Below are positions 1-64,000 of a stretch of DNA of 64,000 bases, piece after piece (positions within the stretch are counted from its first letter, which is position 1; each line of letters begins with the position of its first letter). Made by a program: the position numbers and the translations under genes. The stretch is from an uncultured bacterium. Lineage in GTDB: Bacteria; Babelota; Babeliae; Babelales; Vermiphilaceae. The notes beneath the pieces are model-generated. The model saw only the letters and a program-made list of their open reading frames with translations, was not told the DNA's origin and ran no database searches. The stretch covers positions 288,001-352,000 of the forward strand of contig OY968764.1 of assembly GCA_963695335.1 (NCBI GenBank), given 5' to 3'.

Positions 1-2
1 TT

Positions 3-92
3 GTTGTCCAAGTGCCTTTATTTGTTAACGAAGGCGATATCGTAAAAATAGATACACGTGATAGAACCTACATGGAACGTGTTAAAAAATAA
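3..92 (+). CDS. efp: Elongation factor P, C-terminal fragment (gene starts before window)
   Basis: Manual translation VVQVPLFVNEGDIVKIDTRDRTYMERVKK* matches the EF-P C-terminus; directly upstream of nusB. Confidence 0.9.
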   Translation, partial: VVQVPLFVNEGDIVKIDTRDRTYMERVKK

Positions 93-119
93 TCTTAATT
101 TAATAGGGGGAATTGAGTT

Positions 120-668
120 ATGTCTTCACTTTTTGTATCACCAGATGATGATAAATTACAAGAAAACGAATTATCCAGCCCTTCTTCTCATGAAGATTCA
201 GAAGAAAGTGGAATGACACCTAAATCATATGATGATTTATCTCGTCGCGATGTTCGTTCTCTTGTTTTTCATTTTTTATATGCAGCAGAAGCTTTTAACT
301 ACGAAGAATCCGTACAATCTATAATTGATAATTTTAATCGTGGCTACGATCTCAATGTACCTCTACAAGGTGAACTTTTTAATGTGGTTAATGATATTGT
401 TAACAAAAGAGAAGAGCTTGAGCACATTTACTCACCGTATCTTGCAAATTGGCGCTCTGAACGCGTAAGTGTCTGTACTAAACTCATTTTATTGTTTGCT
501 ATTTGGGAACTGAAATATACAGAAACTGATGCTCGCATTATTATTAATGAAGCGATTGAACTTGCTAAATGTTTTGCAGAAGAAGATGCCTACAGATTTG
601 TTAATGGGATATTAGATTCAGCTTCCAAAGATTTACGTAAAGAATTAACTATCAATACTGAAAGTTGA
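120..668 (+). CDS. nusB: Transcription antitermination factor NusB
   Basis: IIINEAIELAKCFAEEDAYRFVNGILD motif. Confidence 0.93.
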   Translation: MSSLFVSPDDDKLQENELSSPSSHEDSEESGMTPKSYDDLSRRDVRSLVFHFLYAAEAFNYEESVQSIIDNFNRGYDLNVPLQGELFNVVNDIVNKREELEHIYSPYLANWRSERVSVCTKLILLFAIWELKYTETDARIIINEAIELAKCFAEEDAYRFVNGILDSASKDLRKELTINTES

Positions 669-1432
669 CGATCTCTTTCTAACAAATCGCCTCTCTGCGC
701 ATCATGAATAAATAGAGGCTCTTTATCATCGTCAAAATGAATAATATTTGGTTCTGATATATTATCTTTAACATCTTTATTTTCTAAATACTGCTTAAAA
801 TGCCGATGTACATAAGCAATCCATTTGCCAATTAATGGATGATGTAACCCAGCATGATCTGGTTCTTTTCCATTAATCAATACACGTAAATTAGCAATAC
901 GTTTATGATCAGGAAATTCACGAACAGATAAGCCTAAAACGGTTTGAATAAGATCTTCAAAAGAAAAGAGATTATACAAATACTGTATAATCTTCATATT
1001 GGGCAAATAGTTGCTCATAACAGGCGTACCAAGTGTAAACAACGCACGAATACAATGTTTATTACCCTCTTCTTGCGCCAGAAAATGCGATGCTAAAGTT
1101 ACTACATTACCGCCATGGCTGTGAGCTATAATAAAAATGGTCGTATTTTCATCATATGTTTTAATAAGTTGTACAAGATTTTGTGCTGCTTTTATCCGTG
1201 ATTCATGACCACATCCTCCACTCCAACGAAACGGCACGACAACACTGTTTTTGTCATAGACAGTTTTTTCTAATGCTACAAAAAAATCACCTTCTGGAAC
1301 ATACCAACTGCAATCGGCACCCCATGTGCCGTGAATAAGAATAAATACAGATTGCGCCTTAATAAGCGCTCCCATCCATATCATGCATATAAAAAAAAGT
1401 GTCCTAATTTTTCTGATAACACGCATACTCAT
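590..1432 (-). CDS. Exported alpha/beta-hydrolase (lipase/esterase-like)
   Basis: LIHGTWG oxyanion motif, AHSHGG nucleophile elbow, TLGTP; N-terminal signal peptide. Confidence 0.75.
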   Translation of the reverse strand: MSMRVIRKIRTLFFICMIWMGALIKAQSVFILIHGTWGADCSWYVPEGDFFVALEKTVYDKNSVVVPFRWSGGCGHESRIKAAQNLVQLIKTYDENTTIFIIAHSHGGNVVTLASHFLAQEEGNKHCIRALFTLGTPVMSNYLPNMKIIQYLYNLFSFEDLIQTVLGLSVREFPDHKRIANLRVLINGKEPDHAGLHHPLIGKWIAYVHRHFKQYLENKDVKDNISEPNIIHFDDDKEPLFIHDAQRGDLLERDRQLSVLIVNSLRKSLEAESNIPLTNL

Positions 1433-1512
1433 CTCTTATAAAAAAACCTCTGTTTTTAGTATAAGCATCACGCTTTTTTCAGTCAAAATTTTATAGAATT
1501 ATTTTTATCTTA

Positions 1513-1542
1513 TTGACAATCTAAAATAGATAAATTTATAAT
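1513..1542 (+). promoter_or_regulatory. Sigma70-type promoter for ORF 1593
   Basis: TTGACA-18 bp-TATAAT. Confidence 0.6.
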
Positions 1543-1592
1543 TTCATAGTGAAATTTACCTAGATCAAAGCCCATCAAAAAAGGAACCTCGT

Positions 1593-2546
1593 ATGAAAAA
1601 AATATCATTGTTAACAGCCACTGTACTCTGTATTTCTACCATCAACAATAACATCACTGCCCCCCGACAAAAATTTTCTGATGAACACATTCTGGGGCCA
1701 CAAATGATCAGAGAATTAGGAGAAGATGTAAAAGTAAAAAATCTTGCTTTTAGAAACGCTGTTGGAGACGTTGAAAGACAAGAAGCATTAAAAAATGCGC
1801 ATATGGCTGCACAAACATTACTCAATACACTGAATGACATCAAAACATATGGCAATGAAACTATTAGAGGTTATAATGCTGCGCAAAGAAGACAAGCTGG
1901 TATAAACTTGGCTGAATTACGTACACGTGCAAACTGTATCAACGTAGAAATTGATAATAAAAGAATGGAAAAAATGGATATGACAGAAGAAGGTTATATC
2001 TTTGAACCTGTAAAGCTAGGAAAAGCAGAGCCTTACGCACAAGCCACAAAAGATCTGAGAGCTCTTATTGCAGAAGAAAAAAGCACACAACTGGCTATCA
2101 AAAATCAAGAAGCAATCTTAGGAACAGAATGGAGCAATGCAATAAAACTCGCTATACAAAATTTAATCGTAGGAAATTCATATGGTATTGCATACGGAAT
2201 TGATTGGTATTTTGGCGATCGTGGTGCAAAATTAATGGTGGAGAAAAATCAACCTCAAGCAGCAGCTCCTGCGAGAAAAGTTAAAAAATCAATGCCTTTG
2301 ACTCAAAAACAGAAATCTGCTATAAAATCATGGAATCATCTCCGTAAAAATGAACTTTTATCTAAAGAAATCACAACAGCTTACCAATTAACTCAAGCAA
2401 AAGAACTTCTTAATAAACTCAATATGGTTAAAGATGATCTACAAAATATCCCATTAAAACATAAATATATTTTAGATAGAGTTACAGAAAGTTCTGAATC
2501 TCTTACAAGAAAAATAGATCGTGCAAAAACGCGTTGGTTAAAATAA
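1593..2546 (+). CDS. Hypothetical exported helical protein
   Basis: 317 aa ORF, AAGGA RBS, signal-peptide-like N-terminus. Confidence 0.7.
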   Translation: MKKISLLTATVLCISTINNNITAPRQKFSDEHILGPQMIRELGEDVKVKNLAFRNAVGDVERQEALKNAHMAAQTLLNTLNDIKTYGNETIRGYNAAQRRQAGINLAELRTRANCINVEIDNKRMEKMDMTEEGYIFEPVKLGKAEPYAQATKDLRALIAEEKSTQLAIKNQEAILGTEWSNAIKLAIQNLIVGNSYGIAYGIDWYFGDRGAKLMVEKNQPQAAAPARKVKKSMPLTQKQKSAIKSWNHLRKNELLSKEITTAYQLTQAKELLNKLNMVKDDLQNIPLKHKYILDRVTESSESLTRKIDRAKTRWLK

Positions 2547-2566
2547 ATTACACAAAGAAGCATAAC

Positions 2567-2599
2567 AAAAACCCCTGCAAAAAAATTGCAGGGGTTTTT
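2567..2599. terminator. Bidirectional intrinsic terminator
   Basis: AAAAACCCCTGCAA...TTGCAGGGGTTTTT between convergent genes. Confidence 0.8.
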
Positions 2600-2618
2600 A
2601 TTTTAAATTCAAATGAAT

Positions 2619-3119
2619 TTATTGTTCTTCATCGCAAGATTCATCGTCACAAGAACCTTCTTCACAAGATTCATCATCTGAACATGAACTTGGAGCTTCA
2701 TACTCAAAAAGATCAGGGAAGAACAGTTCCAATTCAAATACTGCAGTTGCAGATGAATCTGAACCATGAACAGCATTGTTGCCAATACTTGTTCCAAATT
2801 TCTGACGAACTGTTCCTGCAGCTGCTTTAGAAGGATCTGTAGCACCAATCAACTCGCGCCATGAATTAATAGCATCATCTTTATGAAGCGCCATAATAAT
2901 CACAGGAGCAGATGTAACAAATTCAACAAGCTCGCCAAAGAAAGGTCTTTCTTTGTGTACGCCGTAAAATTCGTGTGCCAAATCACTTGCAATAATAACT
3001 TTTTGCAAACGAACAATTTCAAAACCGTTTTGCTCAATCATGTCAATGATTTTACCACTGTTTTTAGCAGCAACAGCATCAGGTTTGATCATCGCAAAAG
3101 TCAATTTTGTTAATTCCAT
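2619..3119 (-). CDS. ndk: Nucleoside diphosphate kinase with Cys/acidic C-terminal tail
   Basis: TFAMIKPDAV, NAVHGSDS active-site motif. Confidence 0.95.
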   Translation of the reverse strand: MELTKLTFAMIKPDAVAAKNSGKIIDMIEQNGFEIVRLQKVIIASDLAHEFYGVHKERPFFGELVEFVTSAPVIIMALHKDDAINSWRELIGATDPSKAAAGTVRQKFGTSIGNNAVHGSDSSATAVFELELFFPDLFEYEAPSSCSDDESCEEGSCDDESCDEEQ

Positions 3120-3137
3120 ATCAATATCCTTATGCTC

Positions 3138-5012
3138 TTATTCTTGAGAATTTTTATCAGATTTTTGCATTGCAGATTCAAGAGCAATCTGTAAAGAACC
3201 ACGCACTTTTTGTTGCGTTTCTTCTTTTTTCTCTTTTTTAGGCTGCGGTCTGTTCTCTATAACTCTAGGCTGTTGCTTAGGTTGAACTGAACGTGCAGAT
3301 TCTGATTTTTCTTTTTTAGATTGTTCAGTTTTTTTAGGCTCAACTTTTTTGGGTTCTTGTTTTTTCTCTTCAAGAAGTGTACTTAAAGCAAGCTTACGTT
3401 CTTCTTTGTTGATATTAACAATACGGAATTGAGCTTTTTGACCAACAGTAAAGATTTCTTCAGCTTTTTTGCCTTGTTCTTGTGAAAGAACTGTGTTATG
3501 CACAAGACCTTCAATATGATTTGGCAATCTTACAAAAGCACCAAAATTAGTTATTTTGCTCACTTCACCTTCAACAATTGATCCTGCTGGATATTCTTCT
3601 GCAACTTTCTCCCATGGATCAATAGATAATTGTTTGATACCAAGTGAGATTTTTTTATTGTCTTTATCAATCGCTAAAACAACAGCTTCAACTTCTTGCC
3701 CTTGTTTATAACGATCTGATGGATGTTCAATATGTTCTGTCCAAGAAAGATCAGAAATGTGCACTAAACCATCAATACCTGGTAACAATTGTACAAACAC
3801 ACCAAAATCAGTAATGTTGCTGATTTTACCTTTAATTGTTTGCCCTGGTTTAAATTGTTCATTCACAGTTTCCCAAGGATTTTTGCCAAGCTGTTTCACA
3901 CTCAATGACATACGACGATTTTCTTTGTCGAGAGAAACAACAAGAACTTCAATCTCTTCGCCAACTTTATACAGACGATGAAGATCAGTAATGCGATCAG
4001 TCCATGAAATTTCAGAAATATGTACTAATCCTTCAACCTCTGGAGCAACTTCTATAAAGAGACCATAATCGGTAATACTTGAAATTTTACCTTTGATCTT
4101 GTTGCCAACCGCGATATCTGAGCTAATTTGATCCCATGGATTTGTTTGCAACTGTTTCAAGCCAAGAGAAATTTTCTCATTGTTTTTATCAAAACTAAGA
4201 ACTTTTACGCCAATAGTTTCGCCAATGCGTACCATTTCACTTGGATGAGCAACACGACCCCATGTCATATCAGTAATATGAAGAAGTCCGTCAACTCCGC
4301 CTATGTCTATAAATACACCATAATTAGTGATGTTTTTAACAACGCCTTGAATTATTTGACCTTCAGCCAATGTTTCTAAGATTTTCTTACGATCTTCTGA
4401 ACGTTGGTCATGGAGGTATTTGCGACGAGAAATGATCACATTTCCACGTTTTTTGTTCAATTTCAGAATACAAGCTTTGATAGATTGACCAACATATTGA
4501 TCAAAATCAGTGACGCGTTGTAGATCAATTTGTGAGCCTGGTAAGAATGCTGGAATACCAACATCTACATTCAAGCCACCTTTAACTTTATGAGTAACGA
4601 TACCTTCAATAGGCTCGCCTTTCTCAAAGAGCTTAGTAACCGCATCCCATGCGCGCATTTCTTTAGCTTTTTCATATGACAACACAATTCTGCCATTAAC
4701 ATCTTCGAGTTGATCAAGAATAACTTCGATTGCGTCGCCTGAATGTAACTTTTTAAGTTCATATTCGCCAAATTCATAGCGAGGGACTAGTCCACGAGAT
4801 TTGTATTTAATATCAACAAGAACACCACTATCTTCTACTGCAACAACCGTACCTGTGATCAATTTACCCAATTGAAAGGTTTCAACAGCACCTTTATAGA
4901 GGGCATCAAGCTCACGAAGAAGGTCTTCATTGAGTTGTAATGGTATTTCGTCGATATTTGCTTTGCTTTTAACCGTACAGAATTGTTCCGGTCTTATGAG
5001 TTCTTTTGACAT
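3138..5012 (-). CDS. rpsA: 30S ribosomal protein S1
   Basis: Six S1 repeats (GLLHITD, GLVHISE, GLVHISD etc.). Confidence 0.96.
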   Translation of the reverse strand: MSKELIRPEQFCTVKSKANIDEIPLQLNEDLLRELDALYKGAVETFQLGKLITGTVVAVEDSGVLVDIKYKSRGLVPRYEFGEYELKKLHSGDAIEVILDQLEDVNGRIVLSYEKAKEMRAWDAVTKLFEKGEPIEGIVTHKVKGGLNVDVGIPAFLPGSQIDLQRVTDFDQYVGQSIKACILKLNKKRGNVIISRRKYLHDQRSEDRKKILETLAEGQIIQGVVKNITNYGVFIDIGGVDGLLHITDMTWGRVAHPSEMVRIGETIGVKVLSFDKNNEKISLGLKQLQTNPWDQISSDIAVGNKIKGKISSITDYGLFIEVAPEVEGLVHISEISWTDRITDLHRLYKVGEEIEVLVVSLDKENRRMSLSVKQLGKNPWETVNEQFKPGQTIKGKISNITDFGVFVQLLPGIDGLVHISDLSWTEHIEHPSDRYKQGQEVEAVVLAIDKDNKKISLGIKQLSIDPWEKVAEEYPAGSIVEGEVSKITNFGAFVRLPNHIEGLVHNTVLSQEQGKKAEEIFTVGQKAQFRIVNINKEERKLALSTLLEEKKQEPKKVEPKKTEQSKKEKSESARSVQPKQQPRVIENRPQPKKEKKEETQQKVRGSLQIALESAMQKSDKNSQE

Positions 5013-5142
5013 TCGTCTGATCCATGCTTTCCCCAGGAAGGGAAAAGGATTAAAGGGTTAAAAAATATACGATTATTAAAAATATCTTATTTTAGAGTAG
5101 CACAATTATCATAATCTGACAAATTGTCACTGAAAGGCGATT

Positions 5143-5478
5143 TTATACCTGATAGCCCCATTTTTTCAACTCTTGCTGTGCCTCTTGTCTCCAATCTTCT
5201 TGGAATTGTAAAGCTTGCTCTTTAGCACTTTCTCTCATCTGTCTTGCCAATTCATGCCGGCCAATTTGTATCATAGTGACAACCAAACGGTCATTATCCA
5301 TAATAACTCTAGCTCCATTTCGAGATGCTTCATATATAACATCCAATCTACGGCGATGATTATAATTCTTAGTTGGAATAGCATATACATCTATAAAACC
5401 TTGAGGTTCTTCAAGAGCATATCCTGTTGTTCCTGTCACTACCATCATACCTAACATAATCATGCGTATATTTTTCAT
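5143..5478 (-). CDS. Small hypothetical exported protein
   Basis: 111 aa ORF with signal peptide (…TGYA-LEE) and AAAGGG RBS. Confidence 0.6.
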   Translation of the reverse strand: MKNIRMIMLGMMVVTGTTGYALEEPQGFIDVYAIPTKNYNHRRRLDVIYEASRNGARVIMDNDRLVVTMIQIGRHELARQMRESAKEQALQFQEDWRQEAQQELKKWGYQV

Positions 5479-5616
5479 AATAACCCTTTAGCAAACTTAA
5501 AATTGATCCCCTATTAGTATAGCTAGACAACAAACTATTATAGCATGTTATATTCAACAAAAAAATTGAAAAACAAATTATAACACTATCTACGCTTATT
5601 TGACCTTTAAAAACAG

Positions 5617-5650
5617 GGTCCCCCAATAAAAGCGTAGCGATATTGGGGTC
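5617..5650 (+). repeat. Palindromic repeat family C (GGGTCCCC...GGGGTC)
   Basis: GGGTCCCCCAATAAAAGCGTAGCGATATTGGGGTC; related copies at 59883 and within 34076-34137. Confidence 0.6.
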
Positions 5651-5652
5651 AA

Positions 5653-6555
5653 ATGAAACACTCAAAAATAGCAATTATCGGAGCAGGAACAGTCGGCTCA
5701 ACCATTGCATATACTTTGCTACTTAAAACAATAACAGCCGAAGTAATCTTAGTAGATATTGATCAAACCCGCTGCCATGGTGAAATTTTAGACCTTTCTG
5801 ATGCTATGGCTTTTAATGGAACATCCATGATACGTGCAGGCACACCTACCGATGCGTCCCAAGCAGATATCATTATTATAACCGCAGGTAAGCCCCAAAA
5901 TCCTGGCGAAACTCGCTTAGACTTATTTACAACCAATAAAGCAATTATTACCGATATTTTTACTTCTATTAAACCAATCAATCCCCAAGCAATCATTATT
6001 ATGGTAACCAATCCGCTTGATCCATTAACTATGCTCGCGCAAAAATTATCAGATTTGCCTACTCATCAGGTATTTGGCACAGGAACATTTTTAGATACAT
6101 TACGCCTACGTGGACTTATTGCTCAAAAAACAGATGTTGCCATTGAATCAGTTAACGCATATGTTGTCGGTGAGCATGGAGATTCGCAATGCGCTGTATG
6201 GTCATCAGCAGATATCGCCGGAAAGCCCATCACCCAATTTCCGGGCATACAACAAAAAGATTTAGACATAATTGCTCAACAAGTAAAAGATAAAGCGTAT
6301 GAAATTATACAATGCAAAGGCTCAACTGCGTTTGGAATTGCTGCATGTGTTACAAAAATATGTGAAGCTATCATTTTTAATCAAAAAATAGTTATACCTC
6401 TTTCTACATACATTAAAGATTATAAAACATGCTTGAGTATGCCAGCTATTTTAGGAGAAAATGGTATTGAAAAAATTTTGTCCATGACGCTAAATGATAA
6501 TGAACAAAAAATAGTAAGCGACTCAGCTCAACAATTACATAAGTTCTTGATATGA
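5653..6555 (+). CDS. ldh: L-lactate dehydrogenase
   Basis: IIGAGTVG Rossmann motif, AGKPQNPGETRLDL (Gln at the specificity position as in LDH), GEHGDS. Confidence 0.85.
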   Translation: MKHSKIAIIGAGTVGSTIAYTLLLKTITAEVILVDIDQTRCHGEILDLSDAMAFNGTSMIRAGTPTDASQADIIIITAGKPQNPGETRLDLFTTNKAIITDIFTSIKPINPQAIIIMVTNPLDPLTMLAQKLSDLPTHQVFGTGTFLDTLRLRGLIAQKTDVAIESVNAYVVGEHGDSQCAVWSSADIAGKPITQFPGIQQKDLDIIAQQVKDKAYEIIQCKGSTAFGIAACVTKICEAIIFNQKIVIPLSTYIKDYKTCLSMPAILGENGIEKILSMTLNDNEQKIVSDSAQQLHKFLI

Positions 6556-6594
6556 TTTAAAAAAATTTAAAAATAATACTGTAAAAGTTTACCC

Positions 6595-7533
6595 ATGAAT
6601 AATAAAATAATACTCTCTTTTATTATCTTTTGTTGTAGCAACACATTAATAAACATGGAACTCCACAGACTACATCCAAATCAATCACAAACCTGGTATT
6701 TATATAAAGAAATTAACGTTGCTGAAAAAACAGTTGGTACTTCTCAAAAAGATATTTTAAGAAAATGCGAAGAATATTATATTACCTCAATATGTATTGA
6801 TCCTTCCGAAACATCATTAGGCATAGCTTCTTGTGACCAAAAAGTACACATTATGGATATACAATCAGAAGAAATAATTATGTCTCTTGATTGTAAAAGT
6901 GATATAGCTTCAATTTGTTTTGATCGTTCTGGAAGAGAGTTTGCAATAACATCATACAACTCAACAACACATATTTTGAATATTAAAAGAAATGAACACA
7001 AAAAAATAATACCTAATCTTTCTTATTCCGTTTTTGATTACAACAAAGAAATATCTTCTATTTTTTTCGATAACTCCAATAATGCTCTTGGCGTAATACT
7101 AGATCGCAGTGATAGCACAATGAATATCATCAATATTCCCCAAAACAAAAAAGTATTTTCTTTTGATTATCATGAATATATTAAATTAGGATCTGTTTCT
7201 CCATCAAAAAAATATTTTATAACTACATCTGGCACAAAGCAAGCACGTTTATTTAACTTAACAACAGGCCAACCAACGTGCGTATTTACATTGCGAGGTC
7301 CAGCAAGTGCTTTTGCATTTGATAATAGAGAAAACTTACTTGCAATTGCATCCACTGAACCAAAAGCTCACACCAACGAACATAAAGTTCGTATTTTTGA
7401 TTTAAAAACATTTCAAGAAATTGCAACGTTCGGAAATAAAAAATATATTTCCACTGTTGCCTTCAGCTCTTCAGGAAAAACATTAGCATTCGGTTCTTTT
7501 GACGGCAAAGTATATCTTTTTAAAAGAAGATAA
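6595..7533 (+). CDS. Exported WD40-repeat protein
   Basis: Signal peptide followed by ME; beta-propeller repeats (TVAFSSSGKTLAFGSFDGKVYLF). Confidence 0.75.
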   Translation: MNNKIILSFIIFCCSNTLINMELHRLHPNQSQTWYLYKEINVAEKTVGTSQKDILRKCEEYYITSICIDPSETSLGIASCDQKVHIMDIQSEEIIMSLDCKSDIASICFDRSGREFAITSYNSTTHILNIKRNEHKKIIPNLSYSVFDYNKEISSIFFDNSNNALGVILDRSDSTMNIINIPQNKKVFSFDYHEYIKLGSVSPSKKYFITTSGTKQARLFNLTTGQPTCVFTLRGPASAFAFDNRENLLAIASTEPKAHTNEHKVRIFDLKTFQEIATFGNKKYISTVAFSSSGKTLAFGSFDGKVYLFKRR

Positions 7534-7559
7534 AAAAAGGGTTGGAAATTTCCAACCCT
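7532..7559 (-). terminator. Intrinsic terminator
   Basis: AGGGTTGGAAATTTCCAACCCT palindrome with adjacent A-run. Confidence 0.6.
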
Positions 7560-7613
7560 ACACTCGTTCCACACGTATGGTAACTAAATTATCTGATACA
7601 AAAATCTTTTTGA

Positions 7614-8108
7614 TTAATGACATCTTAAATGTAATTGCACTAAATCTTTTTTAATAAGTTCACGAAAATCATCAGAACATTTGTTCCAATCAACAACATC
7701 AACTTTATAAGGCAAATCAGATTCCTCAAAATTGTTAATTATATTTTTTAAAAAATCATGTAATTCTTGTGAAAAACCAGAAAAAACAGAGATAATTTTC
7801 TGTGCTTCACTTTCTTCATATGAATGCTCTATCAAATTGCGTTTTTTAAGAAAATCAAACCATAATTCCGGATCTTTAATAAAACCTTCAAGTCCTGCCA
7901 TACGAAAGGCTTCTTTTGGAGAGTTTGCCACTTTACCACGTACACCCAACAACCGTTGCATTATCTTCCATGATAATTCAAAACAGTATTCAAATGTTTG
8001 AATTGCTCCTGCTTGTTCTTGTTCAGTCGTAAGATTTTGCCGAAAAAGTTCAAACTTTTTAATTGCTTTTAAAAACGGCTCTATATTTACAGTATCAATT
8101 AAAATCAT
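7614..8108 (-). CDS. HI0074-family HEPN (HepT-like) protein fused to a C-terminal remnant of an MNT nucleotidyltransferase
   Basis: AIQTFEYCFELSWK and RNLIEHSY (RX4HXY), then FEESDLPYKVDVVDW typical of an MNT C-terminus. Confidence 0.8.
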   Translation of the reverse strand: MILIDTVNIEPFLKAIKKFELFRQNLTTEQEQAGAIQTFEYCFELSWKIMQRLLGVRGKVANSPKEAFRMAGLEGFIKDPELWFDFLKKRNLIEHSYEESEAQKIISVFSGFSQELHDFLKNIINNFEESDLPYKVDVVDWNKCSDDFRELIKKDLVQLHLRCH

Positions 8109-8128
8109 ACTATTTCCTTAACCTAAAA

Positions 8129-10921
8129 TTACACTCGCCCAGCACGTACAGTGATCAACTTATCCGATGCAAGAATATTTTTAACCGCCCTTTTCATATC
8201 ATCAAGCGTAACTTTATTGATCTGTGCAGCACGGTTATTAAAGTAATCAGCAGGAAACTTAAAGCGATCAACATATAAGAATGTTCTTGCCATATCACTG
8301 TTAGATACAAAATTATCAACAAGTGTATTAATAACCGCAGCTTTTGCCTCTTCAAGATCTGTTTCTGTTAATGTATCAACCACTGTATCAATTGTGTTTT
8401 TAATGGCTTTTTCCGCTTCAGCAAGTCTATCAACTGAAACAATAGTACGCACCTGGAACATTCCCGGTTGTTCATCTGTTCCTGCAATCAATGATCCACG
8501 AATCGTATAAAACAGTCCTGTTTGTTCACGTAAATCAAACAAACGAGAACTCATAGAACCCAATACACCGCCACCAAATATTTGATCAAACAATAAATAT
8601 GCATCAAAAAGAGGATCTTTGCGATCAATAGATAACTGCGCTAAACAAAGAACAACTTGATCACGATTAATAGGATAATTAATCTCTTGCTCTGGAGCAG
8701 GAGATAATTGTGGATAATCCAAATCATTAACAACCGATCCCTGCCAATCTCCCAAAACTTTTTCTAATTCTTGCTGTAAATCATAATCATCCAAATCACC
8801 AACAATCGCTATGTGTGCGCCAGAAGGAGAAATAAATTTTCTATAAAGATCCACTAAGTCTTGACGCGTAATTGCTGTAATAGATTCTTCTGTTCCAATA
8901 CCCTGTTTACTGTATGGATGACCTTTATAAATAACTTCACGCACCAGATGACCAACAAAAGAACGCGGTTCATCCCAATATTGTTTAATATCAGTTAACA
9001 GTTGATCACGTACTTTTTCTATTTCTGATTCTGGAAACGTTGCGCGCGTTAAAACTTCTTTGAGTAATTCAAGTCCAAAAACAAAATCAGATTTAAGCAT
9101 TTTTAATGCAACACCACCGGGATACACATCTAATGACATGCCATGTGATTCAATGGCATCTGCAAGTTCTTCACCACTATAGTTTTGAGTTCCTTCAGTC
9201 ATCATATCAGTCATAAAACCATATAATCCCTGTTTATCCTGAGGATCAAAATAAGAACCACGAGCTTTAAGCTCTACTATAATGTTGATTTTAGGAGTCA
9301 TATTATTGTGGTGATACAAAACTTTTAGACCATTTGAAAGATGCACTGTTTTTGGTTGGGGGAAATGGAATTGTGTTGGTAATTGAACTTCAATTGTGTT
9401 TGCATATACTGGCCCACCAACTTCAGTGTCTCGTATCCGTGCAGAAAGAATTGCTTCATCTTCTTTATCTGATTCTTCTTGCAATACCGCCCATTCATCT
9501 TTTTCTGATTGTGGTAACGGTAATACAAAACCTTTATGCATCACAGCAGGACGGAAATATAAACGCACCAATTCTTCTATTTGTGCTTGTAACAACTCTT
9601 CTGGTTGTTCTAAAGAAGTAAATACATAATTTTCATCACCAGTTGCCAAATAAGCTTGCCCAATTGCAAATGCTTGATCATCGCTTGCTTCAAGAAGACT
9701 ATAAAATGCCATTTGCGTTTTTTTAAATCCTCTTTCAAACTCATCGGCGCTCATACCATTCTGCGCAAGATCTTCTAATTCTGCCAACATAATACGTTCA
9801 ATTTCTGAAGCATCTTTTATATTTTTAGGCTCCATGACAATAAAAAAAAGACCGTGATCAAACAAGTTCCAATAACCTGTTGATACACTGGTCACCAACT
9901 GAGTTTCATTAACCAATTTTTTATATAATCGTGAACTTTTTCCTTTACCAAGAGCCCATTCAAAAATATCAAGCGCGGTATCTTTTTTATCAACAGCTCC
10001 TGGAACAACAAATGCATACGCAAGCGTTGGTTGTGCAACTTCACGGTATAATGTTAATGATTTTGATGCAATGTCACGGTGAAAAAAGTTTTCTTTTTTT
10101 CTATATTCTGGATCTTTTGGAATTTCACCAAAATATTGATTCGCAAGTTCTACTACTTCATCGGGATTAACATCACCAACAATAACGAGTGTTGCATTGT
10201 TAGGCTTATAATGTTTCTTGTAAAACGCCAATAAATCTTTACCAGCGACGCTCCATAAATCTTGTTTGTAGCCAATGATTGGAAAATGGTACGGATGCTC
10301 TGAAAAAATCATACTGATCATCTCTTCCATCAAAGAACGGTCATACTGATCTTTGTACAGCTTAAGTTCTTGAATCACCGCTTTCATTTCTGAATTAAGC
10401 ATATCGTCATCAAACAAACAGTTGGTCATGCAGTCAGCAACAACCGGGAACGCTTCACGCCAATGATGAGTTGGGAAACTAAACTGATATCCAGTAAAAT
10501 CATGCGAAGTAAATGCATTACAACTACCAGAAAGTTTATGAACAAGAATGTTAATATCAGATTCAGATAATGTATCAGTACCTTTAAAAATCATATGCTC
10601 AATAAGATGTGCTATACCTTTTTCACCGGTCAATTCATCTTTTGAACCAACGTTGTACCAAATCTGAAACGATACTTTGGGAATTTCATGAGATTCGCGG
10701 ATTAAAATAGTTAATCCGTTGCCTAATACCCTTTTTATTACATGCTGATGGATTGATTTCATAGAACCCCCTGAATCTGTTGGAATATCATCATTGTTGA
10801 CATCACAAAACAACGATGCATTCAAAATAAACAAGCCTATAAGAATTACAGAATACCTAAGAGCGGATAATTTAACAAGATAAGCACGCATACACAGTAC
10901 CTCAATATCAAAGATTTTCAT
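8129..10921 (-). CDS. M16 family zinc metallopeptidase (two-module, PqqL-like)
   Basis: GIAHLIEHMIFKGT (HXXEH), duplicated LxNGL modules; true start may be downstream. Confidence 0.9.
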   Translation of the reverse strand: MKIFDIEVLCMRAYLVKLSALRYSVILIGLFILNASLFCDVNNDDIPTDSGGSMKSIHQHVIKRVLGNGLTILIRESHEIPKVSFQIWYNVGSKDELTGEKGIAHLIEHMIFKGTDTLSESDINILVHKLSGSCNAFTSHDFTGYQFSFPTHHWREAFPVVADCMTNCLFDDDMLNSEMKAVIQELKLYKDQYDRSLMEEMISMIFSEHPYHFPIIGYKQDLWSVAGKDLLAFYKKHYKPNNATLVIVGDVNPDEVVELANQYFGEIPKDPEYRKKENFFHRDIASKSLTLYREVAQPTLAYAFVVPGAVDKKDTALDIFEWALGKGKSSRLYKKLVNETQLVTSVSTGYWNLFDHGLFFIVMEPKNIKDASEIERIMLAELEDLAQNGMSADEFERGFKKTQMAFYSLLEASDDQAFAIGQAYLATGDENYVFTSLEQPEELLQAQIEELVRLYFRPAVMHKGFVLPLPQSEKDEWAVLQEESDKEDEAILSARIRDTEVGGPVYANTIEVQLPTQFHFPQPKTVHLSNGLKVLYHHNNMTPKINIIVELKARGSYFDPQDKQGLYGFMTDMMTEGTQNYSGEELADAIESHGMSLDVYPGGVALKMLKSDFVFGLELLKEVLTRATFPESEIEKVRDQLLTDIKQYWDEPRSFVGHLVREVIYKGHPYSKQGIGTEESITAITRQDLVDLYRKFISPSGAHIAIVGDLDDYDLQQELEKVLGDWQGSVVNDLDYPQLSPAPEQEINYPINRDQVVLCLAQLSIDRKDPLFDAYLLFDQIFGGGVLGSMSSRLFDLREQTGLFYTIRGSLIAGTDEQPGMFQVRTIVSVDRLAEAEKAIKNTIDTVVDTLTETDLEEAKAAVINTLVDNFVSNSDMARTFLYVDRFKFPADYFNNRAAQINKVTLDDMKRAVKNILASDKLITVRAGRV

Positions 10922-11040
10922 CCATTTTTTTTAATAAAAAACAGCATAGCTAAAAACCTCTGGCATTTCAAAGAACATAAAAAAAGGCCCCCGAAAAATT
11001 CAGGAGCCTACAAATATTCATTTCTTATGTATAAAAATTA

Positions 11041-11730
11041 TTATTCTTTTGATGATGAACTCATATCTCTAGAAGTAGATGATTGATTTGGTTCAAAAGA
11101 ATGATATTCATATTCTTGCTGTGGAATTGTACTTGATCCATAATTTGTTTGTCCGAATGATCGAACCCAATCAGTAAATCGACTCCAAAGGCTTTGTTGT
11201 TTTGGCATCATATATCTTGTGCCAGATATTCTTCCTTTTTCCACATCAAGAAGTCGTTTTCTCTCCTGAGCTGCTTTTGCCTTATATTCAGGACTAGCTA
11301 ATATCGCTTCACGGCGGTTAATATCTTTTTGAGACATCTCTTCACCCAGTAAACTTCTCATGTATTCAGGGTGACGACGTACAAACATTCTTTCTTCAAA
11401 TTCTTCTTTGGGCTCATAACCTTCAATAAACTGATTATAATATTCATGACGTGTAGAAATAGGCAAATTTTTCACATAAAATTGACCTTCTCTATGATAT
11501 CCTTCAGGAGCAACTTCACCGACTTTGGAAACAGGTATATTTGCTTCAGATATAGGCTTATATAATTTTTTTCTAAAATTATTTAGACCAAAAACACCAG
11601 GAAAAGGAGAATCTGGACGTAAATTAGACATTTTAGGCGTAAATCTAATATCCTCATCTTTAATTTGACTTCCCTTCACCGTTACGCCAACCGCCCCTAC
11701 CAAAAATAACATTATTGTTACTTTTTTCAT
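11041..11730 (-). CDS. Hypothetical exported protein
   Basis: 229 aa ORF, signal peptide, AAGGGG RBS. Confidence 0.65.
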   Translation of the reverse strand: MKKVTIMLFLVGAVGVTVKGSQIKDEDIRFTPKMSNLRPDSPFPGVFGLNNFRKKLYKPISEANIPVSKVGEVAPEGYHREGQFYVKNLPISTRHEYYNQFIEGYEPKEEFEERMFVRRHPEYMRSLLGEEMSQKDINRREAILASPEYKAKAAQERKRLLDVEKGRISGTRYMMPKQQSLWSRFTDWVRSFGQTNYGSSTIPQQEYEYHSFEPNQSSTSRDMSSSSKE

Positions 11731-11777
11731 AATGACCCCTTTATTAAAATAATAATATAAATCATAATCTTATTCTA

Positions 11778-11805
11778 ATAGTAACATTGCGGGGGGGGCA
11801 GTCAA
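11778..11805 (-). promoter_or_regulatory. Sigma70 promoter with C8 tract in the spacer
   Basis: Minus strand TTGACT-GCCCCCCCCGCAATGT(16 bp)-TACTAT upstream of ORF 11730. Confidence 0.55.
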
Positions 11806-12055
11806 TGGTTTACTACATGGTATAAGAAGAAAAAAGAGAAATAAGCTGCCGAAGAAGTATTTTGAAGAATATGAAATGAGTTAGACTGAAATAAGAAGCC
11901 AATTTTCATATCCTTATTTCAATTTTGAGGCTTATATTGAAATAAGAACAACTTTTTCAATATTTTGGAAAAGAAACATTATTATGTTATTGTATAAAAT
12001 ACAATTTTAAAAAATAATAAGACTTATCTTCAAAAATCAAAAACTCTTGCGCCTT

Positions 12056-13183
12056 ATGCATTTTATCACACAAAATTTTCATCTTATTAATATTTCACCA
12101 CTTTTTCTCATCACCCTCTCGTTTATTATTGGGATTATTTTTCATACACTCCTTATGCCATTATCAATACTTTGTGCAACACTTCTCTGTTTCGTTCCTT
12201 TTTTACAACAACATGCATTCTTCAAACAACTTATACTTTGTTCTTTTTTTATATACGCTGGAGCATGTTTGCATCACAAAGAACTACGTGATTATGATAA
12301 TTTTTACACATTATTTGAGAACAAAAAAATTACCATCACCGGAACGGTTATTGATAAAAATGAAGTGATATCACAGTACAAAAAATTAGACGCTATTACT
12401 GTTGCAATTAATACTATTGCAACAGACCAATTCGCTCAAACAAGCAACAAAACAATGATTTTTTACACAAAAAGCAACACTTCCATCTTTGTGGGCGATA
12501 CAGTCGCATTTTACGACATACTATGCAAACGACCTTCTAGTAATGATTTTCAACGCTATCAGATCAAAGAACAGGTTGTTGCAACAATTTTTGACGATGC
12601 ACCAAAATACAATATAAATCATCACCCAACATGGTCGTTGCGCAACTGGATATGGAAACAAAAAAAGAGACTTTTAGACAGTTTAAAAAATAAGTTTTCT
12701 GATACCTGTTTTCGTTTTTTTACATCACTTTTTTTGGGTAATCGCGCTTGTGTTAAAAATTCACTTGAAGCTACAAATGAACAGTTTAAAATTTGGGGAA
12801 TTTCACACTTTCTTGCACGTTCAGGATTGCATTTGGCACTTTTTCTTCTGATCTGGCACACTATTTTTTGTTTTATTCCCATTCCACTCACAAGCAAACA
12901 ACTCATTGTCACATTACTCAGCTGTACTTATTTTATATTAACGTGGACATCTGCCCCATTCACACGATCATTTGCCCTTTTTATGATTGGTAAATTATGC
13001 TTATTCACCAAAACATCATTTCACTTGCTCCACTATGTAACGCTCGTTTGTTTGTGTTTTTTATTATACTGCCCTCTTTATCTTTTTTTCCTCGATTTTC
13101 AACTCAGTTTTATATTAACTTTTGCACTCGCTTGGTTTAACCAATTATCAGCTCAATACCGCCCACAACAATCAAAATATTGA
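12056..13183 (+). CDS. comEC: ComEC/Rec2-family competence membrane protein (core only)
   Basis: WGISHFLARSGLHL and FQLSF motifs, multiple TM segments; no metallo-beta-lactamase domain. Confidence 0.8.
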   Translation: MHFITQNFHLINISPLFLITLSFIIGIIFHTLLMPLSILCATLLCFVPFLQQHAFFKQLILCSFFIYAGACLHHKELRDYDNFYTLFENKKITITGTVIDKNEVISQYKKLDAITVAINTIATDQFAQTSNKTMIFYTKSNTSIFVGDTVAFYDILCKRPSSNDFQRYQIKEQVVATIFDDAPKYNINHHPTWSLRNWIWKQKKRLLDSLKNKFSDTCFRFFTSLFLGNRACVKNSLEATNEQFKIWGISHFLARSGLHLALFLLIWHTIFCFIPIPLTSKQLIVTLLSCTYFILTWTSAPFTRSFALFMIGKLCLFTKTSFHLLHYVTLVCLCFLLYCPLYLFFLDFQLSFILTFALAWFNQLSAQYRPQQSKY

Positions 13184-13252
13184 TTATTACCACCCTTTTT
13201 GCCTAGCATAAGAACATGTTGGCTCGCATAAAACCAAAAAAGGAGACGCGCA

Positions 13253-14758
13253 ATGTTAAAGTTTATTTCTCGATTATGTAACAAAAAAATACATAATCTC
13301 ATTCTCATCAGTTTATATTTTACGTTAGGAACAAACAGCACAAAAGCGCGTAATACATCATATGACATGCAAAATGAAGCTTCTTGTGAAATGTGCTACT
13401 GTGACTTTTGTAATGAAATCCGCAAAGAAAGCTCAATTAAAACATGCAAAGAAAACTGTACAAAAAAAGCAAAACAGCAACATAACGACAAACATAAAGA
13501 AAATAAAAATATTCCAACCAAGCGCGTCATGATGATATACATGGCAGCGGATAATGATTTACGACCCTTTGCTGCGCGCAACATTCAACAAATGGCAAAC
13601 ATTGGTTCAAATCAAAATATCACCATTGTTGTTCATTTGGATATTCGCATATCAGGCAACAAAAAAATAACACGTCGTTACTTAATTGAAAAAGACCAAG
13701 TGTTGCACATTGACCCTTATAACCCTCTTACGCAACAAATGGATAGCGGAAACCCTGCAACACTCATTTCTTTCTGCGAATGGGCTATTAGAAACTATCC
13801 CGCAGAAGAATATGATCTTATCCTTTGGAATCATGGCACTGGAATTCTTGAACCACCTCATGGAAAAATTATAAACCCTATGGATCTGTTTGTATTCAAT
13901 CCAGCAACTCGTCTTTTTGATCTTGATAGATCAGTTGGTTTTATGGATATTATTGATCACACAGATCAACAATATCGTGGCGTCTGTTGGGATGATTCAA
14001 CAGGAAACTATTTATCTAACAGAAAAATGGAAATTGCCTTACAAACAATATGTCAAAATTATCTTGGTGGTAAAAAGTTTGGCATAATTGGTTTTGATGC
14101 ATGTCTTATGTCGATGATAGAAGTGAGTAGTTTTATTAAAAAATATGCGCACGTAATGGTCAGCTCTGAAGAAGTTGAACTTGGAATGGGATGGAAATAT
14201 GATGAAGTACTTTTCCCATTTCTTAATAATAAATTAGACACCTTCTCTTTTGCTCGTCATATTGTTGCAGCATATGAAAGAACATATCAAACAATCACTA
14301 ATGATTACACCCTGTCTGCAATAAATCTTGATTTTATTAACATGCTTGAACAAAATGTTGATCAAGTTGCAAAAATGCTTATAGAAGGTCTTGATAAACA
14401 AAAAGTTGTGTTTGGGTCCATCATAAAAGAAAGTAAAAACAAACTACTTTGCACACACTTTGATGAACCAACATATATTGATCTTCATCATTTTTATAAA
14501 AATCTTACAACCAATCTGAAAAAGATAGCCGCCACCAACAGCTCACTGCTTAAAAACAATCTCCTTACTAAATTGAACGAAGGCATGCAATTAATCGAAG
14601 AGCTAGTAATTGCAAATGCTACGGGTAAAAACTTAAAAAACGCTCAAGGAATTGCAATATATTTCCCTGAACGTGGCATTCATAATTCATATCAAGAAGC
14701 TGTATTCTTGGCATCTAATGCATGGGGAAGCTTACTCATGCGCTATCTTTTTGGCTAA
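13253..14758 (+). CDS. Clostripain-like cysteine peptidase (C11)
   Basis: MIYMAADNDL, LILWNHGTG (His), GFDACLM (Cys). Confidence 0.88.
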   Translation: MLKFISRLCNKKIHNLILISLYFTLGTNSTKARNTSYDMQNEASCEMCYCDFCNEIRKESSIKTCKENCTKKAKQQHNDKHKENKNIPTKRVMMIYMAADNDLRPFAARNIQQMANIGSNQNITIVVHLDIRISGNKKITRRYLIEKDQVLHIDPYNPLTQQMDSGNPATLISFCEWAIRNYPAEEYDLILWNHGTGILEPPHGKIINPMDLFVFNPATRLFDLDRSVGFMDIIDHTDQQYRGVCWDDSTGNYLSNRKMEIALQTICQNYLGGKKFGIIGFDACLMSMIEVSSFIKKYAHVMVSSEEVELGMGWKYDEVLFPFLNNKLDTFSFARHIVAAYERTYQTITNDYTLSAINLDFINMLEQNVDQVAKMLIEGLDKQKVVFGSIIKESKNKLLCTHFDEPTYIDLHHFYKNLTTNLKKIAATNSSLLKNNLLTKLNEGMQLIEELVIANATGKNLKNAQGIAIYFPERGIHNSYQEAVFLASNAWGSLLMRYLFG

Positions 14759-14823
14759 AAACAATACAGTGCATTGCTTAGTATATTTTGCATATATTAA
14801 GCAATGCACTATTATTAAAAATT

Positions 14824-15396
14824 ATGAATCAAAAAGAAACAAAAAGAGTTTTATTAGAAACATTATACGAGCCATATAAAAAGTGCATGTCATGCCCTCT
14901 TGCAACCCTCGGCAGACAAACCGTTGTCTTTGGAGAAGGCAACCCTGACGCTCAATTTATGATTATCGGAGAAGCACCTGGGCAAAAAGAAGACGAACAA
15001 GGAAGGCCCTTCGTTGGAAGATCTGGCAAGCTCCTGACAAATATATTGACCTCTCTCGGCATAGATAGAAAAGAAATATTCATCACCAACATTGTTAAAT
15101 GTCGCCCTCCTCAAAACCGCAAACCAACTGCACTAGAAAGCAAAACATGCAAAGATATTCTGCTTATTAATCAGATCAATATCATCAAACCAAAAGTCAT
15201 ATGTACCCTTGGATCATCTGCCATAGAAGCTCTCCTTGGAAAACCAATTAAAATGGGTGAAATTCATGGCCAACAGCTTATTTTTGGCGCAAGCATCATC
15301 ATTCCAACCTATCATCCAGCCTATGTTCTGAGAAATCAAAAACTGACAGCTAACTTTAAACATGATATACAAACATCCTATTCTCTTTGTAAATAG
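14824..15396 (+). CDS. Uracil-DNA glycosylase family 4
   Basis: CxxC, GEAPG, GRPFVGRSG, TNIVKCRPP, TYHPA. Confidence 0.93.
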   Translation: MNQKETKRVLLETLYEPYKKCMSCPLATLGRQTVVFGEGNPDAQFMIIGEAPGQKEDEQGRPFVGRSGKLLTNILTSLGIDRKEIFITNIVKCRPPQNRKPTALESKTCKDILLINQINIIKPKVICTLGSSAIEALLGKPIKMGEIHGQQLIFGASIIIPTYHPAYVLRNQKLTANFKHDIQTSYSLCK

Positions 15397-15455
15397 TTGA
15401 ATAAAAACATTTATGTTGCTAAACAGTGTAAAAATACACCAAGAAAACCTCAGGG

Positions 15456-15510
15456 GTGGTGCATAAGTGGTTGATAAGTGGTGCATAAGTGGTTGATAAG
15501 TGGTGCATAA
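15456..15510 (-). repeat. Five tandem 11-mers alternating GTGGTGCATAA / GTGGTTGATAA
   Basis: Direct reading of sequence. Confidence 0.95.
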
Positions 15511-15612
15511 CTTTTTTTGCACTATATTTTTTTACACTCAAATACAGTGATCAGATAGCCATATCCAGAGTTATCATACACAGAAATCCTCACCTAGTCA
15601 TTGTTTTTAGAG

Positions 15613-15656
15613 TTATCCACCAGTTATGCACCACTTATCAACCACTTATGCACCAC
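15613..15656 (+). repeat. Four tandem 11-mers TTATCCACCAG / TTATGCACCAC / TTATCAACCAC / TTATGCACCAC
   Basis: Reverse-complement counterpart of the 15456-15510 array. Confidence 0.95.
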
Positions 15657-15985
15657 CCATTTTAAAAAAATTATATCGACCAGATCGCTCTTTTAGAAGA
15701 AAAAATGGCAAGTTATGCACCACTCACCCCTTCGCCTATTATTATTATATATATATATATTTAATTATAAGATAATAATAACAGGCACCCCTTGCATTTG
15801 TTTTTATTAAAAATCAAAAAAACCAGTTTGCCATTCCTTAAAAACAAGGGAATTACTGTTTTCTATTGCCAGAAAAAAATAATTATAATAAGCTTTGATA
15901 ATAAGCTTTGATAGAATCTTATCAAAAAACGATCTTTTTGGTCGTTGTAAAATTAATTAATATCATCATCACTTTGAGGTTGCTT

Positions 15986-17047
15986 GTGAAACTTGTTGAC
16001 GTAATAGACGAATTAGTTGAAGAGCGTGGATTAAAAAAAGAGTCGTTGGGCGCGATAGTATGCGAAGGTATGCTTGCAGCTTATCAGCGGAAATATCCAG
16101 ATTTAATCCTTAAGGCAGAAGAAGATCCGGTTACGGGTGATCTTGTTGTGCTCGTTCAAAAAACAGTTGTTGCGTCTGTTGAAGATGATTACAATCAAAT
16201 CAGTTTAAAAAAAGCTCGCAATATTAACAAAGACGCTGCTCTAGATGATGTCATCTGGCTTCCTTTTGAGGGAACGATTGGTCGAGTGGAAGTTTTAAGA
16301 GCTCGTCAAGTTATTGCAACTCGCATCAAACAAGTTGAAGCTCAAATTGTTTATGATCAGTTTAAAGATAAACGTGGCCAAATCATTGTTGGCACTATCC
16401 ATAAAGCCGAACGTAACGGAGTATCTGTTAAGTTTGGCGATGTTTATGCATTCTTGCCATATTCTCTCTCTATTCCTGGTGAAAGATTTGCTGTTGGATA
16501 TACCGTTAAAGCATTGTTAAAAGAAGTGTTGCTAGAGCCACAGGGTGATAGCCAGCTTGTTTTAGATCGTGTTTCGCCAGAATTTTTAGAAGCTTTATTT
16601 GCTTTAGAAATTCCAGAAGTCTTTGAGAAGTTAGTTGAAATTAAAAAAATAGTTCGCTCTCCTGGTTATAAATCAAAAGTTGCTGTTTTTTCACACGATA
16701 GAAACATCGATCCTGTTGGTACATGTGTTGGTGTTGGTGGTAGTCGTATAAAGCCTATATTAAAAGAGCTTGGCGGCGAAACAATAGATGTTTTTTTATG
16801 GAGCGACGTTTTACCGTTGTTTGTGAAAAATTCTTTAAAGCCAGCTGTTATTGACCGAGTAGAAATAAGTGCTGACAATACAATTGCTCGTGTTTGGCTT
16901 GCTGAAGACCAAAGACCGTTTGCTATTGGAAAAAGTGGGCAAAATATATCATTAGCTTCTCAAATTACTGGAGTTACTATTCAGTTGATTCGTGAAGATG
17001 GAGAAAAAAAAGAAGAAAGTTCTAATCAAGTGTTAACTGATGATTAA
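15986..17047 (+). CDS. nusA: Transcription termination/antitermination factor NusA
   Basis: S1+KH domains, IDPVGTCVGVGGSRI, AIGKSGQNISLAS; GTG start after GAGG. Confidence 0.95.
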   Translation: MKLVDVIDELVEERGLKKESLGAIVCEGMLAAYQRKYPDLILKAEEDPVTGDLVVLVQKTVVASVEDDYNQISLKKARNINKDAALDDVIWLPFEGTIGRVEVLRARQVIATRIKQVEAQIVYDQFKDKRGQIIVGTIHKAERNGVSVKFGDVYAFLPYSLSIPGERFAVGYTVKALLKEVLLEPQGDSQLVLDRVSPEFLEALFALEIPEVFEKLVEIKKIVRSPGYKSKVAVFSHDRNIDPVGTCVGVGGSRIKPILKELGGETIDVFLWSDVLPLFVKNSLKPAVIDRVEISADNTIARVWLAEDQRPFAIGKSGQNISLASQITGVTIQLIREDGEKKEESSNQVLTDD

Positions 17048-17080
17048 TTTTAGAAAAAAAGAGATAGTTAATTTTTTATT

Positions 17081-19114
17081 ATGCGAATATATGAATTTGC
17101 TCAATTACATAATATTTCAAGCAAAGATCTTGTAGAAAAATTGCAAAAGCAGGGCTTTGATGTAAAAAGCCATATGTCTCTTTTGGATGAAAAAGCACTT
17201 TCTTTTTTGAATAAATCATTTACAAATGCTGATAAAAATGAGCACAAAAATGAACCGTTAAAAGAACCAAAATCTCCTAGTACGATTGAAAAGCCAGTGT
17301 TACAAACTTCACCAGTAAAAGCTCAAAAATCTTTAAAAACTTCTAAAGACAAAAAACAGCAATTTGTTTCTGACAAAAAAGAACATCTTGTAAAAGAGCA
17401 GCAAAAAGAAGTTCCTGTTGAGTTGGTTGTTCGTCAAATGAGTGTATTGGATCTTGCTGATAAAATAAAAAAACCTGTCACTGATATTATTATTACGTTG
17501 CTTAAATGGGGAGTTATGGCAACGAAGAATCAAATTATCCCCGAATCAATGGTTCAGCGACTCGCTGAGCATTATGAAGTTTCTATCATTAAAGCTACTG
17601 ACAAACAAGAAAAAGCAGAAATACGTAGACAATCAACAACTGGCACAGCTCTCGAAAAAAGAGAACCGGTCGTTGTTGTAGTTGGTCACGTTGATCATGG
17701 AAAAACAACGTTGCTTGATTATATCAGAAAAACCCGTGTTGCCTTTAAAGAAAAGGGCGGAATAACACAGCATTTGGGTGCGTATGAAGCAACAACTCCC
17801 CATGGAAATATTGTTTTTTTAGATACTCCTGGCCACGAAGCGTTTGTTAAGATTAGACAACGTGGCATACGTGTTGCAGATATTGTTATTTTGATTGTTG
17901 CAGCTGATGATGGTGTTATGCCTCAAACCGTTGAAGCAATTAAATATGCTCTTTCTTCAAAAGCACCAATCGTTGTTGCGATAAACAAAGTTGATAAAGT
18001 TGATGCAGCTCGCCTTGATGTTGTTAAAAGACAACTCAATCAACATGGTATTACCGTAGAAGATTGGGGCGGAGACGTTATCTGTGTTCCAATTTCAGCA
18101 AAAACAGGTCAAGGTGTTGATCGTTTGCTTGAAATGTTAAGCTTACAAGCTGAAATGATGGAGTTACGAGCAGAAATTAATGTTCCAGCGAGTGGATATA
18201 TTTTAGAATCAAGCATAGAAATAGGGCGTGGTTCTGTTGCGACAGTTATTGCGCAAAATGGAATTTTAAAAGTTGGTGATTACATGTTGTGCGGAAATAC
18301 AACAGGTCACATTAGTTCATTATTCGATTCACATGGCAAACGCGTCAAAGAAGTGCATCCATCGATTCCAGCTCAAGCAGCAGGTTTTGACGGTCGACCA
18401 GAGGCTGGAGATTTTTTTAGAGTTGTATCAAAAGAAGAATATTTAAAAGCACGTTCTACGGGCGGCGAAGCTAAAGTATCTCTTGCTGGTAAACGTTTGA
18501 TGCATGAAAAAGGCATTAATCTTATTGTTAAAGCTGATAATCATTCATCCCTTGAAGCGGTTGTAGAAGAGATTGATCGACTTTCTAAAAAAGTACAAAA
18601 AGGTTTTAATATTTTACGTCAAGATGTTGGTAATATTAATGAGAGTGATGTTGAATTTGCATTCAATTCAGGAGCTCGCATTGTTTGCTTTAATATAAAA
18701 GCTGAATCAAACGCTCAAGAGCTTGCTGATCGTAAAAAAGTAACAATTTTACATTATGGTATTATTTATAAACTTCTTGAAGCTTTACATGCAATTGCTG
18801 AATCAGAAAAAGATATAGAAATGGTTCGCACCAAGATTGGTGAGGCTACCGTTTTACGTGTGTTTGATATTAAAAAAGTTGGTGTTATTGCTGGTGCAGT
18901 TGTGCGCGATGGTAGATTTACTCGCGAAGGTATTCTTGTTATTTGGCGAGGGAAAACAAAAGTTGGAGAAGGTAAAATTTCAAGCTTACAACGTGATAAA
19001 AAATCAGTGAAAGAAGTGCAGACTGGTTTTGAATGTGCATTCATGGTGCATAATTTTGTTGATTGGCAAGAAGATGACCGCGTGGAATGCTTTATTGATA
19101 TTCCAAAAAAATAA
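17081..19114 (+). CDS. infB: Translation initiation factor IF-2
   Basis: [30 protein letters not shown]. Confidence 0.97.
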
Positions 19115-19208
19115 AGAAATTAAATTTTTTGTAAAAATGAAAAAATGTGACGCTATAATTATTATTATGGCGTCTTTTTTAATGGTGAATAAAAGGAGAG
19201 ATATTTGT

Positions 19209-20894
19209 ATGAAAGCAACTTCTGAAGTTTCTACTTTAATTGAAAAAGTGCGTAATTCTTCCGTAAAATTTATTGTTGTCACTGGTGGCGTTTGTTCATC
19301 TATTGGTAAAGGCATTTTGATTGCATCTCTTGGTGTTATTTTAAAGGGGGCAGGGTATTCGGTCTCTATTGTAAAGTGGGATCCTTATTTGAATGTTGAT
19401 CCAGGCACTATGTCTCCACTTGTTCATGGTGAAGTTTTTGTGACAGCTGATGGTGCTGAAACCGATTTGGACCTTGGTCATTATGAGCGATTGGTGGGGC
19501 TTAACTTGGAAAGAGATTCTTCTGTTTCATCAGGTCAGATTTATAAAGAAGTGCTTGATGGAGAGCGAGAAGGAAAATTTTTAGGTAAATGTATACAGTT
19601 GGTTCCTCATGCTGTTGATGTTGCAAAAAAACGGCTTTTGGAATATGCACTGCGTCATGATGTTGATTTTGTTTTATTAGAAATAGGCGGCACGGTTGGA
19701 GATATAGAAGGGGAACTATTTTTAGAAGCTATCCGTCAACTTAAAATGGATTTGGGCTCGCAACATATGATGCATGCGCATTTGAGTTTGGTTCCTTTTT
19801 TAAACTGGGCGAATGAAGTTAAAACAAAACCAACGCAACATAGTGTTATGGAATTAAAGCGTGCAGGATTAGTGCCAGATTGTTTGTTTTTGCGTACAGA
19901 TAAAGCAATTGATCAGCAATCAATAGATAAACTTTCTGTTATGTGTGAAGTAAAAAAGGACTATATTTTTCAGGTATTAACATACGACCCGGTGTATAGA
20001 ATATTTCTTGAATTAGATAATCAGAATATTGGTGAAAGAATTCAAGATTTTTTTAAACTTTCACGCATACAAAAATCAGACATATCAGATTGGCAACAGT
20101 TTGTTAATCAAATTGGTGAAAGTAAAGAAAATATAACAATTGGACTTGTTTCAAAATACGTTGGCAGCAATGATCCTTATATTAGTGTGTTTGAAGCGAT
20201 TAAATCTGCAGCATATAATGCACATCGTCGTGTTACTATTGTGACTATTGAAGCAGAAAAACTCAGTCAGGATTGTAACGATCAAGAAAACAGCAAAGCA
20301 TGGCAAGATTTGAAAGCAGTTGATGGCATTGTGGTCCCAGGAGGATTTGATTCGCGAGGAGTTGAAGGTAAAATTTTAGCATGTACATGGGCTCGTGAAC
20401 ACAAGATACCTTATTTAGGATTGTGTCTTGGTATGCAGGTAATGATTATAGAAGCTGCCCGTTCATTGTTGCAGCTTTCTACAGCAAATAGTACAGAGTT
20501 TGATAAGCAGACAAAAGATCCAGTTATATGTTTAATGAGTGAGCAGAAAGATATTATCACCAAAGGGGCGAATATGCGTCTTGGCTCATATTTGTGTGCG
20601 CTTTCTGAAGGGACGCGTGCGCACAGAGCATACAAAATGGATATAGTTTCTGAAAGACATAGACATCGTTATGAGGTGAACAAAGAATATAAGCAACGGT
20701 TTGAGGATGCAGGAATTGTGTTTTCTGGAATAAATACAACTATGGATTTGGTTGAAATATCAGAAATCAAAGATCATCCGTTTATGGTTGGAGCACAATT
20801 TCATCCAGAATTTCAATCTTCACCAATTAAAGTACACCCTTTATTTAAGGACTTTATTGGTGCGGTAGTGGAGCGAGTGGCCGAAAAAGAGTAA
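19209..20894 (+). CDS. pyrG: CTP synthase
   Basis: TGGVCSSIGKG, DPYLNVDPGTMSP, GLCLGMQ, QFHPEF; AGGAG RBS before ATG 19209. Confidence 0.97.
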   Translation: MKATSEVSTLIEKVRNSSVKFIVVTGGVCSSIGKGILIASLGVILKGAGYSVSIVKWDPYLNVDPGTMSPLVHGEVFVTADGAETDLDLGHYERLVGLNLERDSSVSSGQIYKEVLDGEREGKFLGKCIQLVPHAVDVAKKRLLEYALRHDVDFVLLEIGGTVGDIEGELFLEAIRQLKMDLGSQHMMHAHLSLVPFLNWANEVKTKPTQHSVMELKRAGLVPDCLFLRTDKAIDQQSIDKLSVMCEVKKDYIFQVLTYDPVYRIFLELDNQNIGERIQDFFKLSRIQKSDISDWQQFVNQIGESKENITIGLVSKYVGSNDPYISVFEAIKSAAYNAHRRVTIVTIEAEKLSQDCNDQENSKAWQDLKAVDGIVVPGGFDSRGVEGKILACTWAREHKIPYLGLCLGMQVMIIEAARSLLQLSTANSTEFDKQTKDPVICLMSEQKDIITKGANMRLGSYLCALSEGTRAHRAYKMDIVSERHRHRYEVNKEYKQRFEDAGIVFSGINTTMDLVEISEIKDHPFMVGAQFHPEFQSSPIKVHPLFKDFIGAVVERVAEKE

Positions 20895-21227
20895 AATTAA
20901 AATGTGTTGCTTTTTGTTGTTTTTTAAATAAAACAACATTTATTTTTGAAAACCTCTTTAAAATGCGATGTTTTTTGTTGTTGCACAAATTTGATTTAAA
21001 AAAAAATTGTTTTTTATCAGATCATGTTCAGAATTAGTAGTGCTTTTAATTGTTTTGATTCCTTTTTTATTAGTGGTTAGTTGAAAAGGGATGTTTGAAA
21101 GCACTGTTTAGTGACGGGATAATGGATTATATTTTTGGATATATACTACAATTTCTTCTTAGCTCATTTTTTGGAAATATAATCTATTATCTCAGTTTCT
21201 AATAAAAACCAAAGATTTTTCTTTTGT

Positions 21228-21311
21228 GTTCGTTTCCTTCGACAAGCTCAGGACGAACGGATTAGAAAATTTTTATTTCCGTTCGTATTGAGCCTGTCGA
21301 AATATACGAAC
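21228..21311. repeat. Palindromic repeat family A, inverted dimer
   Basis: GTTCG..CCTTCGACAAGCTCAGGACGAACGG / CCGTTCGTATTGAGCCTGTCGAAATATACGAAC. Confidence 0.85.
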
Positions 21312-21312
21312 T

Positions 21313-22206
21313 TCATTCTTTTTCCTCAACATGCAGCAACTTCTTTGTTTTCTTATCTAGCAATCCCAACAAAACGTCCATATTCCTTCTATCATCAGAA
21401 AGATCTTCTTTTGGAGTTTCTAAAATTTTAGGAACATCAAACAATTTTGGATCATTGCATAAAAGTTCAAATGCTTTGAGTCCAATTTTTCCTTTTCCAA
21501 TATCAGCATGACGGTCAACAGAAGAACCAAGACCTTGTTTTGAATCATTCACGTGAATAGCTTTAAGCCTGTTAATACCAATGATTGTATCAAACTGTTG
21601 CCACATGTGATGATACGATTTTTCATCACTCAAATCATATCCTGCGGTAAATACGTGGCATGTATCCAAACATACACCAAGTCTATTTTTATGTTTTGAA
21701 TGTTTAATGATGTCGGCCAGTTGTTCAAAACTGTTTCCTATGTTTGTCCCTTGGCCGGCCATAGTTTCAAGTAAGATAGAGGTTTTTGGATGCGTATCAA
21801 ACAGATCATCTAAATTTTTACTGATACGTTTAAGGCATTCTTGCTCGTCAGAGTTAGAATGTGATCCGGGGTGCAGTACAAGGTAGGGAATACGAAGTTG
21901 TGCGCACCGGTCTATTTCTATCCCAAGTGCGTGAACTGACTTATGTTCAATCTCTTTGTTGGGTGATCCAATATTAATAAGATACGATGCATGCGCAATG
22001 ATGGATGTTATAGAAGAGTTTTTCCAAGCATCTTTGAACGCTGCTGCTTCTTTGTCTGAAATAGGCTTTGCATGCCATTGGCGGTTACTTTTGGTAAATA
22101 TTTGAATTGCAGTACAACCAATTGATTCTCCGCGTTCTATAGCATTAGCTGGTTCGCCTGATATAGACATGTGAGCGCCGTATAAAAATGAATGCTTTTT
22201 TTTCAT
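21313..22206 (-). CDS. nfo: Endonuclease IV
   Basis: GAHMS, HASYLIN, LLETMAGQG, CLDTCH, HVNDSK, DRHA. Confidence 0.95.
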   Translation of the reverse strand: MKKKHSFLYGAHMSISGEPANAIERGESIGCTAIQIFTKSNRQWHAKPISDKEAAAFKDAWKNSSITSIIAHASYLINIGSPNKEIEHKSVHALGIEIDRCAQLRIPYLVLHPGSHSNSDEQECLKRISKNLDDLFDTHPKTSILLETMAGQGTNIGNSFEQLADIIKHSKHKNRLGVCLDTCHVFTAGYDLSDEKSYHHMWQQFDTIIGINRLKAIHVNDSKQGLGSSVDRHADIGKGKIGLKAFELLCNDPKLFDVPKILETPKEDLSDDRRNMDVLLGLLDKKTKKLLHVEEKE

Positions 22207-22354
22207 AAAAATCCTTTTGTAGAAGGGTTAAAAGAGTTATTTGAGTTGACAAATTAGCCTAATCAAGTACTCTGATTTAAAGTAATCTATTCAGATAAAA
22301 TTTCGAATTTTTTACCATTCTATCATTTTTTATCATCCAGGAATAAAGGAAGAC

Positions 22355-24286
22355 ATGCGTATTAAGGGATATTTATTAGCATTTGCTGCATTGCAATGCT
22401 TTGCTACGGGCTTATTACAAGCCGATTTAAGGTCAACATCAGGCGATGTTGAATATATTTTTTCAGGGGTATTTAAGCCAGAAACTTTTTATGGTAGAAA
22501 TATCAATTGGCAGAATAATGATAATGAATTTGATCGATCTATTGTTTCTAAGCATACATTAGATCTTTCTGTGGATCTTTTGTATGGTGCGCAAACATAC
22601 GGGGAAAATATTGCAGAGTGTTTATTCCAAATGCGTAATAAGGGAATATGGGGAGCTCCTGAAAGTATAGCAAGTACAACGTTTGCCGATATTAAAATTC
22701 TTGATGCAATTCGAGGATCACATAATCATGGTTTTCCTCGACATGTTTTTTGGATTAGACAGTTGTGGTTACGTTTTAATATTGATAAAGTATTTGGTAT
22801 ACCTTTCAAAAATAAACATACGTTTACTGTTGGAGCATTTCCTTTCCAATTGGGCAGAGGTATTGCGCTTGGTGATTCATATGCATCAGCGCCTGAAGTA
22901 CTTGGTTTTTGGGCTGACAGCTTTGTTGATCAATATGCATTTGGTGCAAAATTTTCAGGAGAGATTTTTCCTAAGATTGTATCATATGATGTGTATGCTG
23001 CCATTTTACAAAATAGTAGTACAGGTCTTTCTGATACGGAAAAAGTTATCTATGCACAAGCAATTGATCGTACAGATAAAGAACTTAAACGTGGTTTTGG
23101 CCATGTCAATTATATCATAGCTGGGCGTTTTAATTGGAATGTGTTTGATAACGAATGGCTTGGAAGATTAGCTCTTGAACCTTATGGTATGTATAATAAT
23201 GATCCTGAACAAAAAATAGAATTCCCAGCAGATGCTTCAAGCAAACTTGGCACCGCAGGATTAGCGGGTGAGTTTTTTGGTAAACGTTTTGAATGTGGTT
23301 TTGATTATGCTGTTAACTTTGGTCAACAGCGTGTGCATGGTTGGGATCGTAATATTATTAAAGAAAACAATAATAAAGCGGTTGTCGTTTTAGTTAATGA
23401 TAAGGTGATTGCTACGTACACCAATTTGCAAGGTGAGGAAGTGACTGAACAAGCTCCTTTTGTTCCTAAAAGTAAAGCTCAGGAAGTTATTAACACAACT
23501 GATAGAGATGAACTGCAAAATGGGCAACAGATTGGAGAAGTTGATTCCTTGGGTTATTTAATGAATCAACCAGGAACTGAAATTATTCTGAAGAATAGCA
23601 AAGACCGTTTTGGTAATAAATATACTAATCTTTATAAAGGTTGGATGTTTGTAGCTGATGCTGGTTACTGGTTCCGTGACAAGAATTTATTCTGGTCAGT
23701 TGCTGGCGGTGTTGCTTCTGGTGATGATAATCCTAATTTTGAAACTAAAGATGGCAACTATAATGGATTCATTGGATTGCAACAAACGTATTCTGGTAAA
23801 CGTGTCAGAAGCGTGTACTTGCTTGGTGGAGCAGGAAAATTAAAACGACCGTTTTCAACTCCATCTCAAAATCAATTACAGGCACCAAATACAAAAGCTC
23901 AGAACATTTCTGGATTATCTAATTTGGTTTTCTGTGGAACAGCATTAAAATGGACTCCAAAATCATGGGCAAAGTTTTTTGAAGTCAATCCTAACGTGTA
24001 TGCTTACTGGCAAGAACATCAGATTGGTAATGCGCGTACGTTCCTTGGAACAGAAGCAAATATTTTCATTAATTATAGTTTGCTTAAAGATTTGAAAATT
24101 TTCTGGGTATCTTCTATGTTCTTCCCTGGATCACATTATGCAGATCGTAAAGATGCGACTGTTTTGACGCCTGAAGAAGCGGCATTTTATAATAGTTCTA
24201 ATCCGACAAGTATAAAAGATCGTATTCCTAATTTGGGCAATGATATTGGATATACATTTAACTTAGGTTTAATTTATACATTTTAA
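22355..24286 (+). CDS. Probable outer-membrane beta-barrel protein
   Basis: Signal peptide, alternating aromatic strands, C-terminal GLIYTF (BAM-type signal). Confidence 0.65.
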   Translation: MRIKGYLLAFAALQCFATGLLQADLRSTSGDVEYIFSGVFKPETFYGRNINWQNNDNEFDRSIVSKHTLDLSVDLLYGAQTYGENIAECLFQMRNKGIWGAPESIASTTFADIKILDAIRGSHNHGFPRHVFWIRQLWLRFNIDKVFGIPFKNKHTFTVGAFPFQLGRGIALGDSYASAPEVLGFWADSFVDQYAFGAKFSGEIFPKIVSYDVYAAILQNSSTGLSDTEKVIYAQAIDRTDKELKRGFGHVNYIIAGRFNWNVFDNEWLGRLALEPYGMYNNDPEQKIEFPADASSKLGTAGLAGEFFGKRFECGFDYAVNFGQQRVHGWDRNIIKENNNKAVVVLVNDKVIATYTNLQGEEVTEQAPFVPKSKAQEVINTTDRDELQNGQQIGEVDSLGYLMNQPGTEIILKNSKDRFGNKYTNLYKGWMFVADAGYWFRDKNLFWSVAGGVASGDDNPNFETKDGNYNGFIGLQQTYSGKRVRSVYLLGGAGKLKRPFSTPSQNQLQAPNTKAQNISGLSNLVFCGTALKWTPKSWAKFFEVNPNVYAYWQEHQIGNARTFLGTEANIFINYSLLKDLKIFWVSSMFFPGSHYADRKDATVLTPEEAAFYNSSNPTSIKDRIPNLGNDIGYTFNLGLIYTF

Positions 24287-24308
24287 ATAATTTGTTTTGA
24301 TGAAAAGT

Positions 24309-24346
24309 AAAAAGAGCACTTACAAAGTTGTAAGTGCTCTTTTTTT
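24309..24346 (+). terminator. Intrinsic terminator
   Basis: AAAAAGAGCACTTACAA-AG-TTGTAAGTGCTCTTTTTTT. Confidence 0.85.
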
Positions 24347-24399
24347 GTGTAATATTACCATGCTGAGAATACTTTCAAGCGTAAAAAATAGGAGAAAAA

Positions 24400-25011
24400 G
24401 TGAGTACAATTGCGAGTATTGTATTTTGTTTGTGCGCAGCTATTCCTGTAATGGGTATGGAAAAAGAGCTGCAACACATAAAAAAAGAGAAGAGGTCATT
24501 ACTTATAACCCCTGAAGAAAATAAAAAATTTGTTTCTTTTATGGAAGATCGTCTAGTTTTTTGTAGACAAGTTGTTTCTGTGAAGTATCTTCCCCAAGAT
24601 AACCCCATATATACTATTCAACAGATGTTATTTGTAGATTATTTAAAAGATTGTGACAATGATGTCTTACAGCTTATTAAATCTCAAGAATTAGAAGAGC
24701 GAATTAATCATTACAAAAAGAATGCTGATTCAAGCAGGGTAGTTAAGTTTTGTTTATGTCAAATTAAGAGTAAAGATGGCGACGTGAAGGAAGCGCGTAA
24801 TTGTGCGGCAAAAAATCGACAAATAATTGCCGAGATAGAGTTGTCTCATTTGCAACAAAAGTATTCGTATTGTTATATGGGTGATGATTCTATAACAGGA
24901 AAAATAAATTATATGAAGCGCAATGCAGAATACCCAACAGATGAAAAAGCGATAAAAGATTTTATAGCTTTATTGATTTATCAGGTTATATTTGCGTATC
25001 AAACGCATTAA
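24400..25011 (+). CDS. Exported hypothetical protein (paralog of 25024)
   Basis: GTG start after AGGAG; ...PVMG-ME; shares YPxDExAIKDFxAxLxYQxIFA. Confidence 0.75.
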   Translation: MSTIASIVFCLCAAIPVMGMEKELQHIKKEKRSLLITPEENKKFVSFMEDRLVFCRQVVSVKYLPQDNPIYTIQQMLFVDYLKDCDNDVLQLIKSQELEERINHYKKNADSSRVVKFCLCQIKSKDGDVKEARNCAAKNRQIIAEIELSHLQQKYSYCYMGDDSITGKINYMKRNAEYPTDEKAIKDFIALLIYQVIFAYQTH

Positions 25012-25023
25012 AAATAGAAAAGG

Positions 25024-25620
25024 ATGTTTCAGATGAATAGATTGATGATTACAGTTGTAAGTTTGCTGATTGCAGCTCCTGTCATGGCCATGGAATTGAA
25101 TAAGCAAAAAACAGCACTGAGCATATCAAAAAAAGAAAATAAATCATTTATTGATAGCATATCTAATACCATTCTAGCTATAGATACAAATAATAGAATT
25201 TCCTCGCAAAATTCTATTTTATGTATATTGAATAAAATAGCAAAAGATGTTGAATCATCGGATAATCATGTTTTAAGTATGATTAAGATTCAAAAATTAG
25301 AAGATCGCATTAATGGGTATAAAAATGATGATAATGCTGATCCAATATTGCAATTTATGTTGAATGAAATTCAAGATAAACCGAACAGCATTAAAGAAAA
25401 AAAAGCAAAAAGTTTTGTGATAACATATCGTATAACACGAGCATCATTAATATTAAAAAAATTGAGACCCCAATATTATCCTATATCTAGGTGGTCAAAC
25501 TTTGATGAAATGGTAGATTTTGTTTTGATGAATACTAAATATCCACTAGATGAAGAGGCAATAAAAGATTTTGTAGCTATGCTTCTTTATCAAATGATAT
25601 TTGCTCAGCAGATTGATTAA
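25024..25620 (+). CDS. Exported hypothetical protein (paralog of 24400)
   Basis: ...PVMA-ME; shared C-terminal motif. Confidence 0.75.
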   Translation: MFQMNRLMITVVSLLIAAPVMAMELNKQKTALSISKKENKSFIDSISNTILAIDTNNRISSQNSILCILNKIAKDVESSDNHVLSMIKIQKLEDRINGYKNDDNADPILQFMLNEIQDKPNSIKEKKAKSFVITYRITRASLILKKLRPQYYPISRWSNFDEMVDFVLMNTKYPLDEEAIKDFVAMLLYQMIFAQQID

Positions 25621-25640
25621 ATTTAACTATGAGACTTGTA

Positions 25641-25678
25641 GGGTAGCACCGCAATAAGCGCGTGTTACCCTTTTTTTT
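25641..25678 (+). terminator. Intrinsic terminator
   Basis: GGGTAGCAC...GTGTTACCC followed by T8. Confidence 0.7.
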
Positions 25679-25748
25679 GGTTATGATATACTAAAATTAT
25701 TACATCTTTTTTTGCTGAAGAGCAGTTTTTATTTTTTAAGGATTAGAT

Positions 25749-27533
25749 ATGCAAGTATATGAACGTACAACTGGATGTGGGTTGGTTAATGAACAGAATT
25801 TAAATCAACAAATATGTCTCTCTGGATGGGTGCATCGTCGACGTGATCATGGCGGGTTAATTTTTATTGATTTGCGAGATCGCAGTGGGTTGATGCAGCT
25901 TGTTTGTAATCCAGAATTTTCAAAAGAGGTTCATGAAATTGCCCAGAAGGTGCGTTCAGAATACGTTATAACAGTGTGCGGCAGAGTGGTAGAGCGTGCT
26001 CCAGAAACTGTTAATAAAGAGTTAGCAACAGGAAGATGGGAGTTGCACGTTGAAAGCATTGCCATTTTAAACAGTGCAAAAATGTTGCCATTTTCTATCG
26101 AAGATGCGGATGTGATTGATGAAGAGCTACGTTTACAATATAGATATTTAGATTTACGCCGTCCTGAGATGCAAAGAAATTTTGCGTTGCGTCATAAAGT
26201 GATCTATGCAATGCGCGAGTTTTTAAATAACCAAGCATTCTATGAAATTGAAACTCCTATTTTAACAAAAAATACGCCAGAGGGAGCGCGTGAATTTTTA
26301 GTTCCATGCCGCATTCACCCTGGCTCTTTTTATGCGCTGCCACAGTCGCCTCAGTTGTATAAACAGATTTTAATGTGTGGTGGCATGGAAAAATATTTCC
26401 AAGTTGCTCGCTGTTTTCGTGATGAAGATTTGCGTGCAGATCGTCAGCCAGAATTTACACAACTTGATATTGAGATGTCATTTATCTCTGAACATGATGT
26501 GCAGCATTTGATTGAACATTTATTAAAACATGTGTTTGACAAAGTTCTTGGTAAACATTTGCAAATTCCTTTCAAGCGTCTTACGTATGATGAAGCTTTT
26601 TCATCGTATGGATCGGATAAACCAGATTTACGTTATGATTTAAAAATTCATGATTTTAGTCCTGTGTTTACAGATACTGAACTTAAATTTTTACGCGATG
26701 TACTTGCGCGTGGTGAAAAAATTGGCGGCATTCATGTTTCTGGCCATTCATTTACGCATTCAGAACTTAATCGTTGGGTAGATAAAGCGCAGAAATTAGG
26801 AGCAAAAGGGTTGTTATGGATTGATCTTCAAAGCCCTGATAGTATCAGTTCTCCTGTTGCAAAATTTTTACCAACAGATTTTTTTGCACGTGCATTGCAA
26901 ACATGTGATGCAGTTATTAATGGTAGTGTTTTATTTATTGTAGCAGGTCAATACGAAGCTGCATGGGAAATATTAGGAAGATTACGCCAGGAACTTGCAA
27001 AAGAACTTAATGTTATTCCACAAGATGAGCTTAACTTTTCATGGGTAACTGATTTTCCTTTGCTTGAATATGATGAAAAAGATAAAAGTTGGCATGCAAA
27101 ACATCATCCGTTTACTTCACCTGCCAAAGGTTGGGAAAATCAAGAATTGGGTGATATAAAAGCACGTGCATATGATGTTGTTTTGAATGGTATTGAACTT
27201 GGTGGTGGATCAATCCGTATTCATGATAGAGCTGTTCAAGAAAAAGTATTTAAACTGCTTGGGTTAAGCAAAGAAGAAGTTGATTTAAAGTTTGGATTTT
27301 TACTTGAAGCACAAGAACTTGGTTTCCCTCCGCATGGTGGTATTGCACTTGGTCTTGACCGTTTTATTATGTTGTTAACTAATTCTATATCTATTCGTGA
27401 AGTTATTGCATTTCCTAAAACTGCGCGCGGATATGATCCTATGATGGAGTGTCCAACTCCAGTTGATAATAAACAACTGAAAGATTATGGGTTACAGTTG
27501 TCACCTGTAGTAGGGTCCGCTAAAAAAGAATAA
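25749..27533 (+). CDS. aspS: Aspartate-tRNA ligase
   Basis: RRRDHGGLIFIDLRD, CFRDEDLRADRQPEFTQLD, PPHGGIALGLDR. Confidence 0.97.
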   Translation: MQVYERTTGCGLVNEQNLNQQICLSGWVHRRRDHGGLIFIDLRDRSGLMQLVCNPEFSKEVHEIAQKVRSEYVITVCGRVVERAPETVNKELATGRWELHVESIAILNSAKMLPFSIEDADVIDEELRLQYRYLDLRRPEMQRNFALRHKVIYAMREFLNNQAFYEIETPILTKNTPEGAREFLVPCRIHPGSFYALPQSPQLYKQILMCGGMEKYFQVARCFRDEDLRADRQPEFTQLDIEMSFISEHDVQHLIEHLLKHVFDKVLGKHLQIPFKRLTYDEAFSSYGSDKPDLRYDLKIHDFSPVFTDTELKFLRDVLARGEKIGGIHVSGHSFTHSELNRWVDKAQKLGAKGLLWIDLQSPDSISSPVAKFLPTDFFARALQTCDAVINGSVLFIVAGQYEAAWEILGRLRQELAKELNVIPQDELNFSWVTDFPLLEYDEKDKSWHAKHHPFTSPAKGWENQELGDIKARAYDVVLNGIELGGGSIRIHDRAVQEKVFKLLGLSKEEVDLKFGFLLEAQELGFPPHGGIALGLDRFIMLLTNSISIREVIAFPKTARGYDPMMECPTPVDNKQLKDYGLQLSPVVGSAKKE

Positions 27534-27605
27534 AAGAGTAAAAAAGTAAAAAACCTGGTTTTTATGCCAGGTTTTTTGTTTTTTTATGAAGAGGAGGAAT
27601 TTGTA

Positions 27606-28844
27606 ATGAAAATTAATGCTATTCACGCGCGTGAAATTTTTGATTCTCGCGGTATTCCAACAATAGAATGTGGTATTGCGTTGAGTGATGGAGCTTTTAT
27701 CACAGCATCAGTGCCTGCAGGTATTTCCCGTGGTGCGCATGAAGCGGTTGAGTTGCGAGATGGCGGAGATCGTTTGATGGGCCTTGGTGTGCACAAGGCT
27801 ATAAAAATTATAGAAGAAATTATAGCACCAACATTGGTTTATAGACCACTTGATCTGATAGCATATGATATTGAACTGTTACATCTTGATGGAACTGATG
27901 ATAAGTCTCAGCTTGGTGCGAATTCTATGCTTGCAGTAAGTATGGCTGTATGTAAAGCCCAAGCATATGCTGAAGGGGCTGAGTTATATGAATTTATTGC
28001 CCATATTTCTCAATATTCTACCGTAGCATTGCCTTGTCCTATGTTTAACTTGTTAGGAGGAGGATTACATGCAAATAATAATTTTCCAATTCAAGAACTT
28101 CTTATTGTCCCCACACGCGAGTTTTCATTTAATGATGCAATGAATACCGGTGTTACCATTTATCATGCGTTAAAAGAGATTTTACGTGCAAAAGGGAAGA
28201 TGACTGCTGTTGGATATGAAGGTGAATTTGTTCCGAGTTTTACTAACCAATATGAACCATTTGATCTGGTAATGGAAGCAATTGAAAAATCTGGCAATGG
28301 AAGCAATGTTATGTTGGCAATAGATGTGGCAGCTTCCCATTTTTATAATAAAGTGACAGGGTTGTACGCATGGGATAGCAAAGAAGTGACTTCTCATGAC
28401 CTCATAGAATGGTATGAAGATCTTATATCTCGGTATCCAATATATTCTATTGAAGATGGTTTGGGTGAATCTGATTGGAATGGATGGCGCGACATGAAAA
28501 AAGAGTTAGGTTCACGCATTAAGATTGTTGGTGATGATATATTTACCACTGATCCACAACGCATTTGGTATGGTATAGAAAACCATTCTGCAACAAGTGC
28601 CATTATCAAACCTAATCAAATTGGTACGGTCACTGAAACGTTGCAAGCAGTTCAGTTGTGCAAGGATAATGAATGGGATGTGGTTGTTTCTCACCGTTCA
28701 GGGGAAACAAATGATACGTTTATTGCAGATCTTGCTGTTGGTGTGAGTGCTACACATATTAAAGCTGGTGGATGTTCACGTGGTGAACGGATGGCGAAAT
28801 ATAATCGTTTACTGCAGATAGAAGAAATATTATTGTCAGCGTAA
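27606..28844 (+). CDS. eno: Enolase (divergent)
   Basis: AREIFDSRG, EAVELRDG, VGDD, KPNQIG, SHRSGET, ERMAKYN; GAGGAGG RBS. Confidence 0.92.
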   Translation: MKINAIHAREIFDSRGIPTIECGIALSDGAFITASVPAGISRGAHEAVELRDGGDRLMGLGVHKAIKIIEEIIAPTLVYRPLDLIAYDIELLHLDGTDDKSQLGANSMLAVSMAVCKAQAYAEGAELYEFIAHISQYSTVALPCPMFNLLGGGLHANNNFPIQELLIVPTREFSFNDAMNTGVTIYHALKEILRAKGKMTAVGYEGEFVPSFTNQYEPFDLVMEAIEKSGNGSNVMLAIDVAASHFYNKVTGLYAWDSKEVTSHDLIEWYEDLISRYPIYSIEDGLGESDWNGWRDMKKELGSRIKIVGDDIFTTDPQRIWYGIENHSATSAIIKPNQIGTVTETLQAVQLCKDNEWDVVVSHRSGETNDTFIADLAVGVSATHIKAGGCSRGERMAKYNRLLQIEEILLSA

Positions 28845-28899
28845 AAAGTAAAAGAAGATACTTCGATTGAAGTACCTTCTTTTTTTTAAGTTGAGCGTG

Positions 28900-29349
28900 T
28901 TACTTAATTTGTCTGATTTGTCCTGCTGAAACGTTGTTTTTTAATGGTAAACCAGATTTTGTTTTACCCATGAGTCCTAATAATGGTCCTGTTTGTGGGT
29001 AAAGAGCTGGAGTTTTGTTAAGATCAATTGACATATATTTTGTTTTACCTGGAGCATCAACTTCAAAACGAGCGATAAGTTTGTTCTGTTTTAAAAGTTC
29101 AATTAAAAGTTTAGTAGTCATATTAATTACTCGAGAACCAGAATTCCATTGCTGATCTCCTGATACGTAAGCAGTTGTGATAGTTTTTTGTGAAGAACCA
29201 CTTATATCAATAATATTCACCTGGATACTGTCTTGATTTTTATTATAAAATTCAATGACAGGGGCGTGTAAAGTTACGGGTTCTGCCTGCATTAAGATAG
29301 TAACGAAGGCGATAGCAGCTGCTATTGATGGGAAAAATTGTCTTTTCAT
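28900..29349 (-). CDS. Small exported hypothetical protein
   Basis: AGGAG RBS, signal peptide. Confidence 0.65.
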   Translation of the reverse strand: MKRQFFPSIAAAIAFVTILMQAEPVTLHAPVIEFYNKNQDSIQVNIIDISGSSQKTITTAYVSGDQQWNSGSRVINMTTKLLIELLKQNKLIARFEVDAPGKTKYMSIDLNKTPALYPQTGPLLGLMGKTKSGLPLKNNVSAGQIRQIK

Positions 29350-29479
29350 GAGAACTCCTTATTTTTATAAACATTTGTACTATTATCATCCTTATATTAC
29401 AATAATAATTTTTCAAATTGCAATGATTTTGATTAAATAATAGTAAAGAACCGTTCTAGAGCTTATTTTAAAACGGTTC

Positions 29480-29557
29480 TTTTTGTGATTAAGTTTATGC
29501 TTTTAAAAACGGATTTGGAGCGTCTTGGATGATGAATTTAAGATCATTGAGCTGATT
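29480..29557 (-). repeat. Diverged duplicate of the 3' end of secretin gene 31659-34247
   Basis: Translates NQLNDLKFIIQDAPNPFLKA* versus NQPNDLKSIIRDAPNPFLKA* at 31644-31721. Confidence 0.9.
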
Positions 29558-29646
29558 GGTAAATTTGAATCTCTTGAGATCAAAATTCTTATTGTTTATT
29601 CTAAAACTTAAGAAACAATAAAAAATATTTAATATAAGGTTAATGT

Positions 29647-29871
29647 ATGAAAGCAATAGAATTTTTTACGACCGTTACAAATGGAAAGTCTATTGAAATT
29701 CCTAAAGAATATACAAAGCAAGTATCAGGAGAAATTCATGTTATCCTTCTTTTGAATAAAGAAGCTGTTCCAAAAACATTAAAAACCTCAAAAAAAAAAG
29801 CATTTAATGCTTTAAAATTAAAAACAAAAGGGTTTAAATTTAATAGAGAAGACATCTACAATGATGAATAA
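29647..29871 (+). CDS. Putative antitoxin
   Basis: 74 aa, ends FKFNREDIY, overlaps downstream PIN gene. Confidence 0.75.
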   Translation: MKAIEFFTTVTNGKSIEIPKEYTKQVSGEIHVILLLNKEAVPKTLKTSKKKAFNALKLKTKGFKFNREDIYNDE

Positions 29872-30268
29872 AATTTTTTTAGATTCGAATATTTTGATTT
29901 ATCTTTATTCTGTAAATGAGGACAAAAAAACAACTGCGATCAAAACAATTATCCGTGATTACGAAGATATTGTAATTAGCACTCAAGTTTTATTTGAATT
30001 CAGTTATGTTGTGAATAGAAAATTTAAATTAAGTTATGCCGATATCGAGAAAGCATTCAAAGAAATCTATAGCATTTGTGATGTTGTATTAATAACTTAT
30101 GAGACACTTTTGTATGCCCTGAAAATTGCATCAAAATATCAATATTCTTTTCCCGATAGTTTAATTATAGCAACGGCAATCGAACAACATTGCGCTATTT
30201 TAGTTACCGAAGATATGCATAATAAACAAGTCATAGAAAATTATTTAACTATTTTAAATCCTTTTTAA
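29861..30268 (+). CDS. PIN-domain (VapC-like) toxin
   Basis: IFLDSNILIY, STQVLFE, DSLIIATA, LVTED. Confidence 0.9.
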   Translation: MMNKIFLDSNILIYLYSVNEDKKTTAIKTIIRDYEDIVISTQVLFEFSYVVNRKFKLSYADIEKAFKEIYSICDVVLITYETLLYALKIASKYQYSFPDSLIIATAIEQHCAILVTEDMHNKQVIENYLTILNPF

Positions 30269-30280
30269 GGAAAACATCGA

Positions 30281-31426
30281 ATGGCAACAATAAAAAATGT
30301 CTGGAAAAATAATAAGTCATATATATTTTTTGGATTTATTGTTTTAGGTGGAATTTTCATTTTTAGAGATTTTTTTGTACAAAAACCAGTAGCACGTGCA
30401 ATGAAGCATTTCTCAGTTGATTCAAATAATATTATTATAGAACAATATGCTCGTGGAATTGCTTTACCTGGTCAAGATAGTACCATTACCGCGGTCGCAT
30501 TTAGTCCCGATGGAAATAAGATGGTTTCAGGAGGTGTAGATCCTAAAAACAATCTTTTATTGTGGGATATTAGTGATCTTGGGAATATAAAGCCTATTCA
30601 ACTTATTGAGCATCTAGATATGGTGAATGCTGTAGCATTTAGTCCTGATGGTAAGAAAATTATTTCTGGAGGCAAAGGTAAGCGAAAAAATCTTATTTTA
30701 TGGGATATTAGTGATATTAATAATGTGAAAAATATAGATTTTGATGCTTCAAATGAGGGTGTTTGGGCAGTAGCATTTAGCCCAGATGGTAGTAAAATTG
30801 TTTCAGGATCTTTTAGGGATAAAGAAGATCAAAGCAATTGTATAATATGGGATACTGCAACAGGTCAGAAGATAGTTAACTTGGATGGAGGACAAAGTTT
30901 TGTTAGTTCATTAGCATATAGTCCAGATGGCAGTAAAATTATCACGGGGGATTGGTGGGGAGATGAAAATAATCTTATTTTATGGGATGTGAGTGATATT
31001 AATAATATACAACAGATAAAACTTGTTGGACATCCAGGTCAAATTACAGGAGTCGCATTTAGCCCTGATAATAGTAAAATTGTTTCTGGAGGAAAAGGTG
31101 AACACAGTAATCTTATTGTGTGGGATATTTATGATATCAACAAAATAAAAAGTGTTGTATTGAGCCACGAATATGCTGATGTTAGGTCAGTAGCATTTAG
31201 TTCTGATGGTAGTATGATAGCGGAGGGAAATGTTGTAGAAATGGAAGAGTTGAAAAATCAAAATAATATTACATTTTGGAATGCTGTAACGAATAAAAAA
31301 ATAACAACTCTTGATGGTCAACAAAATGGTGTTTGGTCAATAGCATTTAGTCCTGATGATAAACAGTTTGTTTCAGGAGGTACGTTTGGCGATCATAATC
31401 TTATATTATGGACATTGCTATTTTAA
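30281..31426 (+). CDS. Membrane-anchored WD40 protein with seven repeats
   Basis: Seven (A/S)VAFSPDG-like ... NLILWD repeats after an N-terminal TM segment. Confidence 0.9.
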   Translation: MATIKNVWKNNKSYIFFGFIVLGGIFIFRDFFVQKPVARAMKHFSVDSNNIIIEQYARGIALPGQDSTITAVAFSPDGNKMVSGGVDPKNNLLLWDISDLGNIKPIQLIEHLDMVNAVAFSPDGKKIISGGKGKRKNLILWDISDINNVKNIDFDASNEGVWAVAFSPDGSKIVSGSFRDKEDQSNCIIWDTATGQKIVNLDGGQSFVSSLAYSPDGSKIITGDWWGDENNLILWDVSDINNIQQIKLVGHPGQITGVAFSPDNSKIVSGGKGEHSNLIVWDIYDINKIKSVVLSHEYADVRSVAFSSDGSMIAEGNVVEMEELKNQNNITFWNAVTNKKITTLDGQQNGVWSIAFSPDDKQFVSGGTFGDHNLILWTLLF

Positions 31427-31428
31427 AT

Positions 31429-31563
31429 AACTCGAGTTTGATCTAAGAAAAATTAAAAAGCATTTACCCTGTGCGCTCAAGGCCCCTTCAACAAGTTCAG
31501 GGCGAGCGCGGAGAAACAATTAACCAAATAGCGTAGTTTTTTTTCTTATATCGAACTCACGTT
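31429..31563. mobile_element. MITE-like element with imperfect terminal inverted repeats, containing a family A repeat
   Basis: AACTCGAGTTTGATCTAAGAAAAA versus reverse complement AACGTGAGTTCGATATAAGAAAAA; no ORF. Confidence 0.6.
31473..31509. repeat. Palindromic repeat family A monomer
   Basis: GCGCTC..CCCTTCAACAAGTTCAGGGCGAGCGC. Confidence 0.8.
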
Positions 31564-31584
31564 AGTTTTAATATTTTCAATTAC

Positions 31585-31628
31585 AAGTCCCGCCATATAT
31601 GATTCATCAAAATCACATGGCGGGACTT
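31585..31628 (-). terminator. Hairpin downstream of secretin 2
   Basis: AAGTCCCGCCAT...ATGGCGGGACTT. Confidence 0.65.
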
Positions 31629-31658
31629 ATAATATAATAAGATTTTTTATGACTAAGT

Positions 31659-34247
31659 TTATGCTTTTAAAAACGGATTCGGGGCATCTCGAATGATTGA
31701 TTTAAGATCATTGGGCTGATTTTTACTGTTTTCTGCAACAAAACCATCAGCGGTGTGAGTTAATATATCATTACTTTCATTGATAATCTCTTTTTTGCTT
31801 TTTTTAGAACTTTTTTTCTGAACTATAGCATTTTGAGGTAGTGTTTCATCTTTTGCTACAAATTTTTCTATTGCTTGTTCGGAGTTTGTTTCCCCGGTAA
31901 AAAACCAACGGGTAATAGGATCTTTTAGAGAATCAAAGAGATTACCGCGAGATTCTTGTTTTGCAATATTAATATAATCTTGCGTGTATTCATTTGCGCC
32001 ATCTCGTAAGCGAGGTTCAATAATAGTTGGAGAGATGAATACGGTAAGATTATTTTTAATTGTTTCATTTTGCTTGCCTTTAAAGAACCATCCAAGTATT
32101 GGAATTTTTCCTAAGAAAGGAGTTTCTTTGATTGTGGTGTTGTTGGTTGTTCTAATTAATCCTCCGAGAGCAAAAACACCACCACTTTTTACATAGGCAT
32201 TGGTTTCAAGTTTTCGGATGGTAATAGTGTTGTTGGTAGTTTCAGTGGCATTAGAAATAAAATCATTAATCGTAACAAGCACTTGTAAATTGACTGTGTT
32301 TGCACTACTAATACGAGGAGTAATTTTTACCGTAAGATTAGCAGATATTGGTTTATAGTTAATGGTTGTTGCACCTCCATAGTTAACACTCGAAATATCT
32401 TTTACTTTATCAATAAGCCAACGTGTTTGACCGATAGAAACAGTGGCTTCTTTATTATTTTTTGCCATAACATGTGGATGCGATAATATTTTTGAGCTTG
32501 TAAATGTTTGGAGTAGTTCCCACACGCTCCACGTATTGCCATTATTATCGTTGAGTGAAAGCATAGTAGTACCTGATAAAGCAAAATCGGTAAGATTACT
32601 TGTGGCACCACTGGAAGGGTTTGCAAGAACTGGTTGACCATTAACATTGGTGTATGCATTTTGCAAAAGATTTGAATCAATAGAAGTTGTTGGTGTTGCG
32701 GGGAGTTCAGTTGGTATTGGTTGTCCTAAAATAGCTGATTGAAACTCCATAGAATCAGGAAATGGAATTTTATCAGGAATACGTGACATAGCAGATAATG
32801 CTCGTGTATCGTCAGCAGTTAAATCTGCAACTAATACTTCAATAAGAACTTGCCTTTGTGGAGTATCAAGCTCTTCAATCACTTTTTTGATCTGTTTCCA
32901 ATCATCATTACGAGCAGCAATAACAAGATTGTTGCCGCCATAATAGGTAAAACGTTCTTGTTTATCACTGTTAGCGTTATCAGCATTTTTATCTACAGGG
33001 CTATCAGTTGAGATAATAACTTTGTCAAAGAAACGTTCAATTCCGCCACCTTTTGTTTCTCCCGCTGATGCTTGGTTTGGTCCACCAGAGCTACCGCCAC
33101 CTTGAACAATTTTTTCAATAACTGGTGCAAGTGCTGGTGCATCAAGGTATTGTAAATGATAGACGTGGAGAATTGATTTTCCTGAATCAGGTGCAACATC
33201 AATATATTTTTTAATAAAATCTTTTAATCGCTCCACTGCTTGTGGCCGTCCAAGAATAATAAGTTTATTTAAGCGAGGTTCGGCGATAATTTTGGTGAAT
33301 CCTGAAAAGTAAGGAATTTCTTTTGTTTTTTTGGTATCAAGACGATATGGATTGTTGGCATCTTGTTTAATGAGCTGTTCATTAATCAGTTGAGCAACAA
33401 TTTGTGCAGAAGTATGGCGAAGGGGAAGAATATCAATTTTTTCTTGGAAATTAGCTTGATCAAGCTCAAGAATAATTTTCATAACGGCGCGAACATCATT
33501 TGCTTTTGCAACAATCAACAAGCCATTAGTTGTTGAATCACCTTTGTATAAGGCGTTGTCAGGCAAAATATCTTTAAGTATACCATTGATCTCATTTTCT
33601 GGTTGATCAGAAATTTTGATATTTGATAAATAATAAAGATAACGAATTGGTTGATTACTGTCTGGTAAATCATCAGGATGAACACCAATATATGTTGGAA
33701 CTGGTTCGCGTGATATTTCTTTTCCTGAGCGTACAATTCTGATGGTAGATTCTTGTGGAACTATAAAAAATCCAGCGCCATCTAATAATGTCTTAAGAAT
33801 TTCCCATGCTTGCGAGAGAGTCACTTTTTTGTCGATATGCAGTGTTACTTTTACATTTAAAATGTCACCAGGAGGGAATATAACGTTAAGATTTTTTAAT
33901 GCTGCTAATTGATTAATGATGGTGATAATGTCTTCATTTTCATAATTAAAATTGAAATCGGCAACATCTGTTGCTGATTCTACTTCTGTTTCATCGCAAC
34001 GAGTTAACGATATAGTACATAAACTAGCAAAGATTATTAACAAGAGAGCTGTTCCCGCGCTCGTCCTGAGCCTGTTTAACCCCATCTTCAGTTCCTTCAG
34101 ACGGGGACCCCGGTTTGGAGTGAAACGAAAACTGGGGCAAAAGGATTTCTTCGAGCGCTCAAAGATACCCTTCGACGAGCTCAGGGCGAGCATAGGGAGA
34201 AAATTATTTGAAAGGAACTTTATGTGTAATTGTTTCATTATTTTCAT
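31659..34247 (-). CDS. Type II secretion secretin GspD-like (copy 2)
   Basis: N-domains, RQVLIEVLVAD, ETPFLGKIPILGWFFK, LTVFISPTII. Confidence 0.9.
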   Translation of the reverse strand: MKIMKQLHIKFLSNNFLPMLALSSSKGIFERSKKSFCPSFRFTPNRGPRLKELKMGLNRLRTSAGTALLLIIFASLCTISLTRCDETEVESATDVADFNFNYENEDIITIINQLAALKNLNVIFPPGDILNVKVTLHIDKKVTLSQAWEILKTLLDGAGFFIVPQESTIRIVRSGKEISREPVPTYIGVHPDDLPDSNQPIRYLYYLSNIKISDQPENEINGILKDILPDNALYKGDSTTNGLLIVAKANDVRAVMKIILELDQANFQEKIDILPLRHTSAQIVAQLINEQLIKQDANNPYRLDTKKTKEIPYFSGFTKIIAEPRLNKLIILGRPQAVERLKDFIKKYIDVAPDSGKSILHVYHLQYLDAPALAPVIEKIVQGGGSSGGPNQASAGETKGGGIERFFDKVIISTDSPVDKNADNANSDKQERFTYYGGNNLVIAARNDDWKQIKKVIEELDTPQRQVLIEVLVADLTADDTRALSAMSRIPDKIPFPDSMEFQSAILGQPIPTELPATPTTSIDSNLLQNAYTNVNGQPVLANPSSGATSNLTDFALSGTTMLSLNDNNGNTWSVWELLQTFTSSKILSHPHVMAKNNKEATVSIGQTRWLIDKVKDISSVNYGGATTINYKPISANLTVKITPRISSANTVNLQVLVTINDFISNATETTNNTITIRKLETNAYVKSGGVFALGGLIRTTNNTTIKETPFLGKIPILGWFFKGKQNETIKNNLTVFISPTIIEPRLRDGANEYTQDYINIAKQESRGNLFDSLKDPITRWFFTGETNSEQAIEKFVAKDETLPQNAIVQKKSSKKSKKEIINESNDILTHTADGFVAENSKNQPNDLKSIIRDAPNPFLKA
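34055..34192. repeat. Composite nested palindromic repeat (family A with family C inserted), in-frame in the secretin 2 N-terminus
   Basis: GCGCTCGTCCTGAGCCTGT[...GGGGACCCC...]CAAAAGGA...CCCTTCGACGAGCTCAGGGCGAGC. Confidence 0.85.
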
Positions 34248-34259
34248 GTACCTTGCCCC

Positions 34260-34829
34260 CTAGGTGGTAGTGCTTTCTATTTTTGGTAATAATGTAGAAA
34301 TAGTAAGGCTCACTTCAATTGTTCTTGGTTTCTTTTTTGATTGAGTAATTTCAAGTCTATTAGTTGCTACGCGAGAGTTTTGTTCAATTTCTTGTAGCAA
34401 CTCTGTAAGATCTTTCATAGACATATCTTCAAATTTTGCACTCAATTCACTTTTTCGATAATTTTCTTCAAGATCTGCAGTAGATGTTTCTTCTGCAACT
34501 TCTTTATCTTTAAGATTTAGTTTAACCAAAAGATTTTTAAAGTATCCACCAATTTTAAAATCCATATCTTTTGCAAGTGTTTCTTCCACCATTGAGCGTT
34601 GCTGTTGCACAGAGGATGCTTTTTCTAAGATGGTTAAAATTTCTTCACGTGAGCTGTTTATATTTTTTATTTTTCGTTGTAATGTACCAACTGATCGGTA
34701 GTAATAAAAAATGATGAGTATGCATAGCAATACGCATCCAACAGCATATCCAATCATGTAATAGGAGAAGGTTTTTGAATCTATTTTATTAATAAAATTT
34801 TTTATTGGTTCAAGAAACGTCAACGTCAT
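34260..34829 (-). CDS. GspM/PilO-like inner-membrane platform protein
   Basis: Single TM, coiled coil, ferredoxin-like C-terminal domain; operon context. Confidence 0.7.
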   Translation of the reverse strand: MTLTFLEPIKNFINKIDSKTFSYYMIGYAVGCVLLCILIIFYYYRSVGTLQRKIKNINSSREEILTILEKASSVQQQRSMVEETLAKDMDFKIGGYFKNLLVKLNLKDKEVAEETSTADLEENYRKSELSAKFEDMSMKDLTELLQEIEQNSRVATNRLEITQSKKKPRTIEVSLTISTLLPKIESTTT

Positions 34830-36457
34830 GAGAGCTCCTCATTTTTTGCTAATGGTATCTTTAGGGTAAATTGTGGAGTTTCAGGCGATTCAAATGGCTT
34901 GAACAGCTTTGATTGTGCTAATTCACGTCCAAGAACTTTAAGAGCGTCATGGTCTTTAACTTCAGCTTTGATTGTTAATGTATCTTCATCAATACTGAGT
35001 TGTTCAATGTTGAAACCGGTGCTTTTTTTATCAATTTTTTCAACAAGTTCACGTAAATATTGTAAGAAAGATGCGCGCGATTGTTGTGAGAATGCAAACC
35101 ATCTTTTTTTCTGTTCTTCCACTTCTTGTTCTGCCTCATCAATTGCATCGCTTAAATTGGATTCACCTTCTAATGTTTTAAAGGTAGATGTAAGTGCTGA
35201 AAGAGCTTCTTGTTCAGAGAGATGAATCTCTTTTTTAAGTTTGCTTGTTTGTAATGAATAGTGAGTGATAAGTGTTGTAAATAGGCCTATCGTAAGAACA
35301 ACAAGCACAATTAACTGTTTGAGGAGCAATGAATTATCGGCTGATTTAAATTCTTTTTGTGCAAGATTATAATCAACTGTTGTTGGCAATGGTAATGAGG
35401 CACTGACGCTGATAACATTAATAGGAGTTATACTGTTAACATTTTTGATAGTAAGTGCTGCAGTTTGATTTATATAGTCAGGATTAAAAAGTTCGCAAGG
35501 TACTTTGCTTTTTTGACCAACAAAGTTAATGAGTCCTTTAATAAGAGCTCCTTTACCAAGAAAAATAATTTTTGTTATTGGCTGTTGATTAAGAAATTGT
35601 CGAGAAAATGCATTGAGTGTAAAATCTATAGAATTCCACCAATCTGAAACATTTTTTTCTACAGCTGATGAATATTCAGGAGTGTCATTTGCTTCAAGAC
35701 CAAATCGTAGAAGATGATCAACAACTTCTTGAGGAGTTTTATTGAGGTCTTGAGCAATTTGTTTTGTTAAAGCAATGATACCTTTTGGGATCGTACGCAT
35801 TGTTTTTAACTGCCCATTAATAATAAGAATGATATTTGTTGTATAGGAAGTTATATACATGAGTATAGCGCCACCTGATAGTTGTTTGTAAACATCTATT
35901 TGCTGATAAAGACCGTATAGGGCAATAATATCAATGGTGATTACATCTGGTTTTAATCCTACTGCTTCAAACATTTGTATATGTTGTATGATGTGTTGTT
36001 TTTGAACAGCAGTTATCATAATTTCTGAACTTTTTTCTTCAGGAATCTCTCGTGTAATAACAAAATCAATAACAGCATCACGAAGTGAAAATGGTAGGAG
36101 TGGTTCTATTTCAAACCCTACAACCATGCTGATTTTTTCACGTGACGTAAATGGTAATTTAAGTTCTTTAAATACTGCAACAGAACTTGGTAATATAGTA
36201 TGTATTTCATCATATTTACCAAGTTTAGAAAAAATAGATTGCAAAGCAGGAGATGTTTTTTCAAGATTTTCTTCTGATATCTCTTCTGGTATTGTTTCTT
36301 CAATCACAAGTTCGATGGTGCTCGTAGTCCCATTGATACGCGTTTTTGTTGCAATGATACTTGTTTTATTAATCTCAATACCAATAACTGTTTTTGGAAA
36401 AAGATAATAAGAATGTATTTTTTCTGGTAAAAAAATGTCTTTAATCAGTTGGCTCAT
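34826..36457 (-). CDS. GspL-like (PilM actin-like + PilN-like) protein
   Basis: VIGIEI, ELKLPF..KI..V.FEIEPLLPF, TM near residue 385; operon context. Confidence 0.8.
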   Translation of the reverse strand: MSQLIKDIFLPEKIHSYYLFPKTVIGIEINKTSIIATKTRINGTTSTIELVIEETIPEEISEENLEKTSPALQSIFSKLGKYDEIHTILPSSVAVFKELKLPFTSREKISMVVGFEIEPLLPFSLRDAVIDFVITREIPEEKSSEIMITAVQKQHIIQHIQMFEAVGLKPDVITIDIIALYGLYQQIDVYKQLSGGAILMYITSYTTNIILIINGQLKTMRTIPKGIIALTKQIAQDLNKTPQEVVDHLLRFGLEANDTPEYSSAVEKNVSDWWNSIDFTLNAFSRQFLNQQPITKIIFLGKGALIKGLINFVGQKSKVPCELFNPDYINQTAALTIKNVNSITPINVISVSASLPLPTTVDYNLAQKEFKSADNSLLLKQLIVLVVLTIGLFTTLITHYSLQTSKLKKEIHLSEQEALSALTSTFKTLEGESNLSDAIDEAEQEVEEQKKRWFAFSQQSRASFLQYLRELVEKIDKKSTGFNIEQLSIDEDTLTIKAEVKDHDALKVLGRELAQSKLFKPFESPETPQFTLKIPLAKNEELS

Positions 36458-38988
36458 GCTGCAACCTCCTTGTCATTCAAAAAGTCTGTGAGGGCCAGTT
36501 GTGTGCGTTTTTTGTTGTGCATTTTTTCTATCAGACTATTGTTGTGAACTGTTTGAGTTGTCGGAGCTTCTTGTGGTGCTTCCTGTTTTTCTTCTTCTTG
36601 TTTTTTTTGATGACGTTCAAAAATAAGCCCTTCAACAGATCCTTGCGCTCGTAATGCTTTGTCGCGGAAGAATAAGCGATCAATAGGGTCTTGTTGGCTG
36701 GTCACATAATCCATAGCATCAACTGTTGCTTGATAGTCTGCCAAATGATCACGATTATATGATTGCATATCTTCATCTTTAAGTGATTCTATGATGCGAG
36801 TTGAAATGAGCACAAGAAGACTATTTTTTGTGAGCGTTTTCTTTTTATTTTTAAAGAACCAGCCAAGGATAGGAATGTCGCCGAGTATTGGCACTTTGCT
36901 TTCAACATACTCTGTATCATTCTTAATTAAACCACCAATTGCAAGAACTTCTTTATTTGCAACAATAGCATTGGTGTAAATCTCTCTTGTGTTTTGTGTA
37001 GCATCTGTTTGATCAACAAGATTGGTAAACTGATTGATTTTGATTGCTATAGCAAGGTTAATCATCCCATCTGAGTTAATATGCGGTGTGATTGTTACTT
37101 CAAGGTTTGCCTGATCAGCATCAAAAGCATCTTGATTAGTTCCTCCTGCTACAACCTGCGCTGTTACGATACGGCGTTCTTCACCAATTTTAACGGTAGA
37201 TTTAGCATTGTTTGTAGCAAGAATAAATGGATTAGAGATAACTTCAGCATCAGTTACTGTTTGTAGTGCTTGGAAAATACCCCACACACCAAAAGCATCT
37301 TGACCAAGCGTTAAGAGTGATGTTCCTGGAACAGCGCCTGTAACAAGATTGACAAGATTTCCAAGTAATCTATTGGTACCACTTGTAGGATCAGGATTTG
37401 CAACGATTCCTGAAGTTCCATATAAACCTGATGTTTGGAATTTAATATTGTTACCAAGTAAACCGTTTGGTCCTGGTTCTTTACTACGCAATTGCGCACC
37501 TAAACTTTTTGTATCAGTAAGATCAACGGTTGCTATCAATACTTCAATAGCTGCTTGTGGTTGCCGTGCATCAAGCTGAGCAATAACTTTTTGTGCTTTT
37601 AAATAATCTTCATAATGACCTTTAATGATCAGTTTATTTGTTTCTTTTTCAGGGATAAAGGCCATTGGTTTCATGTATTGATCTTCACCACGCACACCAC
37701 CAAATTTTCCTGCTTCTGTATCTTGGCCAAATGCGGTGAGCTTGGTCATGATATCAGCAATTGTTTCTGCATCTGCATATTTAAGTTGGTATGTATAGAG
37801 TGGAGAGTATGCTTGATCAAGTTCAACATCAATATACTTCATAATAAATTGTTCAATTTTTTTAATTGAATTACTTGGTCCGAGCAAAATAAGTGTGTTA
37901 GTGCGAGGATCAGCAATCATGCGAGTGTTCTCTGGAAAAAAGAGAGAGGTTGGTTGTTTTTTAGTAAAGAATCGTGATTGTGGTTCTTCTTTGGGTAATA
38001 ATTCTTTATAGAGTTCTTGTACTTGTCTTGCATCAGCATTGCGCAACTTAAGCACTGACATTGATTCTGGTGTACTAACTTTATCAAGTTCTTTAACGAT
38101 TGACATGAGCATTTTGATGTTATAAGACTTATCAGTCAAAATAAAGCCTTTATGTTCTTTGAGTTCAATGAGCCCTTGTGAGCTGCTACTTCTGAGTGGA
38201 TTTATAATTCCCATGATAGTATCTGGTGATGCATTTTCGAGAAAATAAACATATCGAATAAGTTCATCGGTGTCAGGAAGTGTTGCAGGGTCAACACCAA
38301 TAAATGTTGGAAGCGCTGCTTTACGTGCAGACTCTATGGTAGTGATACGAAATATTTTTGGATCTGCTTGTGGTGTAACGGCAAAACCAGCAAGATCAAG
38401 GAATGTAACAAAGAGATTCCATGTTTCTTTTTTTGAAAGAGGCTGATTTGTTTTAAATGATATCTTGTTATTTTTTATTGCTTTTTTGCCTTGTGGCAGT
38501 GGATTGATCGCATCATCGGTGATTAAAGTTATTTCGAATATATCTTCAATCTGTTTAGCAAAATTCTCAAGGCCCGCATTTTCAAAATTAAGTTCTATGC
38601 TGTCTTCTTCATCTTCATCATGTATAGGAGCAGGAGGTATTTCTATCGGTTGGGCTGCTAAGTTTGGTGCAGCAGGTTTTTGTGGTTCAACAAATGGATC
38701 AGTATACTGGTGCGTAAGTTTTGGTGCATTAGGAGTTTGAATACGTTCTTGCATTTGCGGCAAGCCGACAGTTGCAGGAGCGGTTGCCGCTTGCATTAAT
38801 TTTGTTCTGTTATCTTGTTGCTCTTGTTGGTACGCATCAATATTCATATGCGTTTTAACGTTCTTCTTGACGACAGTTTTATCTGCCGACTTTTTTTTAT
38901 TACGATAACGTTTTCTACTGCCTGTGTGCGTGACGCTTGCAACAGCAAGCATCAATAAAAAACAGAGATGGATGGTACGTTTATTCAT
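36454..38988 (-). CDS. Type II secretion secretin GspD-like (copy 1)
   Basis: IELNFEN, ADPRTNTLIL, QAAIEVLIA, KVPILGDIPILGWFFK. Confidence 0.92.
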   Translation of the reverse strand: MNKRTIHLCFLLMLAVASVTHTGSRKRYRNKKKSADKTVVKKNVKTHMNIDAYQQEQQDNRTKLMQAATAPATVGLPQMQERIQTPNAPKLTHQYTDPFVEPQKPAAPNLAAQPIEIPPAPIHDEDEEDSIELNFENAGLENFAKQIEDIFEITLITDDAINPLPQGKKAIKNNKISFKTNQPLSKKETWNLFVTFLDLAGFAVTPQADPKIFRITTIESARKAALPTFIGVDPATLPDTDELIRYVYFLENASPDTIMGIINPLRSSSSQGLIELKEHKGFILTDKSYNIKMLMSIVKELDKVSTPESMSVLKLRNADARQVQELYKELLPKEEPQSRFFTKKQPTSLFFPENTRMIADPRTNTLILLGPSNSIKKIEQFIMKYIDVELDQAYSPLYTYQLKYADAETIADIMTKLTAFGQDTEAGKFGGVRGEDQYMKPMAFIPEKETNKLIIKGHYEDYLKAQKVIAQLDARQPQAAIEVLIATVDLTDTKSLGAQLRSKEPGPNGLLGNNIKFQTSGLYGTSGIVANPDPTSGTNRLLGNLVNLVTGAVPGTSLLTLGQDAFGVWGIFQALQTVTDAEVISNPFILATNNAKSTVKIGEERRIVTAQVVAGGTNQDAFDADQANLEVTITPHINSDGMINLAIAIKINQFTNLVDQTDATQNTREIYTNAIVANKEVLAIGGLIKNDTEYVESKVPILGDIPILGWFFKNKKKTLTKNSLLVLISTRIIESLKDEDMQSYNRDHLADYQATVDAMDYVTSQQDPIDRLFFRDKALRAQGSVEGLIFERHQKKQEEEKQEAPQEAPTTQTVHNNSLIEKMHNKKRTQLALTDFLNDKEVAA

Positions 38989-39001
38989 ATTTTTACTCAG
39001 T

Positions 39002-40147
39002 TCAACTGCTGCTATGCATTAAAGATCGACCTTGTTGAAACATTCTTTGATGGTCTTCTCTTTTTATTTTATCTACCGTAGGAGCAAATGCATGTTGTTG
39101 TTGTTTAATAGTTTCAGTTTTTTTTACTTGCCCTTCGACCTGCTCTCCGTAGCCTTGGCGTGGGAGAGAGTTTGGAGAGCGAAGTAGGGTGTGTTTTTCT
39201 TCTGTGTTATTATGCTCTTTTTCTGTTGTAGTAAAATCTTCTAATGTATAGACGATTTCCATTTCTCTATTTTTGCGGATCAGTTTTATAGTTACGGTGT
39301 TGCCTGGTTTTAATGAAGTTACGTTTTTATAAATTGCAAGACGTTCTTCTGTTGTTTGCGCAGGAATATTATTAATGGAAGTAACTATGTCACCATTTTG
39401 TAACCCGATGAGCTGACCAAATGGAGATTTGGTGAGATTTCCAATTCTCAGCCCAAGACTTTTACCTTGTTGGTATGCGGTTGTTGCGTTGAGAAGATCA
39501 ATGCATTCAGTTAAGTTTTTAACATGTTCAACAAATGCTTTTGGATTAATAAGATAGGTATTTTGTCCTGTTTTTTTAACAACTGTTTCCCATTCATGAG
39601 AGAGTGAATATGCAGGATCAATTTTGGTATCTTGTTCACGCAGGTATAATACTTCTTGTTGGCCGTTGAGACGTAAGAAAATTATTTTATTTTTAAAAAT
39701 ACGTATTAACTGCGCATCTTGAATAAGATCACCAACTTTATAGGTTCCCTCTTGCATTGTTTTATTATCTTGAATCATTGCTCTGTTTTTTGAATCATTA
39801 GAACCTACAACAATAATTCCTTTCAGTGTAACCTGCAGAGGATCAAGAAATTCAGGTTCAACAATTGCAGGAATAACTATTTTTTGTTGCGCTGGAGGTT
39901 CTGGGAATGGAATGGTTGATTCAAGTTGTTTTATTCGCGGTAGCTCTTTGCTATACGTACCAAAAAGATCATCTTCATATATTTTTCTGATATTAATAGC
40001 AACTTTTGATTCTTTTCGTGGTAATGCTTGAGACGGTTCAATATCTTCGCGGTGTGGAATTTTGACACTTGATATAAAAATAAATGCAAAAGCAGCAAGG
40101 ACTAGAGAAAGCAGTCCAAGATTTATAATCCAAAAAGGATGTTTCAT
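39002..40147 (-). CDS. GspC-like protein with PDZ domain
   Basis: N-terminal TM, LKGIIV..RAMI..YKVGD, GLQNGDIVTSINN. Confidence 0.85.
   Translation of the reverse strand: MKHPFWIINLGLLSLVLAAFAFIFISSVKIPHREDIEPSQALPRKESKVAINIRKIYEDDLFGTYSKELPRIKQLESTIPFPEPPAQQKIVIPAIVEPEFLDPLQVTLKGIIVVGSNDSKNRAMIQDNKTMQEGTYKVGDLIQDAQLIRIFKNKIIFLRLNGQQEVLYLREQDTKIDPAYSLSHEWETVVKKTGQNTYLINPKAFVEHVKNLTECIDLLNATTAYQQGKSLGLRIGNLTKSPFGQLIGLQNGDIVTSINNIPAQTTEERLAIYKNVTSLKPGNTVTIKLIRKNREMEIVYTLEDFTTTEKEHNNTEEKHTLLRSPNSLPRQGYGEQVEGQVKKTETIKQQQHAFAPTVDKIKREDHQRMFQQGRSLMHSSS
39131..39189. repeat. Palindromic repeat (family B hairpin) in-frame in the GspC-like tail
   Basis: CCCTTCGACCTGCTCTCCGTAGCCTTGGCGTGGGAGAG...GCGAAGTAGGG; reads LLRSPNSLPRQGYGEQVEG. 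Confidence 0.75.
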
Positions 40148-40258
40148 TGCGCATTCCTTGCATTATTTTTTTATTTTTTCACAATAGCGTTCTTGGCTTA
40201 CCCTTGTCAAGTATACCAATAGATCTGTTTTTTAAGAAGATGAAAAAAAATATTACTT

Positions 40259-41252
40259 TTACGGCGTAGGAATGGTGTTTATTATTTTTTTAATAATATG
40301 ATCAGCAGTGACATGATCAGCTTCAGCTTCATACGTTAAATGCATTCTATGCCGCAGAGCAGGGAAACACACAGCTTTAACATCATCTGGTGTTACATAA
40401 TGCCGTTTAGCCAAAAATGCATGTGTTTTTGCTGCATTATATAACGCAAGTGTTGCACGCGGTGAAACACCATAATTAATATATGATGCAATGTCTTGTA
40501 ATCTATATTCTGCAGGTTTGCGTGTCGCAAAAACAATTGCAAGGATGTACTGTTATTATTTTTTCATCAACGTACACCGATTGCGTTAATTGTTGCGATT
40601 CAAGAATGTCATTTTTAGTTAACACTTGCATGATTGGGCTTGTGGCAACTGAACGGTTTAAAATTTCAAGTTCTTCAAATATCGTTGGATAATCAACATG
40701 AATTTTAAACAAAAAACGATCAAGTTGCGCTTCAGGCAAACGGTATGTGCCTTCTTGTTCAACAGGGTTTTGTGTTGCAAATACTAAAAATGGTGCATCA
40801 AGTTTGTACGTATGCGATCCGATAGTTACTTGTTGTTCTTGCATTGCTTCTAATAGTGCTGCTTGAACTTTTGCTGGAGCACGATTAATTTCATCAGCAA
40901 GAATTAAGTTGGCAAAAATTGGTCCTTTTTTTGTTTCAAAATCATGTGTTTTTGGATTAAAAATTAAGGTGCCAATTAAATCTGATGGTAATAAATCTGG
41001 TGTAAATTGAATTCTATTAAATGTAAGGCCCAGTGCAGATGCAGCAGCTTTGATCATGGTTGTTTTTGCAACGCCTGGAACACCTTCTAAAAGAATGTGA
41101 CCTTTGCACAAAATGGCGTTAACAATGAGATCGATGATGTGATTTTGCCCAACAATAACTTTGCCTATTTCTGTTGGTAAATCTTTAAAACGGTTACTTT
41201 CTAATTTAATTTGATCAATAATTGTTTGATTTGGAACGGTATTATGTATCAT
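40259..41252 (-). pseudogene. moxR: MoxR-family AAA+ ATPase with a +1 frameshift (or sequencing error)
   Basis: [27 protein letters not shown]-terminus (YGVSPRA...VTPDDVK...LRHR) continues in another frame after about 40553; span 994 nt = 3n+1. Confidence 0.85.
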
Positions 41253-41376
41253 GGTTTGCTCCGCGCTCGAAGATATTTAATATATTTCGACTTTAAGGAT
41301 AGCTTCTTATAAAATAGTTTTATGTATGTAGTAATAACGTTACCACGATCTTGTAATCAGTTCAACAAGGAGACTT

Positions 41377-41898
41377 ATGATTCTTTCTGGAAATGAAATT
41401 AGACGCCGTTTAGGAAAAGATCTTTCCATAGAACCGTTTAATGTATCGCAACTCGGTCCCAACAGTTATAATTTGCGTTTGCATAATGAGTTGATGATAT
41501 ATGATGAACCTCATCTTGATATGAAAAAAGAGCACCAAATTAAAACTCTCACTATTCCTGAAGAAGGACTGTTATTAGAAGCTGGGCAACTGTATTTGGG
41601 CAGAACTGTTGAATACACCAAAACTGATACATTGGTTCCCATGATTGAAGGGCGTTCATCAATTGGCAGATTAGGATTATTTATTCACGTAACTGCTGGA
41701 TTTGGTGATGTTGGTTTTAAGGGGTATTGGACGCTTGAAATATTCTGTGTACAACCAGTGCGCATTTACGCAGGCGTTGAAATATGTCAGATTTTTTATC
41801 ACACCATTGAAGGTGATTACGCAACATATAACAGTAATAAATATCAAAATAATCGCGGCATTCAGCCGAGTATGTTGTATAAAGATTTTCAAAAATAA
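41377..41898 (+). CDS. dcd: dCTP deaminase
   Basis: GRSSIGRLG, AGFGDVGFKGYWTLEI, ICQIF, KYQ. Confidence 0.93.
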   Translation: MILSGNEIRRRLGKDLSIEPFNVSQLGPNSYNLRLHNELMIYDEPHLDMKKEHQIKTLTIPEEGLLLEAGQLYLGRTVEYTKTDTLVPMIEGRSSIGRLGLFIHVTAGFGDVGFKGYWTLEIFCVQPVRIYAGVEICQIFYHTIEGDYATYNSNKYQNNRGIQPSMLYKDFQK

Positions 41899-41922
41899 TT
41901 TACACATGAATGGGGGATTTTT

Positions 41923-42852
41923 ATGAATAGCGCATCTACGATTGCTAACGGATTGTTAGCAATATCTTTTTTAATGAATGTTGTGTATGTATCTGGCATG
42001 GAGATAGAGAAACAAGAGATTATAATACCACCATTGCCATATGATTTGGCACTATCAATCATTCATGTAAATAAACCTTTGGAAGATGTTGTTAAGGCTA
42101 CATTGGCATTGCGTTCTACTTGCAGATATTTTAATGCAAATATATTGCCTGTTGAGATTGGTAAATCTTGTAAACACTATGATATTGCAGAAAAAAATAA
42201 GGTGATGGAAAAATTGTTATGTAGCATGAATGATTTTAATTATTGGAATAAACGTCAAGCAGCTTTTTTATTAACTTACGCTGGCGCGGATAATCAGGCA
42301 TGTGGTTATTATTCTTTATTATGTAGGGCAATACATCGAAAAGATAAAGAGATGCTTATTGCGTTATTTGAAAATAATACTGATCCAAATCAAAGAAGAT
42401 CGATGCATACGGAACCAGATTGGTTTCAAATTAAAGATATTGATATTGCAAAGATGTTTATTACTAAAGGCATTGATATTAATGCAGAAGGTGATAGAAG
42501 TCATCCAAATATTTTATGGTTTACCCTTTTACATAATTCTTTACCGAAATTTATACAATTTTATTTACAAAATAAGGTTGATGTGAAAAAAAGAAATGTT
42601 GATGATTGGTGTATATTGCATAAATTTGTTAGTTGTTCATGGAATTGTCTTGCCCGAGAAGATTATATAAAAATTGGTGAGTTGTTGTGCAATGCCGCTC
42701 CTGAACTGATTAATGCGAAAGATAAAAAAGGACAGACCCCCCTTGGTTTGGCCTATGAAAGATTAAATAGAAATAACATAAGCAAGAGTGAAAAGAAGAC
42801 GTTCAATGCTATTATTGTATTGCTCGAAAAGCATGGTGGCAAAAGGTCTTAG
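41923..42852 (+). CDS. Exported ankyrin-repeat-like protein with possible N-terminal F-box-like motif
   Basis: ..SG-ME; LPYDLALSII; GIDINAEG, INAKDKKGQTPL. Confidence 0.7.
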   Translation: MNSASTIANGLLAISFLMNVVYVSGMEIEKQEIIIPPLPYDLALSIIHVNKPLEDVVKATLALRSTCRYFNANILPVEIGKSCKHYDIAEKNKVMEKLLCSMNDFNYWNKRQAAFLLTYAGADNQACGYYSLLCRAIHRKDKEMLIALFENNTDPNQRRSMHTEPDWFQIKDIDIAKMFITKGIDINAEGDRSHPNILWFTLLHNSLPKFIQFYLQNKVDVKKRNVDDWCILHKFVSCSWNCLAREDYIKIGELLCNAAPELINAKDKKGQTPLGLAYERLNRNNISKSEKKTFNAIIVLLEKHGGKRS

Positions 42853-42879
42853 AAATGTTTAAAAAACAAAGGAGAGATT

Positions 42880-43248
42880 GTGATGATGAGAAAAATAATT
42901 TTGTTACCAGTAATGTTGTTGGTATCTCATGGTATTACTTTGAGTATGATGCACACAAAAAAAATAATGAAAGATGTGTCGCGTAAGCAATTGAATCGAA
43001 GAGCATTGTATACTGGATTGCAAGATGATGTAAAAGATGCTGCACATTTGAGAAATGTGAGCACACCAAGTAATTTGATGGATAAGTGGGATAAGCAACT
43101 GATACGTGAAGCTTACATAGATGCTATTTATAAAGAAGCGCAAATGCGGACTATGTGTGAAATTGCTGCTCATCCTAATTTAGATCATTTTCAAAAAAGA
43201 GCTTTACGCGATCAAGTGCCTCATGTGGTAAAAGAAAATAAAGAATAA
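42880..43248 (+). CDS. Small exported hypothetical protein
   Basis: AGGAG RBS, signal peptide. Confidence 0.6.
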   Translation: MMMRKIILLPVMLLVSHGITLSMMHTKKIMKDVSRKQLNRRALYTGLQDDVKDAAHLRNVSTPSNLMDKWDKQLIREAYIDAIYKEAQMRTMCEIAAHPNLDHFQKRALRDQVPHVVKENKE

Positions 43249-43269
43249 AATTATCATTTTTTTGATATG

Positions 43270-43305
43270 CAAAACCCGCCTCAGATAATTCTTTGGCGGG
43301 TTTTG
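43270..43305. terminator. Bidirectional terminator
   Basis: CAAAACCCGCC...GGCGGGTTTTG between convergent genes. Confidence 0.8.
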
Positions 43306-44388
43306 TTATTTTTTTGAACGAGCTATTTTTTTAGTTTTTACTTTTTTTATATCTGACCTGAGTTCTGCTTCAATATCTTCTATAGTGGGTAAGCTTTTCT
43401 CTAATTTTTTAGGTAATTTTTCTACTATTTTTGTTACATATTCAGCCACGCCGATTGGTTTTTTAACATCGCGCAGAGCATATTCTACCTTGAGTTGATT
43501 TTTGCTTTTGCATAATAAGATGCCAATAGAAGGGTTATCAGTAGACTGTTTGAGTTGATCATCAATAGCTGAAAGATAGAAGTTTAATTTACCTGCATAT
43601 TCAGGTTTAAAATCAGTAGTTTTCAGTTCCACTACGCAATAACAACGTAAATGAATATGATAGAAAAGAAGATCAAGATAATAATCATCTCCTGCAATAT
43701 CTAAATGATATTGTCTGCCAATAAATGCAAATCCTTTACCAAGTTCTAAAAGTAATTTTTGAATGTGGTTAATTAAACCTTGTTCCAATTCTAGTTCACG
43801 GTATCCGGCCGTTAAGGTTAAAAAGTCAAAATTATAGGGATCTTTAAGCGTTTCTTGAGCAAGAAAAGATTGTGGTTCAGGGAATTGTTGTTTGAAATTT
43901 GTGATTGCTTTGCCATGTCTTTTATAAGCTTTTGACTTAATCCAATCTTCCAGGGCGGCTCTACTCAAACCATGTTGAATTGTCTGTTGGGCATACCACA
44001 GGCGTCCTTCTAAATCTTTGATTTTTGTGATGATTAAAATATTGTGGCCCCATGGGATATTAACGATTGGTAGCATGTTATCGAGTCCAACAGCCTGTTG
44101 GATTCTTGGATATGCAAGATAAAAAGAGCGCATATTGAATATATTTGCTCGTGAGAAACCTTGCATGCCGGGAAAGGCATTTTGAAGATCTTTGCAGAGC
44201 TTTTCTATAATTTGTGCTCGCCAGCCTTCTTCTTCTTGTTTTTCTACAATCGCTTTGCCAATATCCCAATACAGTTGAATAAGTTCTTTGTTGACAGCAA
44301 GAGATGCTTTCAGCTGCGCTTGTTGAACTTTCTTTTTGAGTTGTTCAAGAAATGATAGATAAGGAGAGAGAGTTGTTTTTTTAATCAT
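43306..44388 (-). CDS. YhcG/DUF1016 PD-(D/E)XK nuclease-like protein
   Basis: LYWDIG, KDPYNFDFL, ELGKGFAFIGRQ, DLLFYH...VVELK, YAGKLNFY. Confidence 0.92.
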   Translation of the reverse strand: MIKKTTLSPYLSFLEQLKKKVQQAQLKASLAVNKELIQLYWDIGKAIVEKQEEEGWRAQIIEKLCKDLQNAFPGMQGFSRANIFNMRSFYLAYPRIQQAVGLDNMLPIVNIPWGHNILIITKIKDLEGRLWYAQQTIQHGLSRAALEDWIKSKAYKRHGKAITNFKQQFPEPQSFLAQETLKDPYNFDFLTLTAGYRELELEQGLINHIQKLLLELGKGFAFIGRQYHLDIAGDDYYLDLLFYHIHLRCYCVVELKTTDFKPEYAGKLNFYLSAIDDQLKQSTDNPSIGILLCKSKNQLKVEYALRDVKKPIGVAEYVTKIVEKLPKKLEKSLPTIEDIEAELRSDIKKVKTKKIARSKK

Positions 44389-44390
44389 TG

Positions 44391-45185
44391 TTATTCTTTA
44401 TCTTTAAAATAAGCAATTTCAGTTGTGATTGGCCCTTTAGTTAACCCACGAATAAATTGGTAAATATATGGATTATCTGATTCCCATATTGTCTTTGCAT
44501 CACCAAAGTATCTGATTTCGCCATCATGCAGTAGTGCAACTTTATCTGCATATTTGAATGTTTCAATATCATGAGAAATAATAACAGAGGTTATTTTGAG
44601 GCGTTTTTGCATATCAAACATAAGTTCATGAATAACGCGGGAAGTGATAGGGTCAAGGCCTGTTGTGGGTTCATCGTAGAGAATAATTTCAGGGTTAGTA
44701 ACTAATGTGCGTGCTAAACCAACGCGTTTGCGCATACCACCAGAAAGTTCTGAAGGATATTTATGTAATGTATCTTCTGGAAGTTGTACGAGTGATAATT
44801 TTTCTTTAACAATTGGCAAAACCTCTTCATATGACATTCCTTGTTCAATGAGTGTGATGCCAATGTTTTCAAAAACATCTAAAGAATCAAGAAGTGCTGC
44901 AAACTGGAATACGTAACCAAATTTTTTGTAACATTCATCAAGTTCGCTATCTTTGAGTGTTGTGATATCAAGGCCATCAACAAGTATATGGCCTTTTGTT
45001 GGTTTGATCAGGCCAATGATTTGCTTAAGTAAAACTGATTTACCTTCACCAGATCGGCCAATAATAACGGTCATGAGACCTTCTGGAATTTCAAGATTTA
45101 CTCCACGAGAAACCCAGTGATCATCAAATTTTTTATAAAGATCAACAACTTTAATTTTGGTTTTATGACCGTTTTCTTTTTTCAT
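44391..45185 (-). CDS. mlaF: MlaF-like ABC ATPase
   Basis: GRSGEGKS, LSGGMRKRVGLAR, YDEPTTGLDP. Confidence 0.88.
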   Translation of the reverse strand: MKKENGHKTKIKVVDLYKKFDDHWVSRGVNLEIPEGLMTVIIGRSGEGKSVLLKQIIGLIKPTKGHILVDGLDITTLKDSELDECYKKFGYVFQFAALLDSLDVFENIGITLIEQGMSYEEVLPIVKEKLSLVQLPEDTLHKYPSELSGGMRKRVGLARTLVTNPEIILYDEPTTGLDPITSRVIHELMFDMQKRLKITSVIISHDIETFKYADKVALLHDGEIRYFGDAKTIWESDNPYIYQFIRGLTKGPITTEIAYFKDKE

Positions 45186-45195
45186 AGGATGATCT

Positions 45196-45975
45196 TTACA
45201 TGTGCTCGATGAGTTTGGTTAAGAAGTAATTGGTGACTAATATAAGTATTGAACTGATCACAACGCTTTGTGTTGTTGCGGTACCAACACCACGCGCACC
45301 GCCTTGCGTGTACATTCCCTTGTATGTTCCAACCCATGAAAGAATTAAACCAAATACTGCAGCTTTTTTTAAACCACCTTTAATATCAGTTAGTTCAACA
45401 TAATTACGAATACTACTTTCATAATCTTCTGGGCTTAATTCTAAGACATGCACACATACTATGTAACCACCAACAATGCCAAAAAACATACAAAACAATG
45501 ATAAAAATGGCAAAATAAATGTACTTGCAATCATTCGTGGAACAACAAGATACTGGAATACATTAATGCGGAGTGTTGTTAATGCATCAACTTGTTCGGT
45601 GATGATCATAGTTCCAATTTCAGCGGTTATAGCGGATCCTGCACGCCCGGTTACCATGAGTGCTGTCAGCACTGGCCCAAGCTCACGGATAAGACCAAGT
45701 GCAACAATTGCGCCAATAAATTGTTCTCCACCAACACGTTGGAACCCAATATACGTTTGTAGGGCAAGTACCATTCCGGTGAATAAACCAGTTAATAAAA
45801 CAATGCTGAGTGATTCAACGCCGATACGATTTATTTGAACAAAAGTTTTTGAAATTTTTAATTTTGAAGTAGCAGCGGTTTTGATTGCGTGCAGAAAAAA
45901 AAGGGTAAATTCACCCGTATATGTGCATATATCTAAGGTTGATTTACCCAAAAAATTAATAAATCGAATTAACAC
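45196..45975 (-). CDS. mlaE: MlaE-like ABC permease
   Basis: RELGPVLTALMVTGRAGSAITAEIGTM..TEQVDAL. Confidence 0.92.
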   Translation of the reverse strand: MLIRFINFLGKSTLDICTYTGEFTLFFLHAIKTAATSKLKISKTFVQINRIGVESLSIVLLTGLFTGMVLALQTYIGFQRVGGEQFIGAIVALGLIRELGPVLTALMVTGRAGSAITAEIGTMIITEQVDALTTLRINVFQYLVVPRMIASTFILPFLSLFCMFFGIVGGYIVCVHVLELSPEDYESSIRNYVELTDIKGGLKKAAVFGLILSWVGTYKGMYTQGGARGVGTATTQSVVISSILILVTNYFLTKLIEHM

Positions 45976-45996
45976 ACTCGATCCTTTTTTATTTAG

Positions 45997-46061
45997 GCGC
46001 TCACCCTGAACTTGTTGAAGGGTTAAGCGCTTTAATTCTTTGACAAGCTCAGAATGAGCGC
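45997..46061. repeat. Palindromic repeat family A dimer
   Basis: 65 bp, 4 mismatches to the copy at 51501-51565. Confidence 0.9.
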
Positions 46062-46062
46062 T

Positions 46063-46380
46063 TTAATCCATATCTTCCGGCATAGAATTTTGTTGAGGCA
46101 TTTGCTGTGTGATCATTCTATTAGGAGCTAAATATTTAAATTTTTTATATTCAGATGATTTCATGAGAGATAAGAACATTGCCCCAAGTATAAAAATGGA
46201 ACCAAGAATCCAGGTGATTTTTTGGAAGATATCTTGACCTCCGCTACCACCAAAAATCATTTGCGCTCCACCGCCAAGACCACCAAATCCTAAGCTACTT
46301 TTACCTTTTTGCATGAGAATAATAATAACCAGCAAGAAGCAATTGATTAAGTATAATGTGAGTAAAAATCCGTACAACAT
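46063..46380 (-). CDS. secG: Preprotein translocase SecG
   Basis: IILMQKGK, GLGGG..IFGGSG, two TMs. Confidence 0.9.
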   Translation of the reverse strand: MLYGFLLTLYLINCFLLVIIILMQKGKSSLGFGGLGGGAQMIFGGSGGQDIFQKITWILGSIFILGAMFLSLMKSSEYKKFKYLAPNRMITQQMPQQNSMPEDMD

Positions 46381-46592
46381 TTGTTTTCCTTCTTAATTGA
46401 TCGGTTGTTATGGTGAGTATAGCATGTTTAAAATTTTTATAAAATGAGAGTAAAAGTTCACTCTGTAAACAGTTTATAGATTTAGGTGTGTAAAGTTGAT
46501 AATATGGTTGTTGTTTATTTATGCAAAAAAGAAATAAATAGCGCAAGTAAGTTTTACACAACACGTAACAAAGGGTTTTTGTGATACACAAT

Positions 46593-47441
46593 ATGAAATT
46601 TTTCATAATAGTTATATTGAGTTTTTCTGTTCCAGTTCAGGCTATGAAAAGACTGAGAGAAGCAGAAGGTAAAGATTGGGATAATAAATTAAGTTTTTGG
46701 GATGATTGTACTGCTGGAAGAGAGTATAAAATGAGTCTTAGTCAGGCATATTTTTTACCCGAAAAAGATCAGAACCGTTTTAGAATTTTCAGCGATTATT
46801 TACTTTGGGCAAAAAGAATGAATAATGATGCAGGTGTGATAAAAGATGTAACCGATCGTATTTTGCGGTATTCCAATGCGTTTATTATTTTATCGGATAA
46901 GCCATTTATAGATGCAGTTAAAAAGTTGGATATTAATGAGTCAGATGTTTTATATTTAAGTAAAGGTCAAAGACAGGGTTTGTGGTATGTATGCAATAAC
47001 CTTCATGAGGATGTTATTACGATACATCAACCAGCAGAGTTTTCACAAAAAATGGTTCAAAATATTATGAGCTTGCCTATACCAATTAAAAATAAAATTT
47101 CTGAAAAATATGGCAAGACAATACATGCTACGACAAAACACAAATTGCTTTGTGGAGCTTTGTGTTTGGATGATAAAGACAATAGATGTAAATGTATAAA
47201 AGCTATTATGTGTTGCTCAAGCCCTCTTCTTGCTGTTGTGATGGATCTGTTGGTGAAGTTTCCTCTTTTTACATCTGTGCTCTTAGGTTGTAGTACTTAT
47301 GTATACAAAGAAGATCTATATGCAGCATGTAATTCTAATCTTTCTATATTTTGTGAAACATCTGAACAGGCAGAGGAACGGCTTAGATTAGTAGAAATTC
47401 CTTTATTACAAGAAATAGAATGTGAGATTGCTGAGATATAA
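46593..47441 (+). CDS. Exported hypothetical protein with Cys-rich hydrophobic C-terminal region
   Basis: ..VQA-MKR; C-terminal Cys cluster and hydrophobic segment. Confidence 0.65.
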   Translation: MKFFIIVILSFSVPVQAMKRLREAEGKDWDNKLSFWDDCTAGREYKMSLSQAYFLPEKDQNRFRIFSDYLLWAKRMNNDAGVIKDVTDRILRYSNAFIILSDKPFIDAVKKLDINESDVLYLSKGQRQGLWYVCNNLHEDVITIHQPAEFSQKMVQNIMSLPIPIKNKISEKYGKTIHATTKHKLLCGALCLDDKDNRCKCIKAIMCCSSPLLAVVMDLLVKFPLFTSVLLGCSTYVYKEDLYAACNSNLSIFCETSEQAEERLRLVEIPLLQEIECEIAEI

Positions 47442-47479
47442 TAGAGAAGAGACTTACCATTACTGAGGAGGGTTGTGCA

Positions 47480-48538
47480 ATGAAGCTGAAAAGACTCTTT
47501 TTATATGGCTACTTGGGATGTTATTTCTTTGGTTCATTTTCTATGGAAAACAGCGCTGCTCAAAAAAAGATTGATGATGAAGTTGCGCGTGTTTGTGAAC
47601 TGATTGAGCAAAACCATTTAAACAAATATCAAGAATATTGGCCGGTTGTTAGACGCTATTATCTTTATTGTGATGCTATTTCTTTAAATAAAAATCAAGT
47701 TGCGGGTGAAATTAGTATCATAGAATACTATATGATGAATGATGACAATAAAGAGCGTGTGTTGGAAAAACTTGTAGAAAAACATTGGTACGTGGCTCTT
47801 TTGATGAATATGTCAGTAGATAAAACAATAGCAAAAATTAATAGAGTAAGAGGTTCTAAGATTGATGAGCGCTGTGATCAATGTGTAAAGACATTGTTTG
47901 AAGGCACTGATGTCAGAGTTGCAGACGGTATGATATATAATCGTGTTATTGAACATTTTTATAATGAATTAGATGGTTTTAATACATCTTTGGAGAGTAT
48001 TCCGCAGGAATTGCGGAGCATATATTTTACGGTTTTAAGAGGGGCTGATCAGATAGCATCATCTTCTTTAGCTTTATCAACTGATGGTCAATATGTGTGT
48101 GCAACTGACTATCACAATGTTGATACAATATGGAATACAACATCAGGTGAAGTTATTACAGATAAGATTGATAAGGTAGTGTGGATTCCCGCCGAAAGAG
48201 ATAAAGATTGGTGGGGATATGAACAATCAGGAGAAAAATATTCTGTTGCTGCGGGACCTTGTCATGTCACAATAAAAAATTTGCCAATATTAGATATGAT
48301 GCAACAGTCTTCTTGTCATATTGGTTGTGATACTAAAATGATAACTTTATTTAAAAAACCAGATATCGCATTATATTTTTATCAAAAGGCATTTGAGAAC
48401 AGTAAAAATAGTTTGGCAGAACTAATTGCTTTGCGTGATTCAAAACATCTTGCTGAAATGAGAGGTTTTTCCAAGGAAAATCTTAAACAATGTATTGCAA
48501 AACAAATATGTGAATTAACTGCAACAACTACACAATAA
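47480..48538 (+). CDS. Exported hypothetical protein (paralog of 49532)
   Basis: ..SFS-ME; shared FK(K/R)P...QKAF.NS...LRDS...GF...NLK C-terminus. Confidence 0.75.
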   Translation: MKLKRLFLYGYLGCYFFGSFSMENSAAQKKIDDEVARVCELIEQNHLNKYQEYWPVVRRYYLYCDAISLNKNQVAGEISIIEYYMMNDDNKERVLEKLVEKHWYVALLMNMSVDKTIAKINRVRGSKIDERCDQCVKTLFEGTDVRVADGMIYNRVIEHFYNELDGFNTSLESIPQELRSIYFTVLRGADQIASSSLALSTDGQYVCATDYHNVDTIWNTTSGEVITDKIDKVVWIPAERDKDWWGYEQSGEKYSVAAGPCHVTIKNLPILDMMQQSSCHIGCDTKMITLFKKPDIALYFYQKAFENSKNSLAELIALRDSKHLAEMRGFSKENLKQCIAKQICELTATTTQ

Positions 48539-49271
48539 TATTTTTAAACTGCTCAAATTGTGTACTTGCACCGCCTATCAAAAAACCATTGATATGCGGT
48601 GTTTTTTTTAATGAACTGATATTATTTTTATTAACGCTGCCACCATATAATAGTTGAATATCATAATCAGGCAGCTGTGTATGAACAAAATCAGAAAGCC
48701 ATGCAAAAAGAGCATTGAGCTGTTGTTGTTCGGGAATAATACCTGTTCCGATTGACCACACTGGTTCGTATGCAAACATAATTTTTTTTATTTTTTCTGT
48801 CTGTTGTTTGATGGCATTAATTATTGGAAATAGTTGCTCAGTTAAAATGTTAAACGTTTTATTGTTGATAAAATCTTGGTGCGTTTCACCAATACAGATG
48901 ATAGGAATAATATTGGTTGCGTATAAAAGGTATATTTTTTTGATGATTTGTTCTGTTGTTTCATTGTAATATGTGCGACGTTCACTATGACCAACAATGC
49001 AATGGGTTACTCCAATTTCTGCAAGAGATATAGCAGAAACTTCACCAGTATATGCTCCTGTTGCATATTCCGAGCAGTTTTGTGCACCAATCATAATATT
49101 TGTATTTTCGAGGACATTGCTCATTGTTGCAAGAGCATCAAATGAAGGGCATAGGATAATATTTGCATGAGATGTAATTTGTTGCAGCGCATCTTTATTC
49201 TGTATGCAGAAAGCGATGCTGTGATTAAAAGAGAGGTTCATTTTCCAATTTGCTACGTATGTATATTTCAT
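48528..49271 (-). CDS. tpiA: Triosephosphate isomerase
   Basis: ANWKMN, GHSERR, AYEPVWSIGTG, LYGGSV, LIGGAS. Confidence 0.95.
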   Translation of the reverse strand: MKYTYVANWKMNLSFNHSIAFCIQNKDALQQITSHANIILCPSFDALATMSNVLENTNIMIGAQNCSEYATGAYTGEVSAISLAEIGVTHCIVGHSERRTYYNETTEQIIKKIYLLYATNIIPIICIGETHQDFINNKTFNILTEQLFPIINAIKQQTEKIKKIMFAYEPVWSIGTGIIPEQQQLNALFAWLSDFVHTQLPDYDIQLLYGGSVNKNNISSLKKTPHINGFLIGGASTQFEQFKNIIV

Positions 49272-49286
49272 AATTATTTTTTTTGA

Positions 49287-49431
49287 GTTCGTATGCTTCG
49301 ACAAGCTTCCTCCTTCGTTAAAACTTCGGAGGACACAGCACCACGAACGGGTTTATAATTTTTATATTTTATTCGCATTGCCTGTCCTACGAAGCCTTGG
49401 CGTAGTAGGAAGCATGTCGAAATGAGCGAAC
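49287..49431. repeat. Family A inverted dimer with a family B hairpin inserted in each arm
   Basis: CTTCGACAAGCT[TCCTCCTTCG...CGGAGGACA]CAG and CATTG[CCTGTCCTACGAAGCCTTGGCGTAGTAGGA]AGCATGTCGAAAT. Confidence 0.85.
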
Positions 49432-49531
49432 AGTTTTTGCTTTTGATGTTATCATGAATGTTTTTGTAAGATCTATATATTTATGGTATAAAAAACCAAC
49501 GGTTTAATTTTTGCTGAAGGAGCGTTATTGT

Positions 49532-50680
49532 ATGGAAGTCATAAAAAGTTTTTCTTTGTGTATTGTGTTATTGAGTTCATTTACTATTTTTCCCATGGAA
49601 CATGAATGTCTTGCTGAAGTAGGAAATATAGCTATTGAAAATCCAATGTTTGGTAGTGTTGTTCAAGATAATATTTTGCAGAAAATTTGGGATAAGATTG
49701 ATAGAGATTATGTAAAAGTTGGCGATAGTGTAATGAACCGTTATCCATACCTAAGACCATTGGTGGGTTCAGCATTAAGTTTGTGTAGAGCGTATTGTAT
49801 TACTCCAGAACAAGCAAAAAATGTGTTGTGGAAGATAGAAACAGATGTTGCATTAGAGATTAATGATAAAAAATATGGAAAAAGTATATTGAATGAACTT
49901 GCTGTTGGTCATTGGTATGTGCAATATCTTATGCAAGTTTTAGCAGATCGAGCTGTTTGTACATTGGAGGGTGTAACTGGTTTAAACATTGATGCATTGC
50001 ATCATAATACTCATGAAGAACTTGTACAAGAAATTGCTTTTTCTAAAGCTCGCACAACAGTTTTTGATAAAAATCTTGGTCAAAAACTGATAGATATTGT
50101 TCCACAGACTATATCAGATATACATTTTACTGTTTTATATCATCCGCATGGTAATGTGAATCCGGATTCTTTACAGATGTCTGATGATGATAAATATTTG
50201 CAAGCAAAAGCTGATAACGGTGTTTTTGCAGTGTGGGAAATGCACACAGGGGAGATTATTAAAGCAAGTCAGATTGATGTAAAGCAATGGAACCGTGTAA
50301 AAACAAGTTATATTGATGATAATCATCAAAAACGATCTTTGTTTGGAGTGTATGCTTGTGAATCTGTAGAAAGATATAGAGTTGTTGATACAAATGATAA
50401 CTATTGTGCCATGATGAGTGATGCTTATACGAGTATTGATTCAGAATTTTTACCTAAAGAAGCGCAAAATAATCCTCAAGCAATCATTGTATTTAAAAGG
50501 CCTCAAGAAGTGTCATATCTTTGCCAAAAAGCTTTTGATAACAGTTATACGAGTATTAAAGCATTACAAACTCTGCGTGATTCAGCAGCAATGGAAGCCA
50601 TTACAGGATTTCCGCGAAAAAACCTTAAAAGAGTTATTGATAATCGTATAAAGGCACTTGAAGTTCCTGTTATCAAGTAA
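49532..50680 (+). CDS. Exported hypothetical protein (paralog of 47480)
   Basis: ..IFP-ME; shared HWYV and C-terminal motifs. Confidence 0.75.
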   Translation: MEVIKSFSLCIVLLSSFTIFPMEHECLAEVGNIAIENPMFGSVVQDNILQKIWDKIDRDYVKVGDSVMNRYPYLRPLVGSALSLCRAYCITPEQAKNVLWKIETDVALEINDKKYGKSILNELAVGHWYVQYLMQVLADRAVCTLEGVTGLNIDALHHNTHEELVQEIAFSKARTTVFDKNLGQKLIDIVPQTISDIHFTVLYHPHGNVNPDSLQMSDDDKYLQAKADNGVFAVWEMHTGEIIKASQIDVKQWNRVKTSYIDDNHQKRSLFGVYACESVERYRVVDTNDNYCAMMSDAYTSIDSEFLPKEAQNNPQAIIVFKRPQEVSYLCQKAFDNSYTSIKALQTLRDSAAMEAITGFPRKNLKRVIDNRIKALEVPVIK

Positions 50681-50803
50681 GACATAAACAATATTGATTT
50701 TCATGCCATCAATCAAAAAATATTGATTGGTGGTTTTTTCTTGATTATTAATAATCATTTTTAATGATACTATTATGAAGTTTTATAAAAGTATGTTTGT
50801 TAC

Positions 50804-51472
50804 ATGAACAGGAATATCGGTATGATAAGTAAAAAAGTGATTTGTTGTGCGTTATTATTATATATTTTCCCTGTCGCAGGATGTTTAAAGTTGATAGATC
50901 TTACAAAAAAGCCAATTGACATATCAAAACTTTCTTTAACTGAAAGAAAATTAAAATATGAACAAGATGTGGAAACTGTAAAAAAGACATTACATGAACG
51001 TCATAATACACGTCATATAACTGGTTTTAGTTCGTCTGGAACTACTTTTCTTTATTCTGTTTACACTGCAAAAACAGGTGTTGATTTTGATAATGCACTT
51101 ACGGCAAAGGGAGAACTTTTTATACAATTGTATACTCAAGAGCAGATAGAAGATTGCTCCGCTTTGAGTATAGTCATGTTGGCAGAATATGTATCATTTG
51201 CAGCAAAGAAAAAGTTTATACAAAAATTGTTGAGTGGAATCTATTATGATGAGCGTGATTATGTTTCTCAATATACATTTACGTCAACGCCAAAAGACAA
51301 AGAAATTGCGTTTTTTACAAAATATAAAGAGTGTGCTCCGTCAGTTATGCGAGATATAGTGCCTTATATGTATGATGATAATTTTATGCCAGACATACCA
51401 CAGGAGATAAAGAACTGTATAACAAAATTATTGTTCTGGCTTCAGTTTGATGCACAGGAATCATTGCTATAA
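50804..51472 (+). CDS. Exported hypothetical protein with possible C-terminal F-box-like motif
   Basis: Signal peptide; PDIPQEIKNCITKLL near the C-terminus. Confidence 0.6.
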   Translation: MNRNIGMISKKVICCALLLYIFPVAGCLKLIDLTKKPIDISKLSLTERKLKYEQDVETVKKTLHERHNTRHITGFSSSGTTFLYSVYTAKTGVDFDNALTAKGELFIQLYTQEQIEDCSALSIVMLAEYVSFAAKKKFIQKLLSGIYYDERDYVSQYTFTSTPKDKEIAFFTKYKECAPSVMRDIVPYMYDDNFMPDIPQEIKNCITKLLFWLQFDAQESLL

Positions 51473-51500
51473 AATCAGCTTTTGCATGATATTTTTTTTT

Positions 51501-51565
51501 GCGCTCACCCTGAACCTGTTGAAGGGTTAAGCGCTTTAATCCTTCGACAAGCTCAGGATGAGCGC
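51501..51565. repeat. Palindromic repeat family A dimer
   Basis: GCGCTCACCCTGAACCTGTTGAAGGG..CCTTCGACAAGCTCAGGATGAGCGC. Confidence 0.9.
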
Positions 51566-51678
51566 GAGATCAAAAACAAGTAATTTTTATTTAATAAAAT
51601 TTACTTGTTTTTTTCATTTTAAATTATTTAGGATATGCCAACTATTTCTTTTACCTCTTATTAAAAAAAGGGTTTCTT

Positions 51679-52671
51679 ATGAAGAAAATATTATTACCTT
51701 TTTGTTTGTTTTTAAGCACTGTTACATTACATGGTATGGAATTGAGTAGCATGGCGTCCAATGGTGAAAACCATGAAGATAATAAAAAAATAATTTTACA
51801 GAATGATTTCAAAAACTTTTTAATTTGCCGATTACAAGAGTGTAAAAAGAAACCTTTTACAAATGATGATATACAGCATTTGCAAAATACATATAGTGAG
51901 ATGACTAATAAAAAAAGTTTATCTATTCTTGGTGACTGTTTACATAGAGATGCATGTGATGAAGAGGGAGATAATTTTGTACATTATGCAGCAAGAAATA
52001 GATATTTAAACATGATAGAATGGGCGATTAAATGTATGAAACGCCCATTAAGCAGTCCAAATAAAGCGGGTAAAGAGCCTATTGATTTTTGTATTGATCA
52101 ATTAATGCCAGATGCGTCTAAAGATAATAAAGAAGAGACAGAAAAGATATTTACTGCATTGGTTGTTGGTTATAGTAAAAATGATTTTGATTATGAACAT
52201 CGCAGAAGTTTTGCAAAAAAAATAGTGGCTTTAGAGTTTGAGCATGTCAAACATGGCATTCCTTATCTGCCTAAAACAGATATACTAAAATCTTTTTGTA
52301 GACAAGATATTCAGTTGTCAGATATTTATCAGGAAGTATGTGATGAAGGCGGTAATACATTTACCCATATGCTTGTATCTCATCACTTATCTGATCTGTT
52401 ATATACATTTCTCATAAAGCATTATATTACATTTGCAGTAAATAAAGAGAAAGAGGATCCTCTTACTCTTGCGCAAAAGAAACTTTTTGAAGTATCGCAT
52501 AAACATTTTGAGCAATGTATTGCAAACAAGAGTTTTGATATGGCAGGAGTTTCTCAAGAAGATAATCAAAAAAAATGTTGTTATTATATGCTTTTAAATG
52601 TGCAAAGAAAGAAAGATCATAATACGGATTTTAAACAGTGTTGCGAGAAACATATTATTGAAAAAAATTAG
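51679..52671 (+). CDS. Exported ankyrin-like protein (paralog of 52780)
   Basis: ..LHG-ME; DEEGDNFVHYAA, DEGGNTFTH, CCYYML. Confidence 0.7.
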   Translation: MKKILLPFCLFLSTVTLHGMELSSMASNGENHEDNKKIILQNDFKNFLICRLQECKKKPFTNDDIQHLQNTYSEMTNKKSLSILGDCLHRDACDEEGDNFVHYAARNRYLNMIEWAIKCMKRPLSSPNKAGKEPIDFCIDQLMPDASKDNKEETEKIFTALVVGYSKNDFDYEHRRSFAKKIVALEFEHVKHGIPYLPKTDILKSFCRQDIQLSDIYQEVCDEGGNTFTHMLVSHHLSDLLYTFLIKHYITFAVNKEKEDPLTLAQKKLFEVSHKHFEQCIANKSFDMAGVSQEDNQKKCCYYMLLNVQRKKDHNTDFKQCCEKHIIEKN

Positions 52672-52779
52672 TATGCAACGATGTGATACTTGAGGTAATT
52701 TGAGCGTTTGTTTTTTCATTTTAAATTGTTAAAATAAGCCCAATTATCTTTCATCTTTTATATTAAAAGAAGGTATCAC

Positions 52780-53922
52780 ATGAAGCATATAATATTACTT
52801 GTTTGTTGTTTGATGACGCATATAACAGTGCATTGCATGGAATTAGAAAGAAAAGATGAGTTATGTGAAAGTAGTGTAGATTATAAAGACAAAGAACAAA
52901 CCCTTATTAATGATTGCAAAGATCAGCTTAAAGTTTGCTTAGAAAAATATAAAGAAAGTAATGAATTTAAACCCCAAGATATGGATAACATACTTGGGGT
53001 ACTTGCTTATATAATTGATGAATCTGAGAATAATATTGATTATATACATGACACAAAGGATAAAGATGGTAATGGATTTTTTCAGTATGCGCTTAAAAAA
53101 ATAGATTTGCCAATTATGCAATGGCTTATGGCAAAGGGAAATACAAAACATCATTCAGAAAAAGAATATGCTGATGTTATTGCATTTTGCACGGAACAGT
53201 TATCGCCAACTGAAGTGGAAAAAAGAGAGACTGTTTACGCTATACTTAAATCTATTATAGAGCATTATAAAACAGATGCTGGTTTTCTGAAACAAAGCAG
53301 AGAATATTATCTTCCTATAATGATCATGTTACAGTTGAAGCATAGAGTGCTCGAAACTAAGTTTGTTATTGAAGAGGAATTATTAACTCCCTTTGTGCAA
53401 CAAAATGGATTATCTGACTTATATCAAACAACAGTAGATGTAGAAAATCAAGACAATAACACATTAGCACATATTATCGTGGAGCAACATGATGCTGATG
53501 AATTGCATAAACTTATGAATAAGAATTATATATCAAAAGAAGTAAGAAACAGTGCCAAAAGAACTGTTTATGATCTTGCATTTGATAAATTGAGAGTATT
53601 TACACAAAATACAACACAAACTGCGCTATACCCAGAAAAATCCAAAGGAGCTCGTTGTTGTTATTATATGCTTGATAAATATTTTGCAGGAGATAATTTT
53701 GATAAAAAGAAAAACTGTTGTGATAACCATCCTGTTCTTAAAAAATATAGCATTGATCCATTAAAAACTAGTCCATCTGTTTCTGTCTCATCTTCTATAT
53801 CATCCTCTGAATCATCAAGTTCTGCAGAAAAGATTGCACGAGCGCCAGTTCTTGCCGATGAGCCTGAGCAAGGAAATTGTTGCACTAAATTATGTTATAG
53901 AATTCTAGGAACATCTCTGTAA
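52780..53922 (+). CDS. Exported ankyrin-like protein with Ser-rich tail
   Basis: ..VHC-ME; DKDGNGFFQYAL, NNTLAH, CCYYML. Confidence 0.7.
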   Translation: MKHIILLVCCLMTHITVHCMELERKDELCESSVDYKDKEQTLINDCKDQLKVCLEKYKESNEFKPQDMDNILGVLAYIIDESENNIDYIHDTKDKDGNGFFQYALKKIDLPIMQWLMAKGNTKHHSEKEYADVIAFCTEQLSPTEVEKRETVYAILKSIIEHYKTDAGFLKQSREYYLPIMIMLQLKHRVLETKFVIEEELLTPFVQQNGLSDLYQTTVDVENQDNNTLAHIIVEQHDADELHKLMNKNYISKEVRNSAKRTVYDLAFDKLRVFTQNTTQTALYPEKSKGARCCYYMLDKYFAGDNFDKKKNCCDNHPVLKKYSIDPLKTSPSVSVSSSISSSESSSSAEKIARAPVLADEPEQGNCCTKLCYRILGTSL

Positions 53923-54545
53923 TGAAATACACAACAACAGTTTTTTTATTTTTTTTGTCATGTGCATCTCTCCATTCTATGGAGTTAGAGTTAGATCTAG
54001 TTCCTTTGTTGGAGAAAAAACCTGCGTTAGAAGAGAAAAAAAGAGACAAAGTTTTGCATTATTATGAGAAGGTCAATAAAGATGATTTGGTGGAGAAATT
54101 ATATTTAGCACGACGTATGCCAGGTTTGATGTCATCGAAGATTGTTCGAAAAAAAATCATTGAATATATGATGCAAACAGAGAGTAATATAGATTACAAA
54201 ATAGCATTGCATTATCAACATAAAATTGCTCTATTGCACAATAAAATAGATGAATTAACATCGCAAAAAAAAAGATGTCCGGATGTAAAAATTGGGGTTA
54301 ATGATTGTATTAACGGAGTATATGGAGCAGCAGTTGGTGGATGTTGTGGTACCATGGGCGGAATGGGGATTGCATGCCTTGCATTGGCAATTAAAGCATA
54401 TGTATGGCTTTGGTGTGATCCTCATAATAATCCAATTGTGTGTGATGCTTTGCTATGGGGTTGTCCTATTTGTACAGGTACTGGATGTGTGATTGGAACA
54501 TGTATTGGAGCAAGTGGATTGTATGACAAAATAGAATGGGTGTAA
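53922..54545 (+). CDS. Exported protein with Cys/Gly-rich hydrophobic C-terminus
   Basis: ..LHS-MELELDLVPLLEKK. Confidence 0.7.
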   Translation: MKYTTTVFLFFLSCASLHSMELELDLVPLLEKKPALEEKKRDKVLHYYEKVNKDDLVEKLYLARRMPGLMSSKIVRKKIIEYMMQTESNIDYKIALHYQHKIALLHNKIDELTSQKKRCPDVKIGVNDCINGVYGAAVGGCCGTMGGMGIACLALAIKAYVWLWCDPHNNPIVCDALLWGCPICTGTGCVIGTCIGASGLYDKIEWV

Positions 54546-54546
54546 C

Positions 54547-55296
54547 GTGAGGTACGTAATTATTGCTTATTTATTATCATTTTCGGTTTTACATTCCATG
54601 GAAATTGTTCCTCTTTTAGAAAAAAAATCAGCGCAAGATGAATTAAGATATGAAACAAAGAAGGCATTGGTGCGTCATATGTCTTCTAAGCTTATTTTAT
54701 TGGGCTATGTTACACGAATGCCGCATGATATATGGCGAGAAATGTATACAAAAATGGTTGATGTTATGTTTGAAGGTGATAAAGATTTTGAGGAAAAATT
54801 TTATAGTAAACCAGTTGAAGAAGCATTTCAGTTATATCACATGTTGAAAAAAACCGTTGGTTTTGATAAACCAATTGCTCCTCTTTATAAAATGAATCAA
54901 GAAAAACGTGATATTGTTTTAAGTGCACTTAATCCTTGGTATGGTGATTATGTAAATCCTATTTTGAGTATTAAAGAGCAAGAACAAATGCATGAGTTTG
55001 ACGTAGATGTGAAGCAATATTTTCATGGAAAAAATGCGCACGTGATGTCTGAACATAGTAAATCGTCCTGCATGTGTTCATCGATGGTAGCTGTGATATC
55101 TGCTACTGTAAGTAGTGTTGTAGTTCCTATAGTTTTTCCATTGGTGTGTTGTATTGCTGGATCCAAGTTAGCTTGTTCTCCTGCGGTATTAGGAGGGGTT
55201 TTTGGAAGTGCTGGATGTATTTGTTTGACTGGGTGTTGTTGTTATGGAGTAGATGCTACAGTACTGTATTGTAATTCTAAAAATGTTACTTTGTAG
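54547..55296 (+). CDS. Exported F-box-like protein with Cys-rich TM C-terminus
   Basis: ..LHS-MEIVPLLEKK; MPHDIWREM. Confidence 0.7.
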   Translation: MRYVIIAYLLSFSVLHSMEIVPLLEKKSAQDELRYETKKALVRHMSSKLILLGYVTRMPHDIWREMYTKMVDVMFEGDKDFEEKFYSKPVEEAFQLYHMLKKTVGFDKPIAPLYKMNQEKRDIVLSALNPWYGDYVNPILSIKEQEQMHEFDVDVKQYFHGKNAHVMSEHSKSSCMCSSMVAVISATVSSVVVPIVFPLVCCIAGSKLACSPAVLGGVFGSAGCICLTGCCCYGVDATVLYCNSKNVTL

Positions 55297-55324
55297 TAAT
55301 GAATTTTTTATTAATGAGAGCAAT

Positions 55325-56125
55325 ATGAAATATATAATTATTGCTTATTTATTTTCATTGTCTTTGTTACACTCCATGGATCTTGTCCCTTTATTAGAAA
55401 AAAACCTGAATCAAGAATCAGAAACATATTTTGAAGAAATATTTCCGTCTATAAAATTGTCAAAAATTGGCAAATATTATGAAAATTTATCACCTGATTG
55501 CAGAGGTAAAGTTATATTACGTATGTCTGAAAATGCATTAGCGCTTCACCGATTGGCTATGTGGCTACCACAAGAGGTTCAGAGGCATATTTTGGTATAC
55601 ATGTTTGGAGGGTATCAAAATGATAAAGTTGATTTGGCAGTAGAAAGGTTTTGTAGCACGCCGATTGGTGAAGCTGTTCAGGTGTTATATGATATTAAGC
55701 AGGCGATACGAGAAGAAGAACCAATAGCTCCGCTCTATGTGCTGGATACAGATGAACAATATATTTTTTTGAACAGACTTACTCCTTGGTATAGTGCTAT
55801 TACAAATCAATTTATGGATGTGGAAGAACGGCAATGGGTGGATGAGTTGAATGAAGATGAACGAGTATATTTTAAAGACAAAGTAATACATAAATGTCCC
55901 AAGAAGTACAATCATATTTGTATACTTTGTATGGCTTGTATGGCAGGACTTTGTTTGGCAAGTACAGTAACATTTTTTTGTGGGTTGGGAAGCCTTTGTT
56001 GTGGTATGAATAGTAAATCAGTTCCATGGTGTATGGGTGGGATATATGCAGGAGGGTGTCTTGGGGGTTGTGGAATAGGGGCTTGTTGTTTATATCGTAA
56101 TGAAACTAAGAAAGAAGTTCTGTAA
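55325..56125 (+). CDS. Exported F-box-like protein with Cys-rich TM C-terminus
   Basis: ..LHS-MDLVPLLEK; WLPQEVQRHILVYM. Confidence 0.7.
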   Translation: MKYIIIAYLFSLSLLHSMDLVPLLEKNLNQESETYFEEIFPSIKLSKIGKYYENLSPDCRGKVILRMSENALALHRLAMWLPQEVQRHILVYMFGGYQNDKVDLAVERFCSTPIGEAVQVLYDIKQAIREEEPIAPLYVLDTDEQYIFLNRLTPWYSAITNQFMDVEERQWVDELNEDERVYFKDKVIHKCPKKYNHICILCMACMAGLCLASTVTFFCGLGSLCCGMNSKSVPWCMGGIYAGGCLGGCGIGACCLYRNETKKEVL

Positions 56126-57389
56126 GACCTTTTTTTCTTCGTAGTCGATGATAACTGACTGCAAAATGATGAGCATAATCACGCAATGCAATTAAAAGTT
56201 TGCCAACATTGCTGTGGATATCAAGACGAACACCTTCAGGAAATTGTGGCCCGAATATAGTCTCTTCCCGTTTTGCCAAACTCACAATTGGCGCATCAGG
56301 TAATATAGCGTACCCTGCGCTCAGTTGTCCTTTACCACCATCAATAACAATGAGGTCAGGAAGATCAGTTTTGTTTTTGTAGCGGCGCTGTATGATCTCT
56401 TGCAACGCTGCGTAATCATTTTGTTCGGTTAATGTTTTAATTTTAAAGTGTCTAAAACAGCTTTTTTCTGGTTTGCCATCGGTAAAACGTACGCAAGAGC
56501 CTACCAAAAAACTACTCTGAAAGTGTGAAATATCAAAACAGTCTATGGTGCGTATTGGTGTAGCAAATCCAAAGAACTTTTGTAAATCAGTGTTAATTGT
56601 GCTATCTGTTTGTGGTGCATATGGACGTGGTGTGCTCGCAACAAAAATATCGGTTGCAAACTTATCGGTACTAAAATGTGTGTTAAGTGTATTAAAAATA
56701 ATATCAACGTTTTGTAAATATTCGTTGATCCGTTGTGCTTTCTCAAAAGCAAAGGTTGCAATATAGCTTTTCATCTGTTCTTTAATGTTTTGTATAAAAC
56801 CTTCTTGGTTATTTTTTAATGCCTCTTTTGCAAGAGAAATCCTAAAGCAGTAATCCGCCATATCAAAGTCTGGCTTGCAGTTACCAGCACAGTTGCCGAT
56901 ATGGTAATCAAGACAACCCAGCTCTATTCTTTTATTACAGAGTTTAAGTCTGAAGGTATGCATTAAGAAGTTATATGCCTTGCGAGCAGGCGTTTTTTGT
57001 AAAAAGGGGCCGAAATAAGTCCCTTTTTGTTTTTTATTGCGTACGAGTTCCATTGTGGGGATTTCGCCTGGGATGAATAATATATATAAGAACGGTTGGC
57101 CTTCTTTCAGAAGAACGTTGAATTTTGGCTTGTATTTTTGTACCAATTCTGCCTCTAAGAGCAAACTTTCTGTTTCTGTGGGGGTCAAAATATAGTCTAT
57201 ATCGGCATATTCGTTAATAAGCTGATTGATTTTCCAGTCAGTGGTGTATTTTTGGAAGTAGGAATTGACTCGGTCATGGAGGTTTTTTGCCTTGCCGATA
57301 TAAATAATAGCCTCTTGGGCGTCTTTAAAAAGATAGACGCCAGTAAGCTTTGGGATTGATTTTTCAAGTTTTTTGAAGTGGTTTTTCAT
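56106..57389 (-). CDS. uvrC: UvrC-like excinuclease (GIY-YIG + RNase H-like, no C-terminal HhH)
   Basis: GVYLF..IIYIGKAKNL..RV.SYF, CFDISH, PDLIVIDGGKGQL, LRDYAHHFA. Confidence 0.85.
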   Translation of the reverse strand: MKNHFKKLEKSIPKLTGVYLFKDAQEAIIYIGKAKNLHDRVNSYFQKYTTDWKINQLINEYADIDYILTPTETESLLLEAELVQKYKPKFNVLLKEGQPFLYILFIPGEIPTMELVRNKKQKGTYFGPFLQKTPARKAYNFLMHTFRLKLCNKRIELGCLDYHIGNCAGNCKPDFDMADYCFRISLAKEALKNNQEGFIQNIKEQMKSYIATFAFEKAQRINEYLQNVDIIFNTLNTHFSTDKFATDIFVASTPRPYAPQTDSTINTDLQKFFGFATPIRTIDCFDISHFQSSFLVGSCVRFTDGKPEKSCFRHFKIKTLTEQNDYAALQEIIQRRYKNKTDLPDLIVIDGGKGQLSAGYAILPDAPIVSLAKREETIFGPQFPEGVRLDIHSNVGKLLIALRDYAHHFAVSYHRLRRKKGLTELLS

Positions 57390-57595
57390 ATCTTTAGTAT
57401 AACATATAACTTTGATTATTACTAATGAGCAATTAAATAGGTGTTTTTGGGCCAAACCATCAAAAATGTTAGAAATATGATGGTAGCGATTTCAATCTGT
57501 AATTGAGCTGATTGTTTTTTGTTTTTACCTTCGCGGCAAAAGTATTTATACTACTTTATAATTATAAAAAGTTTTTAATTTTGAAAGTTATTATT

Positions 57596-58789
57596 ATGTC
57601 TTTTATGAAACATGTTCCTAAAGTTATTGTATTAATTGTTGTGTCGTGGATTGGTTGGCAGGCTTATGCATATGTTTTTGATAAAACAGTAGCGTGCGTC
57701 ACTATTAATGGTATTAATGAAAATGGTTATTATGCAGGCGATGTGCGGTGTGCAGTGCGAGCAGATAAAAAGGGTGATGTTTCATTGTGGCTTGATGCAC
57801 AAAATTTAGTGAATAATGTACGCATTAAAGCGCATCAAGATGGTCAATCTTTTACTATTCCTACCAAAACGTTAAGTAATGGCAAACATCAGCTGAAGTT
57901 GGAATTTAGTGATAACAGTTTTAATAAGAATAAGAATGTGATGCAGTATGATTTTTATGTTGATAATCAACCGTTGCAAGCAGTGTTTGTAAAAACAGGT
58001 TCTCCATATAAAGTGTTTCAAGGGAGAACGCTGCATGTTCAATTCCAGGTAAATAAAGAGATAAAACAGGCATATATTAATACGCTCTCGCGTAAGTTTG
58101 AATGTTTCCCAGAAGCAAAAAATTCAAAAATATATGAATGTTTTATTCCTATTGAGTGTGAAGAGCAACCGAGTGAATATTTACTTTCCGCTGATATAGA
58201 AGATAAAGTGGGCAATAGTCTGCATCTTGATAATAAGTTCCAGATTGTAGTGTATCCATTTAAAAAAGAAGTTATTACCGTGACGGCTGATAAGGTGCAA
58301 GAAGAAAAAGCATTGGGACGTGATGGTAAAAACTTAGAAGATGATCTTGTACAATTAGCACTGCAATCCCCGCGTGAAAAATTATGGCGCGGCATGTTTT
58401 GTGCACCCATAGAAATTCAACGTGTTACCTGTGATTATGGAACCGTGCGTACAACGCAGCACAAAGGCCGCTATGCGCATAAAGCTGTTGATGTGATCAA
58501 TTTGCCACGTAGTGTTGTGTGGGCTCCGCAGGACGGTGTTGTGGTGATGAAAGATAGATTTGCACCAAGTGGTAATACTATTGTTGTGGATCATGGTCTT
58601 GGTATTTTGTCACTCTTTTACCATTTAGATGGTTTTGCGGATATTGAAGTTGGACAAAAAGTTGTGCAAGGTAACCCGATTGGAACCATTGGTAAAACTG
58701 GTTTTGCAACAGGATATCATTTGCACTGGGAAATGCGTATAAATAACACACCGGTTGATCCTTTACAGTGGATTAAGGCAACGTTGTAG
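57596..58789 (+). CDS. M23 family metallopeptidase
   Basis: HKAVD, GNTIVVDHG, YHL, TGYHLHWE. Confidence 0.9.
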   Translation: MSFMKHVPKVIVLIVVSWIGWQAYAYVFDKTVACVTINGINENGYYAGDVRCAVRADKKGDVSLWLDAQNLVNNVRIKAHQDGQSFTIPTKTLSNGKHQLKLEFSDNSFNKNKNVMQYDFYVDNQPLQAVFVKTGSPYKVFQGRTLHVQFQVNKEIKQAYINTLSRKFECFPEAKNSKIYECFIPIECEEQPSEYLLSADIEDKVGNSLHLDNKFQIVVYPFKKEVITVTADKVQEEKALGRDGKNLEDDLVQLALQSPREKLWRGMFCAPIEIQRVTCDYGTVRTTQHKGRYAHKAVDVINLPRSVVWAPQDGVVVMKDRFAPSGNTIVVDHGLGILSLFYHLDGFADIEVGQKVVQGNPIGTIGKTGFATGYHLHWEMRINNTPVDPLQWIKATL

Positions 58790-58801
58790 GAAAGGGGTAA
58801 A

Positions 58802-59239
58802 ATGAGAATTTTTTATAGTATGATTTTATTGATGGTTGTTATGTGTGTGAATGCTTCGGAAAAGAAGTTAAGAGTTAAGTTGGAAAGAGAATATGATCTT
58901 CAGTTAGCGCACAAACAAAAAGAAATTGAATCGCGCAAACTTTTGCAAAGTGTAGCTAAAAATCACAAAAAAATTAATATTCATGATGATCAGCGGAAAA
59001 ATATTGAGAGCAATAAAAAGCTTGAAATAAAACAACAGCAAAATAGGCAGAGAAACATTAAACTTAGTGATAAACATTTAAGAAATATAAAGAATAATTC
59101 TGATCTCAAATGCATTATAGATTTTTTTGTGATCTTTGTATGTTTTCCCCTAGCGGTCCCTGTGATGGCTAGGGTTGTTGATGGGGTTCCTATAGGTTGT
59201 TATTACAGTGGGAATGTATGCAAATGTTATTATATGTAA
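58802..59239 (+). CDS. Exported hypothetical protein (coiled coil + TM)
   Basis: Signal peptide, basic coiled coil, TM, ends CKCYYM. Confidence 0.55.
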   Translation: MRIFYSMILLMVVMCVNASEKKLRVKLEREYDLQLAHKQKEIESRKLLQSVAKNHKKINIHDDQRKNIESNKKLEIKQQQNRQRNIKLSDKHLRNIKNNSDLKCIIDFFVIFVCFPLAVPVMARVVDGVPIGCYYSGNVCKCYYM

Positions 59240-59283
59240 TTGTGATGATGTAAGATGAGTTAAAAATGTTATAAAAAGGAGAA

Positions 59284-59862
59284 GTGATGTACTTTATTGC
59301 GCGTAATAATAAAATCTATAATTACATAGCACATACAAGTTTAAAGCGTTGTTATTTAGCAACGCTTTTTTTTGCGACTATTTTTTTGGGTACAATTTTT
59401 TATTGTGTCTATTCGCCGCTACTTTCTCATATAACTTTGCTGCAAGCAGAACAAATAATGTTGCAGAAGAAAGTTGATGAGCTTGCGCAGATGGGTAAAG
59501 GAAATAAAGAATTAACATTTTTTGTTGAAACAGGTAAAAAAACTATAGCTGATTATGCTGTTGCATCTGGTACGCGCGAAGAGCATTGTCATAAGCGTAT
59601 GTTGTTTGTGATGGAAAATATTACGCAGGCAGGGCTTATTTTGAGTGCATATGGAGCGTGCAAGGAGAAAGATAAAGATTGGTATAACAAAGATTCAGCG
59701 CATTTTGATGTTCTTGGTTCTTTGCAAAAGTTGATGACATTCTTAGAAACGGTTCAAAAATCTCGTCAGATGATTACTATTTCTCATGTTGTGTTGACGC
59801 GTGTTGCTGATAATTTTTTTCAAATGAGTTTTGATGTTGGTTTGGTGGTTGTGAAGAAATAA
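59284..59862 (+). CDS. PilO/GspM-like membrane protein
   Basis: TM, coiled coil, G.LQKLMTFLETVQK..QMITI pattern. Confidence 0.55.
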   Translation: MMYFIARNNKIYNYIAHTSLKRCYLATLFFATIFLGTIFYCVYSPLLSHITLLQAEQIMLQKKVDELAQMGKGNKELTFFVETGKKTIADYAVASGTREEHCHKRMLFVMENITQAGLILSAYGACKEKDKDWYNKDSAHFDVLGSLQKLMTFLETVQKSRQMITISHVVLTRVADNFFQMSFDVGLVVVKK

Positions 59863-59882
59863 GCGAATTTTTTTCTTTTAAC

Positions 59883-59915
59883 GGGTCCCCATTGTAATGA
59901 AATGAAAATGGGGTC
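59883..59915 (+). repeat. Palindromic repeat family C
   Basis: GGGTCCCCATTGTAATGAAATGAAAATGGGGTC. Confidence 0.65.
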
Positions 59916-60020
59916 AAAAAAATCCCTTCAACTTTGAACAAGCTGAAGGGTTAGGGGGGTGAACAATGCTTTACGCATTGTTCAGTTAGGGACATTTGAT
60001 TACTTTTTAATTTAATATTC
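59916..60020 (-). ncRNA. Candidate small RNA (about 105 nt)
   Basis: TTGACA-17-TAGCAT promoter (60054-60026), 10-bp perfect hairpin, C-rich linkers, terminator hairpin + T7. Confidence 0.55.
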
Positions 60021-60063
60021 GCCTAATGCTAACAAGCGTACATTGCTTTGTCAAGATATCGCG

Positions 60064-60780
60064 TTATGTATTTCCCGCAATAAATTTTGTAATCAAAGGA
60101 AAAGTCTGTGGATTACTGTGTAGTTCATGAGAATGTGCCGTTTCAATAATTGAACCCGCACCCATGAGATAGATAGTGCAATCAAGTTTTTTAAGTAAAT
60201 CAGTATCATGCGTTGCAACAAGAACAATGTATCCATCGGTTGCAAGTTGTTGAATATTGTTTGCAACGTATGAAGTAAGTACAGGGTCAAGCGCAGATGT
60301 TGGTTCATCTAAACAAATAATTTTTGGTTGCATCACGAGTGCACGTGCAATTGCAAGGCGTTGTTTTTGACCGCCAGAAAGTTGCAGAGCATATTTATTT
60401 TTTTGTTCCAGTAATCCGTATCGTTGTAGCACATTATGAGCAATACTTTGAGCTTGCGCAGGAGTTTTTTTGAGTATGCGTTCAAGTGGTAGCGTGATGT
60501 TTTGTTCTACGGTTAAATGTTCAAAAAGATTAAAATGTTGAAATACCATACCAACAGTGTGTGTTGTGTTAATGGTGCTTAAGTCAAGCGGCATTCCATC
60601 TAATGTAATGGTTCCATTGTTAATAGTTTCTAAGTTATTTAAAATACGCAGTAGCGTTGATTTTCCCACACCTGATGAACCCAGAAAGAGTGCAATTTCA
60701 CCTTTTTTTACCGTCAAAGATACGTTGTTAAGGATTTTTTTTGTGTGAAACGATTTTTGTAAATGTTCAATCTTGAGCAT
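60064..60780 (-). CDS. Polar amino-acid ABC transporter ATPase
   Basis: GSSGVGKS, LSGGQKQR, DEPTSALDP. Confidence 0.92.
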   Translation of the reverse strand: MLKIEHLQKSFHTKKILNNVSLTVKKGEIALFLGSSGVGKSTLLRILNNLETINNGTITLDGMPLDLSTINTTHTVGMVFQHFNLFEHLTVEQNITLPLERILKKTPAQAQSIAHNVLQRYGLLEQKNKYALQLSGGQKQRLAIARALVMQPKIICLDEPTSALDPVLTSYVANNIQQLATDGYIVLVATHDTDLLKKLDCTIYLMGAGSIIETAHSHELHSNPQTFPLITKFIAGNT

Positions 60781-61429
60781 GAATATTCATCCTTTTTTCT
60801 AAGCGTGCAACTAAGAAAGAGATTGTTGAGGTGAGAATAAGATAAAGCACTGCAAGTGCAAAATAGACGGTAATTGCATCAAATGTTTTACTTTTAATAA
60901 AGTTGCCTTGCTTTGTGAGTTCTGCAACACCAATGAGTGATGCAAGTGATGAATCTTTAATAAGTGTTACAAATTCATTACCAAGCGCAGGTAACGCGGT
61001 GCGCAATGCCTGAGGCAAGATAATAAAGCGGATGGTATCTTGTGTAGAAAAACCAAGCACTTTGGCAGCTTCCATTTGACCTCTACCAATTGATGAAATT
61101 CCTGATTTAATAATTTGGCTGATGTATGCAGCGCTGTTTAAACCAATTGCAATGATTGCTGTCCATACAGCAGGAATATGTATACCACATTGCGGGAGCA
61201 AGAAATATGCACTATAAATTTGAATCAGCATTGGTGTGCCACGAATAATAACAACATAGCTTGTAACAAACGTGTGTAATAATGAGTTGCCACTTGTTTG
61301 CATCAGTGCAAGTACCGTGCCAAGTATAAACCCAATGCAGCAGCTGGTTCCTGCAATTTGCAACGTAACAACAAGACCTTGCAGCAGTACAGGAAGATAT
61401 TCTGCAATAAGATTAAAATCAATAATCAT
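60767..61429 (-). CDS. Polar amino-acid ABC transporter permease
   Basis: RGTPMLIQ, GQMEAA, LIKDSSL. Confidence 0.92.
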   Translation of the reverse strand: MIIDFNLIAEYLPVLLQGLVVTLQIAGTSCCIGFILGTVLALMQTSGNSLLHTFVTSYVVIIRGTPMLIQIYSAYFLLPQCGIHIPAVWTAIIAIGLNSAAYISQIIKSGISSIGRGQMEAAKVLGFSTQDTIRFIILPQALRTALPALGNEFVTLIKDSSLASLIGVAELTKQGNFIKSKTFDAITVYFALAVLYLILTSTISFLVARLEKRMNIHAQD

Positions 61430-62199
61430 ACAAGATTCCATTTCTTTTTTAAGGCATCAAGGGTGCCATCTTCTTTCATACGATCAAGTGTAATTTGAAT
61501 GTAATCACGCAGCTCTGGATAATGTTTTGAAACAGCAAAAGCACTGGTTTCTTCGGTTGCTGGAATTGGTGTTATAACAAAATTGTTCTGATCATGTTTT
61601 GCAAAGTATGGTTGTATTGAGTGTAGTGCGGTTACAAATGCATCAGCTCTATGACTTTCCAGCGCTAACATGCCATCACTCACTGCAGCAGAAGAAAGAC
61701 GAATAAGATGTATGCCTGGTTGTTCTGACATGTATGAATCTGCCACATATCCTTCATTAACTACAACTGTTTTGCCTGCAAGATCATCAATGTTAGCAAT
61801 AGGCAGTGTAGGTAGGCTTATGATAACTAACGGATTGCCCGATGCTAAGTGTGGTTTTGTAAACAGTGCTCGTTGTGCACGTTCTGGTGTTGGAGTGATT
61901 CCTGCTGCAATCACATGAATGTTACCAAGTTGAATTTCTGGGATTAATGCATCAAAAGGCATATCTTTGATGACCATTTTTTTATTGAGACGTTTAAGAG
62001 CTTCTGTTATGACATCAATATCAAAACCGGTGATGTCATCATCTTCTTTAAATGAAAAAGGTTGAAATTCAGCATTTGTTCCGACTATCACCGTATCGAT
62101 AGGAGTTGCTGTGATAATCTTTTTTTCTGCTCTATACCAGAGGATTGCTGATGTACCCAGAATAAGGGCTATGATTATGTATAATGATGTTTTTTTCAT
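61426..62199 (-). CDS. Amino-acid ABC transporter substrate-binding protein
   Basis: VGTNAEFQPF, GFDIDV, TPER, DGTLDALKKKW. Confidence 0.92.
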   Translation of the reverse strand: MKKTSLYIIIALILGTSAILWYRAEKKIITATPIDTVIVGTNAEFQPFSFKEDDDITGFDIDVITEALKRLNKKMVIKDMPFDALIPEIQLGNIHVIAAGITPTPERAQRALFTKPHLASGNPLVIISLPTLPIANIDDLAGKTVVVNEGYVADSYMSEQPGIHLIRLSSAAVSDGMLALESHRADAFVTALHSIQPYFAKHDQNNFVITPIPATEETSAFAVSKHYPELRDYIQITLDRMKEDGTLDALKKKWNLV

Positions 62200-62367
62200 T
62201 GCTGGCTTTCTTTTTGCGCGCAGAGGAATTTAAATTTTTATGACTATTAGTTTACATTTAATCGTACTGTTTTTTCAGTTTCAGGTCAAAGTTGATGATG
62301 TGATAATTATTTGCTATATAGTAACAAGCGTTAAAAATATTACTACATTTTATGAGGAGCGATTGCT

Positions 62368-62976
62368 ATGAAGAATACAATTTTAGCTGCTGTATTGACA
62401 TCATTTGTGGGAACGGTAGCAGCACAGAGCCATACTGGTTATCTGACGTTTAATTTTGATTCTTGTTACGCCAATTCATACTATAATGACCCTTATTATA
62501 GTAATGAGTATCCAGGCTATGATCATCACCATTATGCACATTGTTTGCCGAGTGAAAGGAATTTAAGAAGACAACTTTATTGGCTCTATTTATATAATCC
62601 ACGAATTTTGGAAGTACAGAACTTTCCGGTAGATTATTTTATTGATACATTAACTGATCATATCAGAGGTTTAGAACATAAAATTTCAGCAAAAACAACT
62701 GGTTTGCGCAGTGGTGCAATGTTACGTGGAACAATTCTTGCAGTATTTACAGCTGCATGGGGCATGTGTACACATGATACGTATAAAAAGTTTTTGAGTG
62801 GTTCTGAGCCGTTTGCTCCTGTTGCTATGCTGGGTGTAGTGACGGCAATGTTGGCAGCAATAACAGGAACTCAATTTGATAGAGTCTATCGTCATGCTGA
62901 GCGTATGGTTGAGCGTTTACAGCGAGATATAACAATTCGTGCGGTTTTGGAAAGAATACGAGATTCACGAATATAG
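62368..62976 (+). CDS. Hypothetical exported/membrane protein
   Basis: GAGGAG RBS, signal peptide, two TMs. Confidence 0.65.
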   Translation: MKNTILAAVLTSFVGTVAAQSHTGYLTFNFDSCYANSYYNDPYYSNEYPGYDHHHYAHCLPSERNLRRQLYWLYLYNPRILEVQNFPVDYFIDTLTDHIRGLEHKISAKTTGLRSGAMLRGTILAVFTAAWGMCTHDTYKKFLSGSEPFAPVAMLGVVTAMLAAITGTQFDRVYRHAERMVERLQRDITIRAVLERIRDSRI

Positions 62977-62991
62977 TGAGCTGAAATAGTA

Positions 62992-63033
62992 AAAAACAAC
63001 CCATGTGCATGAAAGTGCAGGTGGGTTGTTTTT
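62992..63033 (+). terminator. Intrinsic terminator
   Basis: AAAAACAACCCA..TGCA...TGCA..TGGGTTGTTTTT. Confidence 0.75.
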
Positions 63034-63089
63034 ATAATGCTGATTTACTATAAAATAGATATAACATCTATTTACCCTGAAAGAAAATT

Positions 63090-63836
63090 ATGTTTAATGA
63101 TCGTACAGCTGATATTGATAAAATAAAAAACGAGATTGATCAATATAGACCGTTGCCAGAATATTTTATGCCAATGCTCAAAGATTATTTCCGTATTGGC
63201 TTAACCTATTCTTCTAACGCCTTAGAAGGTAATACGCTTACCGAAACAGAAACAAAAGTTATTATAGAAGATGGTTTAACGATTGGCGGCAAAACGCTGA
63301 GAGAGCATTTTGAAGTTGTTGGCCACAGCCAAGCATATGATTTTATGTGGAGCAAGGCACAAGATGATCAGTTTACAGAAGATGATATTTGTAAGTTACA
63401 TCATCTTTTTTATTATCGCATTGATGAAAAAAATGCTGGCCATTATCGCACAGTTCCTGTTTTTATCAGTGGAACTGATTATGAATTTCCAAAGCCTGCA
63501 TATCTTTTTTCTTTAATGAGTAAGTTTGTTCATGAGATTCCAGAATTAAAAAAACAATATCATCCTGTTTTTTTTGCTGCTATGGTGCATATGCAATTTG
63601 TGAATATCCATCCATTTATAGACGGTAATGGCCGAACTGCACGATTGCTTATGAATTTGGCATTATTGCAAAGTGGTTATCCTATTACCATTATTCCACC
63701 AATCATGAGATCTACATATATTTCTGCATTGCAAAAAACTAATAAAGGAAATATACAACCCTTTCTGCATTTTATTTCAGAAATGGTGTATGAAAGTTCT
63801 AAGGAATATTTGCGATTGATAAAGTCAGTTGTGTAA
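63090..63836 (+). CDS. Fic-domain protein with N-terminal auto-inhibitory motif
   Basis: HPFIDGNGRTARL catalytic motif; SNALEGN inhibitory motif. Confidence 0.93.
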   Translation: MFNDRTADIDKIKNEIDQYRPLPEYFMPMLKDYFRIGLTYSSNALEGNTLTETETKVIIEDGLTIGGKTLREHFEVVGHSQAYDFMWSKAQDDQFTEDDICKLHHLFYYRIDEKNAGHYRTVPVFISGTDYEFPKPAYLFSLMSKFVHEIPELKKQYHPVFFAAMVHMQFVNIHPFIDGNGRTARLLMNLALLQSGYPITIIPPIMRSTYISALQKTNKGNIQPFLHFISEMVYESSKEYLRLIKSVV

Positions 63837-63839
63837 TTT

Positions 63840-63998
63840 TTAGCGATGATTATTGCGTCTATAACCGTTGCGTTGTTTGTAATCTCTTCTGAGTGCAGCT
63901 TTACGTTCTTCACCATAATATTGCGCAATTGCTGGGCCGTTAAGATTATGAGGAATGTTTTCTAATCTAACTCTTACGTTATTTTCATAGGAAGTAGG
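63840..63998 (-). CDS. C-terminal fragment of a gene running in from beyond the window
   Basis: Open frame PTSYENN...RRNNHR* reaching the window edge. Confidence 0.45.
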   Translation of the reverse strand, partial: PTSYENNVRVRLENIPHNLNGPAIAQYYGEERKAALRRDYKQRNGYRRNNHR

Positions 63999-64000
63999 GA

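What the first reader, a model, noticed from the sequence alone, without database searches (positions are those of the whole stretch)
46593..56125. Shared signal peptide + Met-Glu/Asp signature on exported proteins: candidate effector tag
Seen: after the hydrophobic signal peptide, many proteins have Met then an acidic residue: 6595 (LIN-ME), 24400 (VMG-ME), 25024 (VMA-ME), 41923 (VSG-ME), 47480 (SFS-ME), 49532 (IFP-ME), 51679 (LHG-ME), 52780 (VHC-ME), 53922 and 54547 (LHS-ME), 55325 (LHS-MD); variants 46593 (VQA-MK) and 42880 (TLS-MM). They span several unrelated families (WD40, ankyrin-like, F-box-like, novel), so paralogy alone does not explain it. The envelope-type exported proteins here (beta-barrel, ABC binding protein) lack it. 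Known: signal peptidase I cuts after a small residue, and eukaryotic NatB acetylates Met-Glu/Met-Asp N-termini. Inference: cleavage exposes a eukaryote-like Met-acidic N-terminus, serving either as a sorting signal for the secretin system in this window or to gain host N-acetylation and avoid N-degron decay.
Basis: partly seen in the sequence, partly recalled or inferred. Interest (0 to 1): 0.85.

Follow-up and report, generated by a model that had tools for sequence, protein, structure and literature searches.

The report
Met-first signature on exported parasite effectors
In this bacterial parasite of protists, about 180 exported proteins of over a hundred sequence families carry Met-Glu or Met-Asp exactly where their export signal is predicted to be cut, which likely gives them a host-like front end that would protect them from destruction in the host cell and offers a simple sequence mark for its likely effectors.

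Summary
In this Babelota (TM6) genome, 180 of 605 predicted Sec substrates begin Met-Glu/Asp after the predicted signal peptidase I site, and 257 begin with Met. They fall into 99-127 sequence families with unrelated signal peptides. The Met is not a start codon: a Shine-Dalgarno-like site precedes 135/180 upstream starts and 0/180 of these ATGs. The motif marks 35/50 ankyrin/WD40/LRR/zinc-finger proteins and 0/40 envelope proteins. Eleven of 12 exported proteins ending in eukaryotic CaaX or PTS1 motifs start with Met. Within families Met is kept while neighbouring residues diverge (43/46), or swaps with Ser-Glu/Ala-Glu. Exported thymidylate kinases acquired it; cytosolic copies mostly start Met-Pro. 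It is patchy across the phylum (11 of 25 sampled genomes) although the secretin is in 120/121, so it is not a universal type II tag. Best reading (0.5): a mature N-terminus tuned to escape host N-degron pathways, with NatB/NatA acetylation possible but unproven. Main rival: a PEXEL-like translocation barcode (0.25). Nothing is tested experimentally. Ten literature searches and the scan's notes showed no earlier description, including on other DNA.

The parts
6595..7533 (+). WD40 protein, signal peptide LIN|ME (Met codon 6655)
24400..25011 (+). no Pfam family; VMG|ME (Met codon 24457), SD-like AGGAG before the GTG start
25024..25620 (+). no Pfam family, only a near-identical fragment found as relative; VMA|ME (Met codon 25090)
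31659..34247 (-). secretin GspD copy 1 (type II system, likely exit route); mature start predicted D-E, no Met
34260..34829 (-). membrane-anchored protein in the secretin operon, GspM-like by position only (no Pfam hit)
   Evidence: inference
34826..36457 (-). PilM/GspL-like protein
36454..38988 (-). secretin GspD copy 2; relatives in 120 of 121 phylum genomes
39002..40147 (-). GspC with PDZ domain
41923..42852 (+). weak ankyrin protein with an LPxD motif; VSG|ME (Met codon 41998)
42880..43248 (+). small exported protein, variant TLS|MM (Met codon 42946)
46593..47441 (+). exported protein, variant VQA|MK (Met codon 46644)
47480..48538 (+). exported protein that resembles 49532 by eye; SFS|ME (Met codon 47543)
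49532..50680 (+). exported protein, possibly with a beta-propeller part (lead only); IFP|ME (Met codon 49595); 43 of 46 signal-bearing relatives keep Met at +1
51679..52671 (+). weak ankyrin protein; LHG|ME (Met codon 51736)
52780..53922 (+). exported protein, no Pfam family; VHC|ME (Met codon 52837)
53922..54545 (+). exported protein with a Cys-rich hydrophobic C-terminal part; LHS|ME (Met codon 53979); start overlaps the upstream stop
54547..55296 (+). same type; LHS|ME (Met codon 54598), GTG start
55325..56125 (+). same type; LHS|MD (Met codon 55376)
22355..24286 (+). control: likely outer-membrane barrel (C-terminal aromatic motif, recalled; no Pfam hit), no Met at the site
61426..62199 (-). 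control: ABC substrate-binding protein (SBP_bac_3), no Met at the site

Best explanation
About 180 exported proteins of this Babelota parasite carry Met-Glu/Asp, and about 260 carry Met, at the predicted signal peptidase I cut site, so that they would reach the host cell with a eukaryote-type front end that likely escapes N-degron destruction. SHOWN from sequence: a real upstream start, a signal peptide and the Met fixed at the site, in over a hundred families, on effector-like but not envelope proteins. INFERRED: Sec export, cleavage by the single LepB, exit through the type II system, and arrival in the host cytosol (supported by CaaX and PTS1 tails). INFERRED purpose: Met is a stabilising first residue. 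A large hydrophilic residue at +2 stops host methionine aminopeptidase from removing it and avoids the Met-hydrophobic degron. Glu wins over Lys probably because acidic residues early in the mature chain suit Sec export (recalled) and because ME, SE and AE are good acetylation substrates. Acetylation itself is possible but not required by this model.
For: Position and specificity. Not a start codon: SD-like site before 135/180 first starts, 0/180 motif ATGs, 36/739 internal Met. Not paralogy: 99-127 clusters, signal peptides 13.9% identical between clusters, the same as unrelated signal peptides. Cargo: ME/MD on 35/50 ankyrin, WD40, LRR and C2H2 proteins against 0/40 envelope proteins; Met 44/50 against 2/40 (classes picked by hand). 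Host-cytosol addresses: 11 of 258 Met-class against 1 of 347 other exported proteins end in CaaX or PTS1, p=5.6e-4. The +2 residue after Met (n=257): E/D/N/Q 198, K/R/H 27, hydrophobic 19, small MetAP-cleavable 13, against backgrounds of 24, 18, 24 and 34%. Selection on +1: Met in 43 of 46 divergent relatives of 49532, Ala in the other 3. PP2C family: 17 ME, 9 SE, 1 AE, 1 unclear of 28, interleaved on the tree. Exported thymidylate kinases are ME in 21 of 30, whereas 55 of 83 short forms start MP. Relatives without ME favour Ala or Ser at +1. N-degron rules: PMC8037982 passages. Precedent that a secreted bacterial protein is degraded by the host N-end rule: title of Schnupf 2007, seen in a reference list.
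Against: No cleavage, secretion, location, acetylation or half-life was measured. N-degron escape alone does not explain why Met so outnumbers Ser, Ala, Thr, Gly and Val, nor Glu at +4 (73 of 163). Ankyrin-rich relatives G041 and G040 lack ME/MD (0/81, 0/52); their Ala at +1 is also a common default of signal peptidase I (recalled), and their sites are ambiguous. Some likely host-acting proteins in G000 are predicted to start with destabilising residues (ankyrins HN and KS, a PI3/4-kinase-like HD); a MIOX-like enzyme and 4 of 4 TPR proteins also lack Met; the TPR proteins and the enzymes were not counted in the 50. One DegP paralogue has C|MQ. NATs act mainly on ribosomes and acetylated N-termini can themselves be degrons (PMC3104970). 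Babela grows in a vacuole (PMC4378268), so how proteins cross that membrane is unexplained. Genes within a family are not independent, so the Fisher values overstate.
Confidence: 0.5

Rival explanations
1. Translocation barcode: the exposed [M/S/A]-E-x-E end is read by the type II system, a periplasmic chaperone or a vacuole-membrane translocon, to sort host-bound from envelope cargo, like the xE/D/Q cap of Plasmodium PEXEL proteins.
For: Sharp split between effector-like and envelope cargo that share one LepB. Glu at +2 is kept while +1 alternates M/S/A in PP2C. Extra Glu at +4 (73/163). In thymidylate kinases the motif stays at the cut site while the linker to the fold varies in length. Two GspD copies and two T2SSE-family ATPases could serve two cargo classes. 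PEXEL P2' has a role in export (PMC10952997 abstract).
Against: The secretin is near-universal (120/121) but ME/MD is found in 11 of 25 sampled genomes and is absent from two ankyrin-rich ones. Charge-reversed MK/MR is the commonest substitute (12 of 31; 5 of 46), whereas P2' K/R is the most export-blocking PEXEL change (PMC10952997 passages). Type II systems are generally held to read folded shapes (recalled).
Confidence: 0.25
2. The selected function is host N-terminal acetylation itself (NatB on ME/MD/MN/MQ, NatA on SE/AE), for stability, membrane binding or partner recognition.
For: 198 of 257 Met-class proteins have E/D/N/Q at +2. The exchange partners SE and AE are NatA-type ends. Gly and Val, stabilising but poorly acetylated (recalled), are rare before Glu.
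Against: NATs are mainly co-translational (PMC3104970), and these proteins would arrive finished. MK/MR are tolerated. The same review reports that NatB acetylation did not generally change stability in yeast.
Confidence: 0.12
3. Purely bacterial reason: Met-Glu improves LepB cleavage or Sec passage for abundant cargo.
For: Net charge of +1..+6 is -1.06 in ME/MD proteins against -0.02 in other exported proteins. Glu is also the commonest +2 residue of non-Met substrates (46/297). Odd -1 residues (T 11, P 5 of 180) are tolerated before ME.
Against: Essential envelope proteins cut by the same single LepB do not use it (0/40). It does not explain the link with CaaX/PTS1 tails.
Confidence: 0.07
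4. Neutral inheritance: one signal-peptide-plus-ME cassette was shuffled onto many genes, or the Met is the donor gene's old start codon.
For: Neighbouring genes with unrelated bodies share signal peptides (e.g. WD40 679764 and ankyrin 681821, 73% aa; 575335/574949, 87%), so local shuffling does occur.
Against: Between clusters, signal peptides are no more alike than unrelated ones (13.9%) while the Met persists. Met is kept in 43/46 relatives whose flanking residues do not align. Cytosolic thymidylate kinases mostly start MP, so ME is not the donor start.
Confidence: 0.05
5. The internal Met is the true or an alternative start codon, and the proteins are cytosolic.
For: Public gene calls often begin there (P0002, P0003, P0014, P0018, P0127, P0135, P0145).
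Against: SD-like sites 135/180 against 0/180; no GTG or TTG codon at +1 before E/D among the 605 sites; intact signal peptides upstream.
Confidence: 0.01

Closest known systems
Plasmodium PEXEL/HT motif (RxL|xE/D/Q; PMC10952997, abstract and passages read)
   Same: A cleavage in the secretory route exposes a new N-terminus with an acidic second residue on hundreds of unrelated host-bound proteins; that end becomes acetylated in Plasmodium.
   Different: Here the organism is a bacterium, the cut is an ordinary signal peptidase I site with no RxL, +1 is strongly Met, K/R at +2 is tolerated, and no PTEX-like translocon was identified.
Listeriolysin O and the host N-end rule (Schnupf et al. 2007; title only, seen in the reference list of PMC2518864)
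   Same: The residue left by signal peptidase sets the fate of a bacterial protein in the eukaryotic cytosol.
   Different: One protein that is degraded by the pathway; here a proteome-wide bias across over a hundred families towards ends predicted to be stable.
Eukaryotic NatB (M-acidic/hydrophilic) and NatA (S/A/T after Met removal) substrate classes and MetAP rules (PMC3104970 first part; PMC8037982 passages)
   Same: The observed ends ME, MD, MN, MQ, SE and AE match these classes; small and hydrophobic residues are avoided after Met.
   Different: Those ends are made at the ribosome from an initiator Met; here the Met is internal and would be exposed after export. Acetylation is untested.
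Signal-peptide-bearing ankyrin effectors and the type II system of Babelota (PMC4378268, PMC6561590, PMC4776705; passages read)
   Same: Same cargo class and the same inferred Sec plus type II route; two gspD copies.
   Different: The passages read describe the signal peptides but no conserved residue after the cleavage site.
Sorting by the residue next to the cleavage site: +1 Phe of complex-plastid presequences (passage in 10.64898/2026.03.27.714854) and the +2 Asp rule of lipoproteins (recalled)
   Same: Information sits at +1/+2 of the mature protein.
   Different: Those route proteins inside the producing cell; different residues, peptidase context and destination.

Membership tests
Sec / signal peptidase I substrate | basic n-region and hydrophobic h-region after a true start codon | tested here: met
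   SD-like site before 135/180 starts
Sec / signal peptidase I substrate | small residues at -1 and -3 | tested here: met
   147/180 with Cys allowed, 115/180 strict, against 58 and 52 of 607 internal sites; 17 of 180 have T, P or N at -1
Sec / signal peptidase I substrate | cleavage shown on the protein | not testable with these tools
   needs N-terminomics; one Peptidase_S26 gene in the genome
Type II secretion substrate | a type II apparatus is encoded | tested here: met
   two secretins, GspC, PilM/GspL in the window; two T2SSE ATPases; GspH-like prepilin
Type II secretion substrate | secretion depends on the apparatus | not testable with these tools
   no genetics available here
Universal Babelota type II sorting tag | motif present wherever the secretin and effector-like cargo are | tested here: not met
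   secretin 120/121; ME/MD 0/81 in G041 and 0/52 in G040, both ankyrin-rich
PEXEL/HT motif | RxL before the cut, cleaved by plasmepsin V | tested here: not met
   -3 is L/I/T/S/V and -1 is A/S/C/G
PEXEL/HT motif | xE/D/Q new N-terminus on host-bound cargo | tested here: met
   ME 162, SE 25, MD 18, MQ 12, AE 8 of 605; cargo link (predicted sites)
NatB substrate | N-terminal Met followed by E/D/N/Q | tested here: met
   198 of 257 Met-class proteins, if cleavage is as predicted
NatB substrate | acetylated by NatB, normally on the ribosome | not testable with these tools
   PMC3104970 says mainly co-translational; these proteins would arrive finished
   no PF12937 match over cut-off in the genome; no F-box structure hit by profile A1; atlas leads at 0.77-0.78 only; an LPx[DE] motif in 21 exported proteins, 19 Met-class

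The most novel reading that the evidence does not exclude
The Met/Ser/Ala-Glu end is a bacterial counterpart of PEXEL: a linear barcode unmasked by signal peptidase, read by the type II system or a vacuole-crossing step and then acetylated after translation in the host. It would be a linear sorting code for type II effectors, and a case of bacteria writing a eukaryotic N-terminus inside their own genes across a fifth of the proteome.
Probability: 0.25. Interest if true: 0.92.

Novelty: new variant of a known kind. Interest (0 to 1): 0.74.

Why it matters
Effectors that leave by Sec plus the type II system cannot usually be told from periplasmic proteins by sequence. Here two residues split the exported proteome of a protist parasite into host-facing and envelope cargo and nominate about 260 candidate effectors. 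Most have no known family (156 of 207 scanned had no Pfam hit at 1e-5), and some are exported copies of ATP- or SAM-using enzymes. If the stability reading holds, the host N-degron pathway has shaped a whole bacterial secretome, a pressure so far seen in single proteins. The patchy spread across families then predicts differences in host or compartment. It also exposes an annotation trap: gene callers start these genes at the internal Met and hide the signal peptide.

Tried and rejected
Internal start codon: rejected. A dedicated signal peptidase: only one Peptidase_S26 gene found. A single shared cassette: rejected as the reason for upkeep. F-box label: not confirmed. Even versus odd cysteine counts and NLS-like patterns did not separate the classes. 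Other phyla: four non-Babelota genomes reached through one search gave 76 ORFs, 23 signal-like, none with ME/MD. That sample is too small to say anything, and a wider sample of Alphaproteobacteria with nucleotide transporters (62 of 401 genomes matched) was not examined, so the range outside Babelota is open. The Babelota nucleotide transporter was too divergent to use as a bridge. Window gene 25024 gave only a near-identical fragment as relative. Expression: no RNA holder listed; no evidence either way. No structure or complex was predicted, because no binding claim is made. Literature: ten searches listed no paper that describes the motif. The library lacks most subscription papers, and I read no supplements; signal-peptide tables of PMC4378268 and PMC6561590 could bear on it.


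Full report
SETTING. The window is bases 288001-352000 of a single 1,366,684-base contig, G000. Relatives of one of its enzymes are named Candidatus Babeliales, and a Babeliales-titled locus has similar neighbouring genes. Two secretins, GspC and a PilM/GspL-like gene lie in the window, and a divergent nucleotide transporter elsewhere. This fits Babelota/Dependentiae, intracellular parasites of protists. In Babela the type II system is the only secretion system found, and 79 of 126 ankyrin proteins have signal peptides (PMC4378268, passages). In Chromulinavorax 44% of genes have signal peptides (PMC6561590, passages). Two gspD copies are typical (PMC4776705, passages).

OBSERVATION. All 13 N-termini cited are present. 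I called 1300 ORFs of at least 80 aa with my own script. Of 667 with a signal-peptide-like start, 169 have M[ED] just after the hydrophobic stretch. In residues 16-31 of 624 such proteins, ME occurs 139 times against 8.2 expected. The share with M[ED] there is 160/624, against 32/633 other proteins and 272/11349 internal windows. The consensus is L/I/T at -3, H/F/Y at -2, A/S/C/G at -1, then M, E (143) or D (20), and E at +4 in 73 of 163. The final set has 605 predicted Sec substrates: 162 ME, 18 MD, 257 with Met at +1, 25 SE, 8 AE. The ME/MD genes are spread evenly round the genome.

IS THE MET AT THE CUT SITE? SignalP was not available. With the (-3,-1) rule as stated in PMC3608174 (passages), 115 of 180 fit strictly and 147 with Cys allowed. 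Internal M[ED] fit in 52 and 58 of 607, and the best neighbouring offset in 57 of 180. A weight matrix over positions -15..-1 only, trained on these proteins and tested tenfold, picks the bond before Met in 146 of 165. So about one call in nine is wrong, and sites of non-Met proteins are less sure. Five sites have Pro and eleven Thr at -1. The genome has one signal peptidase I gene.

IS IT A START CODON? No. An SD-like word lies before 135 of 180 upstream starts, 0 of 180 motif ATGs and 36 of 739 internal Met codons. No GTG or TTG codon stands in for the ATG before E/D. Public gene calls nevertheless often start at this Met.

IS IT PARALOGY? No. The 180 mature proteins form 99 to 127 BLAST clusters, depending on the threshold. 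Signal peptides of different clusters are 13.9% identical, the same as pairs of non-Met signal peptides. A few neighbouring genes with unrelated bodies do share a signal peptide, so local shuffling helps spread the motif.

WHICH CARGO? I scanned 493 of the 543 mapped high-scoring proteins against Pfam (mature part at least 110 aa, first 420 aa): 286 non-Met and 207 Met. 156 of the 207 had no hit at 1e-5. Sorting hits by hand and moving four to ME where the Met lay one to five residues on, ME/MD marks 35 and Met 44 of 50 ankyrin, WD40, LRR and C2H2 proteins. The other six start SE (2), AQ, TE, HN and KS. Of 40 envelope-type proteins (BamA-like, Skp, BamD, TolB, DegP, SurA, FKBP, binding proteins, PBPs, amidases, secretins, barrels, fibres; some are membrane anchors or lipoproteins), none has ME/MD at the predicted site. 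One beta-lactamase-like protein has a nearby F-MD. Two have Met: a DegP paralogue (C|MQ) and a prepilin that is not a peptidase I substrate. Fisher p is about 1e-11 to 1e-13, overstated by kinship. Against the pattern: four TPR proteins, a MIOX-like enzyme and one PI3/4-kinase-like protein lack Met and were not in the 50. ME/MD also marks exported enzymes whose substrates are cytosolic: thymidylate kinase, an NTP transferase, PP2C, methyltransferases and OMP decarboxylase.

DO THEY REACH THE HOST CYTOSOL? A note of this scan (e1-9983492) pointed to PTS1 tails on two exported UMP enzymes, so I scanned all C-termini. CaaX-like ends occur on 5 exported proteins, all Met-class, and on none of 446 cytosolic or 301 other exported proteins. 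PTS1-like ends occur on 7 exported proteins (6 Met-class, counting the OMP decarboxylase IA|MD, and 1 AE) and on 1 cytosolic protein. Together that is 11/258 against 1/347, p=5.6e-4. Prenyltransferases and Pex5 work in the eukaryotic cytosol (established knowledge), so this supports delivery there independently of the N-terminus.

IS IT SELECTED? Three families say yes. (a) Relatives of window gene 49532, from a library clustered at 50% identity: of 61 of fitting length, 46 show a signal peptide; 43 have Met at +1 (22 ME, 9 MD, 3 MK, 2 each MR, MN, MQ, 1 each MS, MH, ML) and 3 have Ala. The next 30 or so residues mostly do not align. (b) A eukaryote-like PP2C: of 28 with an N-terminus, 17 ME (3 annotated from the Met), 9 SE, 1 AE, 1 unclear. 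ME and SE interleave on a quick tree with modest support. (c) Thymidylate kinase: G000 has a cytosolic and an exported copy. 55 of 83 short forms start MP. Of 30 with a visible signal peptide, 21 are ME and the rest MD, MQ, MM, SE, AE, TE, QQ, RE and IA, with linkers of varying length before the fold. So ME is not the donor's old start. After Met, +2 is E/D/N/Q in 198 of 257, K/R/H in 27, hydrophobic in 19 and small in 13, against 24, 18, 24 and 34% just downstream.

ACROSS THE PHYLUM. The secretin matches in 120 of 121 genomes. In samples of about 20 to 140 kb from 25 other genomes, ME/MD appears in 11, and at least four times in 6: G110 5/28, G120 6/19, G049 4/25 (family f1), G003 5/27 (f2), G067 5/17 (f7), G079 7/31 (f8). 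It is absent from two ankyrin-rich genomes sampled on purpose at their arrays, G041 0/81 and G040 0/52. There Ala (23/81) or Ser and Ala (17/52) lead, and G027 has AD/AE in 11/45. The matrix was trained on G000, samples are small, and even G005 of the same genus showed only 1/21. Outside the phylum I have too little data.

MECHANISM. Most likely the proteins cross the inner membrane by Sec, are cut by LepB, leave by the type II system and act in the host cytosol, where the first residue sets their life span. Passages of PMC8037982 give the rules: Asp, Glu, Asn, Gln, Lys and Arg ends are degraded; MetAP removes Met before small residues; Met-hydrophobic ends can be degrons; signal peptidases often expose such ends. 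The envelope proteins here are predicted to start with D, E, Q, N, K, H or Y in many cases. The effector class starts with a Met that cannot be removed, or with Ser or Ala. Glu at +2 is then the residue that suits both Sec export (recalled) and host acetylases (PMC3104970, first of four parts read). That review also says acetylation is mainly co-translational, so I treat acetylation as optional. A precedent exists for one protein: listeriolysin O is degraded by the host N-end rule (title only). The rival is a barcode like the PEXEL cap (PMC10952997, abstract and passages). It explains Glu at +2 and +4 better, but not the tolerance of MK/MR (12 of 31 substitutes) or the patchy spread under a universal secretin. 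The two readings are not exclusive.

NOVELTY. Ten searches and passages of the three Babelota genome papers showed no description of the motif. Two other symbiont papers (10.64898/2026.03.27.714854 and PMC11521996, passages) mention Sec signal peptides on symbiont proteins without one. Other papers were seen as listings only, and no supplements were read. The scan's notes hold no match. Fate encoded next to a cleavage site is a known kind of signal; a proteome-wide Met-first rule on bacterial Sec effectors appears to be a new variant. Interest 0.74: the pattern is strong and useful, the purpose is inferred.

Noticed in passing
G000 543580 (-) and 630799 (-); L025:15083-15889: Two thymidylate kinases: a normal cytosolic one and an exported copy with signal peptide, ME start and a C-terminal extension. 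Such exported copies recur in related metagenome proteins and fall into at least two groups on the tree.
   Followed up: partly
G000 ORFs at 1146796, 175413, 175773, 486247, 1051420, 229487, 230376: Seven exported proteins end in PTS1-like SKL/AKL, among them a HIT/CwfJ-like enzyme and three proteins under 100 aa; five more than the pair noted earlier by the scan.
   Followed up: partly
G000 ORFs at 922330, 7554, 1084835, 363594, 1185139: Five exported proteins end in CaaX-like motifs (CSVQ, CTIQ, CIVS, CIIS, CVIQ); none among cytosolic proteins.
   Followed up: partly
G000 1009857, 1008054, 1083274: Three DegP/HtrA paralogues; only one has C|MQ, a candidate for a host-delivered HtrA.
   Followed up: no
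L040:17517-18062, L042:5586-6536, L018:15865-16365: GNAT acetyltransferases with signal peptides or N-terminal anchors; acetyl-CoA is not expected in the periplasm, so they may act in the host.
   Followed up: no
window:53922-56125: Three tandem ME/MD proteins with Cys- and Gly-rich hydrophobic C-terminal stretches, possible vacuole-membrane or palmitoylated proteins; the atlas gave no result for them.
   Followed up: no
G000 679764-684868: Tandem array in which WD40 and ankyrin genes share near-identical signal peptides, a sign of N-terminal shuffling.
   Followed up: partly
L127-L128 (G041:C1:1389001-1429000) and L142 (G086): Long tandem arrays of signal-bearing genes (ankyrin in G041) whose c-regions end in ALP/AMP or LYA followed by Ala-Ala; Pro at -1 seems tolerated by the peptidase of this phylum.
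   Followed up: partly
   Followed up: no
window:15000-16500: GC skew flips from negative to positive here, as expected near a replication origin or terminus.
   Followed up: no
L049:7801-8403; L043:7320-8105; L044:4650-5909: An exported C2H2 zinc-finger protein (MQ), an Ntox37-domain protein and a lysophospholipase (ME) among the candidate effectors.
   Followed up: no
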